A DNA stretch of 64,000 nt, from the IMG/VR virus record IMGVR_UViG_3300042874_000086, positions 1 to 64,000 of that record. One strand, written 5' to 3'. Position numbers and translations under genes: made by a program. The notes beneath the pieces were generated by a model that was given only the letters and a program-made list of their open reading frames with translations, ran no database searches and was not told the origin of the DNA. Positions 1 through 64,000 of the stretch are shown here, in pieces. Position 1 is the stretch's first letter. Each line of letters opens with the position of its first letter. The stretch is from a virus.

Positions 1-147
1 AGATGACCATGCAGATGACCATGCCGCTGACCGTGCCGCTGAATCTGCAGCTGAATCTGCCGCTGACCATGCAGATGACCATGCCGCTGACCGTGCCGCT
101 GACCGTGCCGCTGAATCTGCAGCTGACCGTGCCGCTGACCGTGCAGC
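1..147 (-). repeat. 12-bp-period coding tandem repeat (SAAR/SAAD/SAAW/SSAW units)
   Basis: Repeated gctgaccgtgcc / gctgaatctgca / gatgaccatgc units. Confidence 0.9.
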
Positions 148-456
148 TAATCTAATATCATCATTTCCTGTTTCAAGCCAATCGATAATTAAGTCATAAT
201 TTTCTTCGGAGCAATATGGTTTAATCTTATCAATATTCTGCATTGCACAAAATCTGGCAAACGCACCTATCTCTTCATTGTGCCCTTCTATAGCCCTAAA
301 ACACCAAATTGCGTCTTCGATTCCATTGCTATTTAAAATGGTTAAAAGTGATAGTTCTTCATCGTCTGCCTTAGTTTTTCCAAGTGTTTTTAAAAGCTTT
401 TCCCATCCGTCTCTGCAGGGAGAATGCTCTCTTATTTTATTTAGTGTTGTTTTCAT
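1..456 (-). CDS. Early phage protein with Ala/Ser/Arg/Trp C-terminal repeats (3' end runs off the window)
   Basis: Not in the ORF track. ATG at 456 after an AAAGGA RBS; reads MKTTLNKIREHSPCRDGWEKLLKTLGKTKADDEELSLLTILNSNGIEDAIWCFRA...AARSAARSAADSAAWSSAW and stays open to base 1. Confidence 0.85.
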   Translation of the reverse strand, partial: MKTTLNKIREHSPCRDGWEKLLKTLGKTKADDEELSLLTILNSNGIEDAIWCFRAIEGHNEEIGAFARFCAMQNIDKIKPYCSEENYDLIIDWLETGNDDIRLAARSAARSAADSAARSAARSAAWSSAWSAADSAADSAARSAAWSSAWSS

Positions 457-487
457 AAGTAGTCCTTTCCACGTACGTCAAAATCAA

Positions 488-718
488 TTACCCCCGAACT
501 TGAATAACACGTTTAATAATATGCTGCAACCTTGAAGTAATACTGGAGTATTTTTCAAGGTTAAACCATTGTTCTGTGTTATTCTCACGAAACATTTGAG
601 TATTGTATGAATACACAATATAAGTATCCCCATGCCATACAGCATACGCAGAATTTCCTGTGAACACCTGACGATTTTTTATAAGGTCTGGAATTTGTTT
701 ATAATTAACCTGTGCCAT
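488..718 (-). CDS. Hypothetical early protein
   Basis: 76-aa ORF with TAAAGGGGT RBS; phage-like YSYNT motif. Confidence 0.8.
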   Translation of the reverse strand: MAQVNYKQIPDLIKNRQVFTGNSAYAVWHGDTYIVYSYNTQMFRENNTEQWFNLEKYSSITSRLQHIIKRVIQVRG

Positions 719-852
719 TTTAAACCCCTTTATTTAATAGTTCCATGTGGAACTTTTTCTATTATTAGAGGGAGTTGAATTTTTCCCTTTAACACCCTAA
801 TTATACCCTATTCAAATAACATTATAACCCCCTTAGGAATTTTGAGAATCCA

Positions 853-1119
853 TTAAAGAGGGGTCTCGAATTTTAAGGTTTCTATAAGAGATTCAAACGG
901 AATTTCAGCGAACCCATAAAACTCATCTTCAACATAATTTGCAATAAAAGACGTGCAACATAAATCAACCTTAAAGTATTCTTGTAAATCCTTTAAAGAC
1001 CAACAACAAATCCCCCAAGAATTGTCTGAATCACCCACTGGACGAGGCGAAAACTTAGCAGTATACTGTATAGCGTCCACCGCAACACTTTCCACAATTT
1101 GATAATACATGTGAACCAC
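853..1119 (-). CDS. Hypothetical early protein (start probably ATG at 1110)
   Basis: ORF track; AAAGGGGTG RBS precedes ATG 1110. Confidence 0.7.
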   Translation of the reverse strand: MVHMYYQIVESVAVDAIQYTAKFSPRPVGDSDNSWGICCWSLKDLQEYFKVDLCCTSFIANYVEDEFYGFAEIPFESLIETLKFETPL

Positions 1120-1360
1120 CCCTTTATCACTTTAAAAAGTTCCACATAGAACTTTTATTACTCTCTAAATCCCCCCAAAAATTCCTTTTAGGTGGGTACT
1201 ATAGTACCTTTTAAGGCACCTTTAAACCCTACATGATTTATTTTCCACTCTCAAAGGTAACTTCAAAGTACTTTCGTATACCGAGGTTACCTTGAAGTTC
1301 CCTTGAAGGACTGTGAACCTCACCATAAAAATTTTTTTATACGGTTTTCCGTATGTTTTG

Positions 1361-1489
1361 TCAGAACCCTAAGTGGTCGTTTAAGGTTTTTTTAAGGTTA
1401 CCTTCAAATTTGTTTAAGGTTACTAAAATTACCTTTAAAGTTACCATTAAGGTTACTCCAATTATTATCCAAGTTGCTACAAACTCCAT
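1361..1489 (-). CDS. 42-aa membrane peptide MEFVATWIIIGVTLMVTLKVILVTLNKFEGNLKKTLNDHLGF
   Basis: Below the ORF-track cutoff; same TAAAGGGGTTTAAAATG start context as the gene at 718; N-terminal hydrophobic helix. Confidence 0.65.
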   Translation of the reverse strand: MEFVATWIIIGVTLMVTLKVILVTLNKFEGNLKKTLNDHLGF

Positions 1490-1530
1490 TTTAAACCCCT
1501 TTATGTTACCTTAAAAGTTCCATGTGGAAC

Positions 1531-1767
1531 TTATTTGCTTACCGTGATAGACTTCAACTCTGCCTTTAGGGTACGTGCAAGTTCCCCTCGGTACCCACTA
1601 GCATTACTTAAAAAGCGCAATACGACACTATAAGTCCCATCAAGACCGTAGTCGTCCCTCTCCATCGCTTTAAGGTAAGGTTCAGCATACACTGATACCT
1701 TTTTCCAATCCTTTCTAATTGCTCGAGCGATACGTGCAAAGGCTATTCTTTCTGATATTTCGTTCAT
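1531..1767 (-). CDS. Hypothetical early protein
   Basis: 78-aa ORF with GGGGT RBS. Confidence 0.8.
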   Translation of the reverse strand: MNEISERIAFARIARAIRKDWKKVSVYAEPYLKAMERDDYGLDGTYSVVLRFLSNASGYRGELARTLKAELKSITVSK

Positions 1768-1903
1768 CTTAACCCCATTATCGTTTTGTTATATTTGTCT
1801 TGCAAATTTAGAAAGTTCCACATGGAACTCTCAAGGAACCTTCTAAATTTTCAGAAGGCACTATAAATCTTTTGTAACCGTATTATTTATATTTGCATAG
1901 CAA

Positions 1904-1932
1904 ATTATAACATAACCTTAAGGAAATGTCAA
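1904..1932 (-). promoter_or_regulatory. Sigma70-type early promoter
   Basis: TTGACA-17 bp-TATAAT with extended -10 TG on the minus strand. Confidence 0.85.
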
Positions 1933-2135
1933 GGTAACTTATGAGTGACTAAAACTTTCTAAATTTTGTAGAACTTCCTAAAAATTACTAGAAAGCGGAT
2001 AATGTATAACACATGGTATACATTATGTTCCTACAATAGTTCTATATGGAACTTTTTTATTCCGTTATAGACGACTAGGAAAACAGAAACGGTTTCTGTG
2101 ATTAACCGTTATTAACCATCTAGGTATGGTGGGCG

Positions 2136-2753
2136 TTACCCCACCAAATCAAAAAATGAATTTTCGTATGCTAGAATGTGTGCTTCGATTTTGTCTCGCA
2201 TAACATCGGTTAATGTCCCTTTGGTTTCCATCTCTCTTAGTGTCTCTCTCATTAGTGCGACGCTCTCATCAAATAATGTGAGAGTGGGATACTTTGCCGT
2301 ACTGACAACGGCGTTACGTTGTACGTTCAATACTTCGCGAACGTCCTCTACGGTATCCGCTTTAACGTCCTCTACGGTATCCTCTACGGTATCCGCTTTA
2401 ACGTCCTCTACGATACCCGCTACGGTATCCGCTTTAACTGGTGACTTAATCCCTCTTAGATAGTCATACAATTTAACAAAGCCGATTGTATTACAATAGC
2501 TAATGTCTATTTTATCGGCATAAGTGCGTAATATATTAATTGACGCAAACATTTTCTTAATATAACCTTCACTCCACACGTCAGCTAACTGAAGTTTAAT
2601 TTCTTTTAACTCTTCAGTACCGAGCACGGTATCACCGGCTACTGTTAACGCCCACTTAGACCCGCTCATTTCTGTTTTAGAAATCGCTACTGCAATTTTT
2701 TTTGCTTCTGCTACCGCTTTAATAACGTGTTGCGCCGTTGTTGTTGTTTTCAT
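2136..2753 (-). CDS. Hypothetical early protein with internal KADTVEDV repeats
   Basis: 205-aa ORF, TAAAGGGGT RBS, first gene after the promoter at 2796-2824. Confidence 0.85.
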   Translation of the reverse strand: MKTTTTAQHVIKAVAEAKKIAVAISKTEMSGSKWALTVAGDTVLGTEELKEIKLQLADVWSEGYIKKMFASINILRTYADKIDISYCNTIGFVKLYDYLRGIKSPVKADTVAGIVEDVKADTVEDTVEDVKADTVEDVREVLNVQRNAVVSTAKYPTLTLFDESVALMRETLREMETKGTLTDVMRDKIEAHILAYENSFFDLVG

Positions 2754-2795
2754 CTTTAACCCCTTTATGTTGTTGTTGCTTTTAATTCGAGTGTC

Positions 2796-2824
2796 ATTAT
2801 AGTACGATAAAAAAATAATGTCAA
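2796..2824 (-). promoter_or_regulatory. Sigma70-type early promoter
   Basis: Perfect TTGACA-17 bp-TATAAT on the minus strand. Confidence 0.88.
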
Positions 2825-3065
2825 GGGCATAACCTCCTTTTATAAAAAGTTCTATATGGAACCCCCTCTATCTTCAATAGTAAAAATAAATACTAACTAA
2901 CAACTTAAAAGATACTTAAATGTAATATAAACGTGACCTTAAGGTGACATCAGTGCTACCTGTGGTTACACTTAAGGTGTGTTTAAGGTTACTTTTATGT
3001 TAAAAGGGGGGAGGTTAAAGTTCCTTTAAGGTTACCAGTCGGCGCACCCAGCAACTCACAAAATA

Positions 3066-3432
3066 CTTTAAAGTTACTACTGGCGACATTATGTCTGCTT
3101 TAAAGGAATCTTTAAAGTTACTACTAGCGACATCGTGTCTGCTTTAAAGTTACCGTTAGGGGAATCTTTAAAGTTACTACTAGCGACATCGTGTCTGCTT
3201 AAAAGTTACCGTTAGGGGAATCTTAAGAGTTACCGTTAGGGGAATCTTAAAAGTTACCGTTAGGGGAATCTTTAAGGGAATCTTAAAAGTTACCGTTAGG
3301 GGAATCTTTAAGGGAATCTTAAAAGTTACCGTTAGGGGAATCTTTAAGGGAATCTTTAAAGTTACTACTAGGGAATCTTTAAAGTTACTACTAGGGAATC
3401 TTTAAGGGAATCTTTAAAGTTACTACTAGGGA
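3066..3432. repeat. Non-coding modular repeat array of 11-12-bp units
   Basis: Shuffled units ctttaaagttac, cttaaaagttac, cgttaggggaat, ctttaagggaat, tactagggaat, plus three copies of gcgacat(ta/cg)tgtctg. Confidence 0.92.
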
Positions 3433-3532
3433 TATTTAGGGAACCCCCCAAGGGTTATTAAATACCTAAGGGAGCCTTTGAAGTATGCATATGCTTCAAA
3501 AAAAAAAAAAAATTAAAGCAGTCATACTCATT

Positions 3533-3907
3533 TTACTGCCCAGTGGGAAATTTCAAGTATGCTTTTAAGTTATCAATGTAACCTTTCCAGTCCTCATTGA
3601 GCGCATACATGTAGGCTTCTTCAATATCTTTTGAAGTTTCTAAGTTTTGTTCTGTTTTCATTTCTTTCATTAGTAGGGCTACATACTCCCCCGATATATC
3701 TTGGAACTTCTTTTTATAGTGTTCCGCATTTTCTTGAATTACTAAAGAATCTTCCTGGAGTTTACTTTCTTTAGTATAGAAGTCTTGTGTCATACTATGT
3801 ATCAAACCTACCAAAGACTCTCTAGGTTGCTCACTATCCAGTATAGAGTCTGCCAACTTAATTATAGAATCATAGTACTTTAGTTGTACCTCCTCGTTGT
3901 TATCCAT
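3533..3907 (-). CDS. Hypothetical helical protein
   Basis: 124-aa ORF coupled to the upstream gene; GGAGG RBS. Confidence 0.75.
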   Translation of the reverse strand: MDNNEEVQLKYYDSIIKLADSILDSEQPRESLVGLIHSMTQDFYTKESKLQEDSLVIQENAEHYKKKFQDISGEYVALLMKEMKTEQNLETSKDIEEAYMYALNEDWKGYIDNLKAYLKFPTGQ

Positions 3908-3908
3908 C

Positions 3909-4721
3909 TTATTTATCCTCCACCATTACTGAAAATTGTTTTACTCTACGCCCATCATTTTCTGAAGTGTACCCAAAAGGATTACAAAGCAATCTTTTAC
4001 CCAACTTCTTATTGCCTAGTACTATTTCAGCTGGGTCGTGTACATGACCAAATACCCATACTTGTAATTTGGAATCTCTTTGGAGGTCCTCTTCATAATC
4101 AAAACCGAAAAACATACTGCTTTCGTAGTTTCTGAACTTAATATTTACGTGCGTCGGATTAATGGTAGGACGTACGTGCGTCATCATTATATCACACTTG
4201 TTATATAATGCCGCTACTTTTTTTATCTCTTCTTCAAAGGTTTCTAAAAAGGAATCACAAGCCTTGTAAGGATAATCATTCAAACAGCTTTTCCAAAATC
4301 CCTCTTTTACCTCGTTATCAGCATCATAACCTTGATATTTACCATCATACCACCCATCAGCGCCCCCTACGATGACGCCTTCGATATCCACGCTGGTACC
4401 ATCCAGTACAATAAACCCCGCTCTTTCGTATTCTAAAGTACTAATATCTTTCTTATTAACCCCATAAATTTCTCTACTAGTTTTATGAAGATACCTATCA
4501 TGGTTTCCGAGTACCAGTATAATCTCTTTATAACCATACTGTTGTTTAATAGACTGAAGGGTATTGATGTTTTGTTGTAGGTCATGGCCAATATCTCCAG
4601 CAATTAATAGATATTGACTTTCAGCAGTAGAAAATAAATCACAAAGTGTAGTACCCTGTTTTGAACCAAAAGTTAAATCAATATGTAAGTCGCTTACATA
4701 ATCGAACTGTACTTGTCTCAT
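3909..4721 (-). CDS. Calcineurin-like metallophosphoesterase
   Basis: SDLH, AGD, GNHD, TH and GHVH motifs. Confidence 0.92.
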   Translation of the reverse strand: MRQVQFDYVSDLHIDLTFGSKQGTTLCDLFSTAESQYLLIAGDIGHDLQQNINTLQSIKQQYGYKEIILVLGNHDRYLHKTSREIYGVNKKDISTLEYERAGFIVLDGTSVDIEGVIVGGADGWYDGKYQGYDADNEVKEGFWKSCLNDYPYKACDSFLETFEEEIKKVAALYNKCDIMMTHVRPTINPTHVNIKFRNYESSMFFGFDYEEDLQRDSKLQVWVFGHVHDPAEIVLGNKKLGKRLLCNPFGYTSENDGRRVKQFSVMVEDK

Positions 4722-4760
4722 ACTATCTCCAATTTTAAATTGGAAGTATAATAACTAAAT

Positions 4761-5159
4761 TTATATTAAAGAAATATTAACTAAATTACGGTATTTTTGA
4801 ATGTCAGGGGAATCTTCATAAGCCCACCCACCAGCTATCTTTACAGCAGAATATATAATATAGGCCTTAAATGAGTTAGTACCTTCTCCTATCATGGCCC
4901 TATAAAAAATTAAATCACAGTGCTTTTTGGAAAATAATTTAGAGGAATATAAAGCGTCATGTAGACAAGCAGCCTTTTGGTAACCACCAGTCATAGGACT
5001 CCCTATAATACTCCATAAAACCTGTGGGATTGACGCACCATCAAAATCAAACCCAGGGTAAACAGTAATTATCATAGAATCTTCTTGGTAGACTAGGGGG
5101 GATGTTAAAATAAATGTCTGTTCCCCAGCAACCTCTAGCGTTAATTTAGTTAGAAACAT
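4761..5159 (-). CDS. DUF1353-like protein
   Basis: PGFDFDGASIP and AACLHDALY motifs. Confidence 0.85.
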   Translation of the reverse strand: MFLTKLTLEVAGEQTFILTSPLVYQEDSMIITVYPGFDFDGASIPQVLWSIIGSPMTGGYQKAACLHDALYSSKLFSKKHCDLIFYRAMIGEGTNSFKAYIIYSAVKIAGGWAYEDSPDIQKYRNLVNISLI

Positions 5160-5211
5160 ATTATACCTTTAAGAGAAATCTGATTAATTATCGTATAACG
5201 ATAACCATATT

Positions 5212-5442
5212 ATGAGGAGTACTATAGACAGTATCATCGAGGAACTTTTTAAAGATAATGTTAAAGTACCTGAAAAGACACTTAAAAGGTATAAATTACC
5301 TATTAACGTACCTTACGAGAGCCTTTATATATTTAAAAGTACCCTCCCTAGTAAACATTGTATGTTTGATGAACTTTCTATACAAGATTGGGAAGAACTG
5401 TTTAGAAAAAATAGACAAAAGATAGAGGAACATTATGTATAA
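5212..5442 (+). CDS. Hypothetical protein
   Basis: Overlaps the next + ORF and fills the gap between minus-strand genes. Confidence 0.55.
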   Translation: MRSTIDSIIEELFKDNVKVPEKTLKRYKLPINVPYESLYIFKSTLPSKHCMFDELSIQDWEELFRKNRQKIEEHYV

Positions 5443-5749
5443 ATTAAAAATTGATAACTTTTCTTTACCCTCATACATTACAATAACTAATATAGAATAC
5501 ATCGGTAATAAAGTAAGTATCAAAGGTTACACTATAAACCCCCTTGAGTGTACGGCTGAAGAAACTTTAAATTATCTTAGTGGGTTAGTAGAGGAAATCG
5601 TGATGATTAACGAGGTTAAAAGGGGAGTATATGAAGTATATATCACCCTTTTAGTGGCTTATGGGGTATACCTAGATAATAATTTAATAGGTATCACCAG
5701 TAAAGGGGATACTTTTAGGGTTACTAAAGAGTACTTACCGCCTCTTTAA
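5435..5749 (+). CDS. Hypothetical protein
   Basis: GAGGA RBS, 104 aa. Confidence 0.65.
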   Translation: MYKLKIDNFSLPSYITITNIEYIGNKVSIKGYTINPLECTAEETLNYLSGLVEEIVMINEVKRGVYEVYITLLVAYGVYLDNNLIGITSKGDTFRVTKEYLPPL

Positions 5750-7007
5750 GTATATCTCCTAAAGAATCAGCGGTAAACTTATCCACCCGCTGCCAATTTG
5801 TAGCAAATCTTGGAAGAAATAAACTATAATTCCCTTTTTCATCCTTAATAAGGTCGTTGAATAACACCTCAGCAGGTAATCCAACACATTTACTGATATT
5901 ATCTGTAAACCAATCCCTATCTAAGTCGGTGCGTGGGTTTACATTAACCACTACCTTTTTATCAATACTTTCACAAGTAATTGAACCCACCTTACCTTTG
6001 TTTTTGCCCTCTCCATCAGTAAAACCAACAATAGTTAAGGTACAAGAACAAATTGCCTTTAGTTTACCCCAATTCTTACTTCGTTTCCATTCATAAGGAG
6101 TATTCGTCTTAATAATTACTCCCTCCCCACCATCTTTGCGTATATTTTCATAAAATTTCTTGATATCATCCTCGGTATCTGCCATGGTTTGCTCAACAGG
6201 TACAAAAGGGTACCCTAAAATTCCACTAATCCCAAGCACCTCGTGCGCTCTTTCAAAAGCTAATAATAATGATGTTTTACTTACCCACTCCTCTAAAGTT
6301 AAAAAGTCAAATACATGATATTCAATTTTATCATCAATCTCTTTCTTGTACCCAGATTTCATAAGGCTATTAATCTTACCCGAAGTTTTCTGTCGTAACT
6401 CTCCAGACATTAATAATTCCCCATCTAATACAAAATTGTCATTAGGAAACTCTATTAATATATCTTTAAGTTTCTTTAGGGGTATCGTATTCCCTGTTCT
6501 AGTAAGAAAAGTAATTATCCCATTCTTCTTTATAGTAATACAACGTATACCATCCAGCTTCTCTTGTACTAGTAAGGGCATAATTAAATCACCGGCAGGC
6601 TCCGCTAACATACAATCAAAAGTGGGGATTAAGTTTGGTATTATTTTATTAATAGATTTAGCAGCCATCCCAATACTCAAAGACTTAGTAAGGATACTTA
6701 TAAATACCTTCTGAGTCTGCTCTGGTACTTTTACTAAAAAAGTACTAACCATAAGGTGGTCTGCACTATTAACATTTTTGGAGGATAACACATTTAGTAT
6801 GTTTAAGAAACCATTAACCTCATCTTCTGCATAATTAATACTGCTGTTTACCGAGATTTTTTGTATTCCATAAGTTAGGTATGGGTTAAAGGCATGATAT
6901 AAAAGAGCCTGAAGGTCTTCGTTGTCTTTGTGGGTGGCTAAAATAAGCTCTTTTGCCTTATTCCCCGAGGTATTTTCTATCTTTTTGATAATTTCAATAG
7001 CTGTCAT
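5724..7007 (-). CDS. lig: ATP-dependent DNA ligase
   Basis: EKLDGIR adenylation motif, LDGEL, EGVIIK, WGKLK, SLFLPRF. Confidence 0.95.
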   Translation of the reverse strand: MTAIEIIKKIENTSGNKAKELILATHKDNEDLQALLYHAFNPYLTYGIQKISVNSSINYAEDEVNGFLNILNVLSSKNVNSADHLMVSTFLVKVPEQTQKVFISILTKSLSIGMAAKSINKIIPNLIPTFDCMLAEPAGDLIMPLLVQEKLDGIRCITIKKNGIITFLTRTGNTIPLKKLKDILIEFPNDNFVLDGELLMSGELRQKTSGKINSLMKSGYKKEIDDKIEYHVFDFLTLEEWVSKTSLLLAFERAHEVLGISGILGYPFVPVEQTMADTEDDIKKFYENIRKDGGEGVIIKTNTPYEWKRSKNWGKLKAICSCTLTIVGFTDGEGKNKGKVGSITCESIDKKVVVNVNPRTDLDRDWFTDNISKCVGLPAEVLFNDLIKDEKGNYSLFLPRFATNWQRVDKFTADSLGDILKEAVSTL

Positions 7008-7040
7008 GGTAGCTCCTTAGTGTTTAAGGAGCATTTTACA

Positions 7041-7310
7041 CTATAGTTTATTAAATTTAACTTTAACAGAGCTGGGATATGTAATAAAAGCAATAAGTAA
7101 ACCAGAGGCTGCTGAAATAAGACCCCCCAACCATAAATAAATACCCAACTTAAATCCCGCCCACAAAGAAGCACCTACGGTAATACCTAAACCACCCCAG
7201 CTGTATAAAAAATAACCAAAAGCAGACAGTACAGACACTATCATGGAGATACCTCCAGATAAAATAAGTAACCCCGCTACAAATAATATAGTAAATTTAA
7301 TCATAATCAA
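7041..7310 (-). CDS. Small membrane protein
   Basis: Two to three hydrophobic segments. Confidence 0.75.
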   Translation of the reverse strand: MIMIKFTILFVAGLLILSGGISMIVSVLSAFGYFLYSWGGLGITVGASLWAGFKLGIYLWLGGLISAASGLLIAFITYPSSVKVKFNKL

Positions 7311-7728
7311 AAACTCCTTCTAGTTGTTCTACACAAATACCAGCACCCACCAAATAATCAACCCCAGTAGGGTCCGTGTAGGTATCGTGGTAATAAACTG
7401 TAGTAATTCCGGATATCTCTATCAACTTAGCACACTGAATACAGGGTGAGGTTGTAATAAAAATAGAACACCCCTCGGTAGCTATACCCCTTTTAGCCGC
7501 ATTTCCTATTAGGTTAGCCTCGGCATGATGGACTATATCTTTGGTAACCCCCTCGTGTTCACAGCAATTATCCCTACCAGGAGAAGTACCATTATATCCA
7601 GATAAAAGTGGTCTATTGTCGGGGCTAACTAATAAAGCCCCTACCTTACGGCGTTTACAATGACTCAACTCCGTATAATTAAAAGCAGACTTCATATGAG
7701 CACGTTGAAATTTAGTTGCAATACCCAT
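7297..7728 (-). CDS. dCMP deaminase
   Basis: HAEAN and SPCIQC zinc motifs, GYNG. Confidence 0.93.
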   Translation of the reverse strand: MGIATKFQRAHMKSAFNYTELSHCKRRKVGALLVSPDNRPLLSGYNGTSPGRDNCCEHEGVTKDIVHHAEANLIGNAAKRGIATEGCSIFITTSPCIQCAKLIEISGITTVYYHDTYTDPTGVDYLVGAGICVEQLEGVFDYD

Positions 7729-7975
7729 AGATATCCTCCGACTTTAAAATATGGTACTCCGTATCAGCAAGCTTAATAATAGCACCGCTATATTTACCAA
7801 AAAATACGGTAGCTCCTACAGGGATACTAGTATCACTTTTAATTACTTTACCACTACTTGGTAACTCTTTGGTTTCCGTGGATTGTAAAATAATACCGGA
7901 CGAGGTTTCTTTCTCAACCTTAGTAGGCTCTACCAATAAATTGGTGTTGGTTGGAATAAACTCAGTTGCTTTCAT
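7712..7975 (-). CDS. groES: Co-chaperonin GroES
   Basis: EKETSSGIIL mobile loop; VFFGKYSG...YHILKSEDI. Confidence 0.92.
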   Translation of the reverse strand: MKATEFIPTNTNLLVEPTKVEKETSSGIILQSTETKELPSSGKVIKSDTSIPVGATVFFGKYSGAIIKLADTEYHILKSEDIYGYCN

Positions 7976-8942
7976 TATTATCCATTTCTATAAGTTTAAG
8001 TTTAGCTTCTGCCAACCTACGAATTTCCCACTGTGCGTGGTTATCTAGGCGTAAATCGAAGAAGTTTTTAAGGCTGTGGTTGTCAAAACCAGACCAAACA
8101 AGTGTATACATAGCTTGAGGAATAATTCTCCTAGCCTCTTGGGGTAATACACCAGCAGCTATAGCAACATTATAATGATTTACACAAAGCGTTTCAAGAG
8201 TTTCCGTAGACAATTCATAGTGTTTTGAAACTTCCTCTGAAGAATCTTCGTAGTGAGATACAAAGTTTTTCATACGTTCCGAGTTGTAAAACTCAAAATC
8301 AACCTTTTTACCAGATACATAACGACGGCTCATCTCTTGCCAGTTAGCTTTTCGGTGTCGAATGTACTGGGCACGGGTATTTGTATCAATGTAGGATAAG
8401 AATACAGAATACTTCTCCAGCATCAACTCACATTCCGTCTCACTGTTGAAATACTTACGGATGTCCTCTACTTTTTTACCTTCAATAATATCAAATGCAG
8501 ATAGGGTAGCATGGTCTGAACATAAAGCACGGTAGTTAGTTAACAAATAATCACCAATAAACGTACCAAAGGTTAAAATATTAGGAAATTGACGGTCAGT
8601 ATCACTTTCTGTTACATAATTATAACAATTTAAGATATAATCTACACGTTCTTTACTTAGTAGTACTGGAATAAACTCAAAACTACTAGAAGGTAACCCC
8701 AAAGACTCCTGCTCAAGTCTATTAAACAATGTTTCACGACCCACCGCATTAGGGTTAGCATAACAAGCAGCCGCTACTAGGGTTACTGCCTCTACTCTAG
8801 ACTCCTCATTCATATTGGCTTTAGAGAAGTCAAAATAAGTTACCTCTGCAATATTATCTGCAAAAATATTAGACTCTGTCCCCCCTTTTATAACATACTT
8901 TAACTCTTTTTCTTTAATTTGTTGAAGATATTCCATCAACAC
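7962..8942 (-). CDS. thyX: Flavin-dependent thymidylate synthase
   Basis: RAQYIRHR...QEMSRRYV, EARRIIP, HAQWEIR. Confidence 0.92.
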   Translation of the reverse strand: MLMEYLQQIKEKELKYVIKGGTESNIFADNIAEVTYFDFSKANMNEESRVEAVTLVAAACYANPNAVGRETLFNRLEQESLGLPSSSFEFIPVLLSKERVDYILNCYNYVTESDTDRQFPNILTFGTFIGDYLLTNYRALCSDHATLSAFDIIEGKKVEDIRKYFNSETECELMLEKYSVFLSYIDTNTRAQYIRHRKANWQEMSRRYVSGKKVDFEFYNSERMKNFVSHYEDSSEEVSKHYELSTETLETLCVNHYNVAIAAGVLPQEARRIIPQAMYTLVWSGFDNHSLKNFFDLRLDNHAQWEIRRLAEAKLKLIEMDNNESN

Positions 8943-9181
8943 CCCTTTTTTATATTAACTGGTATGAGTTTTGACATACCTAAATCTTTATATCTTTTAA
9001 AAAATACAATAACATTTGACTCGTTAACCCACACTTTAGATAAAGTAACCAAAGAAGGGTCACTACAGTAAATAACTAAAGTATCATCTATGTAACTAGA
9101 CGCAACTTTAGTACACTCGCAAGTAGAATCTAAAGCTATTGTTAAGCACTCATTGCAGAGTACACATAGTTTTGCTATCAT
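8936..9181 (-). CDS. Hypothetical Cys-containing protein
   Basis: CVLC...CEC; coupled to neighbours. Confidence 0.65.
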   Translation of the reverse strand: MIAKLCVLCNECLTIALDSTCECTKVASSYIDDTLVIYCSDPSLVTLSKVWVNESNVIVFFKRYKDLGMSKLIPVNIKKGC

Positions 9182-9483
9182 GCAACCTTCAACTCTACGT
9201 CAAACACTTTTTGGAGTTTTTTTACAGTAAGGGAGTTAAGAAATGTCATAAACTCTGTATCTAGTTCTGTAATACGTTTAACCGCGGACTCTACGGAGGT
9301 CATGGCATTATTATATTTATCTGCATGTAGCAATTTTCGTAACTTAATTAAAGCTTGCGGGAGATTAGCATGGTACGTTACATCTTTAGCAATCTCAGTA
9401 CCTGCACTATTTTGTCCTAGCTTATATACCTTAAAATTAAGGTTATCTACTTTTTCTACGACGTAATTCTCATAAATTAACAT
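9178..9483 (-). CDS. Hypothetical protein
   Basis: 101-aa ORF with AGGA RBS. Confidence 0.75.
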   Translation of the reverse strand: MLIYENYVVEKVDNLNFKVYKLGQNSAGTEIAKDVTYHANLPQALIKLRKLLHADKYNNAMTSVESAVKRITELDTEFMTFLNSLTVKKLQKVFDVELKVA

Positions 9484-9527
9484 GGTGTATCCTATTTTTG
9501 TAATAACTAATTATATTTAGGTAATGC

Positions 9528-9926
9528 TTAAGATACGCTTACACGGTCTTTATTATGAAGTAATCTGTGACAGTTTGCACAAAGTAACATGCACTTCTCA
9601 ACTTCTTGCATGAATATATGAGGAGAGCGATTACTATTTTTAGATAGGCCGAAAGATTTTAGTTGGGGATTAATATGATGAAAGTCAAATACAACTGAGT
9701 TGGTGCCATCATATTGTAGACCACAATGGTTACATTTACCCCCTAAGTGGAGTATAGCATTATGAGTATTTTCTTTTCTTTTAGTTTTTTGGGAAGAACT
9801 CCTACATTTTCTACAGTAGGGGGAATGGTCTATACGTCCGTTGGGTTGTTTAGTAAAACAGCTTAGAGGGAGTTCCTCTAAACACTTTTTACAGACTTTA
9901 GTACTCACCCTTGACAACTCACACAT
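9528..9926 (-). CDS. HNH endonuclease (putative homing endonuclease)
   Basis: CKKC/CRKC, CNHC, FDFHH...LLCANCHRLLH. Confidence 0.88.
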   Translation of the reverse strand: MCELSRVSTKVCKKCLEELPLSCFTKQPNGRIDHSPYCRKCRSSSQKTKRKENTHNAILHLGGKCNHCGLQYDGTNSVVFDFHHINPQLKSFGLSKNSNRSPHIFMQEVEKCMLLCANCHRLLHNKDRVSVS

Positions 9927-12625
9927 TCTGACTTATCAATCTTATGCTTCATGGCCTTATTCTGGGATTGTATATAGTACAGCCCATGAATCCACTCATC
10001 TTTAAAGGCTATATCATGAATCCTAGCAATTTCTTCTTCGGTCTCATCTGCAGTAAAGAATAGATTTACTGATTGTCCTTGGTCGACGTTAGGCTGACGG
10101 TGAGAAGCCATTAGCAGGATAGACTCTTGGGGTATTTCAAAGGCAGTCCTAAATATATCTCGCTCGTGTTGAGTAAGCCATCCCTCCCCCTGAACAGACC
10201 CTTGGTCATCTGCTATACGCTTCATAACCTCCTCTGTGTATACCCCACGCTCTTTCATAATGTCTAACAGCACTGGGTTAATTCTATAAACAGTGCCCCC
10301 AGCGGTATCTTGCTCATACACATTAGCGAATACTGGCTGTATTCCCTCACTAACTCCCCACTGGATTACTGATGTGGACTTAGTGGGGGGTAGTGCAAGT
10401 CTATGAGAACAGCGTTCCCCAGTTCCTACCATCCATTCAGGCTCTCCCAACTCTCTTGCAAGTAACCTTGACGCTTCTAAAGTTTGCTCATTTAGCATTT
10501 TGAAAAGCGATTGATTAAACATAATAGATTGTAAATCACCAAACACCCAAGACTTCGTTTGGTAATAGGTAGATTGACCAAGAACTCCCAATCCTTGTGC
10601 ACGGGACTTCTCAGTAAATGCAATAACTCTTTCAAAACCACTTTCTTGTTTTGCTTTAATCAACATATCTGAAATTACTGCGTCTAAAAAGATAGTAGCA
10701 ATCTGTGGTGTTTTAGTACCAACCCACTCATCGTATTTTGCAATATTTAGAGAGGATAACACGCAAGTAAATGAATGATTTTCATCAGACATTAAAGCAA
10801 TCTCTGAACAGTTTCCAGTAAGTACTCCATTAAACATTAATTTATTAACTAAAGGCTCTGTGCCACAATAAGTAGGGGCTGATTTTCCCTCATCCTCAAC
10901 AGACACTACTTGTACAAACTGTCGAGCCTGTCTTTGGTACTCTCTCCTAGTTGGGACAACCCTTGATGTCTGCAACCCTAAGTCTAACAAAGTATTCAAC
11001 TCTGACCCAGCAATTAATAATCTATAAGTTTGTTTTGTCCAATACTGTTTATACTCCCCAGTACCATTATTTGTAGGTAACCAACTATATCCTGCGTCAG
11101 CTCCTTTCGATATAGTACTATGTACCCCCAACTCTTGTAGGAGAAGTAGAACTTCTTTAAGGAATGATAATTCAATACTGGCTACTTGAATACTCTCTGT
11201 TCCATTATTATTAGTCAAAGTACCATCTGCGTCTAAGTACCCAGATACCCATAGCAACCTATCCTCTACACAAAAGCTACTATTAGGGACAAAAAACTTA
11301 TCTTCTAGTATACCCGCAGGGTATTGTAGGTTTAGTATCCTGCCTTCTTTTGAGTAGCTTACGGAGTAAAACCCAGTAAATCTAGATACTAGTGTTTGTT
11401 TGTTATCGTGTAGTGATATCCTTGGTTTATTAGACTTTTTATATACTGTACCATCCCCCGAGTGAAACCCATTTACGTACGCAAGGGGTAACCTACTATT
11501 ACCATGAGTTATAGGCTCTAAAGAGAATTTAATTAGCTTGTCCCCAGGTACCAAGTCAATCGTACGTTTTTCTACCTGTTTACTATAACCGTCCATTATA
11601 TACCACTTATGGTAAGGGGTAGCCTCAATAGTAGTATAGTTACCCAAAGTAACTTTAATAACAGCCTGACATTCTGATGTTTTAAATAAATCAGTTAAAG
11701 ACCACTCTTTTCCATTCCAACACTCCAAAGACTCCCCAACCACTTGTTCAATATTTATATACCCATAGTTTTTTGTAAGAACTTTGGTATCTCCAGTTAC
11801 ACATAAGTTTGAGTGGCGTACTTTAAACCCCCTGTCTTTATACACTTTAGGTGCGTGTCTATTAACCTTATCTAAAAAGAAGAAGTAACCCTTACCTTTA
11901 GTTGCCTTAGTCTTTAACATACGCTCCCAAAGATAGTCAGCGTGGTCTGGGTCTCTATCAAATAAAGTCTCAAACTCATCCGTGATATTCCAACCAATAT
12001 TCCAACCCATATCATCAGCCACTAACTGGTCTACAAGCTCATCAAAGTCATCGTGTAGGGGGTTTAGGTACATACCACAACTTCCTCTACGTGAATTTCC
12101 TTGTGATACGTCCTCCATATCTCTTACTACCCCAGAAGCAAACTGCATGATACCATTTGCAGTCCCCCCTTTTGAAATAGGTGTCCCACGGGAGCGGATA
12201 GGGTCTAAACAAGTAGAGGTTCCGTAACCACGTTGAGTTAGCTGTGCCATCTCTTTTCTAGCTGTATAAAAAGACTCAATAGAGTCTCCAACGTAAGTAC
12301 CAGAGCAACTAATAGGATGTCCTCGGTTATTCCCCATATTTGTTAATACAGGAGTGGAGGGAGATAACCAACCATTCCACATCTCAGTAAAGAAACACTC
12401 CTCCCAACTACTATAACCAAAATCAGAGGGTATATTAAAGGTAGTTAACCCAGCCGCCCTTTTAGCAATACGTGTGTACATATCCTTAGGGGTTTCGGCT
12501 GTATCCAAGTAACTTTGATTAACCAGCATTTGGTAACCAGCTGTAGTCAGCCACTGGGGAGCTAATCCATCTTGTTGTAGTTGTTTTCTTTTATGAGATA
12601 ATCTCTCGTATTTTGTTTTACCCAT
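9905..12625 (-). CDS. nrdA: Ribonucleotide reductase class Ia alpha subunit with intein
   Basis: SPSTPVLTN, PISC, SNL/CSEI, PPTKSTS, DQGQSVN, LYY, C-terminal CVSCQG; likely start MGKTKY at 12625 overlapping the nrdB stop. Confidence 0.95.
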   Translation of the reverse strand: MGKTKYERLSHKRKQLQQDGLAPQWLTTAGYQMLVNQSYLDTAETPKDMYTRIAKRAAGLTTFNIPSDFGYSSWEECFFTEMWNGWLSPSTPVLTNMGNNRGHPISCSGTYVGDSIESFYTARKEMAQLTQRGYGTSTCLDPIRSRGTPISKGGTANGIMQFASGVVRDMEDVSQGNSRRGSCGMYLNPLHDDFDELVDQLVADDMGWNIGWNITDEFETLFDRDPDHADYLWERMLKTKATKGKGYFFFLDKVNRHAPKVYKDRGFKVRHSNLCVTGDTKVLTKNYGYINIEQVVGESLECWNGKEWSLTDLFKTSECQAVIKVTLGNYTTIEATPYHKWYIMDGYSKQVEKRTIDLVPGDKLIKFSLEPITHGNSRLPLAYVNGFHSGDGTVYKKSNKPRISLHDNKQTLVSRFTGFYSVSYSKEGRILNLQYPAGILEDKFFVPNSSFCVEDRLLWVSGYLDADGTLTNNNGTESIQVASIELSFLKEVLLLLQELGVHSTISKGADAGYSWLPTNNGTGEYKQYWTKQTYRLLIAGSELNTLLDLGLQTSRVVPTRREYQRQARQFVQVVSVEDEGKSAPTYCGTEPLVNKLMFNGVLTGNCSEIALMSDENHSFTCVLSSLNIAKYDEWVGTKTPQIATIFLDAVISDMLIKAKQESGFERVIAFTEKSRAQGLGVLGQSTYYQTKSWVFGDLQSIMFNQSLFKMLNEQTLEASRLLARELGEPEWMVGTGERCSHRLALPPTKSTSVIQWGVSEGIQPVFANVYEQDTAGGTVYRINPVLLDIMKERGVYTEEVMKRIADDQGSVQGEGWLTQHERDIFRTAFEIPQESILLMASHRQPNVDQGQSVNLFFTADETEEEIARIHDIAFKDEWIHGLYYIQSQNKAMKHKIDKSECVSCQG
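10811..11803 (-). mobile_element. Intein (331 aa) with LAGLIDADG endonuclease in NrdA
   Basis: SNL|CVTGDTKV...ATPYHKW...GFHSGDG...SGYLDADG...NGVLTGN|CSEI. Confidence 0.95.
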
Positions 12626-13629
12626 TATTTTACTCCTAGGAAAGGTTTTCTTGAAAATCCATCTAAAGACCACCCACGGCGATACTGGTTAGTACCACTA
12701 GCAAAAAAGTCATGTACTTTAATGGAGTTGGCTCCTTTATAGAACCAATCAGCTATTGGATTTTCTTTTATTTCATATAAAGGCTCCATACCAAGGTCAG
12801 ATAGAACTTGGTTAGCCCTAGACCTAATGAAATTTTTCAACTGAGAAGCAGTTATATCATTAATAGCTGCTTCCCCTGGGAATCCATAGTCAATTACGGA
12901 GTCTTCGTGGGCTACAATCTTCTCTGTTAATTTTCTTACTGCTTTTTCGTGCTCCACTAGGGGGAAACTTCCATATACTGTTGGGTACTCTTCAATATAA
13001 ACATTGTGTAAGTAAGTAGCGAAAACACCATGAATAACTTCATCATTTACTACATAGTCTACACCAGTTAGTGTATTAGGAATCATTTTATGACCATTAG
13101 CTTTAAAAGATTTCAACATAGCAAAATTACTAAATAAGAGTACTTGCTCAATTAAAGCTACGGTAGCTAAAGATAAAGGCTTATCCTTGTCCAAGTTACT
13201 CGTAATTTTGTTTAGGAAGTCTAACTTCTCTTTAAGAACTAATATAGTTTGTTGGTTTTTAGCAGTATCTTCTGGGTCTATATTAAGTACATCCGACATC
13301 TTTTGATAAAAGAAAGCGTGTACAGACTTTTCCATAGCAGCTATTTGTGTGCAAGCCCCGTCAATCTCTGAGTGAGGAAACCAGTTAGCTATACTACTCC
13401 ACACATCTCCTACTTTTTGTTCAATTTCTACAAACAACTGCAGAGTAAGTGTGATTAAGTGATAAGACTCTCTAGACATATTATGACGGTAGTCTTGTAT
13501 ATCATTCTCTACTTTAATTTCTTGAGCAAACCAGTTTATATCCTGTTGTTGTTCCATTAATTCTTTAGCAAATGGGTACAAATATAAACCGAACATACTA
13601 TTTGGAGTCTCTATAGGTAATTTAACCAT
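12625..13629 (-). CDS. nrdB: Ribonucleotide reductase beta subunit
   Basis: EKSVHAFFY, EQVLLFSNF, DEVIH, HDFF. Confidence 0.93.
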   Translation of the reverse strand: MVKLPIETPNSMFGLYLYPFAKELMEQQQDINWFAQEIKVENDIQDYRHNMSRESYHLITLTLQLFVEIEQKVGDVWSSIANWFPHSEIDGACTQIAAMEKSVHAFFYQKMSDVLNIDPEDTAKNQQTILVLKEKLDFLNKITSNLDKDKPLSLATVALIEQVLLFSNFAMLKSFKANGHKMIPNTLTGVDYVVNDEVIHGVFATYLHNVYIEEYPTVYGSFPLVEHEKAVRKLTEKIVAHEDSVIDYGFPGEAAINDITASQLKNFIRSRANQVLSDLGMEPLYEIKENPIADWFYKGANSIKVHDFFASGTNQYRRGWSLDGFSRKPFLGVK

Positions 13630-13677
13630 GTAATTAATCCTTATATTTTTATAATTATACAGTAAATAACCTTAATA

Positions 13678-13977
13678 CTACTTAAGTAAGGACTGTAGTA
13701 TTCCCTGTGTTATGTTATTGCTTGGTACCTTAAAAGTTGAAGTATCAAAGGCTTCAGGTTGGTAGGTTATATTATATATAAAAGTAGTCGCTGACTCCAT
13801 ATCAGGGAAGGTATCATCTATACATAAGATAGGCACTAATGAAGAGTCTCGTAAGATAATGGAGGTAACACTATTATCGTTATCTAAACTGAAATCCCAA
13901 CTTAAATTTTTATTAAAAACTAATGTTTTTACGTATAAAAACATTTCAGAATTATTCATTTTGTTCTTCCCATCCAT
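13678..13977 (-). CDS. Hypothetical protein
   Basis: ORF within the operon. Confidence 0.65.
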   Translation of the reverse strand: MDGKNKMNNSEMFLYVKTLVFNKNLSWDFSLDNDNSVTSIILRDSSLVPILCIDDTFPDMESATTFIYNITYQPEAFDTSTFKVPSNNITQGILQSLLK

Positions 13978-14198
13978 GAGGTTTTTCTCTCGGCTAACTT
14001 AATAAAATAGTTAGTAGAACCACCAAACCTATCTGTAATAAGCTCCTTAGAACACTCTACGTAAGTTCGTAGTTGTAAAATGTTATAAATAGCTTTATCG
14101 GTAAGTCCATAAGAATCCGAGAGGGTTGATTGAGAGCTACCAGAAAGGTAGTCTAAAATGATATTAGTAATATCTTTACATAGTAGCTCTCGTTTCAT
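13956..14198 (-). CDS. Small HTH-like protein
   Basis: SQSTLSDSYGLTDKAIYNIL helix-turn-helix pattern. Confidence 0.6.
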   Translation of the reverse strand: MKRELLCKDITNIILDYLSGSSQSTLSDSYGLTDKAIYNILQLRTYVECSKELITDRFGGSTNYFIKLAERKTSWMGRTK

Positions 14199-14201
14199 TA
14201 T

Positions 14202-14732
14202 TTATCTTTGAATGTCATCTGTAAAGTTATCAAGAAGCGCTTGTAGCTCTACCTCTGGTCCTACAAAACCTTCTGGTTTTTTTACTTTACCGTTCTCGTC
14301 CAAATCGTTACCTTTTTCATAGTTCTTTTTAGTAACTACCTCAAGTCCCTTAATAATTAAATCTGGAATTCCTTCCATACTACTAATGGGAAGTGCTTGT
14401 ACCAAATACTTAGAAAATACAATATACATATCAACAAAGTGTGATGAATATTTATTCATGAAAGCTAACATATCATCAGAGTCGTCGGCATGCTGCATCC
14501 ACTTTGTGTAAGTACCACATAATACAAAGGCATAGTCACATACGGCGTCTAACATATCAACCGCTGAGGTAGCTGATAAAAATTCATGGTACTCTTCTAT
14601 CAACATGTCCTGTTCTAGGTCTTTACTAAAATGCAAGTTGTTTCTGTCTAGATTCCACTGACGAATTTGTGGGTAAAACTGTAAAACAATAGCATCAACT
14701 AGTTGGTTTTTTTCCAAGATTGGTAACAACAT
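14202..14732 (-). CDS. MazG/PRA-PH-like NTP pyrophosphohydrolase
   Basis: EEYHEF...DAVCD...ENGKVKKPEGFVGPE. Confidence 0.85.
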   Translation of the reverse strand: MLLPILEKNQLVDAIVLQFYPQIRQWNLDRNNLHFSKDLEQDMLIEEYHEFLSATSAVDMLDAVCDYAFVLCGTYTKWMQHADDSDDMLAFMNKYSSHFVDMYIVFSKYLVQALPISSMEGIPDLIIKGLEVVTKKNYEKGNDLDENGKVKKPEGFVGPEVELQALLDNFTDDIQR

Positions 14733-14755
14733 ATCATCTCCTTCTTTTTCTTGTT

Positions 14756-14784
14756 ATTATATCAAAATAATAAATTAATGTCAA
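14756..14784 (-). promoter_or_regulatory. Sigma70-type promoter for the nucleotide-metabolism block
   Basis: TTGACA-17 bp-TATAAT on the minus strand. Confidence 0.85.
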
Positions 14785-14785
14785 G

Positions 14786-15046
14786 TTAAATACTAATATT
14801 TTTTAACCCAGTAAATTCTTTTGAGTCATACAACTCTCTTTGTACCCAAATAACTAAAGGAACCTCCTTAGTAAAGTCTTTCATGGCCTTCTTATTCCTA
14901 CGTAGCCCCATATTAGAACGTATTTTTCTTATGGAGACACCATTAGTACTACCAAGTATTTCCGCTAAGGCATTATCTGATAAATACAAGTAATTTTCTC
15001 TGAGAAAGCTTTTTTCAGCCTCTGAAAAGGGAGGTCTAATAATCAA
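14786..15046 (-). CDS. Small HTH/Myb-like DNA-binding protein
   Basis: FSEAEKSFLRENY..LSDNALAEILG..SIRKIRSNMGL. Confidence 0.7.
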   Translation of the reverse strand: MIIRPPFSEAEKSFLRENYLYLSDNALAEILGSTNGVSIRKIRSNMGLRRNKKAMKDFTKEVPLVIWVQRELYDSKEFTGLKNISI

Positions 15047-15498
15047 TTACGTATCTCCTTAAATTTCCACGTTAATATTTTATTATTATGTAATACACGT
15101 ATCCTCTCTTTATACCCAGTATTTAATTGTAAATCTCTAAATATTAATGTATCAAACATTGTATTTAACTTATCAACAGGTTTTATTTCAGAAGCTATAC
15201 CAACACCTTCCGGTATTTTAGAACATAAGTACTTGAACTCTTTTTCTAACTCATAAAAAGGCACTATTATAAATGTTCTTCCTTTGAATATTAATGTAAA
15301 TTGTTTAACAGCAAACTCCGGTATAAACTGACTCTTATACCTTAAGGTCATCTCCTCATATAGAGGTTTTAGGGCTAGAATAGTAGCTGTAGTGAGGTAT
15401 ACAGGGGTTAACCTCTTTTTATCTTTTTCAGATAGTCCTAGGGCTTCTATTTTATCTTTAATGGGATTAACTTCGTACCATTCATCAAAATTCAACAT
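15043..15498 (-). CDS. Hypothetical protein
   Basis: 151-aa ORF with AAGGA RBS. Confidence 0.75.
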   Translation of the reverse strand: MLNFDEWYEVNPIKDKIEALGLSEKDKKRLTPVYLTTATILALKPLYEEMTLRYKSQFIPEFAVKQFTLIFKGRTFIIVPFYELEKEFKYLCSKIPEGVGIASEIKPVDKLNTMFDTLIFRDLQLNTGYKERIRVLHNNKILTWKFKEIRN

Positions 15499-15502
15499 AC
15501 TT

Positions 15503-16894
15503 TTATCCTTTATTTTTAATCACTTGAATCGATAAATCTTTATTCATTTCCCACGTATATACCATGTACCTTAAAGTAGATAAAGCAAGGTCAAAGTGTT
15601 TATGGCGTTTTGTTCGTTGTACTTCTTTAGTCTTAGGGTTCTTCCATGACATATTTTTAATCTCACTAATAAGCTCTTTACAGTTGTCTAAAATAAATAA
15701 CTTACCATGGTAGAACATAGCATTAACTTTATCCACACCTTCATCAATCCTATTCATTGCGGGATTAGTATAATAGTTATAACTTGTAGCCATATCATGA
15801 ATTAGCTGGGCAGCAGAAGGGTCAGTGTACCGCATAGTAACATTATTGCTACTAAAGTATTCTAACTCTTTACTTTTAAAGTTATGTACGTGTTGTGCTA
15901 GCGCTAACTGTTCTTCAATATACTCCCCAACAATATTGATGTTACCAGTAAGTGCCTCTACAACTCCCAATAACTGCCCAGTGTTATCAGAGAACCCAAA
16001 GTCAATGGCTACTAATTTAGCTTTGCCATTATTTAGAATATCTGGTAATGCTGAAGCTGGTTTAATATTACGTTCTGGGTCAAATGAGTAGTAAACTAAA
16101 GAGTCCCTTAACGATTGCCAAATACCCCTATACTCCATATCAAAGGTTTTCTTAGGGAGTGTTTGTTCCTTCTTAAGTAAATAATCCTTTGGGATATATG
16201 GGTTTGCTGATGTTGGGAAATTGAATGAGATATACCCCGGGGTATTAAGCTCACCACGTTCGTATGGGATATAAAAGTCATTATCAAAGTCACGTACAGT
16301 ACCAATAAACATAGTTTTAGAAAACATAAAACCATCTTCTTGAAGACCATAGTCAGATTGTGCAGGTCCAATTTTATTCTCCCAGATTTCCATGAGGTCA
16401 TTAATATCCTGAGACTCGTCGAAGATTACTAGTGAGTATTTAAACCCTAGGACGTTTGCAATAGACTTTGGGGTAGCACAAATGATGGTCTGCCCATACT
16501 CTAAAGTAAATGTAAGTAATTTAATGTCCTTACTCTTAATTTTAAGGCCTTGTTTTATGATAGCAAGCTCAACTTTGTCATAAATTGCTTTAGCATTTGC
16601 AAAGGTAGGCGTTACAAGTAACACACGTGCCTGTGGAATCAATAACTCAGTGGAGGCAATGGTAGACATCACCTCGGACTTTCCGAAGCGCCTACCGCAA
16701 GCTAGGGTTAGTACATCAAACATTCTGTTGGCTACAACATCCATTACTTCAGACTGTGCTGGGTGTGGTTTAAATTTTAACGCCTTAGAGGCGGCGGAGT
16801 AATCAATCTTAGTTATAACTGATTGATATAACTCAACATCAGCAGTAACTAAGTTATCAAATAACTCTTCCGATAAACTATTATCTTCTATCAT
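15503..16894 (-). CDS. terL: Terminase large subunit
   Basis: PHPAQ, GRRFGKS Walker A, IFDE Walker B, AIDFG nuclease motif, DPSAA. Confidence 0.95.
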   Translation of the reverse strand: MIEDNSLSEELFDNLVTADVELYQSVITKIDYSAASKALKFKPHPAQSEVMDVVANRMFDVLTLACGRRFGKSEVMSTIASTELLIPQARVLLVTPTFANAKAIYDKVELAIIKQGLKIKSKDIKLLTFTLEYGQTIICATPKSIANVLGFKYSLVIFDESQDINDLMEIWENKIGPAQSDYGLQEDGFMFSKTMFIGTVRDFDNDFYIPYERGELNTPGYISFNFPTSANPYIPKDYLLKKEQTLPKKTFDMEYRGIWQSLRDSLVYYSFDPERNIKPASALPDILNNGKAKLVAIDFGFSDNTGQLLGVVEALTGNINIVGEYIEEQLALAQHVHNFKSKELEYFSSNNVTMRYTDPSAAQLIHDMATSYNYYTNPAMNRIDEGVDKVNAMFYHGKLFILDNCKELISEIKNMSWKNPKTKEVQRTKRHKHFDLALSTLRYMVYTWEMNKDLSIQVIKNKG

Positions 16895-17385
16895 TTTTTA
16901 ACAATCTGTTGCAGTAGAGTAATATAAGTATCTTCATTAGTTCCAAGTTCTTTCTTCTCACGCTCTTTAAGCATAGAGTCTTGAATCATAATAAGGTCTA
17001 CTAAATCTTTCTTAGTAGCTTGAGCATAATCCCCGGCTAAGTCGTTCTCAATAGCATCAATTTTAGCTTTTATAACCTTGTCAAGAAGGCTGATACGGTA
17101 CTCTTTGGTCATATCGTATTGGGTACTTACAAGCTCTTGAATAAATGATTTAATATAATCCTTTGATAGAATACGCTTAACCTGCCCTACACTGATACCT
17201 AAGTATGTAGCAATACCAGTGCGGGTCTTACTATCTGCATAAAGCTCACATATAGCCCTCTCAAGTAAACTTAGGGGCTTACTTGGTAGTACTCCATCAG
17301 TAAATACAAGTTCCATTGATAATTTAGATTCTACTTCTGGGCTTAACTCATCAGGTATAGTAAGGCTATTTAATAAATCTTCCAT
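16891..17385 (-). CDS. Putative terminase small subunit
   Basis: HTH (IATYLGISVGQVKRIL); directly upstream of and overlapping terL. Confidence 0.7.
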   Translation of the reverse strand: MEDLLNSLTIPDELSPEVESKLSMELVFTDGVLPSKPLSLLERAICELYADSKTRTGIATYLGISVGQVKRILSKDYIKSFIQELVSTQYDMTKEYRISLLDKVIKAKIDAIENDLAGDYAQATKKDLVDLIMIQDSMLKEREKKELGTNEDTYITLLQQIVKK

Positions 17386-17386
17386 A

Positions 17387-17635
17387 TTAAACCCTATTTA
17401 ATTTATGTGTATATTCTGTAAATACATTCTCGTGCATAAAAGTAGCAAGCTCTGTAAACTCTTTAGGAGAAAGTTCTGGAATATTTTCAGCAAACTCTAA
17501 ACATACCTCACACCTAGTTGAAGTAACTACTCCGTCCTTAAGTGTAAAGGGTCTACCACAAACACACTCTAAAGTAACAAGCGGTCCCTCAATTGAGATA
17601 ATGGTATTAATTGGGGTATTCTTTAATTCTATCAA
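17387..17635 (-). CDS. Small Zn-ribbon protein
   Basis: CVC...CEVC; AGGAGA RBS with TTG start. Confidence 0.65.
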   Translation of the reverse strand: MIELKNTPINTIISIEGPLVTLECVCGRPFTLKDGVVTSTRCEVCLEFAENIPELSPKEFTELATFMHENVFTEYTHKLNRV

Positions 17636-17766
17636 TTTTAATCTCCTGTGTTTCTCTATACTATTATCGTAGCTAGAGAAAAAGTTTTAATGTTTTTGAC
17701 TCTATTAGTAGTAAATAATTAAATATCTTCTCTATAGTAATAATAGGTAAGTTAAGGTTCCTAAAA

Positions 17767-17883
17767 GGAGTAAACAAGTGATAGGTCTTGGGACAAGGTG
17801 TTTTTGACGTATTTATTATAGTTTATTAGTATATTTTCTACGTCAAAAACACCTTGTCCCAAGACCTATCACTTGTTTACTCC
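17767..17883. repeat. Perfect 45-bp inverted repeat with 27-bp AT-rich loop
   Basis: ggagtaaacaagtgataggtcttgggacaaggtgtttttgacgta (17767-17811) and its exact reverse complement (17839-17883). Confidence 0.97.
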
Positions 17884-17884
17884 A

Positions 17885-17913
17885 TTGACTTATTTTAATA
17901 AACCTGCTATAAT
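17885..17913 (+). promoter_or_regulatory. Sigma70-type promoter upstream of portal
   Basis: TTGACT-17 bp-TATAAT with extended -10 TG, abutting the inverted repeat. Confidence 0.75.
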
Positions 17914-17933
17914 ATATACTAATTAAAGAATAT

Positions 17934-17941
17934 ACGATTAT
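17934..17941 (+). promoter_or_regulatory. ACGATWAT late-promoter motif (also + 19323, 23848, 26059, 37772, 41036, 44191, 60133; - 5187, 17663, 53842)
   Basis: Same octamer 22-43 nt upstream of at least 11 start codons, on the coding strand. Confidence 0.8.
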
Positions 17942-17968
17942 TAAGTAATAAATGAAATTGGAGACCTT

Positions 17969-19321
17969 ATGGGAATGTTAGATTTTCTTTTTGGTAAGGA
18001 GACAGTTACTTCTTCTGAAAAAGGTAGTAGTGTTTTAATTACCACCAAAGCTTCTAAAAACACTAAAGAAGCTATGAAGAGTTACACAGATGGAAATGGG
18101 CGTTTAGCTAAATCCTCTGAAGAAAACTCTTTACACACCAGTGAGCTTGTTTATAGTTGTGTTGACTATATCTGTAAGGCTGCCTCTCAAGCTATCCCGG
18201 TAGTTGGTAAAGTTGACAAATATGGTAAGTTTGAGGCTATGCCCGAAAAGGATAAATTGTGGTTATGGGCTAAGAACCCTAACCCGTTCTTTACTTGGGG
18301 TGAGATGATTGAACTTAACATTCAAGCACTACTCCTAGGTGGTACATCTTTTATGACTTTTGAGACAGTTAAGGGTCGTTATGAGTCTTGGTTTTTGGGT
18401 GCTCCATCTTCGGTTAAGATTGTTCCACATGCCACAAATTATATGGAAGGGGTAATCTGGAAAGATACTACTGCATATAAATCCGATGAGGTATGTATTT
18501 TTAGGAACCCTACTTTAAATAATATGTATTATGGCGTTCCTTCAGTACGTCCTTTATTTGATACATTGACCCTAGAAAGCTATGCACTCACAGACCTTAA
18601 GAACTTCTATGAGAACTCAAGTATGCTTACTGGTCTATTAGAGTCTGAGTACGCATTATCCCCAGAGCAGATTTCAGCAATTCAAGACCAGTTTCAAACA
18701 CTATACGGTAAGGGGGGTACTAAACGTGGGGGTACTGCTGTTTTGCCTAGTGGTCTTAAGTACAATGCTATCCAGGCGTCCCCTAATGATTCTAAGATTC
18801 TTGACTCGCTAGGGATTAGTGATAAACGAGTACTACGTGTGTTTAAGATTAACGCTCTTGCGCTTGGTGGGGAAAACACTTCAACATCTAAACCACAAGA
18901 CCTAATGAAGTCTGTATTTAATACTGCTGTTCGTCCTTATTTATATAAAATTGAGGATTCAATTACACTGTTCCTACAAAATAAATTTAAAGATAACACT
19001 ATTAAATTTTACTTTGATTTGGATAGGGTAGTAGAACTTGAAACAAGTCTTGATGTTAAAACTGAGGCCGCTAAGGCTAATTATTCTACTGGTCTGGCTT
19101 CCCTTAATGAGGCTCGTGACATGGTTGGGTTACCTAGGATTGACTCAGAAAATGCTGACAAAAATATATTAGCCGCTTACCTATTTGGTACTGGAGCTGT
19201 ATATGTACAAGACGGTGCTACGCTTACGTCGACGGCTCCTACAGCATCTACTTTACCAGGCGGTGCAGGTAGTACAGACCCCCAAGGCGGCACACCAGAT
19301 GGCGCAACAGCTGGAAACTGA
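17969..19321 (+). CDS. Portal protein (HK97-type)
   Basis: VYSCVDYI, NPNPF, YYGVP, SLNEARDMVGLP. Confidence 0.95.
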   Translation: MGMLDFLFGKETVTSSEKGSSVLITTKASKNTKEAMKSYTDGNGRLAKSSEENSLHTSELVYSCVDYICKAASQAIPVVGKVDKYGKFEAMPEKDKLWLWAKNPNPFFTWGEMIELNIQALLLGGTSFMTFETVKGRYESWFLGAPSSVKIVPHATNYMEGVIWKDTTAYKSDEVCIFRNPTLNNMYYGVPSVRPLFDTLTLESYALTDLKNFYENSSMLTGLLESEYALSPEQISAIQDQFQTLYGKGGTKRGGTAVLPSGLKYNAIQASPNDSKILDSLGISDKRVLRVFKINALALGGENTSTSKPQDLMKSVFNTAVRPYLYKIEDSITLFLQNKFKDNTIKFYFDLDRVVELETSLDVKTEAAKANYSTGLASLNEARDMVGLPRIDSENADKNILAAYLFGTGAVYVQDGATLTSTAPTASTLPGGAGSTDPQGGTPDGATAGN

Positions 19322-19367
19322 TACGATAATGTTTTTAGATAATAACTTAAACCGAATTTAAGAGGAT

Positions 19368-20588
19368 TTGTTAATGGATAAGCTAGTTCTTACAGTAAAA
19401 GATTTGCAGGTAGAGAAAAAGGAGCTAGGCTCTGAGTCCCCTAAAGTCCTTTACATTAAAGGGTATGCAAACCGCTACCTAGATAGTATGGGGCAGTTGG
19501 TTGTAGACCGTTCTGGGGACTCGGTAATTCCTACTGGGTATGAGTTGACTAACTTTATGAAAAACCCAATTTTATTATCTTACCACTCGAAGCAAGAGCC
19601 TATAGGTAAAGTGGTTGATATTAAAATTAGCATGGAGGGTTTAGAAATTACCGCTGAGGTACATGAGCTTCTTAATCCTACTGTCTATTATGCTGTAGAG
19701 CAAGGAATCCTTAAAACATTCTCAATTGGGTTTAAGTCTCTAGACACATTCTACGATGGCCCTAATGACATTTACTACTACAAAGCTGTAGAGCTTCTCG
19801 AAGTATCCATTGTTTCTGTACCAGATAACCAAGACTCTATCTTTACAGTTCTAACTCAATCCCCGTGTGCTACAGGTATGTGTATGCTCGCCTCTAAGGC
19901 AACTGATGAACACACTGTTAAATGTGCTAATACAATTAAAAATAAAGATATTTCATCCCGGCGCTGGAATGATATTGATAAGGCTTTTCTACTTGACTCT
20001 GTTAATAACTTGGGTATACCAGAAGCTATTAAGGAAGCATACCTCATTGTTGGTGATGTTGAGAAACAAACTTCTTGGAAATTCCCACACCACGAGGTAA
20101 AAGGTAATACGTTACTACTTAATAAGGAGGGGCTATTATCTGCTCTATCTGCTCTTAAGTCTGCTAAGGATGTTGAGAAATTTTCGGTTGAGGAAAAACT
20201 AGATGCGTTGAAACACCTTGAGAAACACTTCAATGATTTATTAGAAGCTAAAGAGATTGAAGGAATGCCTTCTGATATTTCAGCACTTCTTACGGAACTT
20301 ACTGAAACCAAATCAACAGAGGAAAACACCGACGATAATAACCCTGATAACACTAAAGTAAAAACCGAAGATGGTTCTAGCTCTGGTACCCAAGACGCTG
20401 AGGGAACTTCCCAAACTGCTGAGGGGAACGACACTAAACCTGCCGAGATTACTTTTGAGCAAATTATGTCGTTCGTTGAGTCTATCGAAGGCTCTGATGA
20501 AAATGTTAATCACCTTCTATCTTTGTATGACAAAGTAGGGGTACGGGCTAATACCTTGATTAATGAACACTTAACCCAAACAAACTAA
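19368..20588 (+). CDS. Prohead protease with C-terminal extension
   Basis: IKGYAN, VDRSGD, NPILLSYH, FSIGF, ELLEVSIVSVPDN. Confidence 0.93.
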   Translation: MLMDKLVLTVKDLQVEKKELGSESPKVLYIKGYANRYLDSMGQLVVDRSGDSVIPTGYELTNFMKNPILLSYHSKQEPIGKVVDIKISMEGLEITAEVHELLNPTVYYAVEQGILKTFSIGFKSLDTFYDGPNDIYYYKAVELLEVSIVSVPDNQDSIFTVLTQSPCATGMCMLASKATDEHTVKCANTIKNKDISSRRWNDIDKAFLLDSVNNLGIPEAIKEAYLIVGDVEKQTSWKFPHHEVKGNTLLLNKEGLLSALSALKSAKDVEKFSVEEKLDALKHLEKHFNDLLEAKEIEGMPSDISALLTELTETKSTEENTDDNNPDNTKVKTEDGSSSGTQDAEGTSQTAEGNDTKPAEITFEQIMSFVESIEGSDENVNHLLSLYDKVGVRANTLINEHLTQTN

Positions 20589-20599
20589 GGAGTCCTTAA

Positions 20600-21802
20600 A
20601 TGGCAATCGAAGCTATTGAAAAAATGTCAAAGGAGCTAGACGCTCTTAAAGTAGAAATGGAAGCACAGAAAACTGCTGCTGAAAAACAACTCGAAGAACT
20701 TCATAAAGAAGTTGATAGTAAACTTGCAGAACGCAAAACTACTTTTGAAGAAAAAGTTGTTGGTGATGTTGAAGTTGCTAAAGCAAGAAAAGATGGTGCT
20801 GACCTTTATTTGAAATCAGTACTTACTGGTCGTCCTGTTGAATCTTTCAAAGAATTCAAAGACATCATGTCTATCGTTGAAAAAGCAATCGTCCCTGCTG
20901 ATATCTCTAGTTGGTTGGCTGAGGAATTTAGTGGTCAAATGTTGACTAAACTTGATGCAGAATTGATGGTTGAGCCGTTGTTTACTAAGTTGACTATGCC
21001 TGCGAATCGTAACCAATTCAGTATCCCTGGCCGCTCAACTGACGCAATTGCATACCTTATCGCTCCTGGTGTTGACGCAATCGAATCAACAATCGCTGCT
21101 GGTAAAGTAACATTTGCTACTAGCCGTATCAAAACACTTGTTAGTGTAACTGACCAAGCTGACCAAGAGGCAGTGGTTGCTGTTATGGATTTGGTTCGTC
21201 AAGAACTTGTAAGCTCACTTGCTCGTGCCTCTGAAAAAGGTATTATCGCTGGTGATACTGCTGTTACTGATTCAAATGATGTTCGTAAAGCATTTGATGG
21301 TCTTTTGAAAATCGCTGTTGTTGCTGGTAATGTTGTAGACGGTGGTGGTGCTATCTCTGCTGCTGGTATCCTCGCTGGTCGTAAAAAACTTGGTGTTTAT
21401 GGTTTGAATCTTGCTGATTTGGCTATCATCGCTCCAGTTAAAATTGCTTACGATATGCTTGGTCTTACTGAAGTTATGACTGTTGATAAGTACGGTACTG
21501 CTGCTACTATCTTGACCGGTGAAATTGGTAAACTTTATGGTATGCCAATCGTTGCTTCTGCTTACCTTCCAGAGAACTTGACTGCTGCTGGTATTGTTGA
21601 TGATATTGAACCTGTAGGAACTAAAACAGCTGTTCTTATTGTTAACAAACGTTTCTTCGGTATTGCTGACCGTGGTACAATCGGAATCGAAGAGGAACGT
21701 AAAGCGGTTTCAAGCTCTACTCTCTATGTAGGTTACCGTGATGTTGACTTCAAAAAACTCTCTATCGTTGCTACTCCTGTAGCTGCAATCGTCAATCTTT
21801 AA
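20600..21802 (+). CDS. Major capsid protein (HK97 fold, N-terminal coiled-coil delta domain)
   Basis: Position after the protease, highly biased codons, GEIGKLYGMPIV. Confidence 0.92.
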   Translation: MAIEAIEKMSKELDALKVEMEAQKTAAEKQLEELHKEVDSKLAERKTTFEEKVVGDVEVAKARKDGADLYLKSVLTGRPVESFKEFKDIMSIVEKAIVPADISSWLAEEFSGQMLTKLDAELMVEPLFTKLTMPANRNQFSIPGRSTDAIAYLIAPGVDAIESTIAAGKVTFATSRIKTLVSVTDQADQEAVVAVMDLVRQELVSSLARASEKGIIAGDTAVTDSNDVRKAFDGLLKIAVVAGNVVDGGGAISAAGILAGRKKLGVYGLNLADLAIIAPVKIAYDMLGLTEVMTVDKYGTAATILTGEIGKLYGMPIVASAYLPENLTAAGIVDDIEPVGTKTAVLIVNKRFFGIADRGTIGIEEERKAVSSSTLYVGYRDVDFKKLSIVATPVAAIVNL

Positions 21803-21810
21803 TTGACACT

Positions 21811-21837
21811 TCAGGGCTAACGCCCTGACTTAGTTTT
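21811..21837 (+). terminator. Hairpin/terminator after the capsid gene
   Basis: tcagggc-taac-gccctga followed by a T-rich tract. Confidence 0.65.
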
Positions 21838-21883
21838 TATCCGAGTTGTTTAAGACAACTGAGTTAAGAATTGAGGATTATAT

Positions 21884-22237
21884 ATGCCAAAAGTAAAATA
21901 TAGTGGTAATGGTATTACTACAATTGGTGTTGACTTCGTAGATGGTGTTGAGTATGACCTATCAGACAAAGCATGTTCATATGTACTTGAAAACTTCCCT
22001 ACTCACTTCTCTGTAGTTGGAAAACAAACTAAGGTTGTTGAGGTTGCACCTAAAGTAGAAGAAGTAACACTCGAAGTTGTTGCTGATGTTGTAGCAGATG
22101 AGCCTGTGCTTATGGAAGTTACTGCGGAAGTTACTGCGGAAGTTACTGCGGAAGTTACTGCGGAAGTTACTGCGGAAGTTACTGCGGAAGTTACTGCGGA
22201 AGTTACTGTAGAAAAACCATCTCGTCGTCGAAGTTAA
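21884..22237 (+). CDS. Hypothetical head-associated protein with EVTA repeats
   Basis: GAGGA RBS; lies between capsid and connector genes. Confidence 0.8.
   Translation: MPKVKYSGNGITTIGVDFVDGVEYDLSDKACSYVLENFPTHFSVVGKQTKVVEVAPKVEEVTLEVVADVVADEPVLMEVTAEVTAEVTAEVTAEVTAEVTAEVTAEVTVEKPSRRRS
22115..22210 (+). repeat. 12-bp tandem repeat gaagttactgcg x7 plus one variant
   Basis: Read directly; encodes (EVTA)7EVTV. Confidence 0.97.
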
Positions 22238-22246
22238 GGATAATAT

Positions 22247-22792
22247 ATGTTCCCTGAGTTAGAAAAACAGTTCCTTGAGTACGTTGATGTACAAGAGTCT
22301 GACATAGCGGTTAAAGATTCTTTAGCCCAGATTCTAACTTGGGCCGAAGAGTATATTTATAGTACTTACTACGTATCAATTATTCCACGCACAGTTACCG
22401 AGAATTTAGATGGTAGTGGTACCCCCAAACTATATACCTCCCGAGGTAACATCAATGCTATTACTTCGTTGACTATATCTGGTGAAGTAGTTAGTACTTC
22501 TCTCCTTAAAACAAACAAAAATATCGTAGTTTATGGTGCTTCTACTTTTATTTCTGGTACTTTAAATATAGACATTACCTACTCAATAGGTTATAATACC
22601 TATGATTTAGTCCCCTCTGGGTTGGTTAACGCACTTTTTGTAATTGGTAGAAAAATGTATACAGACGCGACTAAAAACTTTGATGGTATTTCTTTAATTC
22701 AATCTGATACAAAACAATCAATTAAACCTCTAGATACTATTCCCTACTTGGCTGAAAATATTCTTCAGGCTTATCGAATCTTTAAATTTTAG
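22247..22792 (+). CDS. Head-tail connector/adaptor
   Basis: Synteny; ITYSIGY...VPSGL, ILQAYR. Confidence 0.8.
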   Translation: MFPELEKQFLEYVDVQESDIAVKDSLAQILTWAEEYIYSTYYVSIIPRTVTENLDGSGTPKLYTSRGNINAITSLTISGEVVSTSLLKTNKNIVVYGASTFISGTLNIDITYSIGYNTYDLVPSGLVNALFVIGRKMYTDATKNFDGISLIQSDTKQSIKPLDTIPYLAENILQAYRIFKF

Positions 22793-22801
22793 GGGTACAT
22801 A

Positions 22802-23416
22802 ATGCGGCAAACGCTAGGTGACGGTACCGCAGACTTATTAAAACTAAGCCAATCGTTTCGACTAAGTTTAGAGAAAATTACAAAAGCAACCGCCAGGTCT
22901 TTCTTTAATGAGAGTAAAAAGTCCATTAACTCTTGGGAACACACAGTCTATAAACTGCTTAGCAAAAGAGTTAGTTCTGCTATTGTAAAAGGTAGGAGGC
23001 AAAGACCAGATGATAACCCACTCCCACACTATATACCAGACTCCCTATCTAAAAGTAAAGTAAAACTAAGGGACTCATTACACACATCATCAACTTTACA
23101 CTACACAGAGGCTGGTAATGCTTCAATATCTCTAAGTGCGTCTGTTGGTATAGTAGGAGGAGTTGAACTGCCCTCTGCTAAATATACTAATATGCCAGCC
23201 CCTAGTCGTAAAGATGGTTCTACTGCCTCGTGGGCGGGTTGGCACGACAAGGTTATGAGACCTACACAAGACGGCTGGAATGAGTTTACTGCGTCGTCAC
23301 GATTATCTAGTAACATAGGTATTTCCAATTTAGGAACTACTAGGCTTAAGTCTGTGTACGATATTATGGATGAGATATTATCTAACAGAAAATCTTTACC
23401 CACTAGAAGGTTATAG
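22802..23416 (+). CDS. Putative neck/tail completion protein
   Basis: Synteny; basic protein. Confidence 0.55.
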   Translation: MRQTLGDGTADLLKLSQSFRLSLEKITKATARSFFNESKKSINSWEHTVYKLLSKRVSSAIVKGRRQRPDDNPLPHYIPDSLSKSKVKLRDSLHTSSTLHYTEAGNASISLSASVGIVGGVELPSAKYTNMPAPSRKDGSTASWAGWHDKVMRPTQDGWNEFTASSRLSSNIGISNLGTTRLKSVYDIMDEILSNRKSLPTRRL

Positions 23417-23418
23417 TT

Positions 23419-23829
23419 ATGCGTATTGAAATTATTGAGTCACTAATAGCTGACTTAGAAAGAACTAAAAAGTTTAGAAAAATTTATAAGAATACTATAC
23501 CTATGTGGAATGAAGTAAAAGACTTCCCGGCAGTTGGTGTTGTATATGAATCAGACCAAATGGATAGGTCAAACTTAGTTAATAGTAAAGCATTTACTTT
23601 AGCTACTATTCCTATTTTTGTTTATAATAAACAAAGAGGGTCTGATGTAGAAGATAACTTATCAGAACTAGTTGAGGTAGTACAGAAGGTTGTTGAATCT
23701 AATCAACTACTTAAAACACAAACTATTGAAGCAATGATTACAGATTTTAAGAGGGATGGTGGTATGTTAATGCCATACTCTGTTGCCCAGCTTATTCTTA
23801 AAGTAAAATATATTAAAAGGCTAGTTTAA
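23419..23829 (+). CDS. Putative tail terminator
   Basis: Directly before the tail tube gene; DFPAVGV motif. Confidence 0.7.
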   Translation: MRIEIIESLIADLERTKKFRKIYKNTIPMWNEVKDFPAVGVVYESDQMDRSNLVNSKAFTLATIPIFVYNKQRGSDVEDNLSELVEVVQKVVESNQLLKTQTIEAMITDFKRDGGMLMPYSVAQLILKVKYIKRLV

Positions 23830-23884
23830 CACTATCTCTAAATCTTAACGATAATAGTTTGATTTAACTTAAAGGACATAACAC

Positions 23885-24913
23885 ATGGCGATTTATCGTT
23901 CTAATAGTGCCGTATATGCTATTCTAAAAGAAGCAACTTTTAACGCTGGCGGTACTTTCACAAACGCAGACGTTGTTGAGGTAACTTCAGATACTTCAAT
24001 GAAACCTGAGGGAGATTCTATTGAGCGTAAAGCTATTAAGAACTCATTCCTTGGGCAACCTAAAATGGCTGGTAAAATCTATGGTTCTGGAACTGTAGGT
24101 GTTGAGCTTATTCCATTGGGTGGTGCATCAAAAGACCTTAATGGTTCAGATATCCTTGAGGTTGCTCTTGGTATTCGTGAAGAAGCCGGGCTTGCTACTG
24201 GTGCATTTATTGGTTACTCTGACGCTGGTGTAACACCCGCTAAGAAAATTTATGAAGCTGTAGCTACTGAGACTAGTACTGCTGTATTATATAAATTGGC
24301 AAAACCTTGTGGTAGCCAACCATCATTGTCAATCAAACAGTTTCTTGGTTGTGACACTGGGGATAGTCAATCTATCACTTACACTGGTATTGTACCTTCT
24401 TCTGTTAAGTTTGACTTCCCAACAGCTGACTTGGCTACGATTTCTTTTGATGTTGGTGCCTCTGGTTATACTACTGCGGCTGGTGGAGCTATCCTTACTG
24501 GTACTGCAATTGTAGAAAACCCGTATGTTGGTAAAAATGCTACATTTACTGTAGATAATGTTGAGTATGAGGCAACAAACCTTTCATTCTCTATTGAGAA
24601 TACTGTAACTGACCGTGAGGCTATTACAAGTGAAGGTATTACATCTAAAGCTGTTACCAAAAAAATGGTAAAAGGTTCTTTGTCAGTTGTATTTGAAAAC
24701 TACGATGAGTTGAATAAATTCAAAAATAACACAGACGCTGCTATCTACCTAGAAATGGTTTCTGGTACACACAAATTTGCAATCTATTTCCCACGTGCTC
24801 GTTACACCGCGGTTAATATTGAAGACGCAGATGGTATCCTTGAAAACAAAATTGAGTTTGAGGCGTATGAAGATGCGACTCTTGGAGAAGCTGTTTACAT
24901 CGCACACATGTAA
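23885..24913 (+). CDS. Major tail tube protein
   Basis: 342 aa, biased codons, SFSIENT..., IYFPRARY; followed by a terminator, chaperones and TMP. Confidence 0.88.
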   Translation: MAIYRSNSAVYAILKEATFNAGGTFTNADVVEVTSDTSMKPEGDSIERKAIKNSFLGQPKMAGKIYGSGTVGVELIPLGGASKDLNGSDILEVALGIREEAGLATGAFIGYSDAGVTPAKKIYEAVATETSTAVLYKLAKPCGSQPSLSIKQFLGCDTGDSQSITYTGIVPSSVKFDFPTADLATISFDVGASGYTTAAGGAILTGTAIVENPYVGKNATFTVDNVEYEATNLSFSIENTVTDREAITSEGITSKAVTKKMVKGSLSVVFENYDELNKFKNNTDAAIYLEMVSGTHKFAIYFPRARYTAVNIEDADGILENKIEFEAYEDATLGEAVYIAHM

Positions 24914-24919
24914 GCTACC

Positions 24920-24941
24920 TGAGGGCAAAGCCCTCATATTT
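24920..24941 (+). terminator. Hairpin/terminator after the tail tube gene
   Basis: tgagggc-aaa-gccctca-tattt. Confidence 0.7.
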
Positions 24942-24963
24942 GATTAAACCTTAGGAGAAAAAA

Positions 24964-25389
24964 ATGCCACTAGTTGTTTCCACAAAAAAAGATGAATCAT
25001 TTGAATACGTACCTGTACTATTCCGAGGTGATGAAGAGCCGTTCACTGTAAAAATTAAGCGTATTGATGCCCGTAGTTTTGCTAAACTTGAAGACGGGTT
25101 AACAAAAATTAATCAAGAAGATTCTACTATTTCTTTTGCTTCTGGCTCATTCAATTGGAACGTTGTAAAACGTGGAGTACTTGGGTGGTCTAATGTAACT
25201 GATGAGAATGGGGCACTTCTTAAATTTAAGAAAGACGCTAACGGGTTTATGGATGACTCCTCTATTGAAGTCCTACCCCTTGATATAATCAGTGAAATTG
25301 CTACTACTATTGCTTCTATTACTAGAACTCCAGAACATACTGCCTTATTCCTAGGGCAGTCTGAGGTTACTAGTGATTCCGATTCATAA
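24964..25389 (+). CDS. Tail assembly chaperone
   Basis: Synteny; VLGWSNVTDENG. Confidence 0.8.
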   Translation: MPLVVSTKKDESFEYVPVLFRGDEEPFTVKIKRIDARSFAKLEDGLTKINQEDSTISFASGSFNWNVVKRGVLGWSNVTDENGALLKFKKDANGFMDDSSIEVLPLDIISEIATTIASITRTPEHTALFLGQSEVTSDSDS

Positions 25390-26050
25390 AGTAACTTACT
25401 TCTATACGCCTCAGGTATACTTGGATTCGTCCTTACCTGAGGTTACAGTTGTTTACAATACCCTTTCTAATTCCCAACTAAAATCAGCAGACTTTGTATA
25501 TTCCAGTGGTAATTATAAAGAGTACGTATATAGGGTATGTGAGTTTGCTATTAGTAAGATTGAAACAGTAGACGGTGATACACTAACAATTAATAGTCTA
25601 CCCTCTAGTTTACTGTCAAATATAGCTAATGAGATTATTAAGACCTCCACACTCAGCCCTGAGGATATGGATAAGATTGAAACATCATTATCTGTGTTTT
25701 TCTCTGAGCAATTATCTTCTGATACTTGGAAATGTGATATTTGCAAACAGAAGCGTTTAGATAATACACGTAATTGTGGTTTTAAACAAGATGCTCCACA
25801 CAACCCTGATTTTAAGATTATGGTTAATAAAACTATCTATACGCATTGCCCTATTTTTGATGTAGACAATAACATAATATCATCTGGTATCGAGGCGTAT
25901 AACGTACTAAAAGGTAGATTTTTGCCAGATTCTGGGGGTTGGGCAGACCAGACCCAGGCGTTTACCATACTATCTGTTATTGTAAATAATAAGATTGAAG
26001 AGAGAAATAAAATACAAATGGATAAAATGTTAAAAGAAAATAAAAGGTAG
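25373..26050 (+). CDS. Second tail assembly chaperone-like protein with Cys motif
   Basis: Precedes TMP; CDIC..C..CP, LPDSGGWADQ; own GAGG RBS and GTG start. Confidence 0.7.
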   Translation: MIPIHKVTYFYTPQVYLDSSLPEVTVVYNTLSNSQLKSADFVYSSGNYKEYVYRVCEFAISKIETVDGDTLTINSLPSSLLSNIANEIIKTSTLSPEDMDKIETSLSVFFSEQLSSDTWKCDICKQKRLDNTRNCGFKQDAPHNPDFKIMVNKTIYTHCPIFDVDNNIISSGIEAYNVLKGRFLPDSGGWADQTQAFTILSVIVNNKIEERNKIQMDKMLKENKR

Positions 26051-26093
26051 CCCCCAATACGATTATAGGGTAATAAATCCCTAAAGGGCTACA

Positions 26094-29000
26094 ATGGCTA
26101 ATACTTCAATTAATATAGACTTAAAGTTTACTGGACAGGGCCTAAGAGGTCTGGAATCGTCATTAGTAAGTTTAACAAAAGATACCCAGAAATTATCTAA
26201 AGCGTCGGAAACAATCTTTGCTGGGGACTTAACATCACTTAATAAAACAAAGAAGACTATTGATGGTTTAACTAATAATTTGGTTGGGTTATTTACTCAA
26301 TCGCAGGAAGTATCTAAAGCTCTGTCTATTATGGGTCAGGGACTAAAAGGAAAAGAGCTTAACGAGGCGACCTCAGGACTAAGCGCATCCCTAAGAAAAA
26401 TGGTTAAGTCTAGTAATCTAGAGGGTTTACACTCAGAGTACCTACGAATATCAAGAGCTATGGGGGATGTAAGTCTTACAACTAAGGGTTTACAGCAAGC
26501 ATTTGCTGGTACTACTGTTGGAATTAAAAATAATATAGAAAACACTATAAGTGCTTTAAAACAATTAGGAACTAATACTCAAACGTTATCTAATTTCAAA
26601 ACTAGACTGACGGAAGCAACTACTATTTTAAATAAAACAGGTGATAGTACTTATCTATCGAGAGTAAATAAAGACTTAGACGCTTCTTTAAAAAATACTT
26701 TAAAATTATATGACGCAAGTCAAAAGTTACAGTCTTTACAAATACAGACTAAACCTGTACAAACAGCAGTTGGTAATTTAGGAGCACTACAGCAAAAGAC
26801 TGCTTCTGGCACCGCAACCGGGCAGGACGTAACATTAGCCCTTAGGGAGTCCAGCAAGTTGTATGATGAAATTAGAGCGAAGGAAAAGGATTTGGAGGCT
26901 TCTAGAAGGGCTTCTAATAAGCTCCTTTCTGACAATATTGCATTACTGAAAGCACAAGAAACATCCCTTAAGACTACCATTACTAATAAATCGGGTGTTG
27001 CAACTCCTACCGACATTTCGGCAGCAAAAAATAAACTTACTGAAGTAACTGCCGAGATTACCAAACTATCTAACATAAAAGCCCCTGACGTTTTAGATAC
27101 TAGGAAAATTAACGCATTTAGTAAAACAGTTCAGGCAACTACTGCAGATGTTACTAAGTTAGCCGGAGAAGCCGCTAAGGTAAAGTTTGATGTTAACTTG
27201 TCAAAGGCCTTGTCTGACGCTAAGAAGTCTGCTGGACAACTAAGCTTGGAGATGCGTGATTTTCAAAAGTCTGCAGCTACAGGTGTTGCCAGCAGTTTAC
27301 AGTCTCTACGAGCACAAGCAAGCATAGTTAGGAACGACATAAGAAAGGGTAATGTACGACCGGAGGTGGCTAAAGAAGACTTAGAGTTACTTAATAAAAA
27401 GTTTAATCTGTTAAAACAATTAAATGATTTACAGTTAAAGACTAATGCAGCTACCGGAGTTATGTCTAACTCTGATATTGCTAAAGTAACCTCTGATATT
27501 GCCACGTTATCTAGGAGTGTATCAACTGCTACCGGACCCCTTGGTGTTTTTGCAGAGAGATTTAAAGAAATTAAGATAGCCGTTTCTGGTAAAATTACTT
27601 ATGACGCTGGGTATGATAGAATAACCCAATCTTACGAGAAACAAATATTAGCACTCAATAACCTAATAAATACAAAACAAAAATGGGCTAGTGACAAGAG
27701 TCTAGAGTTGGCTAGACAAAAAGTTAGAGAACTAGAGGACGCACTTAGGGGTGCAGAGGCTCGGAAAAGAGCATTTGATTCCGCTTTTTCAGCAGACCCA
27801 TCAACCGCAGTTAGGAGTGCTGCGTCCGAGGTAACTAGACTTAGGGGTGAACTAAATTCCGCTACTACCAGTGCTCGCACAGTATCTCAAGCACTGACCG
27901 AAATTTCTGGGGTTAAGTGGTTTACTAATATTGCCCAACGTGCGCTGGCGTACTCTGGTTTATTTGGTGGGATATATAGTGTCGTTAATACAATCCAAAA
28001 TGGATTGAAGTATGTTATTGAGTATGACCAAGCTATTCATACCCTATCCGCCGTTTTAGATATGAGCGCACTGTCAGCTGCAAGGCTAGAGGGTAATTTA
28101 GCTAAACTAGGTACACAATACGGCGGGGCTTTAAAAGATATTAATGAGGCCGCACTAACTTTAGGACGTGCTGGGATTGATAAAGCAGACGTTACTGAGG
28201 CCACCGAGGCTGTTATAAAAATGGCTAGACTTACAGGGGATACTTTTGCTACCTCCGCGTCTGCTATGATTACTTATAAGGAAGTTTTTGGGAAAGTTAA
28301 AGATACTAATACTGGACTAACCCCATCTATTGAAGATTTGGGTAATATGTTAGCATATATGGCTAACCAATCTCGGATGTCTACTCAAGATATTGGAACA
28401 TTCTCCAACTATGCTTTGGCCGCCGCTAAATCATCTGGTATGACGGCCGACGCGGTTAGTGCTATGGCAATTTCATTCTCTAATGCCGGGGTTAATGCTT
28501 CTACTATTGGTACACAAATTCGTAGGTTTTCTAGCGTTCTCGCCGAGACTTCTAGTGAGACTGTTAATTTCTTCGACTCTATTGGAGTAAGTCAAGAGAT
28601 GATGATGGCCCGTATGAAAATGGGTACAGAAGAGTCTAATAAAGCTATGGCGGAATTCGTGGGGAAACTAAAAGGTTTAACAGACGCGGAGTTTAGCCAA
28701 ATTACTAGAGGTATGGATATTCTTGCACTACAATCCCTTACTTTATTACGTAATAATGCTGACGAGTTCTTTAGACACCTACAAAAGATGCAAGGGGGTG
28801 TGGAAGGTGAGATTGATAAAGCTAACTTCATTACAGAAAGTTATGCTATTACGTGGGAAAAGTTAGGAAATACTCTAGCACTTTCTTTTAATCAAACTGT
28901 AGGTAACTTATTGCCTTTTGGTAAGGCTATGGTCGAGTTTGCTACAGGTGCTCTGAATACTTTTAATGATGTAGTTACAACCATAATCAAAAACTGGGAT

Positions 29001-32000
29001 ATGTTTAAAACTATATTTTTCTCCGTAATCGGAGTTGCTTCGGTAGCGGCAATATCCAGAATATCAATAGCCCTAGCTTCTGCTACATTTTGGGCTAGCT
29101 CCTTAGGTACGGCGTTAAGGGCAGCCCAGGCTACTATGTTATTTATGTCCCGTACACCAATGGGTATAGTTTTAAGTGCTGCTGTTATCGCTGCTGGTAG
29201 TTTATATGCGTTTATGAGAGATACTAAAGAGGAGGCTGCTGGGTTAGAGGTTGAGGTAGAAAAAGCTAAAGAGCAAATAAGGGAGTATATAGAGTTAAAA
29301 AATAAAGCCCTTAAAGACCAGAATACCGTAGAGGCTGCAAGGTTAGAGTTAGTTATTACGGCGAGACAAGCTGGGGTAGATAAATTAACTACTGCCATTA
29401 ATGTTAACTCTGCTTTACTGGAGGCTAAAAATTCTGCAAAAGAGGCTGAGGTATTTTTAACAGCATTTAGAGACCAAACATCCTCGGGAGTCCTAACTAA
29501 AGTTAGTGGTGAAAAAGCACAAACTGCTCTGGTTACTACAATAGATAGTCATATTACTACTTTGACTAAAACATTAGGTAAAGTAGATAAAGATGATAAA
29601 GAAAGAGCAAAAGCTATTCGTAGTTTTATTGACGAATTAGAGCTAAGTAAAAAAAGGGTACAACAGGGTGATTTTACTAGCGACGCTAATAAGAAGAATA
29701 TGGACAAGTGGGTTACTGCACTAGATACTATAACAAAAACTTCTGCACAACTATCTGAGTTCTTAATTAAAAACGTAAATCAGACTGGGACTAACCAATT
29801 TAAAAAGAGTGAACATTTTGACCCAAAACTTAGGGCACAGTACATGGATGTTTTGTTTCTCAAGAGTAAAATAGATACAGGTCAAAATACACTACCAGTT
29901 GGAATTAGAGACAACCTAATTAAGATGTCTGGGTATTTAGCTAATATATCGGCTGGTACTGGAAAAAATTACGACGTAACCAGTGCTTATGATTCTAGAC
30001 CCGGTAACGCCAATAGCCAACATCTTAAAGGGGCGGCTGTAGATATCCAAGGGAAAGAAAAAGAGATTACCGAGGCCGCTGGGTTAGAGGCTATGAGGTA
30101 TATTGCGTCCCACAGAGAGCTTTTTACTGGTATTGGCCAGGTTATTTTAGAAAAAGTACAATCAGGTAGGTATGTACTTCACATGGGGTTGGATGAAAAA
30201 GGACAAGGTACATCTTTTGCTAGGGGGTATCAACCAAAAGGTGGTAAATTACAAAACTACGAAAATTATAACCCACTTACAAATACTTATGCTACGAGTA
30301 AAAAAGGTGCGTCAGCTACTGCCCCATCTTTAAATAACTTACCATTAATACAAGACCCAAATACTGTTATAAAGTCATCCAGTGGGCTTGTCAGTATGAT
30401 AAGTGATGAATTCTTACAAAGTATTGAAAAGTATGCGTCAATACTTAAAGAAAACTTTACTAATAACCAAAATATTACTAAAGACTCTGGTGTATTATTA
30501 AATAAAATAACCAATACTATTGGTAAGATTGAGTCTAGCAGGGCGGTATCTTTACAAAAATTAATTGATTTTACCCCTACTGGTGCTAAGGAATTTGCTG
30601 AAGATTTTCGTATTAAAATTAGTAAAACTAAAGACCCCCTAGAGGCTCAGGAGGTTATTGGTAAGATAACTAAAGAGATAAATGCAGCCACTGCTAGTAT
30701 GACCGAGTCTGAGGCAAGTCCTTATAATGGTGTCATTGCAGCTATGAAGAAATTTGTTAAGTATTCAGAGGATATTAAAAATCTTAAAAAAACTTTTACT
30801 GAAGTACAAGCTATCGGTAAATTAGATACTACCGAACAGACAAAAGGACTAAACAATAAACTAAATGACCAACAACAAAAACATTTAGAAAATGTAAGTG
30901 CACTATCGTTAAATCTTTTGCAGTCTCAAGAAGAATATGATAGAGTATTAAATAACACCGTCTCTAATATGGCAGAGAGTGCAAAATTATCAGAACAAAT
31001 TTTACGTGAGACTGAATCACTAAAAACATCTGAAACTAGGTTAGAAGGTCTTACAAGACTCCGTGCAGAGCATTTAGATAAAATTGCGTACCACAATGCA
31101 AATAATGCAGGCGATAAAAAAGAGGAAGAGGCGTTAACAAAAAATCTTGCTAGGATTGATGGGGATATAGCGACTACGTCAGGGGTTATTGATAAACACC
31201 GGGAAAATATTCTAAAGAATACTGTAAGTTCTGTTAATGCACAAACCACAGAACTCAACTTACTAAGACAAATTAACAGGGAATACCAGGATTTCGCTAA
31301 CGAAAATAACTATCAAGCAAAAAACCAAGAAAGGTTATTACGCGTAGCTAACTCCCAAAAAGCTGGTAGTTTAGACCCTTATGGTATGGAAATTAATAGG
31401 CAAGATATTCAGTACGGCAGGGATACAAAAGCACTAGATGAGAAGTATGGGATGGGATATGATGAATTTAACCCTAACGTACAAACCACTCCTTGGTTAG
31501 CTAACCAAAAGGGTATTGAGGCTGGTAGACAAGGGGCTAATGCTGGAAAAGCCCTAATAGAAACTATCAATAAAGATTTTGACGCGGTAGCAAACACCAT
31601 ACAACAAAGAATGTCTACTATAGACGAGCGATATACAAATGAGTCTGCGTATAACCAATCTGGTTTAGATATAAATGCTGGGCAACAAAATGCTGATGGA
31701 AGCACTATGTATAATCCAGAAGAGCAGATGGCAATAAAAGCCGCACAAGATGAGCTAATGTTACAACAACGTGCGTCCATAGACGCTAGAATAATAGAAA
31801 TGGAGAGAGCCAAAGCTGACCTAATAGTTAATGAGAGGAAAAGGGTAGACACTATAGAGGCCGCCTCTTTTGGACTACGCTTAGGGCAAACTCAACAAAT
31901 GTTTGATAGTATGCAAAATATCGCCCAAACATACTATACGCTTTCAGGTAATAAGTCAAAAGCAGCCTTTAAAACTATGCAAGCACTGTCTGTTGCCACT

Positions 32001-32411
32001 ACTGTAATAAAAACATACGAAGCTGCACAAGCAGCTTATGCGAGTACCGTAGGTATCCCATATGTTGGTCCATACCTAGCCCCTGTGGCGGCTGCAGGTG
32101 CTATTGCGGCTGGTATGCAACAAGTTGCCCAAATAAAGGCACAAACCTTTCACACAGGGGGGTACGTAGCTAACGATAATAGAGCAGGTCTTAGAAGCGA
32201 CGAAGTTCCTGCTGTTTTACAGACTGGGGAATACGTGCTATCTAGAAACGACATGAAAGCAATTCAAGGGTCTTCTAAAGGAGTGGGGGTAAGTGCTCCT
32301 ACCCAACCTTCTGAGGTAGTGGTAGTTAATTCCATAGACCCTTCTATTGTTGAACAGTACCTTTCTTCTAGAGAGGGAAGACAGATAATTAATAATTCTA
32401 TTAAACGCTAA
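26094..32411 (+). CDS. Tape measure protein with internal M15-like peptidase motif
   Basis: 2105 aa, helical, TMP core, C-terminal FHTGG...DEVPAVLQTGEYVL. Confidence 0.95.
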   Translation: MANTSINIDLKFTGQGLRGLESSLVSLTKDTQKLSKASETIFAGDLTSLNKTKKTIDGLTNNLVGLFTQSQEVSKALSIMGQGLKGKELNEATSGLSASLRKMVKSSNLEGLHSEYLRISRAMGDVSLTTKGLQQAFAGTTVGIKNNIENTISALKQLGTNTQTLSNFKTRLTEATTILNKTGDSTYLSRVNKDLDASLKNTLKLYDASQKLQSLQIQTKPVQTAVGNLGALQQKTASGTATGQDVTLALRESSKLYDEIRAKEKDLEASRRASNKLLSDNIALLKAQETSLKTTITNKSGVATPTDISAAKNKLTEVTAEITKLSNIKAPDVLDTRKINAFSKTVQATTADVTKLAGEAAKVKFDVNLSKALSDAKKSAGQLSLEMRDFQKSAATGVASSLQSLRAQASIVRNDIRKGNVRPEVAKEDLELLNKKFNLLKQLNDLQLKTNAATGVMSNSDIAKVTSDIATLSRSVSTATGPLGVFAERFKEIKIAVSGKITYDAGYDRITQSYEKQILALNNLINTKQKWASDKSLELARQKVRELEDALRGAEARKRAFDSAFSADPSTAVRSAASEVTRLRGELNSATTSARTVSQALTEISGVKWFTNIAQRALAYSGLFGGIYSVVNTIQNGLKYVIEYDQAIHTLSAVLDMSALSAARLEGNLAKLGTQYGGALKDINEAALTLGRAGIDKADVTEATEAVIKMARLTGDTFATSASAMITYKEVFGKVKDTNTGLTPSIEDLGNMLAYMANQSRMSTQDIGTFSNYALAAAKSSGMTADAVSAMAISFSNAGVNASTIGTQIRRFSSVLAETSSETVNFFDSIGVSQEMMMARMKMGTEESNKAMAEFVGKLKGLTDAEFSQITRGMDILALQSLTLLRNNADEFFRHLQKMQGGVEGEIDKANFITESYAITWEKLGNTLALSFNQTVGNLLPFGKAMVEFATGALNTFNDVVTTIIKNWDMFKTIFFSVIGVASVAAISRISIALASATFWASSLGTALRAAQATMLFMSRTPMGIVLSAAVIAAGSLYAFMRDTKEEAAGLEVEVEKAKEQIREYIELKNKALKDQNTVEAARLELVITARQAGVDKLTTAINVNSALLEAKNSAKEAEVFLTAFRDQTSSGVLTKVSGEKAQTALVTTIDSHITTLTKTLGKVDKDDKERAKAIRSFIDELELSKKRVQQGDFTSDANKKNMDKWVTALDTITKTSAQLSEFLIKNVNQTGTNQFKKSEHFDPKLRAQYMDVLFLKSKIDTGQNTLPVGIRDNLIKMSGYLANISAGTGKNYDVTSAYDSRPGNANSQHLKGAAVDIQGKEKEITEAAGLEAMRYIASHRELFTGIGQVILEKVQSGRYVLHMGLDEKGQGTSFARGYQPKGGKLQNYENYNPLTNTYATSKKGASATAPSLNNLPLIQDPNTVIKSSSGLVSMISDEFLQSIEKYASILKENFTNNQNITKDSGVLLNKITNTIGKIESSRAVSLQKLIDFTPTGAKEFAEDFRIKISKTKDPLEAQEVIGKITKEINAATASMTESEASPYNGVIAAMKKFVKYSEDIKNLKKTFTEVQAIGKLDTTEQTKGLNNKLNDQQQKHLENVSALSLNLLQSQEEYDRVLNNTVSNMAESAKLSEQILRETESLKTSETRLEGLTRLRAEHLDKIAYHNANNAGDKKEEEALTKNLARIDGDIATTSGVIDKHRENILKNTVSSVNAQTTELNLLRQINREYQDFANENNYQAKNQERLLRVANSQKAGSLDPYGMEINRQDIQYGRDTKALDEKYGMGYDEFNPNVQTTPWLANQKGIEAGRQGANAGKALIETINKDFDAVANTIQQRMSTIDERYTNESAYNQSGLDINAGQQNADGSTMYNPEEQMAIKAAQDELMLQQRASIDARIIEMERAKADLIVNERKRVDTIEAASFGLRLGQTQQMFDSMQNIAQTYYTLSGNKSKAAFKTMQALSVATTVIKTYEAAQAAYASTVGIPYVGPYLAPVAAAGAIAAGMQQVAQIKAQTFHTGGYVANDNRAGLRSDEVPAVLQTGEYVLSRNDMKAIQGSSKGVGVSAPTQPSEVVVVNSIDPSIVEQYLSSREGRQIINNSIKR

Positions 32412-32422
32412 AGGACATATAA

Positions 32423-34015
32423 GTGGCTTACCGAATAGGGATTAATAAAAACACCCAAGAAATGTTTAATGATATCCACGATGTCTTAGTAGAGGACGGG
32501 TGGGAGAAAATTAGTGATGGTCTTATAAACTCTATAAAGACAAGCCGAGGTATTACTTTTAATGGTAATGCTATAGCTGTAGAGGGTAAGTATGCTGATA
32601 CTATTGGGATGTATCTATCCCACCGTAATTCACTAAAGCATTCTGAGTACTCTAGTAGTGTTGTAACAACCTCACAATACTTTGCAGAGTACCCAACCAA
32701 CTTCTCATATTCCATGTGGTTTAATATGGCTAATTATAATGAGATGGACCACGCATGGGGTACTGGGGCAGATGTTAGTACTAATGGTAATTCCTTACAT
32801 GTTAACCAAGCTTTTGGGTGTGTGGAGCCGGCTATATACCCGGCGTACAGTGGGATAACCAGCACTTCGGTTAGATTACGGATTGGTGTTGGTTTAGCCT
32901 TTAGGAAAACGGGTCCTGTGGTTTTTGGGCACCATATATCTATATTACCGCTCTTGGAATGTTTTGACTTAAGCGGGGATATGACAGGTAAATCCTGGAT
33001 GCACCTTACTATTACTATTGATACTACGAACTCTCTTATGCGAGCGTACTTAAATGGGCAGGAAGTACCATTTGATGGAGATTTGACACACACTTTCCGA
33101 CATACAGACTTATTTGGGGCCATTTGGGGATTTAGACCCTCCCACTCTGTTACAATAGATGAAGCAATAGTTTGGAACACTGTATTATCTCCTGCTGAAG
33201 TACTATCTATTTATAATAGCCCAGTTAGTATTCCTAGTACAGACTCAAGGATTTTTGAAAAGTATACGGAAAATATTTATACACAAATGGGAGGGTATTA
33301 TAATAAGACTACGGCTACTGGGGCACAGACCACTTTTAGTATTCTAGCTAATTTAAACAATAACATTGAACTTAAAACAATGCAGTATGGGTGGGATTCT
33401 AGTATTTCTTTTGGGGAAATAAAACGAATGGCTTCTTATATTACCCTACCTAGCACCTCTATGTATATAGCTGGAGTCCACCCAACAAGCACAGTTCTTA
33501 AAAAGTATTGGGTTACCGCTAAAAACGATAGATTAATCATAGCGACAAAACTACACAATATTTCAGCTAACCGTACAACACCACTATACCAAATTGGGTA
33601 TATAGGTAGAATTAGTAGTGTAGGTTCTGATGGGCAGAGTATGGCTATTGCTGGTAACACCACAACCTCTACATATTTATGGACTACGCTTAATACGACC
33701 GCGTTTAGAAATGGTTTATTATATAATACTAACCTACGATTTAAAATAGGTAGTACTTATATAACACCGAGTGTTGGGGCAATCACAACAACGCTTTCCT
33801 CCTTCGTTTCTATATCTAATTCTGTATTTTTAAACAATATATCCTTATACGACACTACTAATTTATATGGGGTAGCAAATGGTATATACGCGGTGTCATC
33901 CGCACAAACAAACCCAGAAGATGTAATAACCATTAATGCTATTGATTATGTCGTAGTAGATGATGCTGACGGTACTGCCGTCAGCGGTGTTCGTTTTGCA
34001 ATTAGATTGGAGTAG
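32423..34015 (+). CDS. Tail/virion protein with LamG-like domain
   Basis: FSYSMWF, WMHLTIT, AYLNG, IDEAIVWNTVLSPAEV. Confidence 0.75.
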   Translation: MAYRIGINKNTQEMFNDIHDVLVEDGWEKISDGLINSIKTSRGITFNGNAIAVEGKYADTIGMYLSHRNSLKHSEYSSSVVTTSQYFAEYPTNFSYSMWFNMANYNEMDHAWGTGADVSTNGNSLHVNQAFGCVEPAIYPAYSGITSTSVRLRIGVGLAFRKTGPVVFGHHISILPLLECFDLSGDMTGKSWMHLTITIDTTNSLMRAYLNGQEVPFDGDLTHTFRHTDLFGAIWGFRPSHSVTIDEAIVWNTVLSPAEVLSIYNSPVSIPSTDSRIFEKYTENIYTQMGGYYNKTTATGAQTTFSILANLNNNIELKTMQYGWDSSISFGEIKRMASYITLPSTSMYIAGVHPTSTVLKKYWVTAKNDRLIIATKLHNISANRTTPLYQIGYIGRISSVGSDGQSMAIAGNTTTSTYLWTTLNTTAFRNGLLYNTNLRFKIGSTYITPSVGAITTTLSSFVSISNSVFLNNISLYDTTNLYGVANGIYAVSSAQTNPEDVITINAIDYVVVDDADGTAVSGVRFAIRLE

Positions 34016-34021
34016 TCAAGA

Positions 34022-35485
34022 ATGTATACTAAAATTGAAAAAGATGTTTATTACGGAGTTGAGGGGGTAACCCCTACTATAATTGATTGGTTAGCTACTC
34101 AATTTACATCCGCTGGTTGGGTTGTAGATAAAGTTGCTACCGGAATTACGCGATATGATAATGGGCAAGGGTCTATCTACCCCTTTCGTACAATTAGGAT
34201 TGGGAGAATACCCTTAATAGGTACAGGCACTTATAGTAATACCTTATACTCCGGTACACATATAAGTAATGGAGCGTTGGGAGTATTTGAACATTATGGG
34301 TGGAAGAGTACAGCAGTAGGGTTCCGGTACTCTTGTACAAATTATGACTATACCAATTTTACTTTTCCTGGATATAGCTACCTCACTACCTCGTTTGATA
34401 TGTTACCCACCTACCCATACAGGCTAGCGATATCCAAATTTCGAAAAAATTTACAAGGAAATATGGGTATATTTTGGCAAGCCTCACTAACTGCGGAGCT
34501 AGTTAGTATGCGGGTAGGGGGGTTAGAGCTTAATTCTAGTCAGGACGACTCTGGTGTATCAATTACAATTAACTCTGACCACAATACTCGTAATATTACA
34601 TTTAATGATGTAAACACCAGTAAGAAATTACTAGTATATGATACCTATACAGACAACACCAGTTCAAATGTTTCTGGGTGGTTGTTTGGGGCAACCTCCT
34701 TCACGTTGGGTACTCCGATAGCCTTACCTCCAATGAGCACAGAACTTTATGTGCATAGTATTGCTACAAACGGTGAAAGTTTATATTATTCATTCTACCA
34801 TGACTGGACGAATGGGTATCTTTATATGTACACAAACAGGGGGTTTGATACAGCATTAGCAGTTAATATACAGCCTGGTACAGTATCTGCGGCGGACAAC
34901 TCTGTGTATGACTACCACCGTATAGATTATCTGTTTCAGCACTTTGCTTATACCCCAGTAGACCTATACTTTTCCGGGGACCAAAACTATTTCTTTTTTA
35001 ATGTATTTAGTAACTGGACTTCGAGGTATGCAGCAACTAATGTTAACGAGGCTGCGTTCAATAGAAATGAATTTCTTTATGGTGGCTCTTTAGATAAAGC
35101 GGTGCCTTTCACTGGAGGACAAATATCGCTGGGGTCTCAATATTCCTCCTCACCATTTTACTTATATTATGACGGGAATTATTATGGTTCCTCCATTACT
35201 ACTTCAGTAACTACTAAACAGGGGTATAGTGATATGGTAACGCCTGTTAATTTTACCACCACAAATATTAATCTATTCTCAGGTAATGTGTCATTTACCC
35301 CATATGTGGCGGGGGTTAACCTAACCCTTAATAACAACGGGGAGTACAAACCACTAGGTTTTGTTAGAAACTTATATAAATTTTATAAAGCTACACCCCT
35401 ACAAAATATGACAATAAGACAGGGAACCAAGAAGTTTGCCACGTTCTTTAAGGATACAAATAATAGATATGCAGTAGAGTACTAA
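34022..35485 (+). CDS. Tail/virion protein
   Basis: T/Y/S/G-rich; tail-tip synteny. Confidence 0.65.
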   Translation: MYTKIEKDVYYGVEGVTPTIIDWLATQFTSAGWVVDKVATGITRYDNGQGSIYPFRTIRIGRIPLIGTGTYSNTLYSGTHISNGALGVFEHYGWKSTAVGFRYSCTNYDYTNFTFPGYSYLTTSFDMLPTYPYRLAISKFRKNLQGNMGIFWQASLTAELVSMRVGGLELNSSQDDSGVSITINSDHNTRNITFNDVNTSKKLLVYDTYTDNTSSNVSGWLFGATSFTLGTPIALPPMSTELYVHSIATNGESLYYSFYHDWTNGYLYMYTNRGFDTALAVNIQPGTVSAADNSVYDYHRIDYLFQHFAYTPVDLYFSGDQNYFFFNVFSNWTSRYAATNVNEAAFNRNEFLYGGSLDKAVPFTGGQISLGSQYSSSPFYLYYDGNYYGSSITTSVTTKQGYSDMVTPVNFTTTNINLFSGNVSFTPYVAGVNLTLNNNGEYKPLGFVRNLYKFYKATPLQNMTIRQGTKKFATFFKDTNNRYAVEY

Positions 35486-35494
35486 AGGTAAATT

Positions 35495-36766
35495 ATGGCT
35501 GATGGATTAGCTCAACCACTAGGACTGTCTGCCACTTCTAATATTGGTACAGTTTTTGCACACTTTAAAAAAGATAGTACAGTACCTATTATAGGTACGT
35601 CCGTACAATCTAATATTGGTACAGTTTTTGCACACTTTAAAAAAGATAGTACAGTACCTATACTAGGTACGTCCGTACAATCTAATATAGGCTTCCCTAG
35701 GGTTTATAATCTGAGGGACGCCTCCTACCTATATATTATCCCTGCCAGTAACTACACCCAGTTTAATTATGTAAATGATGAAATGTTTATTGGGGTTATA
35801 TCCTCACATGGTACTTTGTATACCCCCACCCCTACCAATAGAATTGGGTTTTTTATCGATGATTTACAAGACGCATTACCTAAGTATTTTGGCCCCAACT
35901 CCTATAATGAATCAACCAACAGTGAAACACCTTATGAGGTAGTTACACAAGCAAGCAACAGAGAAGTAAATTTTGGGGTTATAACAGCGGATAAGACTAT
36001 AATTTTAGCAATAGAAAATAATAGACTAGATAATATAATTCTAACGTCCCACACGGTACCTACAGAATTTGGGTGTGTAATATCAGGAGTAGATATAGGG
36101 CAGGTAATACCCCCAAATACTACTGTATACCTAATTATTACCGCAAAACTAATGGTAGGGTTGGAGGAAATAGCTGCGTGGTGCCCTATATACTTTGATA
36201 AAGTTACTATCAATGTATTTGTAAATATAACCAGACAACCAACCGTGGTGTACTCTATGTTTCCTGATAGAGATTCTTATAAAGAATCTTATACCTTCAA
36301 GACAAATATATTTGAATCAACCTCCGGAAGAGAGACCCGCCAAACTACACTAAGTACCCCTAAAGTGGCTATTGATTACTCTATCACTACAACTAATGTT
36401 AGGGAGACTGGGTTTGTATTAAACAATTTATATACGGGGATAGGCTCTATTATGTATCAACCTTTGTGGGCATTTGCTACAACCCTAACTACCGAGGCCA
36501 TTAATACTAATGTGTTATTGTGTGATACTTACACAGGTGTATTTTCTGTAGATAGTTATTGTGGTGTATACTTAGACGAGTTTACTGTTATATTGATGCG
36601 TATTCAGAATATATCTATAGGTAGTTTAGAATTGACCAAAAATACATCTGCACCCGCGGGGGCTTATGTAGTACCTTTAATAGTTGGTACCCCTAATACC
36701 TCAGCTGCCTATAATTATAGTGTAAGTACCTCAAGTAAAATAAAAATGTCATTGGTGGAATTATGA
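35495..36766 (+). CDS. Tail tip/hub protein
   Basis: FKTNIFESTSGRETR motif of distal-tail-like proteins; synteny. Confidence 0.65.
   Translation: MADGLAQPLGLSATSNIGTVFAHFKKDSTVPIIGTSVQSNIGTVFAHFKKDSTVPILGTSVQSNIGFPRVYNLRDASYLYIIPASNYTQFNYVNDEMFIGVISSHGTLYTPTPTNRIGFFIDDLQDALPKYFGPNSYNESTNSETPYEVVTQASNREVNFGVITADKTIILAIENNRLDNIILTSHTVPTEFGCVISGVDIGQVIPPNTTVYLIITAKLMVGLEEIAAWCPIYFDKVTINVFVNITRQPTVVYSMFPDRDSYKESYTFKTNIFESTSGRETRQTTLSTPKVAIDYSITTTNVRETGFVLNNLYTGIGSIMYQPLWAFATTLTTEAINTNVLLCDTYTGVFSVDSYCGVYLDEFTVILMRIQNISIGSLELTKNTSAPAGAYVVPLIVGTPNTSAAYNYSVSTSSKIKMSLVEL
35537..35688 (+). repeat. 72-bp in-frame tandem duplication
   Basis: 35537-35608 and 35609-35680 differ at 2 nt; encodes SNIGTVFAHFKKDSTVPI(I/L)GTSVQ twice. 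Confidence 0.95.
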
Positions 36767-37803
36767 AAAGAATATACGTAGACCATTACGACGCTACTGG
36801 TTTTATTGCCCCCACCTCTAATGCACTATTTAACAATGCAGAGGCACAGTATAAGATACCGTCTAAATATATTATGGGCGCATACTTAGAGTATTTAGGG
36901 GAAACTATATCTGACATTTATTTAACTCCAACATCTTCTTTTGTTACTTTTGAGGCTGACATATCTATCGTGGAGTCTGGGTATTATACACTTAAGGTAA
37001 CAGCCACATCCGGGAGCTACCAGCTTTACGTAAACGAAGACTTAGTGTTGTCTTCATTTGAAGGTAATGGTGAGATTACAATACTTATGTATAATGGTAT
37101 TGCCTCTATTAGATTTAAGTACTTAGGAACTACGGGTTACAATATTACATGGAAAGCCCCAACTAATTCAGTTTTTGTTAATATTCCGGATACTCAATTA
37201 CCTGTGTATGGTCGTACAATATTTCCTTTTACTATCTATGACTCTGTAGATGTACAACTACGGAATGAGTACAATATTATAGGGGAACTATACCAAAATA
37301 GGGTACTAAATAAATTAAAAAAACCTGGTAGGACATTTAAAGTTACCTTAAAACAAGATAATGTTTACGATAGGCTTACGGTAAAGTATTGGTTTGTATC
37401 TACCCGAGGTAAATATAAGTCGTTCTTATTTCCTTCTAATGCGTCAGATTTTATTTTAAAGTCATTACCAGAAGCTGGGGATTTGTATATAACTATATTA
37501 AAGAATTTTTCAACCATAGCTCACGAGTATACCCAAAGATTAATATACATACCCGAGTTACAGTTCATTACTCCAGTATACTCGGTAGAACCAATTCTAG
37601 AGGGGGGCATTGAGTACGAAAAACTAGTAATACCAGACGCAATACCTAGTGACGTAGGTTCATGTAATATACAGTTAATGTTCCTTTGTAGATTAGACAC
37701 AGATACCCTATCTTTTGAGTTGGAAGATATTAACTTTAGCTCTTGTGATTTTACTATAAAAGAATTATCAAACGATAATCAATTATTAAGAATATTTACT
37801 TGA
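36763..37803 (+). CDS. Tail tip protein with PA14-like N-terminal domain
   Basis: ESGYYTLKV...QLYVNEDLVL; C-terminal RGKYKSF...CRLDTD. Confidence 0.65.
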   Translation: MKRIYVDHYDATGFIAPTSNALFNNAEAQYKIPSKYIMGAYLEYLGETISDIYLTPTSSFVTFEADISIVESGYYTLKVTATSGSYQLYVNEDLVLSSFEGNGEITILMYNGIASIRFKYLGTTGYNITWKAPTNSVFVNIPDTQLPVYGRTIFPFTIYDSVDVQLRNEYNIIGELYQNRVLNKLKKPGRTFKVTLKQDNVYDRLTVKYWFVSTRGKYKSFLFPSNASDFILKSLPEAGDLYITILKNFSTIAHEYTQRLIYIPELQFITPVYSVEPILEGGIEYEKLVIPDAIPSDVGSCNIQLMFLCRLDTDTLSFELEDINFSSCDFTIKELSNDNQLLRIFT

Positions 37804-37812
37804 GGGAATAAT

Positions 37813-38547
37813 GTGGATTTATACAAAGTAAGCTTATTTAACAATACCTACTATTATTCCTCTGGGGTAGATGTTACATTTTTAGGGACTCCTTACGTAG
37901 GTAAACCCATAAACCGAACCGAAATAACAGTAGAATTACAAGATTCGGATATAAGAATAACCGCCCCCTTAAACTTAGAGCCTTTTTCAGTCTATATTAC
38001 AGCTTCTCCCTCTTCAGATATGAGCCTAACCTTATATGATTATGATTCAGGGTTTGAAATGTTTTCGGGTATTTTAATATCACTCACTTATAAAATTGAC
38101 ACTGGGGTTGTTGACTTAAAATTTCAGAAGAAGGAATCGTTTTTTGATAGTGAAGTTCCATATAGAACCTATGGTACTTTATGTTCTTTTGATTTATACT
38201 CAGCGGAGTGTGGGGTCCAAAAAGCAGATAACCAAATAGTAACAGCCACCTTCACGCTTGCTGAGGATAGACGCTCTGTTACAGTACCTGGCATATCTGG
38301 TATACTAGATAATACATACCGATACGGGGTTGTTGGTACCGATACCGGGGAAACTTCCTTCATAATCAGTCAAGTAGGAACTACGGTTGTATTTGATACA
38401 CCTTTATTCATAATTCCATCTTCCATATATTTAATAAAAGGGTGTGATAAATCATTTAGTGGTTGTGGGAGTAATTTTAATAATTCTATTAGGTATGGGG
38501 GATTCCCTGTTATACCCGCAAAAAATCCAGTTACGGAGTCTATCTAA
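37813..38547 (+). CDS. BR0599/GTA-like tail tip protein
   Basis: CSFDLYSAECGV, GCDKSFSGC..FNN..RYGGFP.IP.KNP. Confidence 0.88.
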   Translation: MDLYKVSLFNNTYYYSSGVDVTFLGTPYVGKPINRTEITVELQDSDIRITAPLNLEPFSVYITASPSSDMSLTLYDYDSGFEMFSGILISLTYKIDTGVVDLKFQKKESFFDSEVPYRTYGTLCSFDLYSAECGVQKADNQIVTATFTLAEDRRSVTVPGISGILDNTYRYGVVGTDTGETSFIISQVGTTVVFDTPLFIIPSSIYLIKGCDKSFSGCGSNFNNSIRYGGFPVIPAKNPVTESI

Positions 38548-38771
38548 TGCCATGGCTTTTAATTTTTACCATTGTTCTTTTGGTTGTTTCTTACTTATTT
38601 GCCCCTACCCCCGATGTACCTACGATGAGTCCGGCTGGTTTAGATGAGTTTTCAATACCAGAGAATAATACCTATAAGGCGGTACCAAAAGTGTATGGTA
38701 CGGTATACTTAAAGGGTAATTGCATCTATTATGGTAATTTAACATCATTAGCAATAACAAAATGTGCATAG
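38547..38771 (+). CDS. Small tail assembly protein
   Basis: Hydrophobic N-terminus; VPKVYGT motif. Confidence 0.8.
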   Translation: MPWLLIFTIVLLVVSYLFAPTPDVPTMSPAGLDEFSIPENNTYKAVPKVYGTVYLKGNCIYYGNLTSLAITKCA

Positions 38772-38783
38772 AAGGATTTTAAA

Positions 38784-41030
38784 ATGGGCAAGAGTGGTGG
38801 GTGCCAGGTAGTCGGTTACAGTTATTTTCTAGATATGGCTTATGCATTTTGTGATTATACCGACCACATACTTGGCTTTTATCTTCAGGAGAATAATGTA
38901 GTCAGTCTCAATCTTTCTAATAATGGGCAGACGTTTACAACACCAACGGGGATTAAATCAGAGCTGGGGGGTTCTTTAGGTGCTGACGCCGTCGTTACTT
39001 ACTACTCCGGTACCCAGACCACATCAGACCCTTATTTAGAGTTGAAATCGGGCAAGGCATTAGCATACCATAATGTGTGTTACTTGGTATTTAAACAAGC
39101 ATTTATAGGGGATAATGTACGTACTGTACCTACCTATGGAGTACTTCTAGAACGAACTGGGATATTATCTGCCAGTTCTTTACCTAATTATGCTACCTAT
39201 AGTAAAATAATGGGTACTAAGGTAATTAGTTCTTTTTCTTACACACAAAGTTCTAGTAGCACTGGTTCTATCCCCTTAGCGGAGTTACAAAGTAGTGTTG
39301 GATGGCTTAGCCAAAGGGCAAGAGTTGTTGGTAATGAGTTATTGGTCGATATAGCTACAGCTAACCCCGCTTATATTATTTACGATATTTTAGTAACACT
39401 ACTTAAAGTAAATCCATCTTTAATAGATACTACCTCCTTCAGTACTGCTGCTGAAACTTTATATAATGAGAAACTTGGTATTAATATAGTCTTATCCTCT
39501 TCTAAGAAGGGGGTGGACTGGATTAATGAAATACTTCGGTATGCTAGTGGAATTGTTTATTTTAATACTAACATAGGAAAGTATACTATAAAGTTATTTA
39601 GAAGTGATTATATAAGTAGTGACCTATTGGAGGTATCTATTGACAACGCTAATTCGATAGAATTCGAAAGACCCTCTAGAGCTAACTTACCAAACACTTT
39701 TACTATTAAATACGCTAATATTACTGGTACTGGAGTCCCCAAAAAAGATTCATTAACACTTACTAACTATGCTAATCTAACTATTGCCGGGTTTATAAAG
39801 AATATGGAGGTAGACTTTACTTGTGTAAATACAGATGAGGCTTTAGAGTACTTAGCGAGTTTATATTTTAAAAAGTTATCTTATCCACTAGCTACAATAA
39901 AGTTCAAGATTAATATATTAGACGCTATGTACTTACAAATAGGGGAGACCTTTTCGTTTTATCACGAGACATTAACAAGTACTGGGTCTATAATATTTAG
40001 GGTCTTAAAAGTTACTGGTGATTCATCTAAGGAGCCATACCTTACTATAGAGGCGATTGAGGACATCTTTCATGTAGGGGAGGTTGTATCAATACATAAT
40101 AGTGTATCACTGGTGCTTCCTCCCCTACTCTCCTTATACCAGCCCCCCGACAAGATGAAATTTTTTGACTGTACCCCAGAGAGTGGTACCTACCGGGGGG
40201 TATACGTTGCCACCCATTACACCAATCCACCAGGGTCTGTAATTAGAAATTTAGTTGCGGTAGAGCCTAATCAGTCACAAATAACATTTCAATCTTGGGG
40301 GTATGGGGAAGTAATAAATATTCAGAATTACTCTGATGAATCTGTTGATTATGACTTAATTATTACCATTACAGACCCTTATGAGTCTTTACAGGAAATA
40401 CTCGGAACATCTGCGGATTTACAACGGAATGTTTACACCGCGTATTGGGGGAATGAGGGAATATCGTATAAAACCTGTATTTTAGTTGATGTTGGTGTAT
40501 ATGAGATTAAAGGAATAATTAGAGGCGCAATGGGGTCTAAAACTGCCCACTCTATCGGCGAAGAATTCTGGGTAACCCCAGTATCTGCTAATCAGCTACG
40601 TCCACTACCTATTGTATCTATTACCCCAACTATTTCAGTATACGCGGAAAATAGTGTTGGGACCTCCCCAAGTATTTCAAGCACGTATACTTATAATTAT
40701 TCTTTGGAAACCCCATACCCTCCCAACTCTTTGAGGGTTACCCCTATGGTTGGGTACGCCAATTTATTGTGGTCTCCTTGTGTAAGACTTGCTGGTGCTA
40801 ACTACAGAAACTGTGATACTATAGTAGCGGGGCATGACGAGGGGGTTGTTGAGGGTTCCTTTAAGATATATAAAGACAACGTTTATGTTACAACCATTAT
40901 CCCAAAAACCTCGGATACTTTTATTAGTTATCAAGTGACACAAACTGGAACTTGGGCTATTAGTACTGTTGTTGGTTCTTTTGAATCAGTTAAAGTTACC
41001 AGCGTAGTGTCTAGTGGTGATATTTTATAA
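38784..41030 (+). CDS. Central tail/tip attachment protein
   Basis: MGKSGG..VGYSY, ANPAYIIYDIL, AAETLYNEKLG, IRGAMGS. Confidence 0.85.
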   Translation: MGKSGGCQVVGYSYFLDMAYAFCDYTDHILGFYLQENNVVSLNLSNNGQTFTTPTGIKSELGGSLGADAVVTYYSGTQTTSDPYLELKSGKALAYHNVCYLVFKQAFIGDNVRTVPTYGVLLERTGILSASSLPNYATYSKIMGTKVISSFSYTQSSSSTGSIPLAELQSSVGWLSQRARVVGNELLVDIATANPAYIIYDILVTLLKVNPSLIDTTSFSTAAETLYNEKLGINIVLSSSKKGVDWINEILRYASGIVYFNTNIGKYTIKLFRSDYISSDLLEVSIDNANSIEFERPSRANLPNTFTIKYANITGTGVPKKDSLTLTNYANLTIAGFIKNMEVDFTCVNTDEALEYLASLYFKKLSYPLATIKFKINILDAMYLQIGETFSFYHETLTSTGSIIFRVLKVTGDSSKEPYLTIEAIEDIFHVGEVVSIHNSVSLVLPPLLSLYQPPDKMKFFDCTPESGTYRGVYVATHYTNPPGSVIRNLVAVEPNQSQITFQSWGYGEVINIQNYSDESVDYDLIITITDPYESLQEILGTSADLQRNVYTAYWGNEGISYKTCILVDVGVYEIKGIIRGAMGSKTAHSIGEEFWVTPVSANQLRPLPIVSITPTISVYAENSVGTSPSISSTYTYNYSLETPYPPNSLRVTPMVGYANLLWSPCVRLAGANYRNCDTIVAGHDEGVVEGSFKIYKDNVYVTTIIPKTSDTFISYQVTQTGTWAISTVVGSFESVKVTSVVSSGDIL

Positions 41031-41068
41031 ATAAAACGATTATAACAATAATACTAAGAGGTAATTAA

Positions 41069-41755
41069 ATGGCACTTTTGGCTAATGGGTTAGAGACCCT
41101 CGAAATAGGGGCAACTGCTTGGCGGTTGATTGTAAATGCTAACATAGAGAAACTTTATAGTAAAACTGAATGTGATACTAAGTACGTAGCAAAAGCTGGT
41201 AGTACTATGACGGGGCTTCTAGTCCTATCCGCAAACCCATCTGCTCCCTTAGGGGCAGCTACAAAACAGTATGTGGACGATAAAGTTACTTTAGAGAATA
41301 TTCAAGATTTGCTGGGGTCTTCTTTTGTAAACTCAACTTCTATTGATTGTAGTTATAATGATATTAGTAATAACTGGGTATTTTCTGTTATATTTGGGAC
41401 AACATCTACTACCGTAGCTACCGGAAATCATAAACATAATAATATGTACTCGGTTACCATGTCCTCGGACCTATCCCCCTCCAATATGGATATATATGAT
41501 AACTTTTATATTACTCTAGGGGCTAGTATAGCAGTCAATAATCCTACCAACCATTCAGTAGGACAAACAGGTAAAGTGGTATTCAAACAAGATGTTACTG
41601 GGGCCAGGGTAGTTACTTGGGGTTCTTATTACTTATTTCCCGGGGGAACCGAGCCTACTTTATCAACTGTGGCAAATGCTGTAGATACCTTTAGTTATTT
41701 TGTACTTTCTTCTACAGAGATTCTAATTACTAACATTAATTTAGCGATGTCTTAA
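41069..41755 (+). CDS. Tail fibre-like protein
   Basis: GSTMTGLL, AATKQYVD, QDVTGARVVTW...PTLSTVANAVD. Confidence 0.8.
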   Translation: MALLANGLETLEIGATAWRLIVNANIEKLYSKTECDTKYVAKAGSTMTGLLVLSANPSAPLGAATKQYVDDKVTLENIQDLLGSSFVNSTSIDCSYNDISNNWVFSVIFGTTSTTVATGNHKHNNMYSVTMSSDLSPSNMDIYDNFYITLGASIAVNNPTNHSVGQTGKVVFKQDVTGARVVTWGSYYLFPGGTEPTLSTVANAVDTFSYFVLSSTEILITNINLAMS

Positions 41756-41759
41756 TAGG

Positions 41760-42395
41760 ATGAATACTTTTATCAGAATACTTAATTATACAAAGTGTTT
41801 ATGGTCGAAATATAATCCGTTTGACTTAAATGATGAATTTATAGGTATTAATGAACATCTTATAAACGTTTATAATAAAGTTGTAGGTATAGAAAATGCA
41901 ATTATTATAGAGTTGGAAACTTATAAACAAGAACGATTATATTATCATAACTTAGTAGAAGCTATTGGTGATGTTTCTCCCGACATGTTATGGGCTAAGA
42001 ATTTAGATGGTAAATATATTTATGCAAATAATGCAATAAAAAATGGACTACTGCTAGACCATGACCCAATTGGTAAAGATGATGTCACCTTAGCACTGGC
42101 CGCTAAGGAAAGATTTGGTGAAGAAAACCACACTTTCGGGGAACTTTGTGCCGACTCCGACACAATTACTTTGACAGCATTAAAAGAATGCTCTTTTTGG
42201 GAGTACGGGAAAGTTAAGGGCAGTGACTTACACTTACTGGTAAAAAAGAAACCACTCTATGTTGATGGTGAATTGTATGGAACTGTAGGTAGTGGGAGGG
42301 ATATAACAGATTTAGTTATATTATCTAACACAGTTAATAATAATTGCTCTACTTATACATCTTTTTTTGATATCTTAGAAAAATATAAATTTTAG
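41760..42395 (+). CDS. Stand-alone PAS-domain protein
   Basis: PDMLWAKNLDGKYIYANNA, IGKDD, KKPLY.DGELYGTVGSGRDITD. Confidence 0.88.
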   Translation: MNTFIRILNYTKCLWSKYNPFDLNDEFIGINEHLINVYNKVVGIENAIIIELETYKQERLYYHNLVEAIGDVSPDMLWAKNLDGKYIYANNAIKNGLLLDHDPIGKDDVTLALAAKERFGEENHTFGELCADSDTITLTALKECSFWEYGKVKGSDLHLLVKKKPLYVDGELYGTVGSGRDITDLVILSNTVNNNCSTYTSFFDILEKYKF

Positions 42396-42397
42396 GG

Positions 42398-42679
42398 GTG
42401 AACATGTCAGTTGGGTCTTGGGATGAGTTAAAATTTTATCTTACTAAAACAATAGATGAGATAAAATCAGACCTTCATTATATACGCAAAGAACAGTTGG
42501 ATACTAGAGAAAAACTCACAAATGTTTCTGCACAACTCCAAGGGCTTGATATCATTAAAACAGACTTACATGTGGTACAAGAAAAAGTTACAATTATCCA
42601 AACCAAGTTACTTGTGGGGGTTGCTATAGTAGGTGTGGTTGCTTCTGCAATCGTGCAATGGCTTGGAAGATTATTTTAA
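42398..42679 (+). CDS. Putative holin (coiled coil plus C-terminal TM helix)
   Basis: Single C-terminal hydrophobic helix; directly before an endolysin. Confidence 0.6.
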   Translation: MNMSVGSWDELKFYLTKTIDEIKSDLHYIRKEQLDTREKLTNVSAQLQGLDIIKTDLHVVQEKVTIIQTKLLVGVAIVGVVASAIVQWLGRLF

Positions 42680-42688
42680 GGAACTACG

Positions 42689-43087
42689 ATGGATATAGTA
42701 TATACCCAATGGGAATTTGTTAAAAATATTAGTAAACTTTTAACATTTATTGAGGGGTCTAATTTTATGGTAACCTTAGGGGAAGCTTATAGGCCCTATG
42801 AATTACATTTGTTATATCTTCACGGGTTATCCGTAGAGGAGTATGGAGACTCACTTAATTTCGTACCCACTAAGCAAAAAGCCCGTACAAAAACTTCAAA
42901 GCACCTTAAACGTCTAGCTATTGACTTTAACTTCTTTATTAAAAACGATAATGGTGAGTACGATTTGACTTATGATACTTACTTGTTGACCTTAATAGGT
43001 GAGTACTGGGAAACTCTAAATGAAAATAATGTGTGGGGCGGTTTTTGGAAACACCCAGACCCTACCCACTTTCAAATGTCATACTAA
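42689..43087 (+). CDS. M15-family peptidase (endolysin-like)
   Basis: GEAYR, SKHLKRLAID, WGGFW..D..HF. Confidence 0.9.
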   Translation: MDIVYTQWEFVKNISKLLTFIEGSNFMVTLGEAYRPYELHLLYLHGLSVEEYGDSLNFVPTKQKARTKTSKHLKRLAIDFNFFIKNDNGEYDLTYDTYLLTLIGEYWETLNENNVWGGFWKHPDPTHFQMSY

Positions 43088-43097
43088 AGGGAAATAT

Positions 43098-43325
43098 ATG
43101 AAAAATTTTATTATACTTAGGTTAATTAATATGTTATTAGGTAGGGATACCTATGATGTTATTTTTAAGCTTGTATTTAATTTAGCCACAACCCAAAGCA
43201 CTGGGGAAGAGAAAAAGACTAAAGTTAAAGAATCTTTAAAAGACCTTAGACTGGACGTAAAAGACTCTGTAATAAATTTAGCAATTGAACTAGCAGTTGC
43301 CCAATTAACTTTAAAGGATAAATAA
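43098..43325 (+). CDS. Small holin-associated/hypothetical protein
   Basis: Start MKNFII after an AAAGGGA RBS; TGEEKK...INLAIELAV. Confidence 0.65.
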   Translation: MKNFIILRLINMLLGRDTYDVIFKLVFNLATTQSTGEEKKTKVKESLKDLRLDVKDSVINLAIELAVAQLTLKDK

Positions 43326-43744
43326 TGGCTATTGTTGCTGCAGTTTGTGACTCTTACTTAAAAGAATTGTATGAAGGTACCCACGTAGCTACCGACAATT
43401 ACTACATAGCTTTATACTTGGACACTGCTAACTTGGGGAGTACTACCACAAGTTACTCAATTACTGATGAGACCTCTGGAACGGGGTATACTGCCGGGGG
43501 GCAACTACTGGTTGGGTTTAATACACTTATAGACTCGGGCGTATCTATTTTAGATTTTAGCACTGACGCGGTGTGGTCAGTATCTACAATAACCGCTGCC
43601 GGGGCACTGATATATAACTCAACAAAATCCAATAAAGCCGTTGCAGTGCTAGATTTTGCTGGGAATGTATCCTCGGTTGATGGCGATTTTATTGTTGAAT
43701 TTCCGCTTCCTACCTCTACAGCTGGATTAATAAGGATTTCATAA
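43325..43744 (+). CDS. Virion structural protein
   Basis: YIALY, ETSGTGYTAGG, TITAAGALIYN, AVLDF. Confidence 0.75.
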   Translation: MAIVAAVCDSYLKELYEGTHVATDNYYIALYLDTANLGSTTTSYSITDETSGTGYTAGGQLLVGFNTLIDSGVSILDFSTDAVWSVSTITAAGALIYNSTKSNKAVAVLDFAGNVSSVDGDFIVEFPLPTSTAGLIRIS

Positions 43745-44169
43745 TGCCAGCCTTTGGGTCATCTTCACAACAACGTTTACAAAAGGTACACCCCGACTTA
43801 GTTAAGGTTATGAACGAAGCTATCAAACATATTGATTTTTCAATTATGTTTGGTTACCGCTCCCCAGAAGAACAATTAGAGTTATTTAAAAAAGGTCGTT
43901 CATTCCTAAAAGGAAAATGGGTAATTACTAGCAAGAAATCTGTCGTTACATATATGGACGGTACTACTAAAAAATCAAACCATAACTTCAGTCCCGCTAG
44001 AGCAGTTGATATTATGCCTTACCCGTTCCTTCAAAGTTACTGGAAAGACTCTAAAATTTGGTATGAGTACTCCGAGGCTATTAAAAAAGCTGCCGATACT
44101 ATTGGTGTAAAAATAGTTTGGGGCGGGGATTGGAAAATGTTTGACGCCCCACATTTTGAGTTAGTCTAA
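43744..44169 (+). CDS. M15-family L-Ala-D-Glu peptidase endolysin
   Basis: VHPDL, GYRSPEEQ, SNH..ARAVD, WGGDW.MFDAPHFEL. Confidence 0.93.
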   Translation: MPAFGSSSQQRLQKVHPDLVKVMNEAIKHIDFSIMFGYRSPEEQLELFKKGRSFLKGKWVITSKKSVVTYMDGTTKKSNHNFSPARAVDIMPYPFLQSYWKDSKIWYEYSEAIKKAADTIGVKIVWGGDWKMFDAPHFELV

Positions 44170-44238
44170 ATCCACAGCTAGTTAATCCATACGATTATTG
44201 AGTAGTTATCAAAAACTAGTTAATAATAAAGGATTTAC

Positions 44239-46164
44239 ATGGCTTTAATTGCCTCCGACTGGACAGTATCTACAAATGGTGATATAAGGTACATTGGTGC
44301 AGCACACGGTATCACCGGTGCTTCGTATGCAACAGTTATTGAGTTGCATAGATGGTTACAAGACTTAGCGGATGACGCAAGTGCTTCTGGTGATGATTTA
44401 CTTGACATTACCGGTTTAACACCTTCAGGCCGTGATACAGATAACATTATCAATCTACTTGGTACGTATAATATCAATCAGGCAACATCAGAACATCTTT
44501 ATGATGGTACAATTAAGCAAGCGTTAGGTGCTGATATCTGGGATGGTATTGTCAACTATGGTAATGAGGGTATTGATATTCAGCTCATCCAAAATGGTGC
44601 GTTGGTTGCAAATGACTTCTGGAATAGTCTACCTTTTGGTGCGACACTTACCGGTCTTAATCGTGATTTAGTTCAAGGTATCTCACACCGTTTCTTAGTT
44701 AAGACCCGTACAGCCGGTGTGGATATTGATGCCCGACGTATTCTAGGTATCACTCGTGAGTATGGTAAGACATACGCTGAATTTAATATCAACGCGACTG
44801 CCTCAGGAAATAACGTTCTTGCATTGGTTAATGCACTAGATGGAAATAACACTACTGCGTCAGGAACTGTAGGGGCATGGGATAGTATTACAAATGCAAA
44901 AACCGATAGTACAACTACCGTAAATGGTACTAATGCTATTAGTTCAACTACACTCAATGTTGTGTCGGGTGCTGCATTTACTAAAGGTAACTTCATTACA
45001 ATTGGGTCATTGACGCATGAGTACCAAATTACTAATATTGCAACCAATGCGTTGACAGTCACCCCGGGGTTGGAGGAAGCAACTACCGGTGGGGAAATTG
45101 TTTATAAGTTAGGTTTGGGATATAACGGAATTGATATTAATAATGATACTGTCAACGAGTTCTACTACACTAATTGGAATCGTGATTCATACACAATTAA
45201 CCAATTTTTTGAAAGAATGAAGTACCTTACTCGTGTTGGGTCTACTGGTAGAATGTATGGATTAAATGCGGAGATATTCCGTGGTATTACCCACGAGATT
45301 ACTGTTGACACACCTACTGGTACATTTGCAGCTGTAGAGCGTGTTACATGGACTGGTGGTACTGGGCAGATGTTAGCTATAACCTCACCAACTACGCCTA
45401 CTAAAATGTGGATTCAGTTACTAACTGGTACTGCGCCTGTTGATAACGTTGTGATTACTGGTACTGTCAGCACTGCTACCGCTACTGTCAATGTTACCGT
45501 TACAGAGCGTACAGCACTGATTAAGCAACCATTTGCCGGAACTTCAACGGGTACAGCTTTATCGGGCGGGTATGGTATAGGTATTGAAAAGCTTGACTTG
45601 ACCGCTGCTGACAAAGTATTTGACTTAACGAATGCGCAGTACTCTCCACCTGACTATCGTGTAACTACAGTCGCTGGTTTGATTAGTACGGAGGATAGAG
45701 TTCTTGTTGGTCCAGATAATGCAGGTGCGCTTCAAGATGGTCAGTTCTTGTTGAATGCAGGTATTACATCTGGTGCAACATCAATTACCGTTAAGGTTGG
45801 TACGGAAACTCCTGGTACCAGTACGCAGTCAGCAATGGATACACCATCTGCAGGAACTTTACGTGTCAAAGATAATACAGGTGTATATCAGCGTGTTACC
45901 TATACAGGGTTTACTGTTGCTGCAAGTACAATGACATTCACAGGATGTTCTGGTGCTCCTACAGCGGCTTTGGATAACCAAGTATTTATCTCGTATCTTG
46001 ATAAGTTGGCAGACGGTACTTCGGTAACATTTACTACCATTTATCATTCGCCTAGAACATTATTTGCTCGTGTACGTGATGGTGGTGGGTCGCCTATTAA
46101 AACGTTTGAAAATACCGTTGCTCTCGGCGGATCTATTAGTGCTATCCGTACTCCAGACGTATAA
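44239..46164 (+). CDS. Virion structural/tail protein
   Basis: 641 aa, T/G-rich, own late-promoter motif and downstream hairpin. Confidence 0.7.
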   Translation: MALIASDWTVSTNGDIRYIGAAHGITGASYATVIELHRWLQDLADDASASGDDLLDITGLTPSGRDTDNIINLLGTYNINQATSEHLYDGTIKQALGADIWDGIVNYGNEGIDIQLIQNGALVANDFWNSLPFGATLTGLNRDLVQGISHRFLVKTRTAGVDIDARRILGITREYGKTYAEFNINATASGNNVLALVNALDGNNTTASGTVGAWDSITNAKTDSTTTVNGTNAISSTTLNVVSGAAFTKGNFITIGSLTHEYQITNIATNALTVTPGLEEATTGGEIVYKLGLGYNGIDINNDTVNEFYYTNWNRDSYTINQFFERMKYLTRVGSTGRMYGLNAEIFRGITHEITVDTPTGTFAAVERVTWTGGTGQMLAITSPTTPTKMWIQLLTGTAPVDNVVITGTVSTATATVNVTVTERTALIKQPFAGTSTGTALSGGYGIGIEKLDLTAADKVFDLTNAQYSPPDYRVTTVAGLISTEDRVLVGPDNAGALQDGQFLLNAGITSGATSITVKVGTETPGTSTQSAMDTPSAGTLRVKDNTGVYQRVTYTGFTVAASTMTFTGCSGAPTAALDNQVFISYLDKLADGTSVTFTTIYHSPRTLFARVRDGGGSPIKTFENTVALGGSISAIRTPDV

Positions 46165-46174
46165 GCCTATCCGT

Positions 46175-46191
46175 CCCTCCTACTTGGAGGG
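46175..46191 (+). terminator. GC-rich hairpin after the 44239 gene
   Basis: ccctcc-tactt-ggaggg; no clear U tract. Confidence 0.4.
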
Positions 46192-46213
46192 GCCAAATAC
46201 AAAAGGATAATAT

Positions 46214-46705
46214 ATGCAATACCTAACTAAAGGTGAGTTACTAGTCGCGTTAGGTGATAGCGCAGATAGTTTCACAGCGTTCATGATGAACCCAGAGGCG
46301 TACGGCGTTACTGAACCCGCCCTAACAGCGCTGGGAGTGACTAAACAAAAATTAGATTGGACAGCAAACGTTGATATGGGCTTACCTGAAGTCAGTAGCC
46401 TCATAACTATGCTACAAAGCCTTGGGATCATTTCGCAAGCAGCAGCTGATACCTTAAGAGATACGCCAGACAGAACTGAATATGACCAATACACTATATA
46501 CGTAAAAGCACAAGATGATATTACAGTAAATAACATATACGGAGCAGTGTTCGATGGCAACTTATGGAAAGTTGTAATGGACTACTACAATAACACTAAA
46601 GACATACACATCATAGAGGACGCGTACTTCAGCAGCGAGCCCACTACAGAAGAGATAACACTCCTAGTAAATGATAAATTAACAGAGTTGAAGAGGGAGG
46701 TGTGA
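46214..46705 (+). CDS. Hypothetical protein
   Basis: AAGGA RBS, 163 aa. Confidence 0.75.
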   Translation: MQYLTKGELLVALGDSADSFTAFMMNPEAYGVTEPALTALGVTKQKLDWTANVDMGLPEVSSLITMLQSLGIISQAAADTLRDTPDRTEYDQYTIYVKAQDDITVNNIYGAVFDGNLWKVVMDYYNNTKDIHIIEDAYFSSEPTTEEITLLVNDKLTELKREV

Positions 46706-46706
46706 C

Positions 46707-49331
46707 ATCGCAACTTTTACAATCACCGATACAAAAAATCTCGATGAACTGACATCAAAGGCTGGCGGGGACACATACAATGTCAATGGCGGTAACTTAA
46801 CAATTGACGGGCACTCAAGATTCGACCTTAATGCAAGTAATGCTTCTGCATCAGCTGCTACATCCCTTGGAACTGTAACCATCTCTGCTACTCTTGGGGG
46901 GAATTGCACATTTGATGGTACTAAAGTCAGGTTAATAGCGTATACAGATGGAAGCGGAACACTGCCAGCACTTGGCTCTACAGTGACCAAAGGTTCAGCT
47001 AGTGGCAAATTGATGTGTGTTTATTCGTCAATGACTGATATGCCAGTTGTATCAGGAACAATTCCAGCTACTGGTTGGATACAAATTAAACAATGGAATG
47101 AAGTAGAGTACACTTCAGGCGCATTGACAATCACGGACGTATCTGCCAATTCATCAGGGGCTAGTAAAGTTGGCTTCTTGGAGATTATGGGTGACGACGC
47201 AAAGAGTATTGTTGCTAATAGACTTGGTACATTTAATGTAACAGGTGCTTGGTTCAGTTTAGGTTCGACTTCGGGCTCATCTAATCAAACAATCCAAATT
47301 CCAAATCACGGGACTAAACGATTTATTAGTGGGGTGTTTATAGAAAAAACATCAGGCCAAAAGGATTATGAGTTCTATCCAAATGCTGGGACTGCTACTA
47401 CAATTGGTACTGAAGCTGAACGCGGTAAAGTTGTTTGGATAGATGACACTGGATTGATTAGGATTGGACATAATGGCACTGACCCTATGGGGTATACTCC
47501 GGTTGCTAATCTTGAAGTAGTTATCGGAAATATCTTCTTTTGTACCAATACCACATCCGCTAGAAATGAGGTGTGCATCCCCCATGCCACACCTGGTACA
47601 AGATACGATTACACTACTACCGGTGGTGGTGTTCTAAACATTGACAAGTGTGAGTCATCATGGTACCTCAGTATAGTACAAGCTTACAGCTGTAACGTTA
47701 GTAATAGTGGGTTTGTAGACTCAGTCTATGTTCAAGAGGTGGCTACTCCTATGACGTGGAGTAATGTTGGTGTTGGTAATAAACCAAATACAGCCTTGGT
47801 GACATCGGGCTTGTTTATGTACTACAACTATGTCGGGGGTGTATTTAACGATTGTGTTTTCACTCGTGTATCACTGGCAACCTCTGGTTCGTACACAGCT
47901 GTAATTCAAGACACTATAGGATTTACATTTAACAGGTGTGCTTTTAGGGCTAATACCCGTCAAGGGCACTCATCAGTGTATTCTATATACGGGCTTAGGA
48001 TTAAAGATACTACTTTTAACGACTGTACGATTATTCAAGGGTATAGTATGCTCAGCACTTGTGAGGATATTGTCTACAACAATACGGCATATATAAACAA
48101 TGTGTCGGGGACTACTCCTACTACTTATCCAACTCATGTGTGGTACACCTCAGCTAATAGTGTGAACTGTACGTTTAACGGGCTAAAGTTACCTGTGACT
48201 GATTGTCATCCATATACTTCGTTATTAGCCAGTACATATGGAGCTAGTAATATCAAGTTGCGCAACATCGGGACGAGAACAGTACCCTTAAACTTAGGAA
48301 CAACAAATAATTGTGCTTTCATTTATGTCATTAGCTCTAATACCTCAAATGTAAAGGTACAGCGTGTTTATGCGTCCAACACTAGAACTGGAATTATGAC
48401 AGGGAACAACTCTTGTCATGAGATTACAGAAGAGAATGTGTTTGGTGACTATGCAGATGCAACAGATGTTATGGCTTGTATCAATATGAAGCGTAAAGGC
48501 ATGGGTGGCACCGGTGTATTGAACAGTCAGATATCGATTTACGGTACTCATTGGATGGACTCATTTATAAATACAACTGAAGGACGTATTGCCATCCTAA
48601 TGAATGAGGCTTCAACAATTACTGCAGCCCAAGTGACTTTAGGTACCGGCTCATCATTCACCAGCTCGGGTGGTTTGTATATGCCAAATGTAGACCACAC
48701 GGTTACGTTTGAAATGCCAGAGTATACTCTAGGACATACAGGGTTTGTTAATACCACATTAATAATGGCTGGTGGTACTAGCACAAAATACAACTATAAC
48801 TACGCTATTGACAAAAATGACAATGCAGGTTGGAGTGCAATGACGACGGATAACTTCACCCCTACTACACTAGGAACTGCATTGAGTAATATCACAGGGA
48901 TTGATGCTAGTAAAGGGTTTAAGTTACGGCTTAAAATTACTACAATTACTGGCAACACTAATGCTATCACAAGTGTATATGTTAAAACAACAAGTTCAGC
49001 AACAGCTCAAGATTACCAATATCCACTTGATACTGTCCCTTTGTCGTTTGCTGTTAAGCATATAGATACAGGAAGTCCGCTGGCTGGTGCTAGACTATAC
49101 CTAGTAGCAGGAGCTGGTGGGCCATTAGCCCAGGGTACTCTAATTCTAAATACACTGACTGATGTCAATGGGAATGTAACTGGTGCGGTAGAGCTGTCAG
49201 GAAATCAGCCAGTAGTGGGCAGAGTTAGGTTCGGAACCACCCCCAACTTCTACAAAACAGTTCCAATTAGTGAGATTATAAATAGTACAAGTGGGTTGTC
49301 ATTGAATATATCAATGATCCCCGATGCATAA
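46707..49331 (+). CDS. Tail fibre/spike-like protein with beta-helix character; apparent ATC start
   Basis: Frame is open 92 codons upstream of the tracked GTG; GGAGGTG RBS then ATC GCA ACT TTT (xATFTITDTKNLDEL). Confidence 0.75.
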   Translation: MATFTITDTKNLDELTSKAGGDTYNVNGGNLTIDGHSRFDLNASNASASAATSLGTVTISATLGGNCTFDGTKVRLIAYTDGSGTLPALGSTVTKGSASGKLMCVYSSMTDMPVVSGTIPATGWIQIKQWNEVEYTSGALTITDVSANSSGASKVGFLEIMGDDAKSIVANRLGTFNVTGAWFSLGSTSGSSNQTIQIPNHGTKRFISGVFIEKTSGQKDYEFYPNAGTATTIGTEAERGKVVWIDDTGLIRIGHNGTDPMGYTPVANLEVVIGNIFFCTNTTSARNEVCIPHATPGTRYDYTTTGGGVLNIDKCESSWYLSIVQAYSCNVSNSGFVDSVYVQEVATPMTWSNVGVGNKPNTALVTSGLFMYYNYVGGVFNDCVFTRVSLATSGSYTAVIQDTIGFTFNRCAFRANTRQGHSSVYSIYGLRIKDTTFNDCTIIQGYSMLSTCEDIVYNNTAYINNVSGTTPTTYPTHVWYTSANSVNCTFNGLKLPVTDCHPYTSLLASTYGASNIKLRNIGTRTVPLNLGTTNNCAFIYVISSNTSNVKVQRVYASNTRTGIMTGNNSCHEITEENVFGDYADATDVMACINMKRKGMGGTGVLNSQISIYGTHWMDSFINTTEGRIAILMNEASTITAAQVTLGTGSSFTSSGGLYMPNVDHTVTFEMPEYTLGHTGFVNTTLIMAGGTSTKYNYNYAIDKNDNAGWSAMTTDNFTPTTLGTALSNITGIDASKGFKLRLKITTITGNTNAITSVYVKTTSSATAQDYQYPLDTVPLSFAVKHIDTGSPLAGARLYLVAGAGGPLAQGTLILNTLTDVNGNVTGAVELSGNQPVVGRVRFGTTPNFYKTVPISEIINSTSGLSLNISMIPDA

Positions 49332-49340
49332 AGGATAGTA

Positions 49341-49547
49341 ATGGATGCTTATCAAGAGTTAAATCAGAGAAACTTCATGGCGATGTCGGAAGGTTTGAAG
49401 AGTGTGAGAGCTATGTGTGAGCGATTAGAGAATGAGGTGCGAGCTATGCGAGAAGCTAACGGAGAGCTTGTACAAACAGTGGCTACTCTACGACAGCAAA
49501 ATGGTGTGTTGTTAGCTAGATTTCACGGGACTGGAAGCACATCATGA
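49341..49547 (+). CDS. Small coiled-coil protein
   Basis: AAGGA RBS; heptad pattern. Confidence 0.7.
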   Translation: MDAYQELNQRNFMAMSEGLKSVRAMCERLENEVRAMREANGELVQTVATLRQQNGVLLARFHGTGSTS

Positions 49548-50146
49548 CTATTGATTGGGGAACTAAAGTCATTAATATATTCAAGACTGATATGCTGTTA
49601 GTACAAGCAAGCCCTACTGAAATATGGGAATTAGATATCCCTAACTTTAAGATGTCCTTAGGTGATTTACTTGATGATGAGCACGGTATGATATACCCAG
49701 ATATATTCAAACACAACCCCGAGGTATCTGTAGGGGGAGTTAGCCTAGCTAAGGTTATTGAAATACTACCTCCCTATACTATAACATTCGAGGATGGTCA
49801 ATACGCAGTAAATTTAGTAGGGGCTAACAACAACGTAGGGGATAGAACTAATGTTAATCAAGTATCTATACGCTCTGCTAACTCAGCTGGGATGATTACC
49901 GTAGTAAATGGTGGTACTTCTGTTATTGATAGTAATACTATTACTAATATTGCCAATACAGTTTGGAGTGTACCAAAAGGTAACACTGTCTACCAACGCA
50001 GTATTGGGGGGTTTCGAAAAAATTATACAAACAATACAATTATTATGCTTAATGAAGATGGTACTGATGGTATAACTTATGCTTGTTTTGATAGATATGG
50101 GGTATCCTCCCTAACTACTGTAGATAGAATGGAATTAGTTCCGTGA
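49544..50146 (+). CDS. Hypothetical virion protein
   Basis: Coupled ORF in the late module. Confidence 0.7.
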   Translation: MTIDWGTKVINIFKTDMLLVQASPTEIWELDIPNFKMSLGDLLDDEHGMIYPDIFKHNPEVSVGGVSLAKVIEILPPYTITFEDGQYAVNLVGANNNVGDRTNVNQVSIRSANSAGMITVVNGGTSVIDSNTITNIANTVWSVPKGNTVYQRSIGGFRKNYTNNTIIMLNEDGTDGITYACFDRYGVSSLTTVDRMELVP

Positions 50147-50376
50147 ACCGTATAAATGTATGCTCTGGGAGATGTTTAGAACTAATTAGTGATACTACTG
50201 GAACCCTTAGTCATACCAAAGTATCAGTATTAATGGCCAACGTAGCGGGTACGGTAGCTTTTTTATACCAAGTATTTTCAGTAGGACTTACGGTTGAATT
50301 ATTACTGGGTTTCTTAGCCGCTATAGGCGCACAAAGGTATGGCTCTAAATACCTTGATATAAAAGGAGGGGGTTGA
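50143..50376 (+). CDS. Two-TM holin-like membrane protein
   Basis: GTLSHTK followed by two hydrophobic helices. Confidence 0.55.
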   Translation: MNRINVCSGRCLELISDTTGTLSHTKVSVLMANVAGTVAFLYQVFSVGLTVELLLGFLAAIGAQRYGSKYLDIKGGG

Positions 50377-50379
50377 TAA

Positions 50380-50625
50380 ATGACAGCTTTTTCATTTGCA
50401 ATAGGGGGTGGAGGTCAGATTCAAATAGTTGAGGTAACTATCCCAATTCCTATGAAAGTTGAAACCAGCCCTTTCGGAACCTCTTTGGGTAGAACCCCGT
50501 TTGGTATAGGGACTATAAAAAGTGACTTTGGGGTGGTTGATAAATCCCCCATTATAAACGATAATGTTATTAGTGAATCATTTGGTGCTACACCAAAACA
50601 AATCTACTTTAATGTGAGAAATTAA
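50380..50625 (+). CDS. Hypothetical protein
   Basis: Strong GGAGG RBS. Confidence 0.7.
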   Translation: MTAFSFAIGGGGQIQIVEVTIPIPMKVETSPFGTSLGRTPFGIGTIKSDFGVVDKSPIINDNVISESFGATPKQIYFNVRN

Positions 50626-50925
50626 ATGACTGAACAAACTGAAATTATTTATGCGGGTTCTTCTATTTTTATGGATTTTGCTATTGATGGTGGAGTAATT
50701 CCAGCTACTATGAGTTGTACGGCAAAGCTGGTAACTAAAGAGGGGGTAGTAGCAAACACCTATATAGCTACACCAAATCTTACCGATGGTGTATTTGAGT
50801 TGCGTATTCCTTATACAGATACCACTGCGTATGCGGGGGTAATGCACACACTACTCGTACGGGTTACAGATACTGCAACCTCATACTCTGATGTTATCTA
50901 TGATAAAAAAATCAGTTGGCGTTAA
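50626..50925 (+). CDS. Hypothetical protein
   Basis: Last ORF of the late block. Confidence 0.7.
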   Translation: MTEQTEIIYAGSSIFMDFAIDGGVIPATMSCTAKLVTKEGVVANTYIATPNLTDGVFELRIPYTDTTAYAGVMHTLLVRVTDTATSYSDVIYDKKISWR

Positions 50926-51388
50926 CCAAACCTTCTGCGTATTTAGCTAAGGCATATGCATCGGCCAAATCATCTTTCTTTTTATAGCCTTTAAACTCTT
51001 CTAAAACATCTTTAGGGAGGGTATTTATCATATCCTCTTTAGACGCTTTTCCATTTCCTGTAAAGAACTTTTTGTTTGCTGAAGGTGGTACTAAAGTTAC
51101 CACATAACCTTTATGAAGCAACCCATAGTAAACTCCACCAACTAGCATACTAAGGTCAACAACTTTACCGTTAGCCATAAAAGCTGGAGCTTCAATACAT
51201 ACTACAACTTCAGTAGGCTTGAAGTTTGCTATAAATTTCATACAATCCCTAACTACGTAGGAGCACCTTGTACGAATATCTGGAACCGTTGGGGATATTA
51301 CTAAGTGTTTGTACAAACCACCTTTAGCGCCTAATACCACTATTGCAGTATTGGTACTAGAAGTATCTATTCCTATAAATAAACTCAA
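50912..51388 (-). CDS. RuvC-like Holliday junction resolvase
   Basis: IGIDTS, CIE, TGNGKASKEDM, DDLADAYAL. Confidence 0.9.
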   Translation of the reverse strand: MSLFIGIDTSSTNTAIVVLGAKGGLYKHLVISPTVPDIRTRCSYVVRDCMKFIANFKPTEVVVCIEAPAFMANGKVVDLSMLVGGVYYGLLHKGYVVTLVPPSANKKFFTGNGKASKEDMINTLPKDVLEEFKGYKKKDDLADAYALAKYAEGLVNAN

Positions 51389-52686
51389 GAGAAAATCTTG
51401 TCAACAAGCTTAGTCAAATCAGACCTTTGAATATGTTGTAGGTTAATAAAAGAAATCAAAGGGTTTCCTTTACAATTAGGTAGTAACTTTTTGTAACCCT
51501 CATGTCCCGTATTTGCACCATACGTCTGTTCTGGGTCTAGTAACAAAATAAGCTTAGAGCCTCTTGCAATACGACTCATAACCTGCTTGAGTGCTGTTGT
51601 ACTAAGTAGCTGAGATTCATCTACAATAAGGATATCCCCATTAATAGAGGCGCCTTGAATACTCTCCAAATTGATAGGACTAAAGAACTCTTCAAATACA
51701 GCATTGGCACGTTCGTTCAGTACATCAGCTTCTGTAATCTCAAACAGAAATTTTAGGTTAGTCAAGAAACCTGCTAACCAGTTGCCCATTTTAGCCTCCA
51801 TAGAACCAGGTAAAAACCCTATGGCTAAATTTCTATCTACAGGGATAGGGGGGCGTGTTACATAAACTTTATTATATAGCACGTTTGTCCTACTTGCAAT
51901 ACCTCTAGTTCTAGCCAAAGCACCTGCAATTGACATAAGAGACTTTCCACTTCCTACTTTACCTTGTACGACAGTCAGGGGAGTCTCACTATCAAATATC
52001 ATATTGAACGCTACAGCCTGCTCAGGATGAAGAAAACTAATAGGTAGACCTAAGTCCCTTACCCGTTTAATAGAAACGCTCACAGGCTCTACCTTGTCCC
52101 CTCTACGTCGATATAATACATACTTTTCATCATACCTAATACTTGGGTAGATTATTAGATATTGGTTCTCCTCAAGGTGAGTCAATACATCCTCTTGTGT
52201 CATATATAAAGCCATCTCAGCAATAAATTCATCATACATAAACGAAGATTTATTATGAATAAGAGTTTGAGCAAAATACATGTGTTCTACATCAAATTCT
52301 ACATAACCTAAGTATGATTTATCCCAGTCGGTGCCAACAGAAAAGTCCAGAACTGGTACGTCCTGTGCAAACGCAACAACCCTTGCCCCAATATCATTAG
52401 TAATAATACTACTACCAGAGTCTTTTGCAGACTTAACAATAAGCTCATCGTTTGTTGTAAAGTTAGTAGGGAGGTCTACAATTTGAATGGACTTGTCTTT
52501 TACACATTCCCAAATTTTCTTAATTGCAGTACGGGCAGGGTAATTTAAGTTTTGGTCAAACTTCTTTTTATCAAGCTCTCTGAGAACTACATAAGGTAGT
52601 ACAAAGTCATAAGTGGTAGTGTCATTTAGGATATCACTATTATCCAGTAGAATGTTTGTATCTAGTACGACTTTAATCTTTTCCAA
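51385..52686 (-). CDS. phoH: PIN-PhoH (PhoH2-like) protein
   Basis: VLDTN, VLRELD, NDELI PIN motifs; GKVGSGKS, IGFLPG, DESQ. Confidence 0.92.
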   Translation of the reverse strand: MEKIKVVLDTNILLDNSDILNDTTTYDFVLPYVVLRELDKKKFDQNLNYPARTAIKKIWECVKDKSIQIVDLPTNFTTNDELIVKSAKDSGSSIITNDIGARVVAFAQDVPVLDFSVGTDWDKSYLGYVEFDVEHMYFAQTLIHNKSSFMYDEFIAEMALYMTQEDVLTHLEENQYLIIYPSIRYDEKYVLYRRRGDKVEPVSVSIKRVRDLGLPISFLHPEQAVAFNMIFDSETPLTVVQGKVGSGKSLMSIAGALARTRGIASRTNVLYNKVYVTRPPIPVDRNLAIGFLPGSMEAKMGNWLAGFLTNLKFLFEITEADVLNERANAVFEEFFSPINLESIQGASINGDILIVDESQLLSTTALKQVMSRIARGSKLILLLDPEQTYGANTGHEGYKKLLPNCKGNPLISFINLQHIQRSDLTKLVDKIFS

Positions 52687-52733
52687 AGGGTTTTCCTTAA
52701 ATTTTTATTAAACACTTAACATAAATACTATAC

Positions 52734-53840
52734 TCAAGTGGGGCCTTTATTATAATTACTTAATAAAAAACCTCCATTTGGTATAGTTAATATAGAAAAA
52801 GCATATTTACTATGTTCAGTTAACTTAAAAGAAGCTTCATCTATAAATTTTAAAGGAGCCTTAATAAGTGTCTTAATATTCTTAAGCTTTTCTATTAGTT
52901 TACTTTTGTATTTTGTAAAAGTATTCTTACTAATCCCCCACATTTCTGCGGCTTTTCTGGAGGTAATCTTAGTAACGGAGTATAAAGGAGCAAGGTTAGA
53001 ACATACTTTATTGTACAATTCATCAAACTTTTTATCAGCCTGACGTTGGGCAACTCTTTGGTTAAACTGAATAGTACGTTCAGAAGTTTTATAATTACCC
53101 TTACGGTACTTAGTAGCCATGAAAGTATTGATAGAATGTGCTATTTTAAGCACCTCTGAGTGTCCTAGTGGCTTACTAAATATACTATTTTTTGCCAATA
53201 GGTCATTAGTAATATTGACAGTGCCAGTAGTGTATGCAAAAGCACTTCCATACTGGAATAAGGTACTATTACGTTCCCCCTCAGGAATTTTATTGAAGTC
53301 AATAAAAAGTTGTTGAGCATATTTACTTCCTCCTACGGATTTTTTAAGCTCTACCTCGTATTCAGGTAGAATAAATTCAGAAAAACGTACTACTTTTTCT
53401 GAAAAAACTGATGTGTGTTTTAGTGGGTTTCTCCAAATACGCCCGGAGGCCCCGGTAGTTGCATTAATATCTGCCCCAAACAACCCCTGAAGATAACGAA
53501 TAATGTGTTTTAATTTATTTAATTGTTTTATATTTGATGTTTTAATAGGGTTATCCAAGAACCAGTGAATATGTGTACCCTTCTGTGTTTCAACAATAAA
53601 AGTAGGCTCTGGTAGATTATTATCGGATATAACTTTTAGTACATCTGACTTAAAATCTATGTCAATAGATACTGCAGGGATAAAAAATTTATTACCAAAT
53701 CTTAAAAAGTTTTCTTCTAAGGCTTCCTCAAGGACTAAAAATTTATAATTGTCACCTTTATTAGGCGAACACTGTACTTTAAAGTATGAATCAAGTTTTT
53801 CTAGTAAAAGTCTCTTCACATTATTCTCCTTGTGCCTCAT
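52734..53840 (-). CDS. ColE2-type Rep (Replicase/AEP + PriCT-1 + HTH); likely start GTG at 53819
   Basis: SIDID, PEPTFIVET.KGTH, WRNP, EGERNSTLF, C-terminal SRKAAEMWGISKNT HTH. Confidence 0.75.
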   Translation of the reverse strand: MRHKENNVKRLLLEKLDSYFKVQCSPNKGDNYKFLVLEEALEENFLRFGNKFFIPAVSIDIDFKSDVLKVISDNNLPEPTFIVETQKGTHIHWFLDNPIKTSNIKQLNKLKHIIRYLQGLFGADINATTGASGRIWRNPLKHTSVFSEKVVRFSEFILPEYEVELKKSVGGSKYAQQLFIDFNKIPEGERNSTLFQYGSAFAYTTGTVNITNDLLAKNSIFSKPLGHSEVLKIAHSINTFMATKYRKGNYKTSERTIQFNQRVAQRQADKKFDELYNKVCSNLAPLYSVTKITSRKAAEMWGISKNTFTKYKSKLIEKLKNIKTLIKAPLKFIDEASFKLTEHSKYAFSILTIPNGGFLLSNYNKGPT

Positions 53841-53887
53841 TATTATCGTAGTATAATACGATATTATTACTTCAATCTAGCTTAAAA

Positions 53888-53955
53888 TTAATATATACTA
53901 TATTATGTATTAAAGCAGTTTTAAGTACGTTAATACATAATATAGTATATATTAA
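53888..53955. repeat. Perfect 26-bp AT-rich inverted repeat with 16-bp loop
   Basis: ttaatatatactatattatgtattaa (53888-53913) and its reverse complement (53930-53955). Confidence 0.95.
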
Positions 53956-54001
53956 AGTAATTCATATATTAATTATTATACTCTTAATATACCCTTTATA
54001 A

Positions 54002-54061
54002 TAATAATAAGTAAGTTAAGGTTCCTCAAAGGAGTAAACAAGTGATAGGTCTTGGGACAAG
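54002..54061 (+). repeat. 60-bp direct copy of 17738-17797
   Basis: 58/60 identical by eye; includes a 31-bp core that is also inverted at 17853-17883. Confidence 0.95.
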
Positions 54062-54125
54062 CATATTTTTAAGCTGTAATTAAGGATAATTACTATATTA
54101 TTGTACAAATATTAAAGGAGCGGAT

Positions 54126-55037
54126 ATGGATATTGTAGTAATAGATTACAGACTTTGTGCATTTGAATATAGCTTTCATGCACATAAGCCTTTTAATCAT
54201 ATCTTTACAAAACTTTCGCAACTCTTACTTTCTCATAGAATTAATCCTAAGAAGTTAATTTTTGCAGTTGATACGGGTGCAAGTAAAAGACGGGAGATTT
54301 ATCCTGAGTATAAACTACATAGAACTAAACAGCAAAAGAAAGCAACCCCTGCTGAACAACTACGAAGGCAGGAATTTGAAAGATTCTACAAGGAGTCTAT
54401 TCAATGGTTAAATAAGTTAGGTACAGTTCTAGATTTAGCTGGTATTGAGGCAGATGATATTGGTTCTATTGTTGCGCATAGATTTGCTGATACAGAACAC
54501 CAAATTACTTTAGTTACTTCCGATAAAGACTGGGCAAGTTTTTTGGTGGCAGATAATATACGAATATTACATGTATCAAGAGATACTTTTATTAGTGCTA
54601 AGAATTGTGTGGAGGAATACGAACTAGACCCTTTGGGTATTTTTTGGGTTCAATGTTTCGCAGGGTCTGATAAAGAGAATGTTAAAGGTATCTTTAAGTT
54701 TGGTATTAAAACCTTTAAAAAGATTTATGATGAACAAACCCCCAAGGATTTTGATAAAATTAAAACAACAATAGAGGAGGATTATCTGGTTAAGGGTTTC
54801 CGGGGTATGCAGCTACCCGAGGGAGTTAATTATGATGATATGTGTTCCCTTAATTACAGTCTGTTTAAACCAGTGGTGTTTGAAGATTTGTCTATGGAAG
54901 AGCAAGATTTGTTTCTACAAAAATTTCATGTCTCTACTAAAGATACTTACGATAATCTAGTGTTAGAACTCTTAATGGATTACGGGGTTAGTTTAACCCT
55001 AACCCCACAAGAGCGCTCTATTTATAAACTAAAATAA
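54126..55037 (+). CDS. 5'-3' exonuclease (flap endonuclease)
   Basis: RREIYPEYK.HR, IEADD, TSDKD, GSDKENVKG. Confidence 0.92.
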   Translation: MDIVVIDYRLCAFEYSFHAHKPFNHIFTKLSQLLLSHRINPKKLIFAVDTGASKRREIYPEYKLHRTKQQKKATPAEQLRRQEFERFYKESIQWLNKLGTVLDLAGIEADDIGSIVAHRFADTEHQITLVTSDKDWASFLVADNIRILHVSRDTFISAKNCVEEYELDPLGIFWVQCFAGSDKENVKGIFKFGIKTFKKIYDEQTPKDFDKIKTTIEEDYLVKGFRGMQLPEGVNYDDMCSLNYSLFKPVVFEDLSMEEQDLFLQKFHVSTKDTYDNLVLELLMDYGVSLTLTPQERSIYKLK

Positions 55038-55047
55038 AAGGAATTTT

Positions 55048-55593
55048 ATGGCACGAGTTATTCAACTCTCTGGTAAAAAAAGAAAAGGAAAAAGTACTGT
55101 AGCAGAAATACTGACAGGTATGTTACCTAACTCTACTACGTTAAACTACGCAGACCCCCTTAAAGCTATTGTAGCTATTACTTTAGGTATGACGGTAGAG
55201 GAATTAGACCACGAAAAAAATATGAACCCTAAGTACAGGGACATTCTTCAGCGTTTTGGTACCGAGGCGATGAAACCTATTTTTGGGGATAATGTTTGGT
55301 ATAATATTTTGGTAAATTCTTTAAAAGACTTTGGGGAAGATACTTATGTTATCATAGCTGACTGGCGATTCCCAGAAGAGATTATTGAAGGTTCTTTTAA
55401 AGTACGCATTACCCGGCCTGAATTTTATGACGCAGAAGACCCACATCTGTCTGAGGTTGCTTTAGACTCATACGAGGCTTTTGATTATAACTTGGTAAAT
55501 GAAGAGGGACCTGAAAACTTAGTTAAAGCTGTTACTAACTTAGCAATTAAAATTAGAGAACACTTTAATGACCCAATCTTAGATGACGCTTAA
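55048..55593 (+). CDS. Deoxynucleoside monophosphate kinase
   Basis: GKKRKGKST, YADPLK, RDILQRFGTE, DWRFPEE, HLSE. Confidence 0.92.
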   Translation: MARVIQLSGKKRKGKSTVAEILTGMLPNSTTLNYADPLKAIVAITLGMTVEELDHEKNMNPKYRDILQRFGTEAMKPIFGDNVWYNILVNSLKDFGEDTYVIIADWRFPEEIIEGSFKVRITRPEFYDAEDPHLSEVALDSYEAFDYNLVNEEGPENLVKAVTNLAIKIREHFNDPILDDA

Positions 55594-55769
55594 TGGTAGT
55601 AGATTTCAAGTGCACCTTTTATGGGTGCTTGGACTACAATGTAGAAAAAACTCTACACATCCGAATGGCAGACTTAGATAAACAAGTTTGTGAACATTGT
55701 GGTAAGCCTATGCAACGGGTGTGGAATTCAAAAACTGCTATTAAAACTTCGGATGGTTATAAGTCCTAA
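55593..55769 (+). CDS. FmdB-like Zn-ribbon protein (58 aa)
   Basis: Below the track cutoff; MVVDFKC...C...CEHCGKPMQRV; TAATG coupling. Confidence 0.8.
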   Translation: MVVDFKCTFYGCLDYNVEKTLHIRMADLDKQVCEHCGKPMQRVWNSKTAIKTSDGYKS

Positions 55770-55776
55770 CTATATT

Positions 55777-55800
55777 TTGAGCACTTTCTGTGCTCTTTTT
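55777..55800 (+). terminator. Rho-independent terminator
   Basis: gagcac-tttct-gtgctc-ttttt. Confidence 0.75.
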
Positions 55801-55810
55801 CAAAAACACC

Positions 55811-55839
55811 TTGACATTCATTTTATTTTCTGCTATAAT
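55811..55839 (+). promoter_or_regulatory. Sigma70-type promoter
   Basis: TTGACA-17 bp-TATAAT with extended -10 TG. Confidence 0.88.
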
Positions 55840-55904
55840 TTTCATGTTAGACAATTACTTAGGTAACTTGCCAACTAAAAACATACCAAACACAAGGATA
55901 CACG

Positions 55905-56699
55905 ATGGCTTACTCTAAAGAAGAATTAATTGCAATGGGGTTCGATGAAGCAACTGCAGTTGAAATGACAAAAAATGTTTCAGAAACAGGTGCAGGGTCT
56001 CCCTTCAAAAAAATTGGAATGAACTATAGTGACACTATTACAGATGCTTGTAATATTAAAAAAGGACACTTTATTGCTGGTTATGTAGAGGATAAAAAAA
56101 CTCTTACTGTAAAAGAGGAGGGTGTTGATTTTGGTAATGAGATTGAGTTCTATATTGTAAGTCATACATTCCAGTGTAGTCAATTTGATACCGCTACAAA
56201 CTCTAATGTGTTTATGACACCTTTTTATAGTGACCACTATTCTACTAAAACGCAGAGAGATAAAAAAACAGGGCAAACCGTAGAAGAGCGTAAAGCACAA
56301 AATCACCGTGTTGTGTTTAACCAAATTCTTTTAATGATGGTGAAACAAGCGGATGGTTCATTTGCACCATACCTACATTATCTGCACGGTACAAACTATA
56401 ACCAATGGAATACTCAGCTTGAAGCAAACGGGGCAGTTATGAATTTGACTACTTTGTTTAAAATTAAGTCTAAGAAAGTTTCTACTAACTTTGCTCCAGC
56501 TTGGTGTTTTGATTTTGTATCAGCTACCGACCGTATGGCAGATGTACCAAAATCAATCAAAGAAGTTAGTGAAGCAATCAAGGCGTTCAACAAGTGGATT
56601 GATAGCTCAAATGCACAAGGAAGTTCTTCTACATCTGCCTCTACCCCACAAGCAAGCTCCGCTGTGGAAGAAGATACAGATGATGATATCGCATTTTAA
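55905..56699 (+). CDS. Putative single-stranded DNA-binding protein
   Basis: Acidic tail EEDTDDDIAF, biased codons, upstream of sbcD/sbcC. Confidence 0.7.
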   Translation: MAYSKEELIAMGFDEATAVEMTKNVSETGAGSPFKKIGMNYSDTITDACNIKKGHFIAGYVEDKKTLTVKEEGVDFGNEIEFYIVSHTFQCSQFDTATNSNVFMTPFYSDHYSTKTQRDKKTGQTVEERKAQNHRVVFNQILLMMVKQADGSFAPYLHYLHGTNYNQWNTQLEANGAVMNLTTLFKIKSKKVSTNFAPAWCFDFVSATDRMADVPKSIKEVSEAIKAFNKWIDSSNAQGSSSTSASTPQASSAVEEDTDDDIAF

Positions 56700-56709
56700 A
56701 GATTAACTT

Positions 56710-56943
56710 ATGACTACTGAACAAAGTAAACAAGCTATTTCTTTAATAGCACAGGTGGCACATAAAAATCCTAAGGATTTTTCAGTTTACATTCCTTTAT
56801 CTGCTTATAGAATGGATTCTTTAGATATGATAAGTGCCATAACCGCTATTGAGGAGGCTTTTAATATAAAAGTTCCTGATTCTGTCTTACCAGGTTTTAA
56901 CTGTGGTAGTGATATTTTAGATTATTTAGAAGAGGTCGTATGA
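56710..56943 (+). CDS. Acyl carrier protein
   Basis: MDSLDM...IEEAFNIKVPD...DILDYL with the phosphopantetheine Ser intact. Confidence 0.88.
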   Translation: MTTEQSKQAISLIAQVAHKNPKDFSVYIPLSAYRMDSLDMISAITAIEEAFNIKVPDSVLPGFNCGSDILDYLEEVV

Positions 56944-57920
56944 CCTCTTTGTTTGTGGCTGATATACACCTCAATTTACGCTCAAATAAAGAGTGGGAAC
57001 AATCAAGATTTTTAACATTGTTTAAACACCTAGCAAATCATACCGCGGATACAATTATTTTGGGTGGTGATATCTTTGATTTACCTAAGCCCTCTTTAGA
57101 AGAAATAAATACATTCTATACTGGTATTGGGTATTTAAAAGATAAGACTGTATATTTGATTTCAGGTAACCATGAGAATTTGTCTGAGACTAAAACAGTT
57201 TTTGACTATTTACCCCACGTCGGATTTATTTACCTAGAGAATACTATGTTATCTGTTAAGGGGTATGATTTATATTTTGTGTCACATATCAAATGTAAAC
57301 AAATTGTGGAATATAAAAAAGAACTAAGCTCATCACGAAAAAATATTTTATTTTCCCACTTTAGGGCAAATTACGGAACTTTTATTAAAGGGGAAATTGA
57401 TGTTAAGGAAGTTTCAGATATTTTTGATTTCTGCTTTGTTGGTGATATTCATCATGTGTACAGTCCTTACCATAACGTTTACTATCCTAGTAGCCCATAT
57501 GGAATACACTACGAGGTAGCTCGTGATTATGGCGTATACGTAATAGACTTTGGGGTAGAATTTAAGTTTACTTGGGAGAGATTACATCTACCCTCTAAAA
57601 TTTTAGTAGAAACTACCGAGGATACTATAGATTTATCAGGATTGGATGAAAACAATAGGTATAAAGTGGTGGTAAAAGGTAGTCCTAGTACTAAAATTAC
57701 CTCCACTTTGATGAAAGACACACGAGTAGCTTCTTTTGATTATAAACCAACTGAAGTAGAGGATACTGAGGAGTTTGAGAAATTAGTTGATGAGCTTTCC
57801 TCTCATATTGAAGAAGATATTACTGATACTATTATAAAGTTGGTAAAGAGCACTGACTTTGTATTAGATGAAGAAACAGAAAAATATTTAAAGGCGGTAA
57901 TGTTAGATGTTAGAAATTAA
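56940..57920 (+). CDS. SbcD/Mre11-like nuclease
   Basis: ADIH, GGDIFD, GNHE, GDIH. Confidence 0.92.
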   Translation: MTSLFVADIHLNLRSNKEWEQSRFLTLFKHLANHTADTIILGGDIFDLPKPSLEEINTFYTGIGYLKDKTVYLISGNHENLSETKTVFDYLPHVGFIYLENTMLSVKGYDLYFVSHIKCKQIVEYKKELSSSRKNILFSHFRANYGTFIKGEIDVKEVSDIFDFCFVGDIHHVYSPYHNVYYPSSPYGIHYEVARDYGVYVIDFGVEFKFTWERLHLPSKILVETTEDTIDLSGLDENNRYKVVVKGSPSTKITSTLMKDTRVASFDYKPTEVEDTEEFEKLVDELSSHIEEDITDTIIKLVKSTDFVLDEETEKYLKAVMLDVRN

Positions 57921-59583
57921 GACACTAAAAGTATCTAACTATTACTCAATAGGGGAGGTAGAGTTATCCCTTCAAAAAGGTTTACATTACATAGTTGGAA
58001 TAAATAAAGACATAGAGACTATCTCGGTAGCTTCTAATGGTGCTGGTAAAACTGCTATATTTTCTGCTATATACCAAGGATTATTTAATAAGAATATTAA
58101 GAACCCTAAAGGTGTTATTGAATCTGTAAATAATTCTGTGACTGGAAAGCCCTATAGTGTAGAGATAACATTTAGTAAAGAAGGGGACGCAGATTATAAG
58201 ATTACCAACGATAGGAACAACAATAAAATAACCATTGAGCGCAACTCAAAAGAGATTCAAGTAAAGGGTATAGCAAACCAGCTTAAACAAATAAAAGATA
58301 TTATTGGATTAGATTTCGAGACCTTTTCTGCTTTAACTTACATAAGCCAAAGTACTTTACAAGCTATTTTAGATACCACCAATAAGGATAATATTCTTTA
58401 CCAGTTCTTTAATGTGGAAACTATACATAAAGCTGAAGGTTTACTTAAAGATGAGCGTAAGGAGCTTAAAAATACTAGAAACTTATTAATAGCTAGATTA
58501 AGAGGTGCTGAGAAGAATTTATCTATATTGACGGGTTTTGAGAGAGTAGACCTTGACGAGCTTGAGAGTAACCTTAAGATTTTGACCGAGTCTTTACTAT
58601 CCCTTACTAAAGATAAAAGACACATACAAGTAAAGATGTTGTCTCAACAGACTTATAAACTTAGGGAAGAGAAAGCAGTCTTAAACGCTGAGGGTATTGG
58701 ACTAAAAGTACAGTTTGACCACCTACAAAAACAGCAAGAACTTTTATCTCAGAAAATTTGCCCCGTGTGTGGGTCTGATACCGAGGGAATGGACTTACAT
58801 TTCCTAGACGAACTTATTACTTTAGAGAAAGCTATGGATGGGCTACGGGAGGAACTCCGAGAAAAATCTGAATATTTAAAAATGTTAGAAGGTAAATTAA
58901 CTGGTTTTGAGGATAGCTTAAGGGATGATGAAAATTCTATAGTTACTAAAATAAATCAAGTTAAATCAAAAATTCTAGTAGTATCAGAACAAAATTCACA
59001 GTATGAAAAGATTAAGTTTCAAAAACAAGAAATAGAGTCTGATATAGCTAGTATTTATTCCGATATGGGTAGCCTGGATAAAAAATTAGGTGCTATAGAA
59101 CAGTGTATTAACCTAATTAAAAATGGAGCACTTGTTAATGAATACCTTAATAAGTTTAGGAAGGTATTTGTATCAGTTTTAAAAGAACTTATGCAGAAAA
59201 CTGACTTCGGTATTACTATAAATGTGTCCGTATCTTCTGGTAAGTTATCTTACAGATTTTTTGACCGAGGTATCGAGAAGGGGTTCAATGATTTGTCTGC
59301 TGGGGAAAAGACCAGAGTATCCCTTGTGTTGTTAATTTCAACAATTTTTACTCTAGAAAAAGTAACTGGTTTTTCTAGTAACTATTTAGTTATTGATGAG
59401 ATGTTGGGAGTGCTAGATGAGGAGGGTATTGAGATGATTAAAAAGTTTCTTGAGATTATTCGTCAAGATAAAGCAGTATACTTAATAACACATCACAATG
59501 AGATACCTATAGAATTTTTTGATTCTACTATTACCTTCATAAAAGAAAAGGGTATAACCAGCTTACAAAAGGATGTTAAATGA
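57907..59583 (+). CDS. SbcC/Rad50-like ATPase
   Basis: SNGAGKT, CPVC zinc hook, LSAGE, IDE, ITH. Confidence 0.93.
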   Translation: MLEIKTLKVSNYYSIGEVELSLQKGLHYIVGINKDIETISVASNGAGKTAIFSAIYQGLFNKNIKNPKGVIESVNNSVTGKPYSVEITFSKEGDADYKITNDRNNNKITIERNSKEIQVKGIANQLKQIKDIIGLDFETFSALTYISQSTLQAILDTTNKDNILYQFFNVETIHKAEGLLKDERKELKNTRNLLIARLRGAEKNLSILTGFERVDLDELESNLKILTESLLSLTKDKRHIQVKMLSQQTYKLREEKAVLNAEGIGLKVQFDHLQKQQELLSQKICPVCGSDTEGMDLHFLDELITLEKAMDGLREELREKSEYLKMLEGKLTGFEDSLRDDENSIVTKINQVKSKILVVSEQNSQYEKIKFQKQEIESDIASIYSDMGSLDKKLGAIEQCINLIKNGALVNEYLNKFRKVFVSVLKELMQKTDFGITINVSVSSGKLSYRFFDRGIEKGFNDLSAGEKTRVSLVLLISTIFTLEKVTGFSSNYLVIDEMLGVLDEEGIEMIKKFLEIIRQDKAVYLITHHNEIPIEFFDSTITFIKEKGITSLQKDVK

Positions 59584-60149
59584 CCGCGGATATACCTAAA
59601 GATGATTATGAGTTTGTACAGAAGATTGCTTATAAGTACTTTCTACGAAGTAACTACTACGTAGAGTTGGATGATTTAGTCCAAGAGGGTATGTTAGCTT
59701 ATATCAAAGAGCGTGAGAAGTATGATGAGACTCGTAATAATTTCTTTATGGGCTACGCTTATTTAAGGGTAAGTGGAGCTATTAAAGACTACATAGGTAA
59801 AAACTCACCCAGAGGTGGGGCTACTGTACGCCCCAATTCTTCGGTAGTTAATAAAGAGGTTTATAATTTTTCCTCTATAGGATTAGACGAGAATGACTTT
59901 GAGGACACTTTCTCTCTTACTGTTGAAGATGAAATAGTTAAACAACAATACTTTGAGGAATTCTATAGGTACTTAGGGACTTTAACTAACCTAGAAACGA
60001 GGGTATTATATGAGTATTTTATTCTCCAAAATTCGGTTGTAAAAATATCTGAACGAGTTAAAATGAGTAGGATAAAACTTAAAAAGATACTAAATGCCTG
60101 CTTATACCACATGAAGAGTTACTTTCAAATAGACGATTATATAGTATAA
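59580..60149 (+). CDS. Phage sigma factor (FliA/sigma28-like region 2)
   Basis: DDLVQEG...YD..R...F..YA..RVSGAIKDY; C-terminal region-4-like HTH. Confidence 0.85.
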   Translation: MTADIPKDDYEFVQKIAYKYFLRSNYYVELDDLVQEGMLAYIKEREKYDETRNNFFMGYAYLRVSGAIKDYIGKNSPRGGATVRPNSSVVNKEVYNFSSIGLDENDFEDTFSLTVEDEIVKQQYFEEFYRYLGTLTNLETRVLYEYFILQNSVVKISERVKMSRIKLKKILNACLYHMKSYFQIDDYIV

Positions 60150-60169
60150 GACTATATAAGAGAGTAACT

Positions 60170-61573
60170 ATGAATGAGTACAAAGTAATAGCCCAAATTA
60201 AAACATCCATCCCCTCCAAAGCTCAAGAGGCTTTTAAAAATGCTCTTGAGCTTTACCCAGAGCTTTTAATAGTTCTATCCTCCTTTGAGATACAAAACCC
60301 CTACAATATTTCTTTATCAATAAGACCTACCCGTAACCCTTTAAATGTTAGTTTATTAGAGGGGTTAGCTAGGGTATGTTATTGGTTAACCTTATCAGAT
60401 GAAAAGGCGGCCAAGTCCGAGTTTGTTAAATTAAGTACCGAGCAACAGCAAATAATTTACGGACTCTTCAAAGGGCACTTCCAAAGGTATGTTGGTAGAG
60501 ATTTTATGTTAGATAATATCCCAAAATTGTATGAATTGCAGGATTTATATGCGTCTTTTATAAAACTGCCCAGCAAACTTGAAAGTGACTTTGAGGAACA
60601 TTTAGAGGGTATTAAAAAAGATTTCGATTTATCAAAAGCTAAGTTACCAGTACATATGATTATTATACCAAAAAGTAGCCGTAAGAGTTCTAAAATATAC
60701 TACATTATTAAGAAAGGTAACTCAATTCATAGTAATCTTAGTAATAACCTTATACGGGAGTACTTTAAGAATAATTTTCACTACGCCAGTTTTGGGTGTA
60801 TCTTTCTATATAGTAAAGTTGCGAATAGAAGATACGGTAAGCACATTATACCTATCTGTTTCAGTCTAGAATACAGAAGTATACTGGAGTTATATAAAGG
60901 AAATACCGAAGTAAAATTAGAGGGTATCATTTTTGATACCAAAAAGTACTTCCCAGAAATAAAATCAAACTACATTGACGTTAAATTCCCACAAACAAAA
61001 TTATTAGGTACCTCAGAAGTATTTGAACAACATCTTAGAGGTGCTAAGGAAAATAACTTATTAGTATTCTCAAATGGAATTGTAAAGATTAACTTCATTA
61101 CTAAATATAGGTCTGTAAAGGTTGCTGATTTTATTTTAGATGATGAATTCATACCTATAGGACTACTTACAGTAGAGGGCACTAAACATTTTATAAATAT
61201 ATCTAACGACTTTGTGGAGGGGGGACTTGATAATAGGTATATTACAGTAACCGATAGATTTTTGGGTAATATTAAGGTAAGTACCAAGTTATTTGATATT
61301 CAAGGAAAAGGCTTATTTCAATGTAATCATTGCGGTGCAGTTACTAAAACAAATATCAAAGGGTTATGTAGTAGTTGTTATAGTAGATTTCATAACATAG
61401 CAGAGTTTTGTGGGGAGGGTATTACGATACCAGAGGGGTCTTTGAATCCATTCAATATAAAATTATGCAAGTGCGATATTAAGGGTGATTCTGAACTAAC
61501 TTTTATTATTAATTATGAGAACGTAATAGGAAAGCAATTAAGCCTTCCTATTTATGAGTATTGGGTAGGGTAG
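60170..61573 (+). CDS. Hypothetical protein, possibly a degenerate DNA-ligase paralog with C-terminal Zn finger
   Basis: 467 aa; N-terminus resembles the ligase at 5724; CNHC...CSSC. Confidence 0.6.
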   Translation: MNEYKVIAQIKTSIPSKAQEAFKNALELYPELLIVLSSFEIQNPYNISLSIRPTRNPLNVSLLEGLARVCYWLTLSDEKAAKSEFVKLSTEQQQIIYGLFKGHFQRYVGRDFMLDNIPKLYELQDLYASFIKLPSKLESDFEEHLEGIKKDFDLSKAKLPVHMIIIPKSSRKSSKIYYIIKKGNSIHSNLSNNLIREYFKNNFHYASFGCIFLYSKVANRRYGKHIIPICFSLEYRSILELYKGNTEVKLEGIIFDTKKYFPEIKSNYIDVKFPQTKLLGTSEVFEQHLRGAKENNLLVFSNGIVKINFITKYRSVKVADFILDDEFIPIGLLTVEGTKHFINISNDFVEGGLDNRYITVTDRFLGNIKVSTKLFDIQGKGLFQCNHCGAVTKTNIKGLCSSCYSRFHNIAEFCGEGITIPEGSLNPFNIKLCKCDIKGDSELTFIINYENVIGKQLSLPIYEYWVG

Positions 61574-61576
61574 AGT

Positions 61577-61837
61577 TTATAACCCTTTCTGTATTACATA
61601 GTCACCACAAGACTCACAAGGTTCATCGTCAGAATAGGTAATTTCACCAAAGCCATCTACTAAGTACCTAATATTATTTTCGTATTCATCTTTGGTAAAT
61701 TGGATACCCTGTAGTGTTACACATAGAGCTTGCCAGGCTTCTGTAAGCTCTTCAATACTTAAGTCATCTAGACTCTTTCCTTTATATGTTGTCCAGAACG
61801 CTGTGCAGCCGCTGCTTGTTTCAAAATCCTTCATCAA
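61577..61837 (-). CDS. Hypothetical protein
   Basis: GAGGA RBS; PCESCGD. Confidence 0.75.
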   Translation of the reverse strand: MMKDFETSSGCTAFWTTYKGKSLDDLSIEELTEAWQALCVTLQGIQFTKDEYENNIRYLVDGFGEITYSDDEPCESCGDYVIQKGL

Positions 61838-62019
61838 TCTTCCTCCTCATATACTTCTATACCATTACCCCAGAGAATTTGTATATCGTCTGGTGATAAC
61901 ACCCCCAACTCAATAACACAATCCCCGTCTGAACAAGATATGTAAGCGGTACCCCAGCCCGCAAATACATCAACATGAACACTACAATCCATTCCTAAAT
62001 AATATGATAGGTTTTTCAC
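61834..62019 (-). CDS. Hypothetical protein
   Basis: AAGGAG RBS with GTG start. Confidence 0.7.
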   Translation of the reverse strand: MKNLSYYLGMDCSVHVDVFAGWGTAYISCSDGDCVIELGVLSPDDIQILWGNGIEVYEEED

Positions 62020-62058
62020 ATTTTAATTCTCCTTAATATGTTAAAGGCTTCTTTAAGT

Positions 62059-62934
62059 TTATTTACTAATGAATTCATTATAGTCTTTACAATCACTCGT
62101 GTAGAATGGTACTAAGTCTTTTAAAAGTCGGGCGTGTTTAATCTCAAAGTAATCTGAAAGGTCGCTCTGAAGATATTTTATAACTGCCTCTTGTCCTACT
62201 TTATCTTGGTCAAACATCAAGTAGATAGTTTCAACTCCTTGCTTTAACAACTGTGATATTTTATCAGCCCCAAAGGTGTTATTAACCCCAAAGTTGAAGA
62301 TTGCTGGAATACCACTTTGAACTAAAGACAGGGCGTCCATAACACCCTCACAAAGTACTATATAGGGGGTATAAGGTTCTACAGGTGGGTATATTAAACT
62401 ATATACATTTAACCCTTTAGAATACTTGTACTTCTGCATACCATCCTTGATTTCCCCTAGTGCCCTAGAGTTAAACGCTATAGGTGTTCCATCATAATCA
62501 GGCATAGGGAATATAATACGGTCTTCAAAATGGCCGTAATCACAGAAATATAACCCATATTTAGTCATGGTTTCTTTTGTAAGACCCCTCCAAACTTCTG
62601 GAAGTTCCTTTTCTGAATGAGGGGGAAATAAAACATTTACTTTTTCTTTCTCCCCAGTCTTAGAAAAGATTTCTTCCACTTTCTTATAGAGAGATTGGCG
62701 CATAATGTCATCTACCATATCTTCATCTTCAACATCAAACAACCAAAACTTCTTATTTATCTTATAAGAACAACTAAAACAAATTCCATACCCGTTTTCT
62801 AGGTTTACTGAAAAGGATGGGTGCTTATCTTGGTGGTTTGGATTAAAACAAGTGGTAAGTATAAATCCCTTACCAGACGGTTGAATAGGTTTACCAAGCC
62901 CTTTTATCTTTGCTTCAATTATTTCTTTTAACAT
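62059..62934 (-). CDS. DnaG-type DNA primase
   Basis: CFNPNHQDKHPS..CFSC Zn domain, RIIFP, EGVMD, FDQD TOPRIM. Confidence 0.93.
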   Translation of the reverse strand: MLKEIIEAKIKGLGKPIQPSGKGFILTTCFNPNHQDKHPSFSVNLENGYGICFSCSYKINKKFWLFDVEDEDMVDDIMRQSLYKKVEEIFSKTGEKEKVNVLFPPHSEKELPEVWRGLTKETMTKYGLYFCDYGHFEDRIIFPMPDYDGTPIAFNSRALGEIKDGMQKYKYSKGLNVYSLIYPPVEPYTPYIVLCEGVMDALSLVQSGIPAIFNFGVNNTFGADKISQLLKQGVETIYLMFDQDKVGQEAVIKYLQSDLSDYFEIKHARLLKDLVPFYTSDCKDYNEFISK

Positions 62935-62957
62935 TCGGTCTCCTTTACTACGGTTAT

Positions 62958-62986
62958 ATTATAACATACTTTTAGCGAGTTCGCAA
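62958..62986 (-). promoter_or_regulatory. Sigma70-type promoter for primase
   Basis: TTGCGA-17 bp-TATAAT with extended -10 TG on the minus strand. Confidence 0.65.
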
Positions 62987-63043
62987 AGCTTCGAGCTAAC
63001 CTTCGGGTTCGCTAAAGGTATTTTAAGGAAGCTTTGCGAACTC
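62977..63043. repeat. 16-bp inverted repeat enclosing a cUUCGg hairpin
   Basis: gagttcgcaaagcttc (62977-62992) / gaagctttgcgaactc (63028-63043); inner aacc-ttcg-ggtt. Confidence 0.85.
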
Positions 63044-63078
63044 TTCCTCAATTTGCCTAATTTTTATTAGGAACTTCC

Positions 63079-63486
63079 ATGCCTAAACTTAATAAAGTAG
63101 AGATAATTTGCCCAATACGTGGTAGTTTTTTACAACAGCCTAATAATCACCTACAGGGGAAGGGCTGTAGTAATTGTCAAAAGAATGGGTTTCAGAAGGC
63201 ACTCCCAGCTACTTTATATTACTTAAAAGTTACTTCTGGGGATACTGTACTATACAAAATAGGTATTACAAATAGAACAGTTAAACAAAGGTATACCACA
63301 ACAAACCATAACTTAATAAATATAGTATTTATTAAGGAGTTTAAAAGTGGTTTAGATTGTTATAATGAAGAGCAGCGGTTACTTAAAAAGTATAAAGACT
63401 ACCTATATAAAGGAAGCCCTATACTGAGCTCTGGCAACACAGAACTTTTTACAAAGGATATTATGTGTCTAGAATACATTACATAA
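63079..63486 (+). CDS. Putative homing endonuclease (Zn repeat plus GIY-YIG-like domain), possibly truncated
   Basis: IICPIRGSF.Q.PNNHLQGKGC..C; LYYLKV...YKIGITN...E...GNTELF; antisense to flanking genes. Confidence 0.7.
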   Translation: MPKLNKVEIICPIRGSFLQQPNNHLQGKGCSNCQKNGFQKALPATLYYLKVTSGDTVLYKIGITNRTVKQRYTTTNHNLINIVFIKEFKSGLDCYNEEQRLLKKYKDYLYKGSPILSSGNTELFTKDIMCLEYIT

Positions 63487-64000
63487 TAATATCAGTAGAA
63501 TTAAACCGCATATGGGAGAAATCAGTACCAAGTATGTAAGTAGCTTTAGCACTATTTCTACTTTTGATAGTAAATACCCTAAGAACTTTTTCAGCGTACT
63601 CTTCTTTAGATGCATACAAATGTAAGAACAAAGTAGACGAAAATTCGAGTTCTTTTGACCCCCTGGGGGATACGGTAATTTCATCACCCTCCAACTTTAC
63701 ATCAGTCATATTTACTTGTATAGGTGTCAAAATGACTATTGAAAGTTCCATCGTTAACTGATGTAATAGCTTAACTAGGTGGCTAAGTTGTTTCCAATCT
63801 TCCCCAACCCCAGTCATCTCCACTAACTGAATGTAATCAAGTACAAATAGTTGAATACCAATACTTGCCTGCTCTCTAATGGTTGTTTCTATTTCATCTG
63901 CTGAATACCTTATACTCTTAATATTAAATGCAACATCCCCAGAAAAATATTTTTGTTTCCATGAATTTACACCCGCCACTACTACTGGGTCTGTATTACC
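63479..64000 (-). CDS. DnaB-like replicative helicase, C-terminal part (5' end outside the window)
   Basis: VLDYIQLV, LTPIQVN, RGSKELE, KSRN; frame open to the window edge. Confidence 0.85.
   Translation of the reverse strand, partial: GNTDPVVVAGVNSWKQKYFSGDVAFNIKSIRYSADEIETTIREQASIGIQLFVLDYIQLVEMTGVGEDWKQLSHLVKLLHQLTMELSIVILTPIQVNMTDVKLEGDEITVSPRGSKELEFSSTLFLHLYASKEEYAEKVLRVFTIKSRNSAKATYILGTDFSHMRFNSTDIIM

Follow-up and report, generated by a model that had tools for sequence, protein, structure and literature searches.

Introduction

Repressors of cluster A mycobacteriophages are described in PMC9283540 as also stopping elongation at many sites in the genome, and long-range silencing by KorB from its operators on plasmid RK2 is reported in PMC11790492. 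Sites of the ParB family have likewise been found on a virulent phage, given that phi29 of Bacillus is reported to carry five parS sites and to use host Spo0J (ParB) for entry into the prespore (PMC2731898). The parS consensus is printed as TGTTTCAC-GTGAAACA (PMC7383237), and ParB ChIP-seq in P. aeruginosa is reported to give six occupied heptamers, GTTCCAC and GTTCCAT among them (PMC5961200). Capture of another host protein, DnaA, by paired DnaA boxes in inverted repeats has been proposed for the injection stop of phage T5 (10.1101/866236), while the mechanisms of T5 class switching are described in PMC7472727 as remaining unknown.

Here we describe a 16-bp palindrome repeated in the early region of phage G000 (IMGVR_UViG_3300042874_000086; record of 89,672 bp, with a unique part of 86,625 bp). 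The first 64,000 nucleotides of the record are called the window, and comparisons were made with two sister phages (G001 and G002) and a distant relative (G003). The palindrome is most likely a switch site that is read on double-stranded DNA, possibly by host ParB.

Results

The phage and its terminal repeat

The closest GenBank proteins to the capsid and terminase of G000 belong to T5-like phages at 26–28% identity, and from its sequence G000 looks like an uncultured lytic phage that is distantly T5-like. Its endolysin is a single-domain protein of 141 amino acids which, combined with the T5-like capsid and terminase, suggests a Gram-negative, non-sporulating host. No close relative was found among GenBank phages by DNA, and only distant ones by protein. 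An exact-peptide search for further relatives with the G000 phosphoesterase gave no match, and profile searches returned G001-like truncated contigs and nothing else. Scanning viral contigs for the motif turned up 12 and 22 loci, with multiple copies in G001 only, while none of 80 scanned loci with rIIA-like homologues had a multi-copy motif and only G002 and G003 were syntenic among them. The public runs with G000 DNA are cave, soil and biofilm metagenomes, and no RNA run was among those listed.

The ends of the record are redundant (Table 1), and because six palindromes lie inside this 3,047-bp terminal repeat, virion DNA would carry them twice. The gene-free array that spans the inner edge of the repeat consists of 12 direct copies of TTTAAAGTTAC followed by an A15 tract, and G001 and G002 have arrays built of other units at the matching position. 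The palindromes were also considered as an injection stop signal of the T5 type and rejected, being placed between genes and not in the array, with a partial match to TT(A/T)TNCACA. A reading as DnaA boxes was set aside as well, given that only the last six bases of AGTTCCACA match TTATCCACA, a match limited to 9 sites of G000, those centred on CA or TG.

Fourteen copies of a palindrome concentrate in early intergenic DNA

The first-pass annotation, made from the letters of the window, had reported six parS-like 16-mers at 739, 1138, 1516, 1814, 2038 and 2848. All six are present with the letters it gave, occur far above chance and are intergenic. By contrast, its remark that copies were not noticed elsewhere does not hold, since a seventh copy lies within the window and seven further copies lie beyond it, at 70921, 76012, 80800, 83978, 84746, 85092 and 85727. 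The unique 86,625 bp thus contain 14 sites, or 20 in virion DNA when the repeat is counted. With up to 3 mismatches to the consensus allowed, 7 matches were observed in the window against 0.37 expected and none of 100 shuffles reached 7, while the 14 sites of the unique genome compare with a mean of 0.003 in 300 first-order Markov simulations. Lone half-sites were not enriched: 56 orphan hexamers are evenly spread, and 2 of them lie within 60 nt of a palindrome.

Table 1. Features of the palindrome-bearing region and related loci (window coordinates; both promoters are predicted from the consensus only)
Feature	Position	Strand	Remark
Palindrome copy AGTTCCATGTGGAACT	739..754		21 nt before start codon of minus-strand gene 488-718
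Palindrome copy, one arm variant (pair 6/11)	1138..1153		just 5' of RBS of minus-strand gene 853-1119
Palindrome copy	1516..1531		touches stop codon of gene 1531-1767; 27 nt before start of ORF 1361-1489
Palindrome copy	1814..1829		74 nt downstream of -10 of promoter 1932-1904; 47 nt before start of gene 1531-1767
Palindrome copy	2038..2053		105 nt upstream of -35 of promoter 1932-1904; beyond end of gene 2136-2753; no adjoining RBS
Palindrome copy	2848..2863		23 nt upstream of -35 of first early promoter
Seventh window copy, two arm variants	38154..38169		within + strand gene 37813-38547
First early promoter (predicted)	2796..2824	-	12/12 match to TTGACA-17-TATAAT; before gene 2136-2753
Second early promoter (predicted)	1904..1932	-	12/12 match, TG before -10; flanked by sites 2038 and 1814
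Gene 1	2136..2753	-	205 aa, no family; first behind first early promoter
78-aa early protein	1531..1767	-	phrog_13953
80-aa HTH-like protein	13956..14198	-	kept in G000, G001 and G002, not G003; weak candidate reader
86-aa HTH-like protein	14786..15046	-	58-65% identical in G001 and G002; not G003; weak candidate reader
Terminal redundancy	1..3047		equals record 86626-89672 with 1 base different (position 3000); holds six sites
Gene-free repeat array	2870..3530		spans inner edge of terminal repeat

The early minus-strand region holds 13 of the 14 sites, none of which falls in the late gene blocks, and the fourteenth (38154) lies in a + strand gene of the structural block. By our own reading 12 of the 14 are intergenic; a crude gene caller placed 10 of 14 between genes, which against an intergenic fraction of 0.11 gives a binomial p of 2e-7. 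A start codon follows 19–27 nt after the site in 9 of the 14, even where the spacer is longer than 100 nt, while no single fixed distance separates sites from promoters.

One promoter distance is nevertheless kept, in that a palindrome precedes the -35 element of the first early promoter by 23, 23 and 22 nt in G000, G001 and G002, respectively. G000 and G002 also share a homologous arrangement in which a strong predicted promoter is followed after 42 or 34 nt by a palindrome, an RBS and a WYL_2 gene, and of the 7 predicted minus-strand promoters that score 11–12 out of 12, 4 are no more than 110 nt from a site. Gene 1, behind the first early promoter, has positional counterparts in G001 and G002, with homology judged by eye; its assignment as DUF3102 was discarded, as the Atlas lead covers 29% of one cluster (score 0.88) and the Atlas's model is poor. 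The 78-aa early protein matches a G001 gene at 54% over 56 aa by tblastn (56% in protein alignment), and palindromes precede this homologue too. We also considered the sites as promoters for a phage polymerase or sigma factor and rejected this, since their distance to gene starts is not fixed and strong host-type promoters are present.

Conserved arms and a variable centre argue for reading on double-stranded DNA

The arms of the six G001 sites are identical to those of the 14 G000 sites and the sites occupy the same places, while neighbouring proteins of the two phages share 45–69% identity, a pattern that points to sequence-specific selection on the sites. G002 has three sites, again at matching places, with arms altered symmetrically from C/G to A/T, two of them of 16 bp and one of 18 bp with 2 extra bases at the dyad. 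The palindrome is absent from G003. Among the 22 sites of 16 bp (14 in G000, 6 in G001 and 2 in G002), positions 2–4 and 13–15 are unchanged in all 22 and pair 1/16 is A/T in 18; the arms are fixed and the four centre bases are variable, by transitions only. At pair 5/12, the 20 sites of G000 and G001 invariably have C-G, and the three of G002 have A-T. Such a symmetric change between phages is compatible with coevolution of the sites and their reader, of which the site half alone is visible. The centre reads CA, TG or TA; CG occurs at none of the 20 sites in the G000 and G001 reference sequences and at one of the three in G002 (site 1267). In the public runs X2 and X4, a natural allele of site 1814 has CG at its centre. 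About 50 variant positions were found in 20 kb of the population, one of them in a palindrome (at its centre), which is too few for a selection test.

Given the placement of many sites ahead of genes, we weighed an RNA-level element, in which a 6-bp stem with a 4-nt loop would lie in early mRNA 5' leaders and intercistronic spacers and serve as a processing or stability signal, or as the target of an RNA-binding protein or nuclease controlling early translation. We consider this improbable. The start-codon spacing of 9 of the 14 sites suits it, and the sites do follow predicted promoters or separate genes of the same orientation; by contrast, the site 22–23 nt upstream of the first promoter is outside that promoter's transcript in three phages, and site 2038, like its counterpart in G001, is placed between the next promoter and what looks, by eye only, like a terminator hairpin. 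Local folding predicts the palindrome hairpin at most sites (-7 to -10 kcal/mol), but with weak z-scores of -0.8 to -3.0, and of +0.03 for site 2848. Pairing is retained in the 5/12 change between phages, and the G002 site with two extra centre bases still folds. Within a genome, however, no compensatory change was found (0 of 10 arm variants in G000), and in the transcribed sense mismatches outnumber G-U pairs: pair 6/11 is Watson-Crick in 15 of the 22 sites, G-U in 2 and mismatched in 5, and pair 1/16 gives 2 G-U pairs against 2 mismatches. The first-pass remark on pair 6/11 agrees with this, as in the minus (transcribed) sense site 1138 has G-U while 2038 and 2848 have C-A. On the transcribed strand, compensatory change as expected of a structured RNA is thus confined to the between-phage switch at pair 5/12, the only one to keep pairing. 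In addition, conserved stem letters with a variable loop are the reverse of usual RNA-protein recognition. Taken together, conserved half-sites, a variable centre, the lack of compensation within a genome and promoter-linked placement argue for a double-stranded DNA operator and not an RNA hairpin, which bears out the preference for a DNA site in the first-pass annotation.

An Rfam search gave no family for the palindromes, the only match being to a tRNA. Intrinsic termination was examined and rejected: a terminator scan flags just 739 and 1516 among the six, and solely on the + strand, which is not the transcribed one, and a T run is often missing downstream of the copies in G001, G002 and L028.

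A structural or recombination signal on DNA was a further alternative, acting as a cruciform or single-strand hairpin for injection, replication priming or packaging, or in a variant as shared boundary sequence that promotes shuffling of early gene cassettes. The small early genes next to the sites evolve fast and differ among G000, G001 and G002, and six of the sites lie in a terminal repeat by a repeat array, resembling the first-step-transfer region of T5 as described in 10.1101/866236, in a phage whose nearest capsid and terminase relatives are T5-like (26–28% identity, as above). Such a signal leaves unexplained why one site keeps its distance from the first promoter in all three phages, why two sites lie within genes, and why arm letters are kept, beyond pairing, across about 50% protein divergence; arms of 6 bp are also short for extruding a cruciform. 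We therefore regard this as very unlikely.

Likeness to parS and possible capture of host ParB

The likeness to parS is real and specific. Like chromosomal parS, the site is a 16-bp palindrome, and half positions 2–4, 6 and 7 match the consensus in PMC7383237, each half-site retaining its G2, T3, T4, C6 and A7; by contrast, position 5 is C or A and position 1 is A instead of T. The arms are the parS arms of four Acinetobacter genomes; GTTCCACGTGGAAC occurs 3–5 times in each of these, and the X2/X4 allele of site 1814 is an exact 16-mer present once in each of the four. A genome scan for this 16-mer gave at least 120 matches among those listed, and the taxon counts drawn from it are impressions only. 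The two heptamers GTTCCAC and GTTCCAT named above, both ParB-occupied in P. aeruginosa according to PMC5961200, are the two half-site forms of the phage palindromes.

These likenesses raise the possibility that host ParB reads the palindromes as degenerate parS sites on the terminal repeat and adjoining early region (14 unique, 20 in the virion), an unlikely reading though one with precedents. Host ParB would nucleate at the sites and spread as a CTP clamp, either silencing or timing early genes in the manner of KorB or positioning or holding entering DNA; phi29 and Spo0J (PMC2731898), KorB (PMC11790492) and the DnaA proposal for T5 (10.1101/866236) are reported or proposed cases of host-protein capture or silencing. 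Its stronger form, in which about 20 weakened parS sites on the first-entering DNA recruit host ParB-CTP clamps as a timer or silencer or as a genome handle, is if anything a shade more doubtful, and if true would amount to KorB-like global silencing run wholly on a borrowed host protein.

The centre of the palindrome bears on this directly. None of the 20 sites in G000 and G001 has a CG centre, whereas all 15 Acinetobacter parS sites do. The X2/X4 allele of site 1814 and G002 site 1267 do carry CG, and CpG is depleted genome-wide (observed/expected 0.62, 0.41 and 0.41), which softens the absence and makes the missing CG centre weak evidence either way. Avoidance of CG through restriction was rejected as its cause, since ACGT is not avoided (observed/expected 0.86) while CpG is depleted in general. 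Outside the centre, the arm position at which G002 departs from G000 and G001 is variable in bacterial parS as well (T in the consensus, C in Acinetobacter), but the G002 arm variant was found in none of the 121 Moraxellaceae genomes searched, and none of the six ParB-bound heptamers reported in PMC5961200 has A there. Position 6, strict in the ParB-bound heptamers of the same report, is replaced by T or A in 7 of the G000 half-sites. ParB likewise fails to explain the outer A/T pair kept in 18 of the 22 phage sites, where Acinetobacter parS has mostly T/A at a variable position. Moreover, ParB loading does not require promoter-linked placement confined to early DNA.

Search for a reader protein

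The first-pass statement that the window has no parA or parB gene holds for the complete record as well, with neither ParB_N nor HTH_ParB matched. In six-frame searches at E<=10, ParB_N (PF02195) and HTH_ParB (PF17762) had no match in G000, G001 or G002, while the controls responded. HTH_3 is absent from the G000 genome, and none of the 76 ORFs scanned with Pfam and/or PHROGs matched a transcriptional-regulator family, the sole transcription-related match being the phage sigma factor (gene 59580-60149). That these searches gave neither a phage ParB nor a phage regulator favors host ParB. Two small minus-strand proteins (Table 1) are possible readers, with best PDB profile matches at E 0.048 for the 80-aa protein and E 0.49 for the 86-aa protein; the HTH-like call on both comes from sequence reading plus one weak profile match.

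A putative operator of a phage-encoded regulator

We tentatively rank first, above host ParB, the reading that the first-pass annotation had given as its main alternative, namely that the sites are operators of a phage-encoded regulator. This reading, drawn from sequence comparison, would make the pre-early and early genes one regulon of double-stranded DNA operators. A two-fold symmetric dimer would bind the two 6-bp half-sites, AGTTCC in G000 and G001 or AGTTAC in G002, with half-site centres one helical turn apart and a pyrimidine-purine centre tolerated. One site lies at about -66 of the first predicted early promoter, and the remaining sites lie downstream of predicted host-type promoters or between small early genes. 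The reader, presumably a phage protein produced after infection, could then shut off host-polymerase transcription of the early block by repression plus an elongation block, analogous to the stoperators of cluster A mycobacteriophages.

The sites have the features of operators and stoperators, being present in many copies, intergenic, and at or downstream of promoters (themselves predicted). Joint change of sites and reader, which an operator would entail, is seen for the site half in the switch of pair 5/12 in G002. Other phages also carry palindromes of their own at early promoters or in 5' leaders, in line with an operator: phage L070 has six copies of its own palindrome 6–10 nt upstream of the -35 element, and phage L028 has twelve copies of another 16-bp palindrome.

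Several observations weigh against an operator. The match of the arms to parS would have to be coincidence, estimated at about 1 in 1,000 over the six arm positions, a figure that does not yet take into account how many known sites are open to comparison. The 2 extra dyad bases in one G002 site would not be tolerated by a rigid dimer, whereas a hairpin tolerates them, and the variable promoter distance and the start-codon spacing suit an RNA-level role. Finally, the search of the genome gave no reader protein.

Discussion

Early-gene shutoff in T5-like phages is poorly understood, and the present group provides a small putative early regulon that lends itself to testing: a single 16-bp site occurs in about 14 copies, its placement at the first promoter is conserved, and one sister phage has a natural variant of the arms. 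A phage-encoded reader would be a new regulator of early shutoff, for which AGTTCC versus AGTTAC already supplies a pair of specificities. If the reader is host ParB, the phi29 precedent would be widened beyond spore entrapment, to the control of genes or the handling of DNA by a lytic phage of Gram-negative type, and invading DNA would be able to recruit host centromere proteins.

Among described systems, the stoperators of cluster A mycobacteriophages share with these sites a short sequence, many copies, mostly in short intergenic spaces within transcription units, and a promoter-proximal operator in addition (PMC9283540). By contrast, the cluster A repressor is described there as a monomer on an asymmetric sequence, whereas the G000 sites are palindromic, and G000 looks lytic and T5-like with sites in the early region and without a repressor gene from our search. 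KorB on RK2, as described in PMC11790492, resembles the phage in having about a dozen palindromic sites at varied promoter distances over many operons of a mobile element, with the difference that KorB is a plasmid-encoded ParB-family protein while G000, G001 and G002 lack ParB_N and HTH_ParB. Chromosomal parS, for its part, differs from the phage sites in a CG centre where the phage has CA, TG or TA, in outer bases other than A/T, and in location, the phage sites being in early intergenic DNA. In phi29, as in G000, a virulent phage without its own ParB has several sites of host-centromere type; there are five in phi29 according to PMC2731898, while G000 has 14, or 20 when the repeat is counted, all of them lacking CG at the centre and tied to early promoters and gene starts. 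Finally, the first-step-transfer region of T5 described in 10.1101/866236 is likewise a terminal repeat holding the earliest genes and, along its inner edge, a large untranslated stretch rich in repeats and palindromes, but its repeat is about 10 kb against 3 kb in G000, where the palindromes lie between genes and not in the array.

Distribution of the palindromes and structure of the record

The six 16-bp palindromes (arms AGTTCC/GGAACT) that a first-pass annotation had described between 739 and 2863 were all recovered at its coordinates, and a consensus search of the window allowing up to 3 mismatches returned 7 matches against 0.37 expected, a number reached by none of the shuffles. The same annotation had noticed no copies elsewhere, but a whole-record scan brought eight further sites, one of them inside the window, giving 14 unique sites (739, 1138, 1516, 1814, 2038, 2848, 38154, 70921, 76012, 80800, 83978, 84746, 85092 and 85727) against an average of 0.003 in Markov simulation. 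Thirteen of them fall within a minus-strand early gene block extending leftwards from about 2.8 kb, over the terminal repeat, down to about 70 kb, while the late blocks are free of sites with the sole exception of 38154.

The IMG/VR virus record is 89,672 bp long, and the window covers its first 64 kb. Bases 1-3047, which begin within a gene, recur as a direct repeat at record positions 86626-89672, differing only at position 3000; this leaves 86,625 bp of unique genome and places the six sites inside the terminal redundancy. Though classed by IMG/VR as linear and 48% complete, the record looks like a whole 86,625-bp genome with a T5-style terminal repeat. A repeat array at the inner edge of this repeat (see table) is reminiscent of the block of untranslated repeats that borders T5 first-step-transfer DNA (10.1101/866236). 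The sister phages G001 (L013:3600-3720) and G002 (L143:18700-19000) carry arrays of other units at the equivalent place, and half-site-like words occur inside the units of all three (AGTTAC in the phage under study, G000; GGAACC in G001; AGTTCT in G002).

No near relative was found among GenBank phages, and its capsid and large terminase have their closest counterparts in T5-like phages (26-28% identity). The genome encodes ribonucleotide reductase, ligase, ThyX, dCMP deaminase, GroES, family A polymerase, helicase and primase, together with its own sigma factor and an rIIA/rIIB-like pair with at least 586 IMG/VR relatives in a profile search. Because the endolysin-like proteins are small and have no wall-binding domain, and given the T5 likeness, a Gram-negative host is suggested. 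The DNA is present in public cave, soil and biofilm metagenome runs. GATC is nearly absent (3 occurrences in 86.6 kb; observed/expected 0.02), which points to a host restriction system with that target; CpG is also depleted (0.62 in G000, 0.41 in both G001 and G002).

Coordinates of features in the record and of palindrome arrays in two unrelated phages
Feature	Coordinates	Strand	Description
Repeat array	2870-3530		Without genes; straddles inner edge of terminal repeat; 12 direct TTTAAAGTTAC units, then A15 tract
Site 2848	2848		23 nt upstream of -35 of first predicted promoter (2824-2796)
Site 2038	2038		105 nt upstream of second predicted promoter (1932-1904)
Site 1814	1814		74 nt downstream of second predicted promoter (1932-1904)
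Site 84746	84746		42 nt downstream of third predicted promoter
Site 76012	76012		37 nt downstream of fourth predicted promoter
Candidate reader	13956-14198	minus	Small protein with helix-turn-helix-like stretch
Candidate reader	14786-15046	minus	Small protein with helix-turn-helix-like stretch
rIIA-like and rIIB-like early proteins	record 80825-83957 (L001:11153-14285)		730 aa, HATPase-type N-terminus; 326 aa
Endolysin-like gene	42689-43087		132 aa; no wall-binding domain
Endolysin-like gene	43744-44169		141 aa, single-domain; no wall-binding domain
L028 (IMGVR_UViG_3300044568_001494)	4441-13193		12 copies of another 16-bp palindrome, core CTAACGCGTTAG
L070 (IMGVR_UViG_3300035682_001576)	7946-19688		6 copies of GTTGTAAAAATACAAC, each 6-10 nt upstream of a consensus-promoter -35

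Placement relative to predicted early promoters and conservation in sister phages

Nine of the 14 sites end 19-27 nt 5' of a minus-strand start codon, directly upstream of an AAAGGGG-type ribosome site. Seven minus-strand promoters are predicted by consensus match (11-12 of 12 against TTGACA-17-TATAAT), and the sites not placed relative to a promoter in the table lie between co-oriented genes, except for 38154 and 70921, which lie inside genes with homologues in the sister phages. A GGTTCC half-site stands 5 nt upstream of site 1814 (1814-1846) and, in the predicted fold, pairs with the far arm of that site as a longer inverted repeat, and an extra half-site, AGTTCCAT, stands 15 nt upstream of site 85092 (record 85092-85135). 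Record 75450-76065 (L001:5780-6393), running from a strong promoter and palindrome 76012 to tRNA-Arg(CCT), is a stretch of about 600 nt without a convincing ORF, in which Rfam matched the tRNA only.

Motif and protein searches found two true sisters with structural proteins 60-85% identical to those of G000. G001, a 45-kb fragment ending 1.6 kb into its own early region, carries six sites whose arms are unchanged and whose centres read ATAT, ATAC or GTAT; G002 (83 kb) has three with arms AGTTAC/GTAACT and centres ATGT, ACGT and one 2 bp longer. No such palindrome was found in the distant relative G003. All three bearers share the order of repeat array, palindrome, 22-23 nt, -35 of the first early promoter and gene 1 (2136-2753 in G000), and G000 and G002 share strong promoter, palindrome, ribosome site and WYL_2 gene. 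A non-coding stretch (aagacctatca..gtttactc) is kept 5' of the rIIA-like gene (record ~84000-84050; G002 L077:1900-1960), the surrounding protein genes being only about 50% identical between the two.

The palindrome as a probable protein site on duplex DNA

Over the 22 sites of 16 bp in the three phages, positions 2-4 and 13-15 are invariant, pair 5/12 differs between phages (C-G in G000 and G001, A-T in G002), the four central positions vary by transitions only, and arm variants inside one genome are always one-sided. Judged from sequence, this is what a protein with two-fold symmetry would require of duplex DNA: fixed half-sites, their midpoints one helical turn apart, around a centre free to vary. 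A hairpin conserved for structure alone would not produce it. The earlier preference for a DNA site over a hairpin is borne out by the same features and by pair 6/11, which in the transcribed sense gives 2 G-U pairs versus 5 mismatches. An RNA element is improbable: closeness to ribosome sites, the one between-phage change, which preserves pairing, and the two extra centre bases of one G002 site speak for it, but folding energies are modest, z-scores weak, and the site whose position is most strongly conserved, upstream of the first promoter, falls outside the transcript of that promoter. The palindromes matched no Rfam family. Terminators were rejected as their identity. That the sites act as a DNA structural or recombination signal is very doubtful. 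We read them as an early-gene operator, bound on duplex DNA by a dimer.

As to what reads this operator, host ParB, proposed earlier from the likeness to parS, is an unlikely candidate. The likeness is more than superficial: the arms are those of Acinetobacter parS (GTTCCACGTGGAAC occurs 3-5 times per genome in four Acinetobacter genomes), and the phage halves retain the two bases of the 16-mer that tell parS from the Noc site, a G in position 2 and an A in position 7 (PMC7383237). Half-sites GTTCCAC and GTTCCAT are both occupied by ParB in vivo in P. aeruginosa (PMC5961200), in runs X2 and X4 site 1814 has a CG centre that makes it a full parS-type 16-mer, and phi29 is a precedent for a virulent phage carrying parS for host Spo0J (PMC2731898). 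Several features count against ParB: the CG centre is absent from every reference site of G000 and G001, though CpG is depleted genome-wide; the phages keep an outer A/T where Acinetobacter parS have T/A or vary; seven half-sites depart from the usual base at position 6; the G002 arms were not found among 121 Moraxellaceae genomes; and placement tracks transcription signals.

A phage-encoded reader is the favoured but tentative assignment, at slightly under an even chance. ParB_N, HTH_ParB and HTH_3 are not encoded in the whole record, in keeping with the lack of a parB gene reported for the window, and no regulator family matched among 76 ORFs scanned. Two small proteins (see table), kept in all three palindrome-bearing phages and absent from G003, are weak candidate readers.

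Comparison with known systems

The palindromes resemble phi29 parS sites in sequence. G000 is not a member of ParB/KorB systems because it encodes no such protein. L028 is an unrelated, higher-GC phage sharing only the 78-aa protein (gene 1531-1767), and several of its palindromes lie between a -10-like TACAAT and the ribosome site in repeated promoter-leader cassettes; L070 is another phage with an rIIA-like gene. With distinct palindromes at early promoters or leaders in these unrelated phages too, the theme is recurrent. Other carriers of the 78-aa protein (L022, L030, L031, L034 and L035) repeat a non-palindromic motif, TCGTACCTTTGCA, 9-16 times, some 20 nt 5' of ribosome sites and often right behind a terminator; it may be a phage-specific promoter. 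In its way of working, the G000 arrangement comes closest to repressor systems with many sites, known from phages and plasmids: stoperators (PMC9283540) and KorB operators (PMC11790492).

What the first reader, a model, noticed from the sequence alone, without database searches (positions are those of the whole stretch)
41760..43325. Stand-alone PAS sensor heading the lysis cassette
Seen: a 211-aa protein with an N-terminal helical segment and one complete PAS domain (ending GSGRDITD) but no kinase, GGDEF or HTH output. It lies 2 nt before a holin-like gene, which is followed by an M15 peptidase and a small lysis-type ORF. Established: PAS domains sense ligands, redox or oxygen, and T4 lysis timing is controlled through a GAF-fold holin domain and an antiholin. 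Inference: a signal-responsive lysis timer, acting like an antiholin that binds the coiled coil of the 42398 protein; alternatively a decoy for host PAS signalling.
Basis: partly seen in the sequence, partly recalled or inferred. Interest (0 to 1): 0.75.

Follow-up and report, generated by a model that had tools for sequence, protein, structure and literature searches.

The report
Phage PAS sensor with membrane-anchored lysis partner
An uncultured phage encodes a small sensor-type (PAS) protein with no output domain that is always paired with a tiny membrane-anchored helical protein beside the cell-bursting genes, so the phage may time host lysis by an internal signal, though no experiment has tested this.

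Summary
Window 41760-42395 encodes a 211-aa protein with one PAS_4 domain (26.1 bits, cut-off 23.1) and no output domain. The AlphaFold2 model (pLDDT 91.8) shows two N-terminal helices, a PAS core and two C-terminal helices.

The next gene encodes a 91-93-aa protein with a heptad-rich N-terminus and one C-terminal membrane helix. It is the only membrane protein among the two M15 peptidase genes.

Related loci show a fixed two-gene module. A partner of this build follows the PAS gene in 28 of 33 loci, against 5 of 525 other genes. In some loci without such a partner the PAS protein carries its own membrane helices.

The pair sits among lysis genes of several unrelated types, with a cell-wall hydrolase within six genes in 17 of 29 IMG/VR loci.

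The PAS core shares its invariant residues, including Cys130 and Lys163, with sensor domains of bacterial GGDEF-EAL proteins and histidine kinases.

Most likely this is a cytoplasmic sensor that regulates a holin-type partner.

I found no matching cultured phage, PHROG family or paper. The scan has noted similar PAS-partner pairs in other genomes.

The parts
41036..41043 (+). ACGATTAT motif in the gap before the fibre gene; candidate late-promoter element for the block 41069-44169
Evidence: ACGATWAT occurs 21 times in the window against 4.15 expected; 0 of 100 shuffles reach 21. Promoter function is not shown; the sigma-70 and terminator scans of 40900-44400 gave nothing above chance.
41069..41755 (+). 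Tail-fibre-like gene (228 aa) directly upstream; its stop lies 4 nt before the PAS start
   Evidence: phrog_4757 at 3.7e-9 and tail-fibre PHROGs 16641, 9017 and 21722; sequence.
41760..42395 (+). Stand-alone PAS protein (211 aa): helix 2-17, NPFD loop, long helix 24-72, PAS core 76-181 ending GRDITD, helices 183-195 and 200-209
   Evidence: PAS_4 at 26.1 bits against 23.1. AF2 pLDDT 91.8. Foldseek listed hits are PAS/LOV/VqmA entries. Invariant D75 W78 K80 N90 D108 T125 C130 D134 E148 G154 V161 K163 G177 T183 in 63 sequences. No membrane helix.
42398..42679 (+). Partner gene: 93 aa from GTG 42398, more likely 91 aa from ATG 42404. Heptad-rich N-terminal region and a single C-terminal membrane helix (71-89), with 4 residues after it
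   Evidence: It is the only protein with a membrane-grade hydrophobic segment between 41000 and 44200. No Pfam or PHROG lysis family.
42689..43087 (+). M15_4 peptidase paralogue (132 aa) that keeps the metal and catalytic residues H72, D79, D124 and H127
   Evidence: PF13539 at 36 bits against 25; endolysin PHROGs 1768 and 465; alignment A7.
43020..43325 (+). Small helical ORF (101 aa, or 75 aa from ATG 43098) with only sub-threshold holin similarity
   Evidence: Holin_LLH at 17.7 bits against 24.9; phrog_6918 'holin' at E 0.0024; highest 19-residue hydropathy 1.2, below my membrane threshold of 1.6.
43325..43744 (+). 139-aa protein of unknown function inside the cassette
   Evidence: phrog_644 at 1.5e-13, unknown function. 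Conserved in L001 at the same position.
43744..44169 (+). M15_4 endolysin (141 aa), the clearest lysis enzyme of the cassette
   Evidence: phrog_465 'endolysin' at 8e-41; PF13539 at 44.2 bits. Homologues lie beside PAS pairs in 9 loci.

Best explanation
The 211-aa protein is a cytoplasmic PAS sensor that works as one half of a two-gene module. The other half is the small tail-anchored protein encoded directly downstream (42398/42404-42679).

In this phage the partner is probably the holin, or a co-holin of the XhlA/gp24.1 kind. Its heptad-rich N-terminus faces the cytoplasm and its single C-terminal helix sits in the inner membrane.

Proposed mechanism:
- The PAS protein docks on the partner's cytoplasmic region through its phage-specific long N-terminal helix, its conserved C-terminal tail, or both.
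- The state of the PAS pocket changes how readily the partner oligomerises or cooperates with other lysis proteins. The pocket's invariant residues are shared with sensor PAS domains of bacterial GGDEF-EAL proteins and histidine kinases.
- This shifts the moment at which the M15 endolysins reach the cell wall.

Shown here: the PAS fold, the absence of any output domain, the fixed PAS-partner gene pair, its residence in lysis cassettes of many kinds, and the membrane-PAS fusions that replace the partner.

Inferred: physical binding, ligand sensing, any effect on timing, and the direction of that effect.
For: 1. Fixed pair. In 28 of 33 loci (29 IMG/VR, the window, L030, L079, L101) the PAS gene is followed within 40 nt, often overlapping, by a 55-185-aa protein with one membrane helix and a charged N-terminus. 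The same holds for 5 of 525 other + strand genes in those loci. Two of the five failures (L006, L013) have the single helix but miss my charge cut-off.

2. Metagenome contigs. Of 23 complete stand-alone PAS ORFs, 15 showed the partner by HMM or build. L166 and L171 showed it after I relaxed an overlap filter. L167 is a near-copy of L166 and was not re-checked. L172-175 are fusions, and L239 has no room.

3. Strict co-occurrence. Among 50 IMG/VR loci found through the flanking holin family, the PAS HMM hit 9 loci and the partner HMM hit the same 9.

4. Fusions. L026 (330 aa) has 3-4 N-terminal hydrophobic segments. L172-175 (243 aa) have one segment above my cut-off plus two hydrophobic stretches judged by eye. 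All join this region to the same PAS, and none is followed by a coiled-coil/one-helix partner.

5. The module moves as a unit. The holin-family gene lies at +2 in 5 loci and at -1 in 5 loci. L022 has two successive PAS + partner pairs.

6. Lysis context. Hydrolases of several unrelated families lie within six ORFs in 17 of 29 IMG/VR loci: M15_4, M15_3, GH108 and phage lysozyme. Amidase_2 and CHAP occur in two MAG loci. GTA_holin_3TM and spanin-like pairs also occur.

7. In the window the partner is the only membrane protein among the lysis enzymes.

8. No output domain in any phage version. The multi-PAS proteins L012 and L027-29 also have none. L012, L027 and L028 are followed by a coiled-coil protein, with a clear membrane helix only in L027/28. 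L029's next + strand ORF is 199 aa with a late hydrophobic segment.

9. The pocket-type residues are invariant in both 37 stand-alone and 26 cellular sequences. Cellular relatives are N-terminal sensor domains of GGDEF-EAL proteins and histidine kinases. Invariant K163 aligns with VqmA K101, which hydrogen-bonds the ligand DPO.

10. Precedents for cytoplasmic regulators of holins: phiKZ gp143 (PMC12894885, abstract) and T4 RIII (PMC8385771, start of abstract).
Against:
- The partner matches no holin family. XhlA matched 2 of 24 members at E<=0.1. hhalign probabilities against an XhlA alignment were 28.9% (6 columns), 19.7% and 2.4%.
- 12 of 29 IMG/VR loci show no recognised hydrolase within six ORFs. 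In L008 and L009 the pair stands alone among opposite-strand genes, including one that looks Nudix-like by eye.
- About 5 of 40 holin-family loci without PAS still carry a coiled-coil/membrane protein of similar build. The partner type can therefore work without PAS.
- The ligand is unknown, and invariant residues could be structural.
- In several loci a separate multi-helix holin candidate exists, so the partner need not be the holin.
- Loci include near-duplicates (L002/3, L015/16, L017/18, L027/28). Collapsing them gives 24 of 29 for the pair and 14 of 25 for hydrolase linkage.
- The ORF calls and the membrane-helix scale are my own simple scripts.
Confidence: 0.5

Rival explanations
1. The PAS + partner pair is a membrane-associated sensor module for a late function other than lysis timing, such as superinfection exclusion, membrane remodelling or control of another envelope event. 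It merely tends to travel with lysis genes because both are small late accessory genes.
For: 12 of 29 IMG/VR loci have no recognised hydrolase within six ORFs. In L008 and L009 the pair sits alone among opposite-strand genes. The partner has no holin family.
Against: The pair is wedged between the holin-family gene and the endolysin in L015, L016, L020, L021 and L024, and directly ahead of holin and endolysin in L004, L013, L014 and L023. It keeps that place while the enzyme family changes. In the window the partner is the only membrane protein beside two peptidases that have no membrane-grade hydrophobic segment.
Confidence: 0.2
2. The PAS protein is a ligand-free adaptor. It is a structural partner, chaperone or fixed antiholin for the membrane protein that happens to use a PAS fold, so no signal is sensed.
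For: No cofactor or ligand could be assigned. PAS domains often serve as dimerisation modules (own knowledge). The closest solved relatives by sequence reach only E 7e-4.
Against: Fourteen positions, including C130, K163, W78, D108 and E148, are invariant across 63 phage and cellular sequences. The cellular ones are N-terminal domains of signalling enzymes. K163 aligns with the ligand-contacting K101 of VqmA. The GRDIT motif that ends signalling PAS domains (motif recalled, not from a call) is kept.
Confidence: 0.15
3. The protein is a decoy or modulator of host PAS signalling. It would heterodimerise with the host's GGDEF-EAL or kinase sensors that carry the same PAS type and so rewire c-di-GMP or two-component signalling during infection.
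For: The window's PAS core is 43-54% identical to 20 Campylobacterota-labelled cellular sensor PAS domains in A3, higher than to most phage homologues. Cellular relatives are PAS-GGDEF-EAL proteins and PAS-histidine kinases.
Against: The fixed membrane partner, the membrane-PAS fusions and the late, lysis-cassette position are not needed for a decoy. In a quick tree, 36 of 37 stand-alone sequences lie on one side of a branch with SH-aLRT 100, apart from all 26 cellular ones. That points to a long history within phages rather than fresh host mimicry.
Confidence: 0.1

Closest known systems
phiKZ gp142 (class III holin) with gp143 (cytoplasmic lysis regulator); PMC12894885, abstract read
   Same: A cytoplasmic protein encoded in the lysis cassette that appears to act on the cytoplasmic domain of a one-helix holin and changes the timing of holin lethality.
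   Different: From the abstract read, gp143 is described only as a cytoplasmic protein, and no sensor domain or signal is mentioned. I did not test homology to gp143. A class III holin has a large periplasmic domain (own knowledge); the window's partner has 4 residues after its helix. gp143 accelerates lysis; the direction here is unknown.
T4 lysis inhibition: holin T with antiholins RI (periplasmic) and RIII (cytoplasmic); PMC8385771, start of abstract seen
   Same: Lysis timing is set by small proteins that bind a one-helix holin, and one of them is cytoplasmic. It is a case of signal-dependent delay of lysis.
   Different: The T4 signal is sensed in the periplasm by RI, and RIII has a minor role. 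There is no PAS domain and no sequence relation was found. The signal here would be intracellular.
XhlA (PBSX) / SPP1 gp24.1 co-holins, Pfam PF10779; PMC6316719, one passage read
   Same: Small proteins with a soluble helical N-terminus and one C-terminal membrane helix, encoded beside a holin and an endolysin. They are harmless alone and lethal together with the two-helix holin.
   Different: Homology was not shown: hhalign gave 19.7-28.9% probability, and 2 of 24 members matched XhlA at E<=0.1. XhlA-type genes have no PAS neighbour that I know of (own knowledge).
VqmA of Vibrio cholerae and VqmA of vibriophage VP882 (6ugl, 6ide, 6kju, 7dwm)
   Same: These are the best sequence matches among solved structures (E 7e-4 to 7.6e-3) and are among the Foldseek hits. 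A phage-encoded PAS receptor reads a host-made small molecule to decide about killing the host (VP882 as an autoinducer-detecting phage: title and abstract start; the wider VP882 biology is partly recalled). The ligand-contacting K101 aligns with invariant K163.
   Different: VqmA is a transcription factor with a C-terminal HTH domain. The window protein has none and lies in the late lysis cassette with a membrane partner. F99 aligns with V161, and F67 falls in a stretch that was not aligned. The similarity is too weak for membership.
Short LOV/PAS proteins without an effector domain (PpSB1-LOV, PpSB2-LOV, SBW25-LOV)
   Same: They are among the top Foldseek matches (7a6p at E 1.2e-6, 8a36, 5j3w). 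They share the build: N-cap helix, PAS core and C-terminal helix, with no output domain.
   Different: Identity is 14-18%. I saw no flavin-binding LOV motif by eye (motif recalled, not tested). Those are bacterial photoreceptors without a dedicated membrane partner.
CetA/CetB bipartite energy-taxis system of Campylobacter jejuni; PMC2628428, listing and start of abstract only
   Same: A stand-alone PAS protein that signals through a separately encoded membrane-anchored helical partner (arrangement partly recalled).
   Different: The partner there is a chemoreceptor-type transducer that feeds chemotaxis, not a lysis-cassette protein. I made no sequence comparison.

Membership tests
PAS fold (Pfam PAS_4, PF08448) | Profile score at or above the curated gathering score | tested here: met
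   26.1 bits against 23.1, residues 71-185, profile positions 2-108 of 110.
PAS fold (Pfam PAS_4, PF08448) | Five-stranded antiparallel sheet flanked by helices, matching solved PAS domains | tested here: met
   The AF2 model (pLDDT 91.8) has strands 76-81, 86-89, 144-152, 155-168 and 171-181 with helices between them. Foldseek probability is 1.00 to NifL PAS, LOV, BvgS PAS and VqmA.
PAS fold (Pfam PAS_4, PF08448) | Binds a cofactor or ligand in the pocket | not testable with these tools
   The only indications are conserved residues (C130, H124, K163, W78) and the alignment of K163 with VqmA K101.
Antiholin / cytoplasmic lysis regulator (functional class) | Binds the holin or co-holin | not testable with these tools
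The indirect evidence is the fixed gene pair in 28 of 33 loci and the fusions.
Antiholin / cytoplasmic lysis regulator (functional class) | Changes the time of lysis | not testable with these tools
   This needs a bench assay.
XhlA / gp24.1 family (PF10779), for the 42398 partner | Sequence or profile similarity to PF10779 | tested here: not met
   The window partner has no XhlA hit at E<=1. Two of 24 partners match at E<=0.1, best 0.053. phrog_1193 'hemolysin' matches 3 of 24, best 0.0024. hhalign against 22 XhlA sequences gave 28.9% (6 columns), 19.7% (62 columns, short type) and 2.4% (long type).
XhlA / gp24.1 family (PF10779), for the 42398 partner | Soluble helical N-terminus, one C-terminal membrane helix, encoded beside holin or endolysin | tested here: met
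   The membrane helix is at 71-89 of 93, and 4 of 200 shuffles reach the heptad score. M15 peptidase genes follow.
Class III holin (T4 T type), for the 42398 partner | One membrane helix, cytoplasmic N-terminus and a large periplasmic C-terminal domain (definition from own knowledge) | tested here: not met
   Only 4 residues follow the helix in the window protein. Long-type partners in other loci have a 50-60-residue C-terminal coiled coil, still far smaller than T's domain.
VqmA-type PAS-HTH receptor | C-terminal HTH (LuxR-type) DNA-binding domain | tested here: not met
   There is no HTH family at E<=1, and the protein ends at residue 211.
VqmA-type PAS-HTH receptor | Ligand-contact residues F67, F99 and K101 | tested here: inconclusive
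   K101 aligns with invariant K163. F99 aligns with V161. F67 lies in a part that HMMER did not align. The whole match has E 7e-4.
Peptidase_M15_4 endolysins (42689-43087 and 43744-44169) | Profile above cut-off, and the conserved H, D, D, H positions (assigned as metal and catalytic residues from own knowledge) | tested here: met
   36 and 44.2 bits against 25. H72, D79, D124 and H127 are invariant in the 8 aligned sequences.

The most novel reading that the evidence does not exclude
Many uncultured phages carry a portable two-gene lysis switch. A cytoplasmic PAS sensor shares its binding pocket with the host's own c-di-GMP and kinase sensors. It reads the same intracellular cue as the host and, through a tail-anchored holin-type partner, makes the moment of host bursting conditional on that cue. 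This would be intracellular eavesdropping applied directly to the lysis clock rather than to gene expression.
Probability: 0.4. Interest if true: 0.85.

Novelty: new variant of a known kind. Interest (0 to 1): 0.66.

Why it matters
In the studied cases known to me, the lysis clock is set by holin accumulation. It is modified in T4-like phages and ICP1 by superinfection signals. A cytoplasmic regulator of a holin has been described for T4 (RIII) and phiKZ (gp143).

A lysis-cassette protein that is itself a ligand-sensing PAS domain would show that phages can couple the final killing step to the host's internal chemistry or energy state.

The module is widespread in uncultured phages:
- 1054 cluster representatives match the profile at E<=1e-30, most of them cellular sensors.
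- About 45 of the best 150 are short, stand-alone forms.

It is small and self-contained, and it offers a direct test by expressing the partner with and without PAS.

Its pocket is shared with uncharacterised sensor domains of GGDEF-EAL proteins and kinases of Campylobacterota. Finding the ligand would therefore also explain those host sensors.

Tried and rejected
- **Gene context by exact protein look-up:** I used the search for related loci instead.
- **Complex prediction of PAS with the partner:** I did not build a fused construct, because joined sequences are barred.
- **Further folds and fold searches:** Neither was retried.
- **Cultured phages:** tblastn against the INPHARED collection found no match for the PAS protein or for two long-type partners.
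- **Partner homologues:** only 2 close relatives of the window's partner turned up among 5.8 billion clustered proteins. An alignment of long-type partners was too variable to scan with. A single partner protein found only its own contig and one relative.
- **XhlA homology:** not shown.
- **Promoters and terminators:** the scan of 40900-44400 gave nothing above chance. The operon is inferred from tight spacing only.
- **RNA evidence:** no RNA holder is listed for window 41069-44169.
- **Habitat:** the stretch is held by contigs of cave, soil and biofilm metagenome runs. One cave run may be the source itself. The host was not determined. Campylobacterota is only a hint, from the cellular relatives and one 6.3-kb MAG contig (L030).
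- **Literature:** I found no paper on a PAS protein in a phage lysis cassette, and none supporting 'GAF-fold holin T'.
- **Tail-fibre chaperone:** considered because the gene follows a fibre gene. Rejected because the upstream neighbour varies between loci while the downstream membrane partner does not.
- **Tree:** only the quick tree finished. Its root is arbitrary, and five long branches are flagged.
Full report
**What is in the window.** The window is the first 64 kb of an 89,672-base IMG/VR virus record, which CheckV rates 48% complete. Genes on the + strand from 17.9 to 50 kb are structural. At 38784-41030 lies a tail protein (phrog_1101) and at 41069-41755 a tail-fibre-like gene. The following genes come next, tightly packed:
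- 41760-42395: the 211-aa PAS protein.
- 42398-42679: a 93-aa protein.
- 42689-43087: an M15_4 peptidase of 132 aa.
- 43020-43325: a small helical ORF with only sub-threshold holin hits.
- 43325-43744: a phrog_644 protein of unknown function.
- 43744-44169: a second M15_4 enzyme that matches endolysin phrog_465 at 8e-41.

The enriched octamer ACGATWAT occurs 21 times against 4.15 expected. It lies before the fibre gene (41036) and again at 44191, with further copies inside genes at 41933 and 42945. Generic promoter and terminator scans gave nothing above chance. Co-transcription of 41069-44169 is therefore an inference from spacing.

**The PAS protein.**
- Pfam PAS_4 matches residues 71-185 above its curated cut-off (26.1 against 23.1 bits). 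Nothing else matches, and no PHROG matches.
- With 63 aligned sequences, AlphaFold2 gives pLDDT 91.8. The model has helix 2-17, a loop holding a recurrent NPFD motif, a 49-residue helix at 24-72, the PAS core at 76-181, and helices 183-195 and 200-209.
- Foldseek finds generic PAS relatives. These include short LOV proteins, NifL, BvgS and VqmA, at E about 1e-6 and 13-20% identity.
- A profile of the family finds VqmA as the best solved relative by sequence. The matches are 6ugl, 6ide and 6kju at E 7e-4, and phage VqmA 7dwm at 7.6e-3.
- In that alignment the family's invariant K163 stands opposite VqmA K101. K101 hydrogen-bonds the autoinducer DPO and cannot be replaced even by Arg (bioRxiv 10.1101/2019.12.19.881847, passages read).
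- The protein has no hydrophobic segment of membrane grade.

**Relatives.** Thirty-two proteins of 116-370 aa match at E<=0.001, and most are 205-265 aa.

A genome scan found 281 relatives, of which 80 were kept. Most are labelled Campylobacterota, such as Sulfurimonas, Sulfuricurvum and Arcobacter-type.
- In most kept loci the match covers the PAS core, and the ORFs are 380-2133 aa.
- Of the ten I scanned, four are PAS-GGDEF-EAL, three are PAS-histidine kinases and one is PAS-PAS-GAF-GAF-GGDEF-HD. Two are short PAS-only proteins.

Fourteen positions are invariant in 63 phage and cellular sequences: D75, W78, K80, N90, D108, T125, C130, D134, E148, G154, V161, K163, G177 and T183. They are equally fixed in the 37 stand-alone and the 26 cellular rows. 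The long N-terminal helix and the C-terminal tail are confined to the stand-alone forms; in the tail, K208 is kept in 78% and F211 in 76% of these forms.

In a quick maximum-likelihood tree of the PAS core, 36 of 37 stand-alone sequences lie on one side of a branch with SH-aLRT 100. All 26 cellular ones lie on the other side. The exception is L022, which sits on a long branch. The careful search did not finish and the root is arbitrary.

A profile of 41 stand-alone sequences finds 1054 cluster representatives at E<=1e-30. About 45 of the best 150 are short proteins matched end to end.

**The partner gene.** The likelier start of the downstream gene is ATG 42404 rather than GTG 42398. GGGGTG overlaps the PAS stop, and the public gene call is 91 aa. 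The protein has heptad periodicity in its first 69 residues; 4 of 200 shuffles reach its score. It has one hydrophobic helix at 71-89, followed by four residues.

*IMG/VR loci.*
- In 29 IMG/VR loci with a PAS relative, the next gene on the same strand has the same build nearly every time.
- By fixed criteria, 28 of 33 PAS genes qualify, against 5 of 525 other + strand genes in the same loci. The criteria are 55-185 aa, one membrane helix starting after residue 30, a charged N-terminus and a gap within 40 nt.
- The five failures are L006 and L013 (single helix, but charge below my cut-off), L012 (hydrophobic end below threshold), L026 and L029.
- Collapsing near-identical loci gives 24 of 29.
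- Sequence conservation among partners is low, with a mean column identity of 20%.

*Control set.* Among 50 IMG/VR loci collected through the flanking holin-family protein, the PAS profile hit 9 loci and the partner profile hit exactly the same 9. About five of the other 40 carry a coiled-coil/membrane protein of similar build without PAS.

*Metagenome contigs.* There were 23 complete stand-alone PAS ORFs:
- 15 showed the partner.
- L166 and L171 showed it once an overlap filter was relaxed.
- L167 is a near-copy of L166 that I did not re-check.
- L239 has no room.
- L172-175 have none.

**Fusions.**
- L172-175 encode 243-aa proteins in which a hydrophobic N-terminal region is joined to the same PAS domain and tail. 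Only one segment passes my cut-off; two more are judged by eye. They are followed by a small hydrophobic protein that looks two-helix by eye, an M15_3-like enzyme (by eye) and an SU10-type portal.
- L026 encodes a 330-aa protein with 3-4 N-terminal hydrophobic segments before the PAS domain.
- So where a coiled-coil/one-helix partner is absent, the PAS protein carries its own membrane anchor. This is the strongest indirect argument that PAS and partner act together at the membrane.
- L022 carries two successive PAS + partner pairs.
- The multi-PAS proteins of L012 and L027-29 also lack any output domain. L012, L027 and L028 are followed by a coiled-coil protein, which has a clear membrane helix only in L027/28. 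L029's next + strand ORF is 199 aa with a late hydrophobic segment.

**Lysis context.** Neighbours were clustered by BLAST and one representative per cluster was scanned.
- Within six ORFs of the PAS gene, 17 of 29 IMG/VR loci have a recognised cell-wall hydrolase: M15_4, M15_3, GH108 with PG_binding_3, or phage lysozyme. That is 14 of 25 after collapsing duplicates.
- L005 has DUF5675 there. Three MAG contigs have Amidase_2, CHAP or M15_4.
- A multi-helix protein family lies at +2 in five loci and at -1 in five others. It is phrog_1544, linked at E 3e-6 to a cluster that matches GTA_holin_3TM. The PAS pair therefore moves as a unit within the cassette.
- Spanin-like pairs occur in L006 and L017/18 (by eye).
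- In 14 loci the cassette abuts an SU10-type portal gene.
- Twelve IMG/VR loci show no recognised lysis enzyme nearby. In L008 and L009 the pair stands alone among opposite-strand genes.

In the window itself, the partner is the only protein between 41000 and 44200 with a membrane-grade hydrophobic segment. It is therefore the best holin candidate for the two M15 enzymes. A 77-aa hydrophobic ORF at 50143-50376 is the nearest alternative.

**Reading.** The most likely function is a cytoplasmic sensor that regulates a holin-type or co-holin-type partner. I hold this at about 0.5.
- The build of the partner matches XhlA/gp24.1. Those proteins have a C-terminal membrane helix and cooperate with a two-helix holin (PMC6316719, one passage). 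Homology was not shown.
- Published cytoplasmic regulators of holins give a working precedent. phiKZ gp143 accelerates holin lethality and appears to bind the holin's cytoplasmic domain (PMC12894885, abstract). T4 RIII is a cytoplasmic antiholin (PMC8385771, start of abstract).
- Mycobacteriophage LysF1b is a one-helix lysis protein of the opposite topology (bioRxiv 10.64898/2025.12.04.692442, abstract).
- Neither the ligand nor the direction of the effect can be told from sequence. The invariant Cys130, with near-invariant His124, might mark a thiol switch, a metal or haem ligand, or a covalent chromophore. That is speculation.

**Novelty and the scan's own record.**
- I found no cultured phage with the gene, no PHROG family and no paper.
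- Earlier notes of this scan describe the same theme on other DNA. They report stand-alone PAS proteins with a membrane-anchored helical partner in lysis cassettes, and PAS domains fused to membrane hairpins.
- Those are unchecked AI notes, and I do not count them as support. One gave me the phiKZ paper.
- Against the literature searched, this is a new variant of a known kind: a holin regulator, here with a sensor domain.

**Limits.**
- ORF calls, membrane-helix calls and heptad scores come from my own simple scripts.
- Several loci are near-duplicates.
- Labels for neighbours rest on one scanned representative per BLAST cluster.
- Supplementary files of papers were not available.

Noticed in passing
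window 42689-43087 and 43744-44169: Two M15_4 peptidase paralogues sit in one cassette. They are about 21% identical, and both keep H, D, D, H (H72, D79, D124, H127 in the first). The 132-aa copy differs over much of the N-terminal half from the others. L001 has the same pair.
   Followed up: partly
window, 21 sites, for example 17934, 19323, 23848, 26059, 37772, 41036, 44191: The octamer ACGATWAT occurs 21 times against 4.15 expected by shuffling, mostly ahead of late genes. Copies also lie inside the PAS gene (41933) and inside the first M15 gene (42945).
   Followed up: partly
L022:7944-9476: Two successive modules: PAS (166 aa), an 84-aa tail-anchored protein, a second unrelated PAS (147 aa, PF00989), and a 100-aa coiled-coil protein with a C-terminal membrane helix.
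   Followed up: partly
L172-L175 (for example L174:77-808) and L026:7662-8654: Membrane-PAS fusions in which a hydrophobic N-terminal region is joined to the same PAS type. None is followed by a coiled-coil/one-helix partner.
   Followed up: partly
P0104 (552 aa): By eye, this is a membrane segment plus a histidine-kinase-like region (HisKA-like and ATPase-like motifs), followed at the C-terminus by the phage-type PAS with its CxxC...KY tail. That is an unusual domain order, and it was not scanned against Pfam.
   Followed up: no
L027, L028, L029: Phage proteins of 421-425 aa made of three PAS domains with no output domain. In L027/28 a 179-aa coiled-coil protein with one membrane helix follows. 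They sit in a different gene context, with no lysis genes recognised.
   Followed up: partly
L004, L013, L017, L018, L021, L024, L030 (1-4 genes upstream of PAS): A 126-146-aa protein recurs upstream of the PAS pair in 7 loci. Its representative has a sub-threshold match to transglutaminase-like cysteine peptidase C93 (24.7 bits against 27).
   Followed up: no
window 50143-50376: A 77-aa ORF with a strong hydrophobic segment (hydropathy 2.06 at 44-62), 6 kb downstream of the cassette. It is a possible alternative holin-like gene.
   Followed up: no
stand-alone PAS proteins, window residues 18-23 and 196-211: Two motifs are confined to the stand-alone forms. One is (Y)NPFD between the two N-terminal helices. 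The other is a C-terminal C-x2-C ... K-Y-x-F tail. The window protein has only the first Cys.
   Followed up: partly
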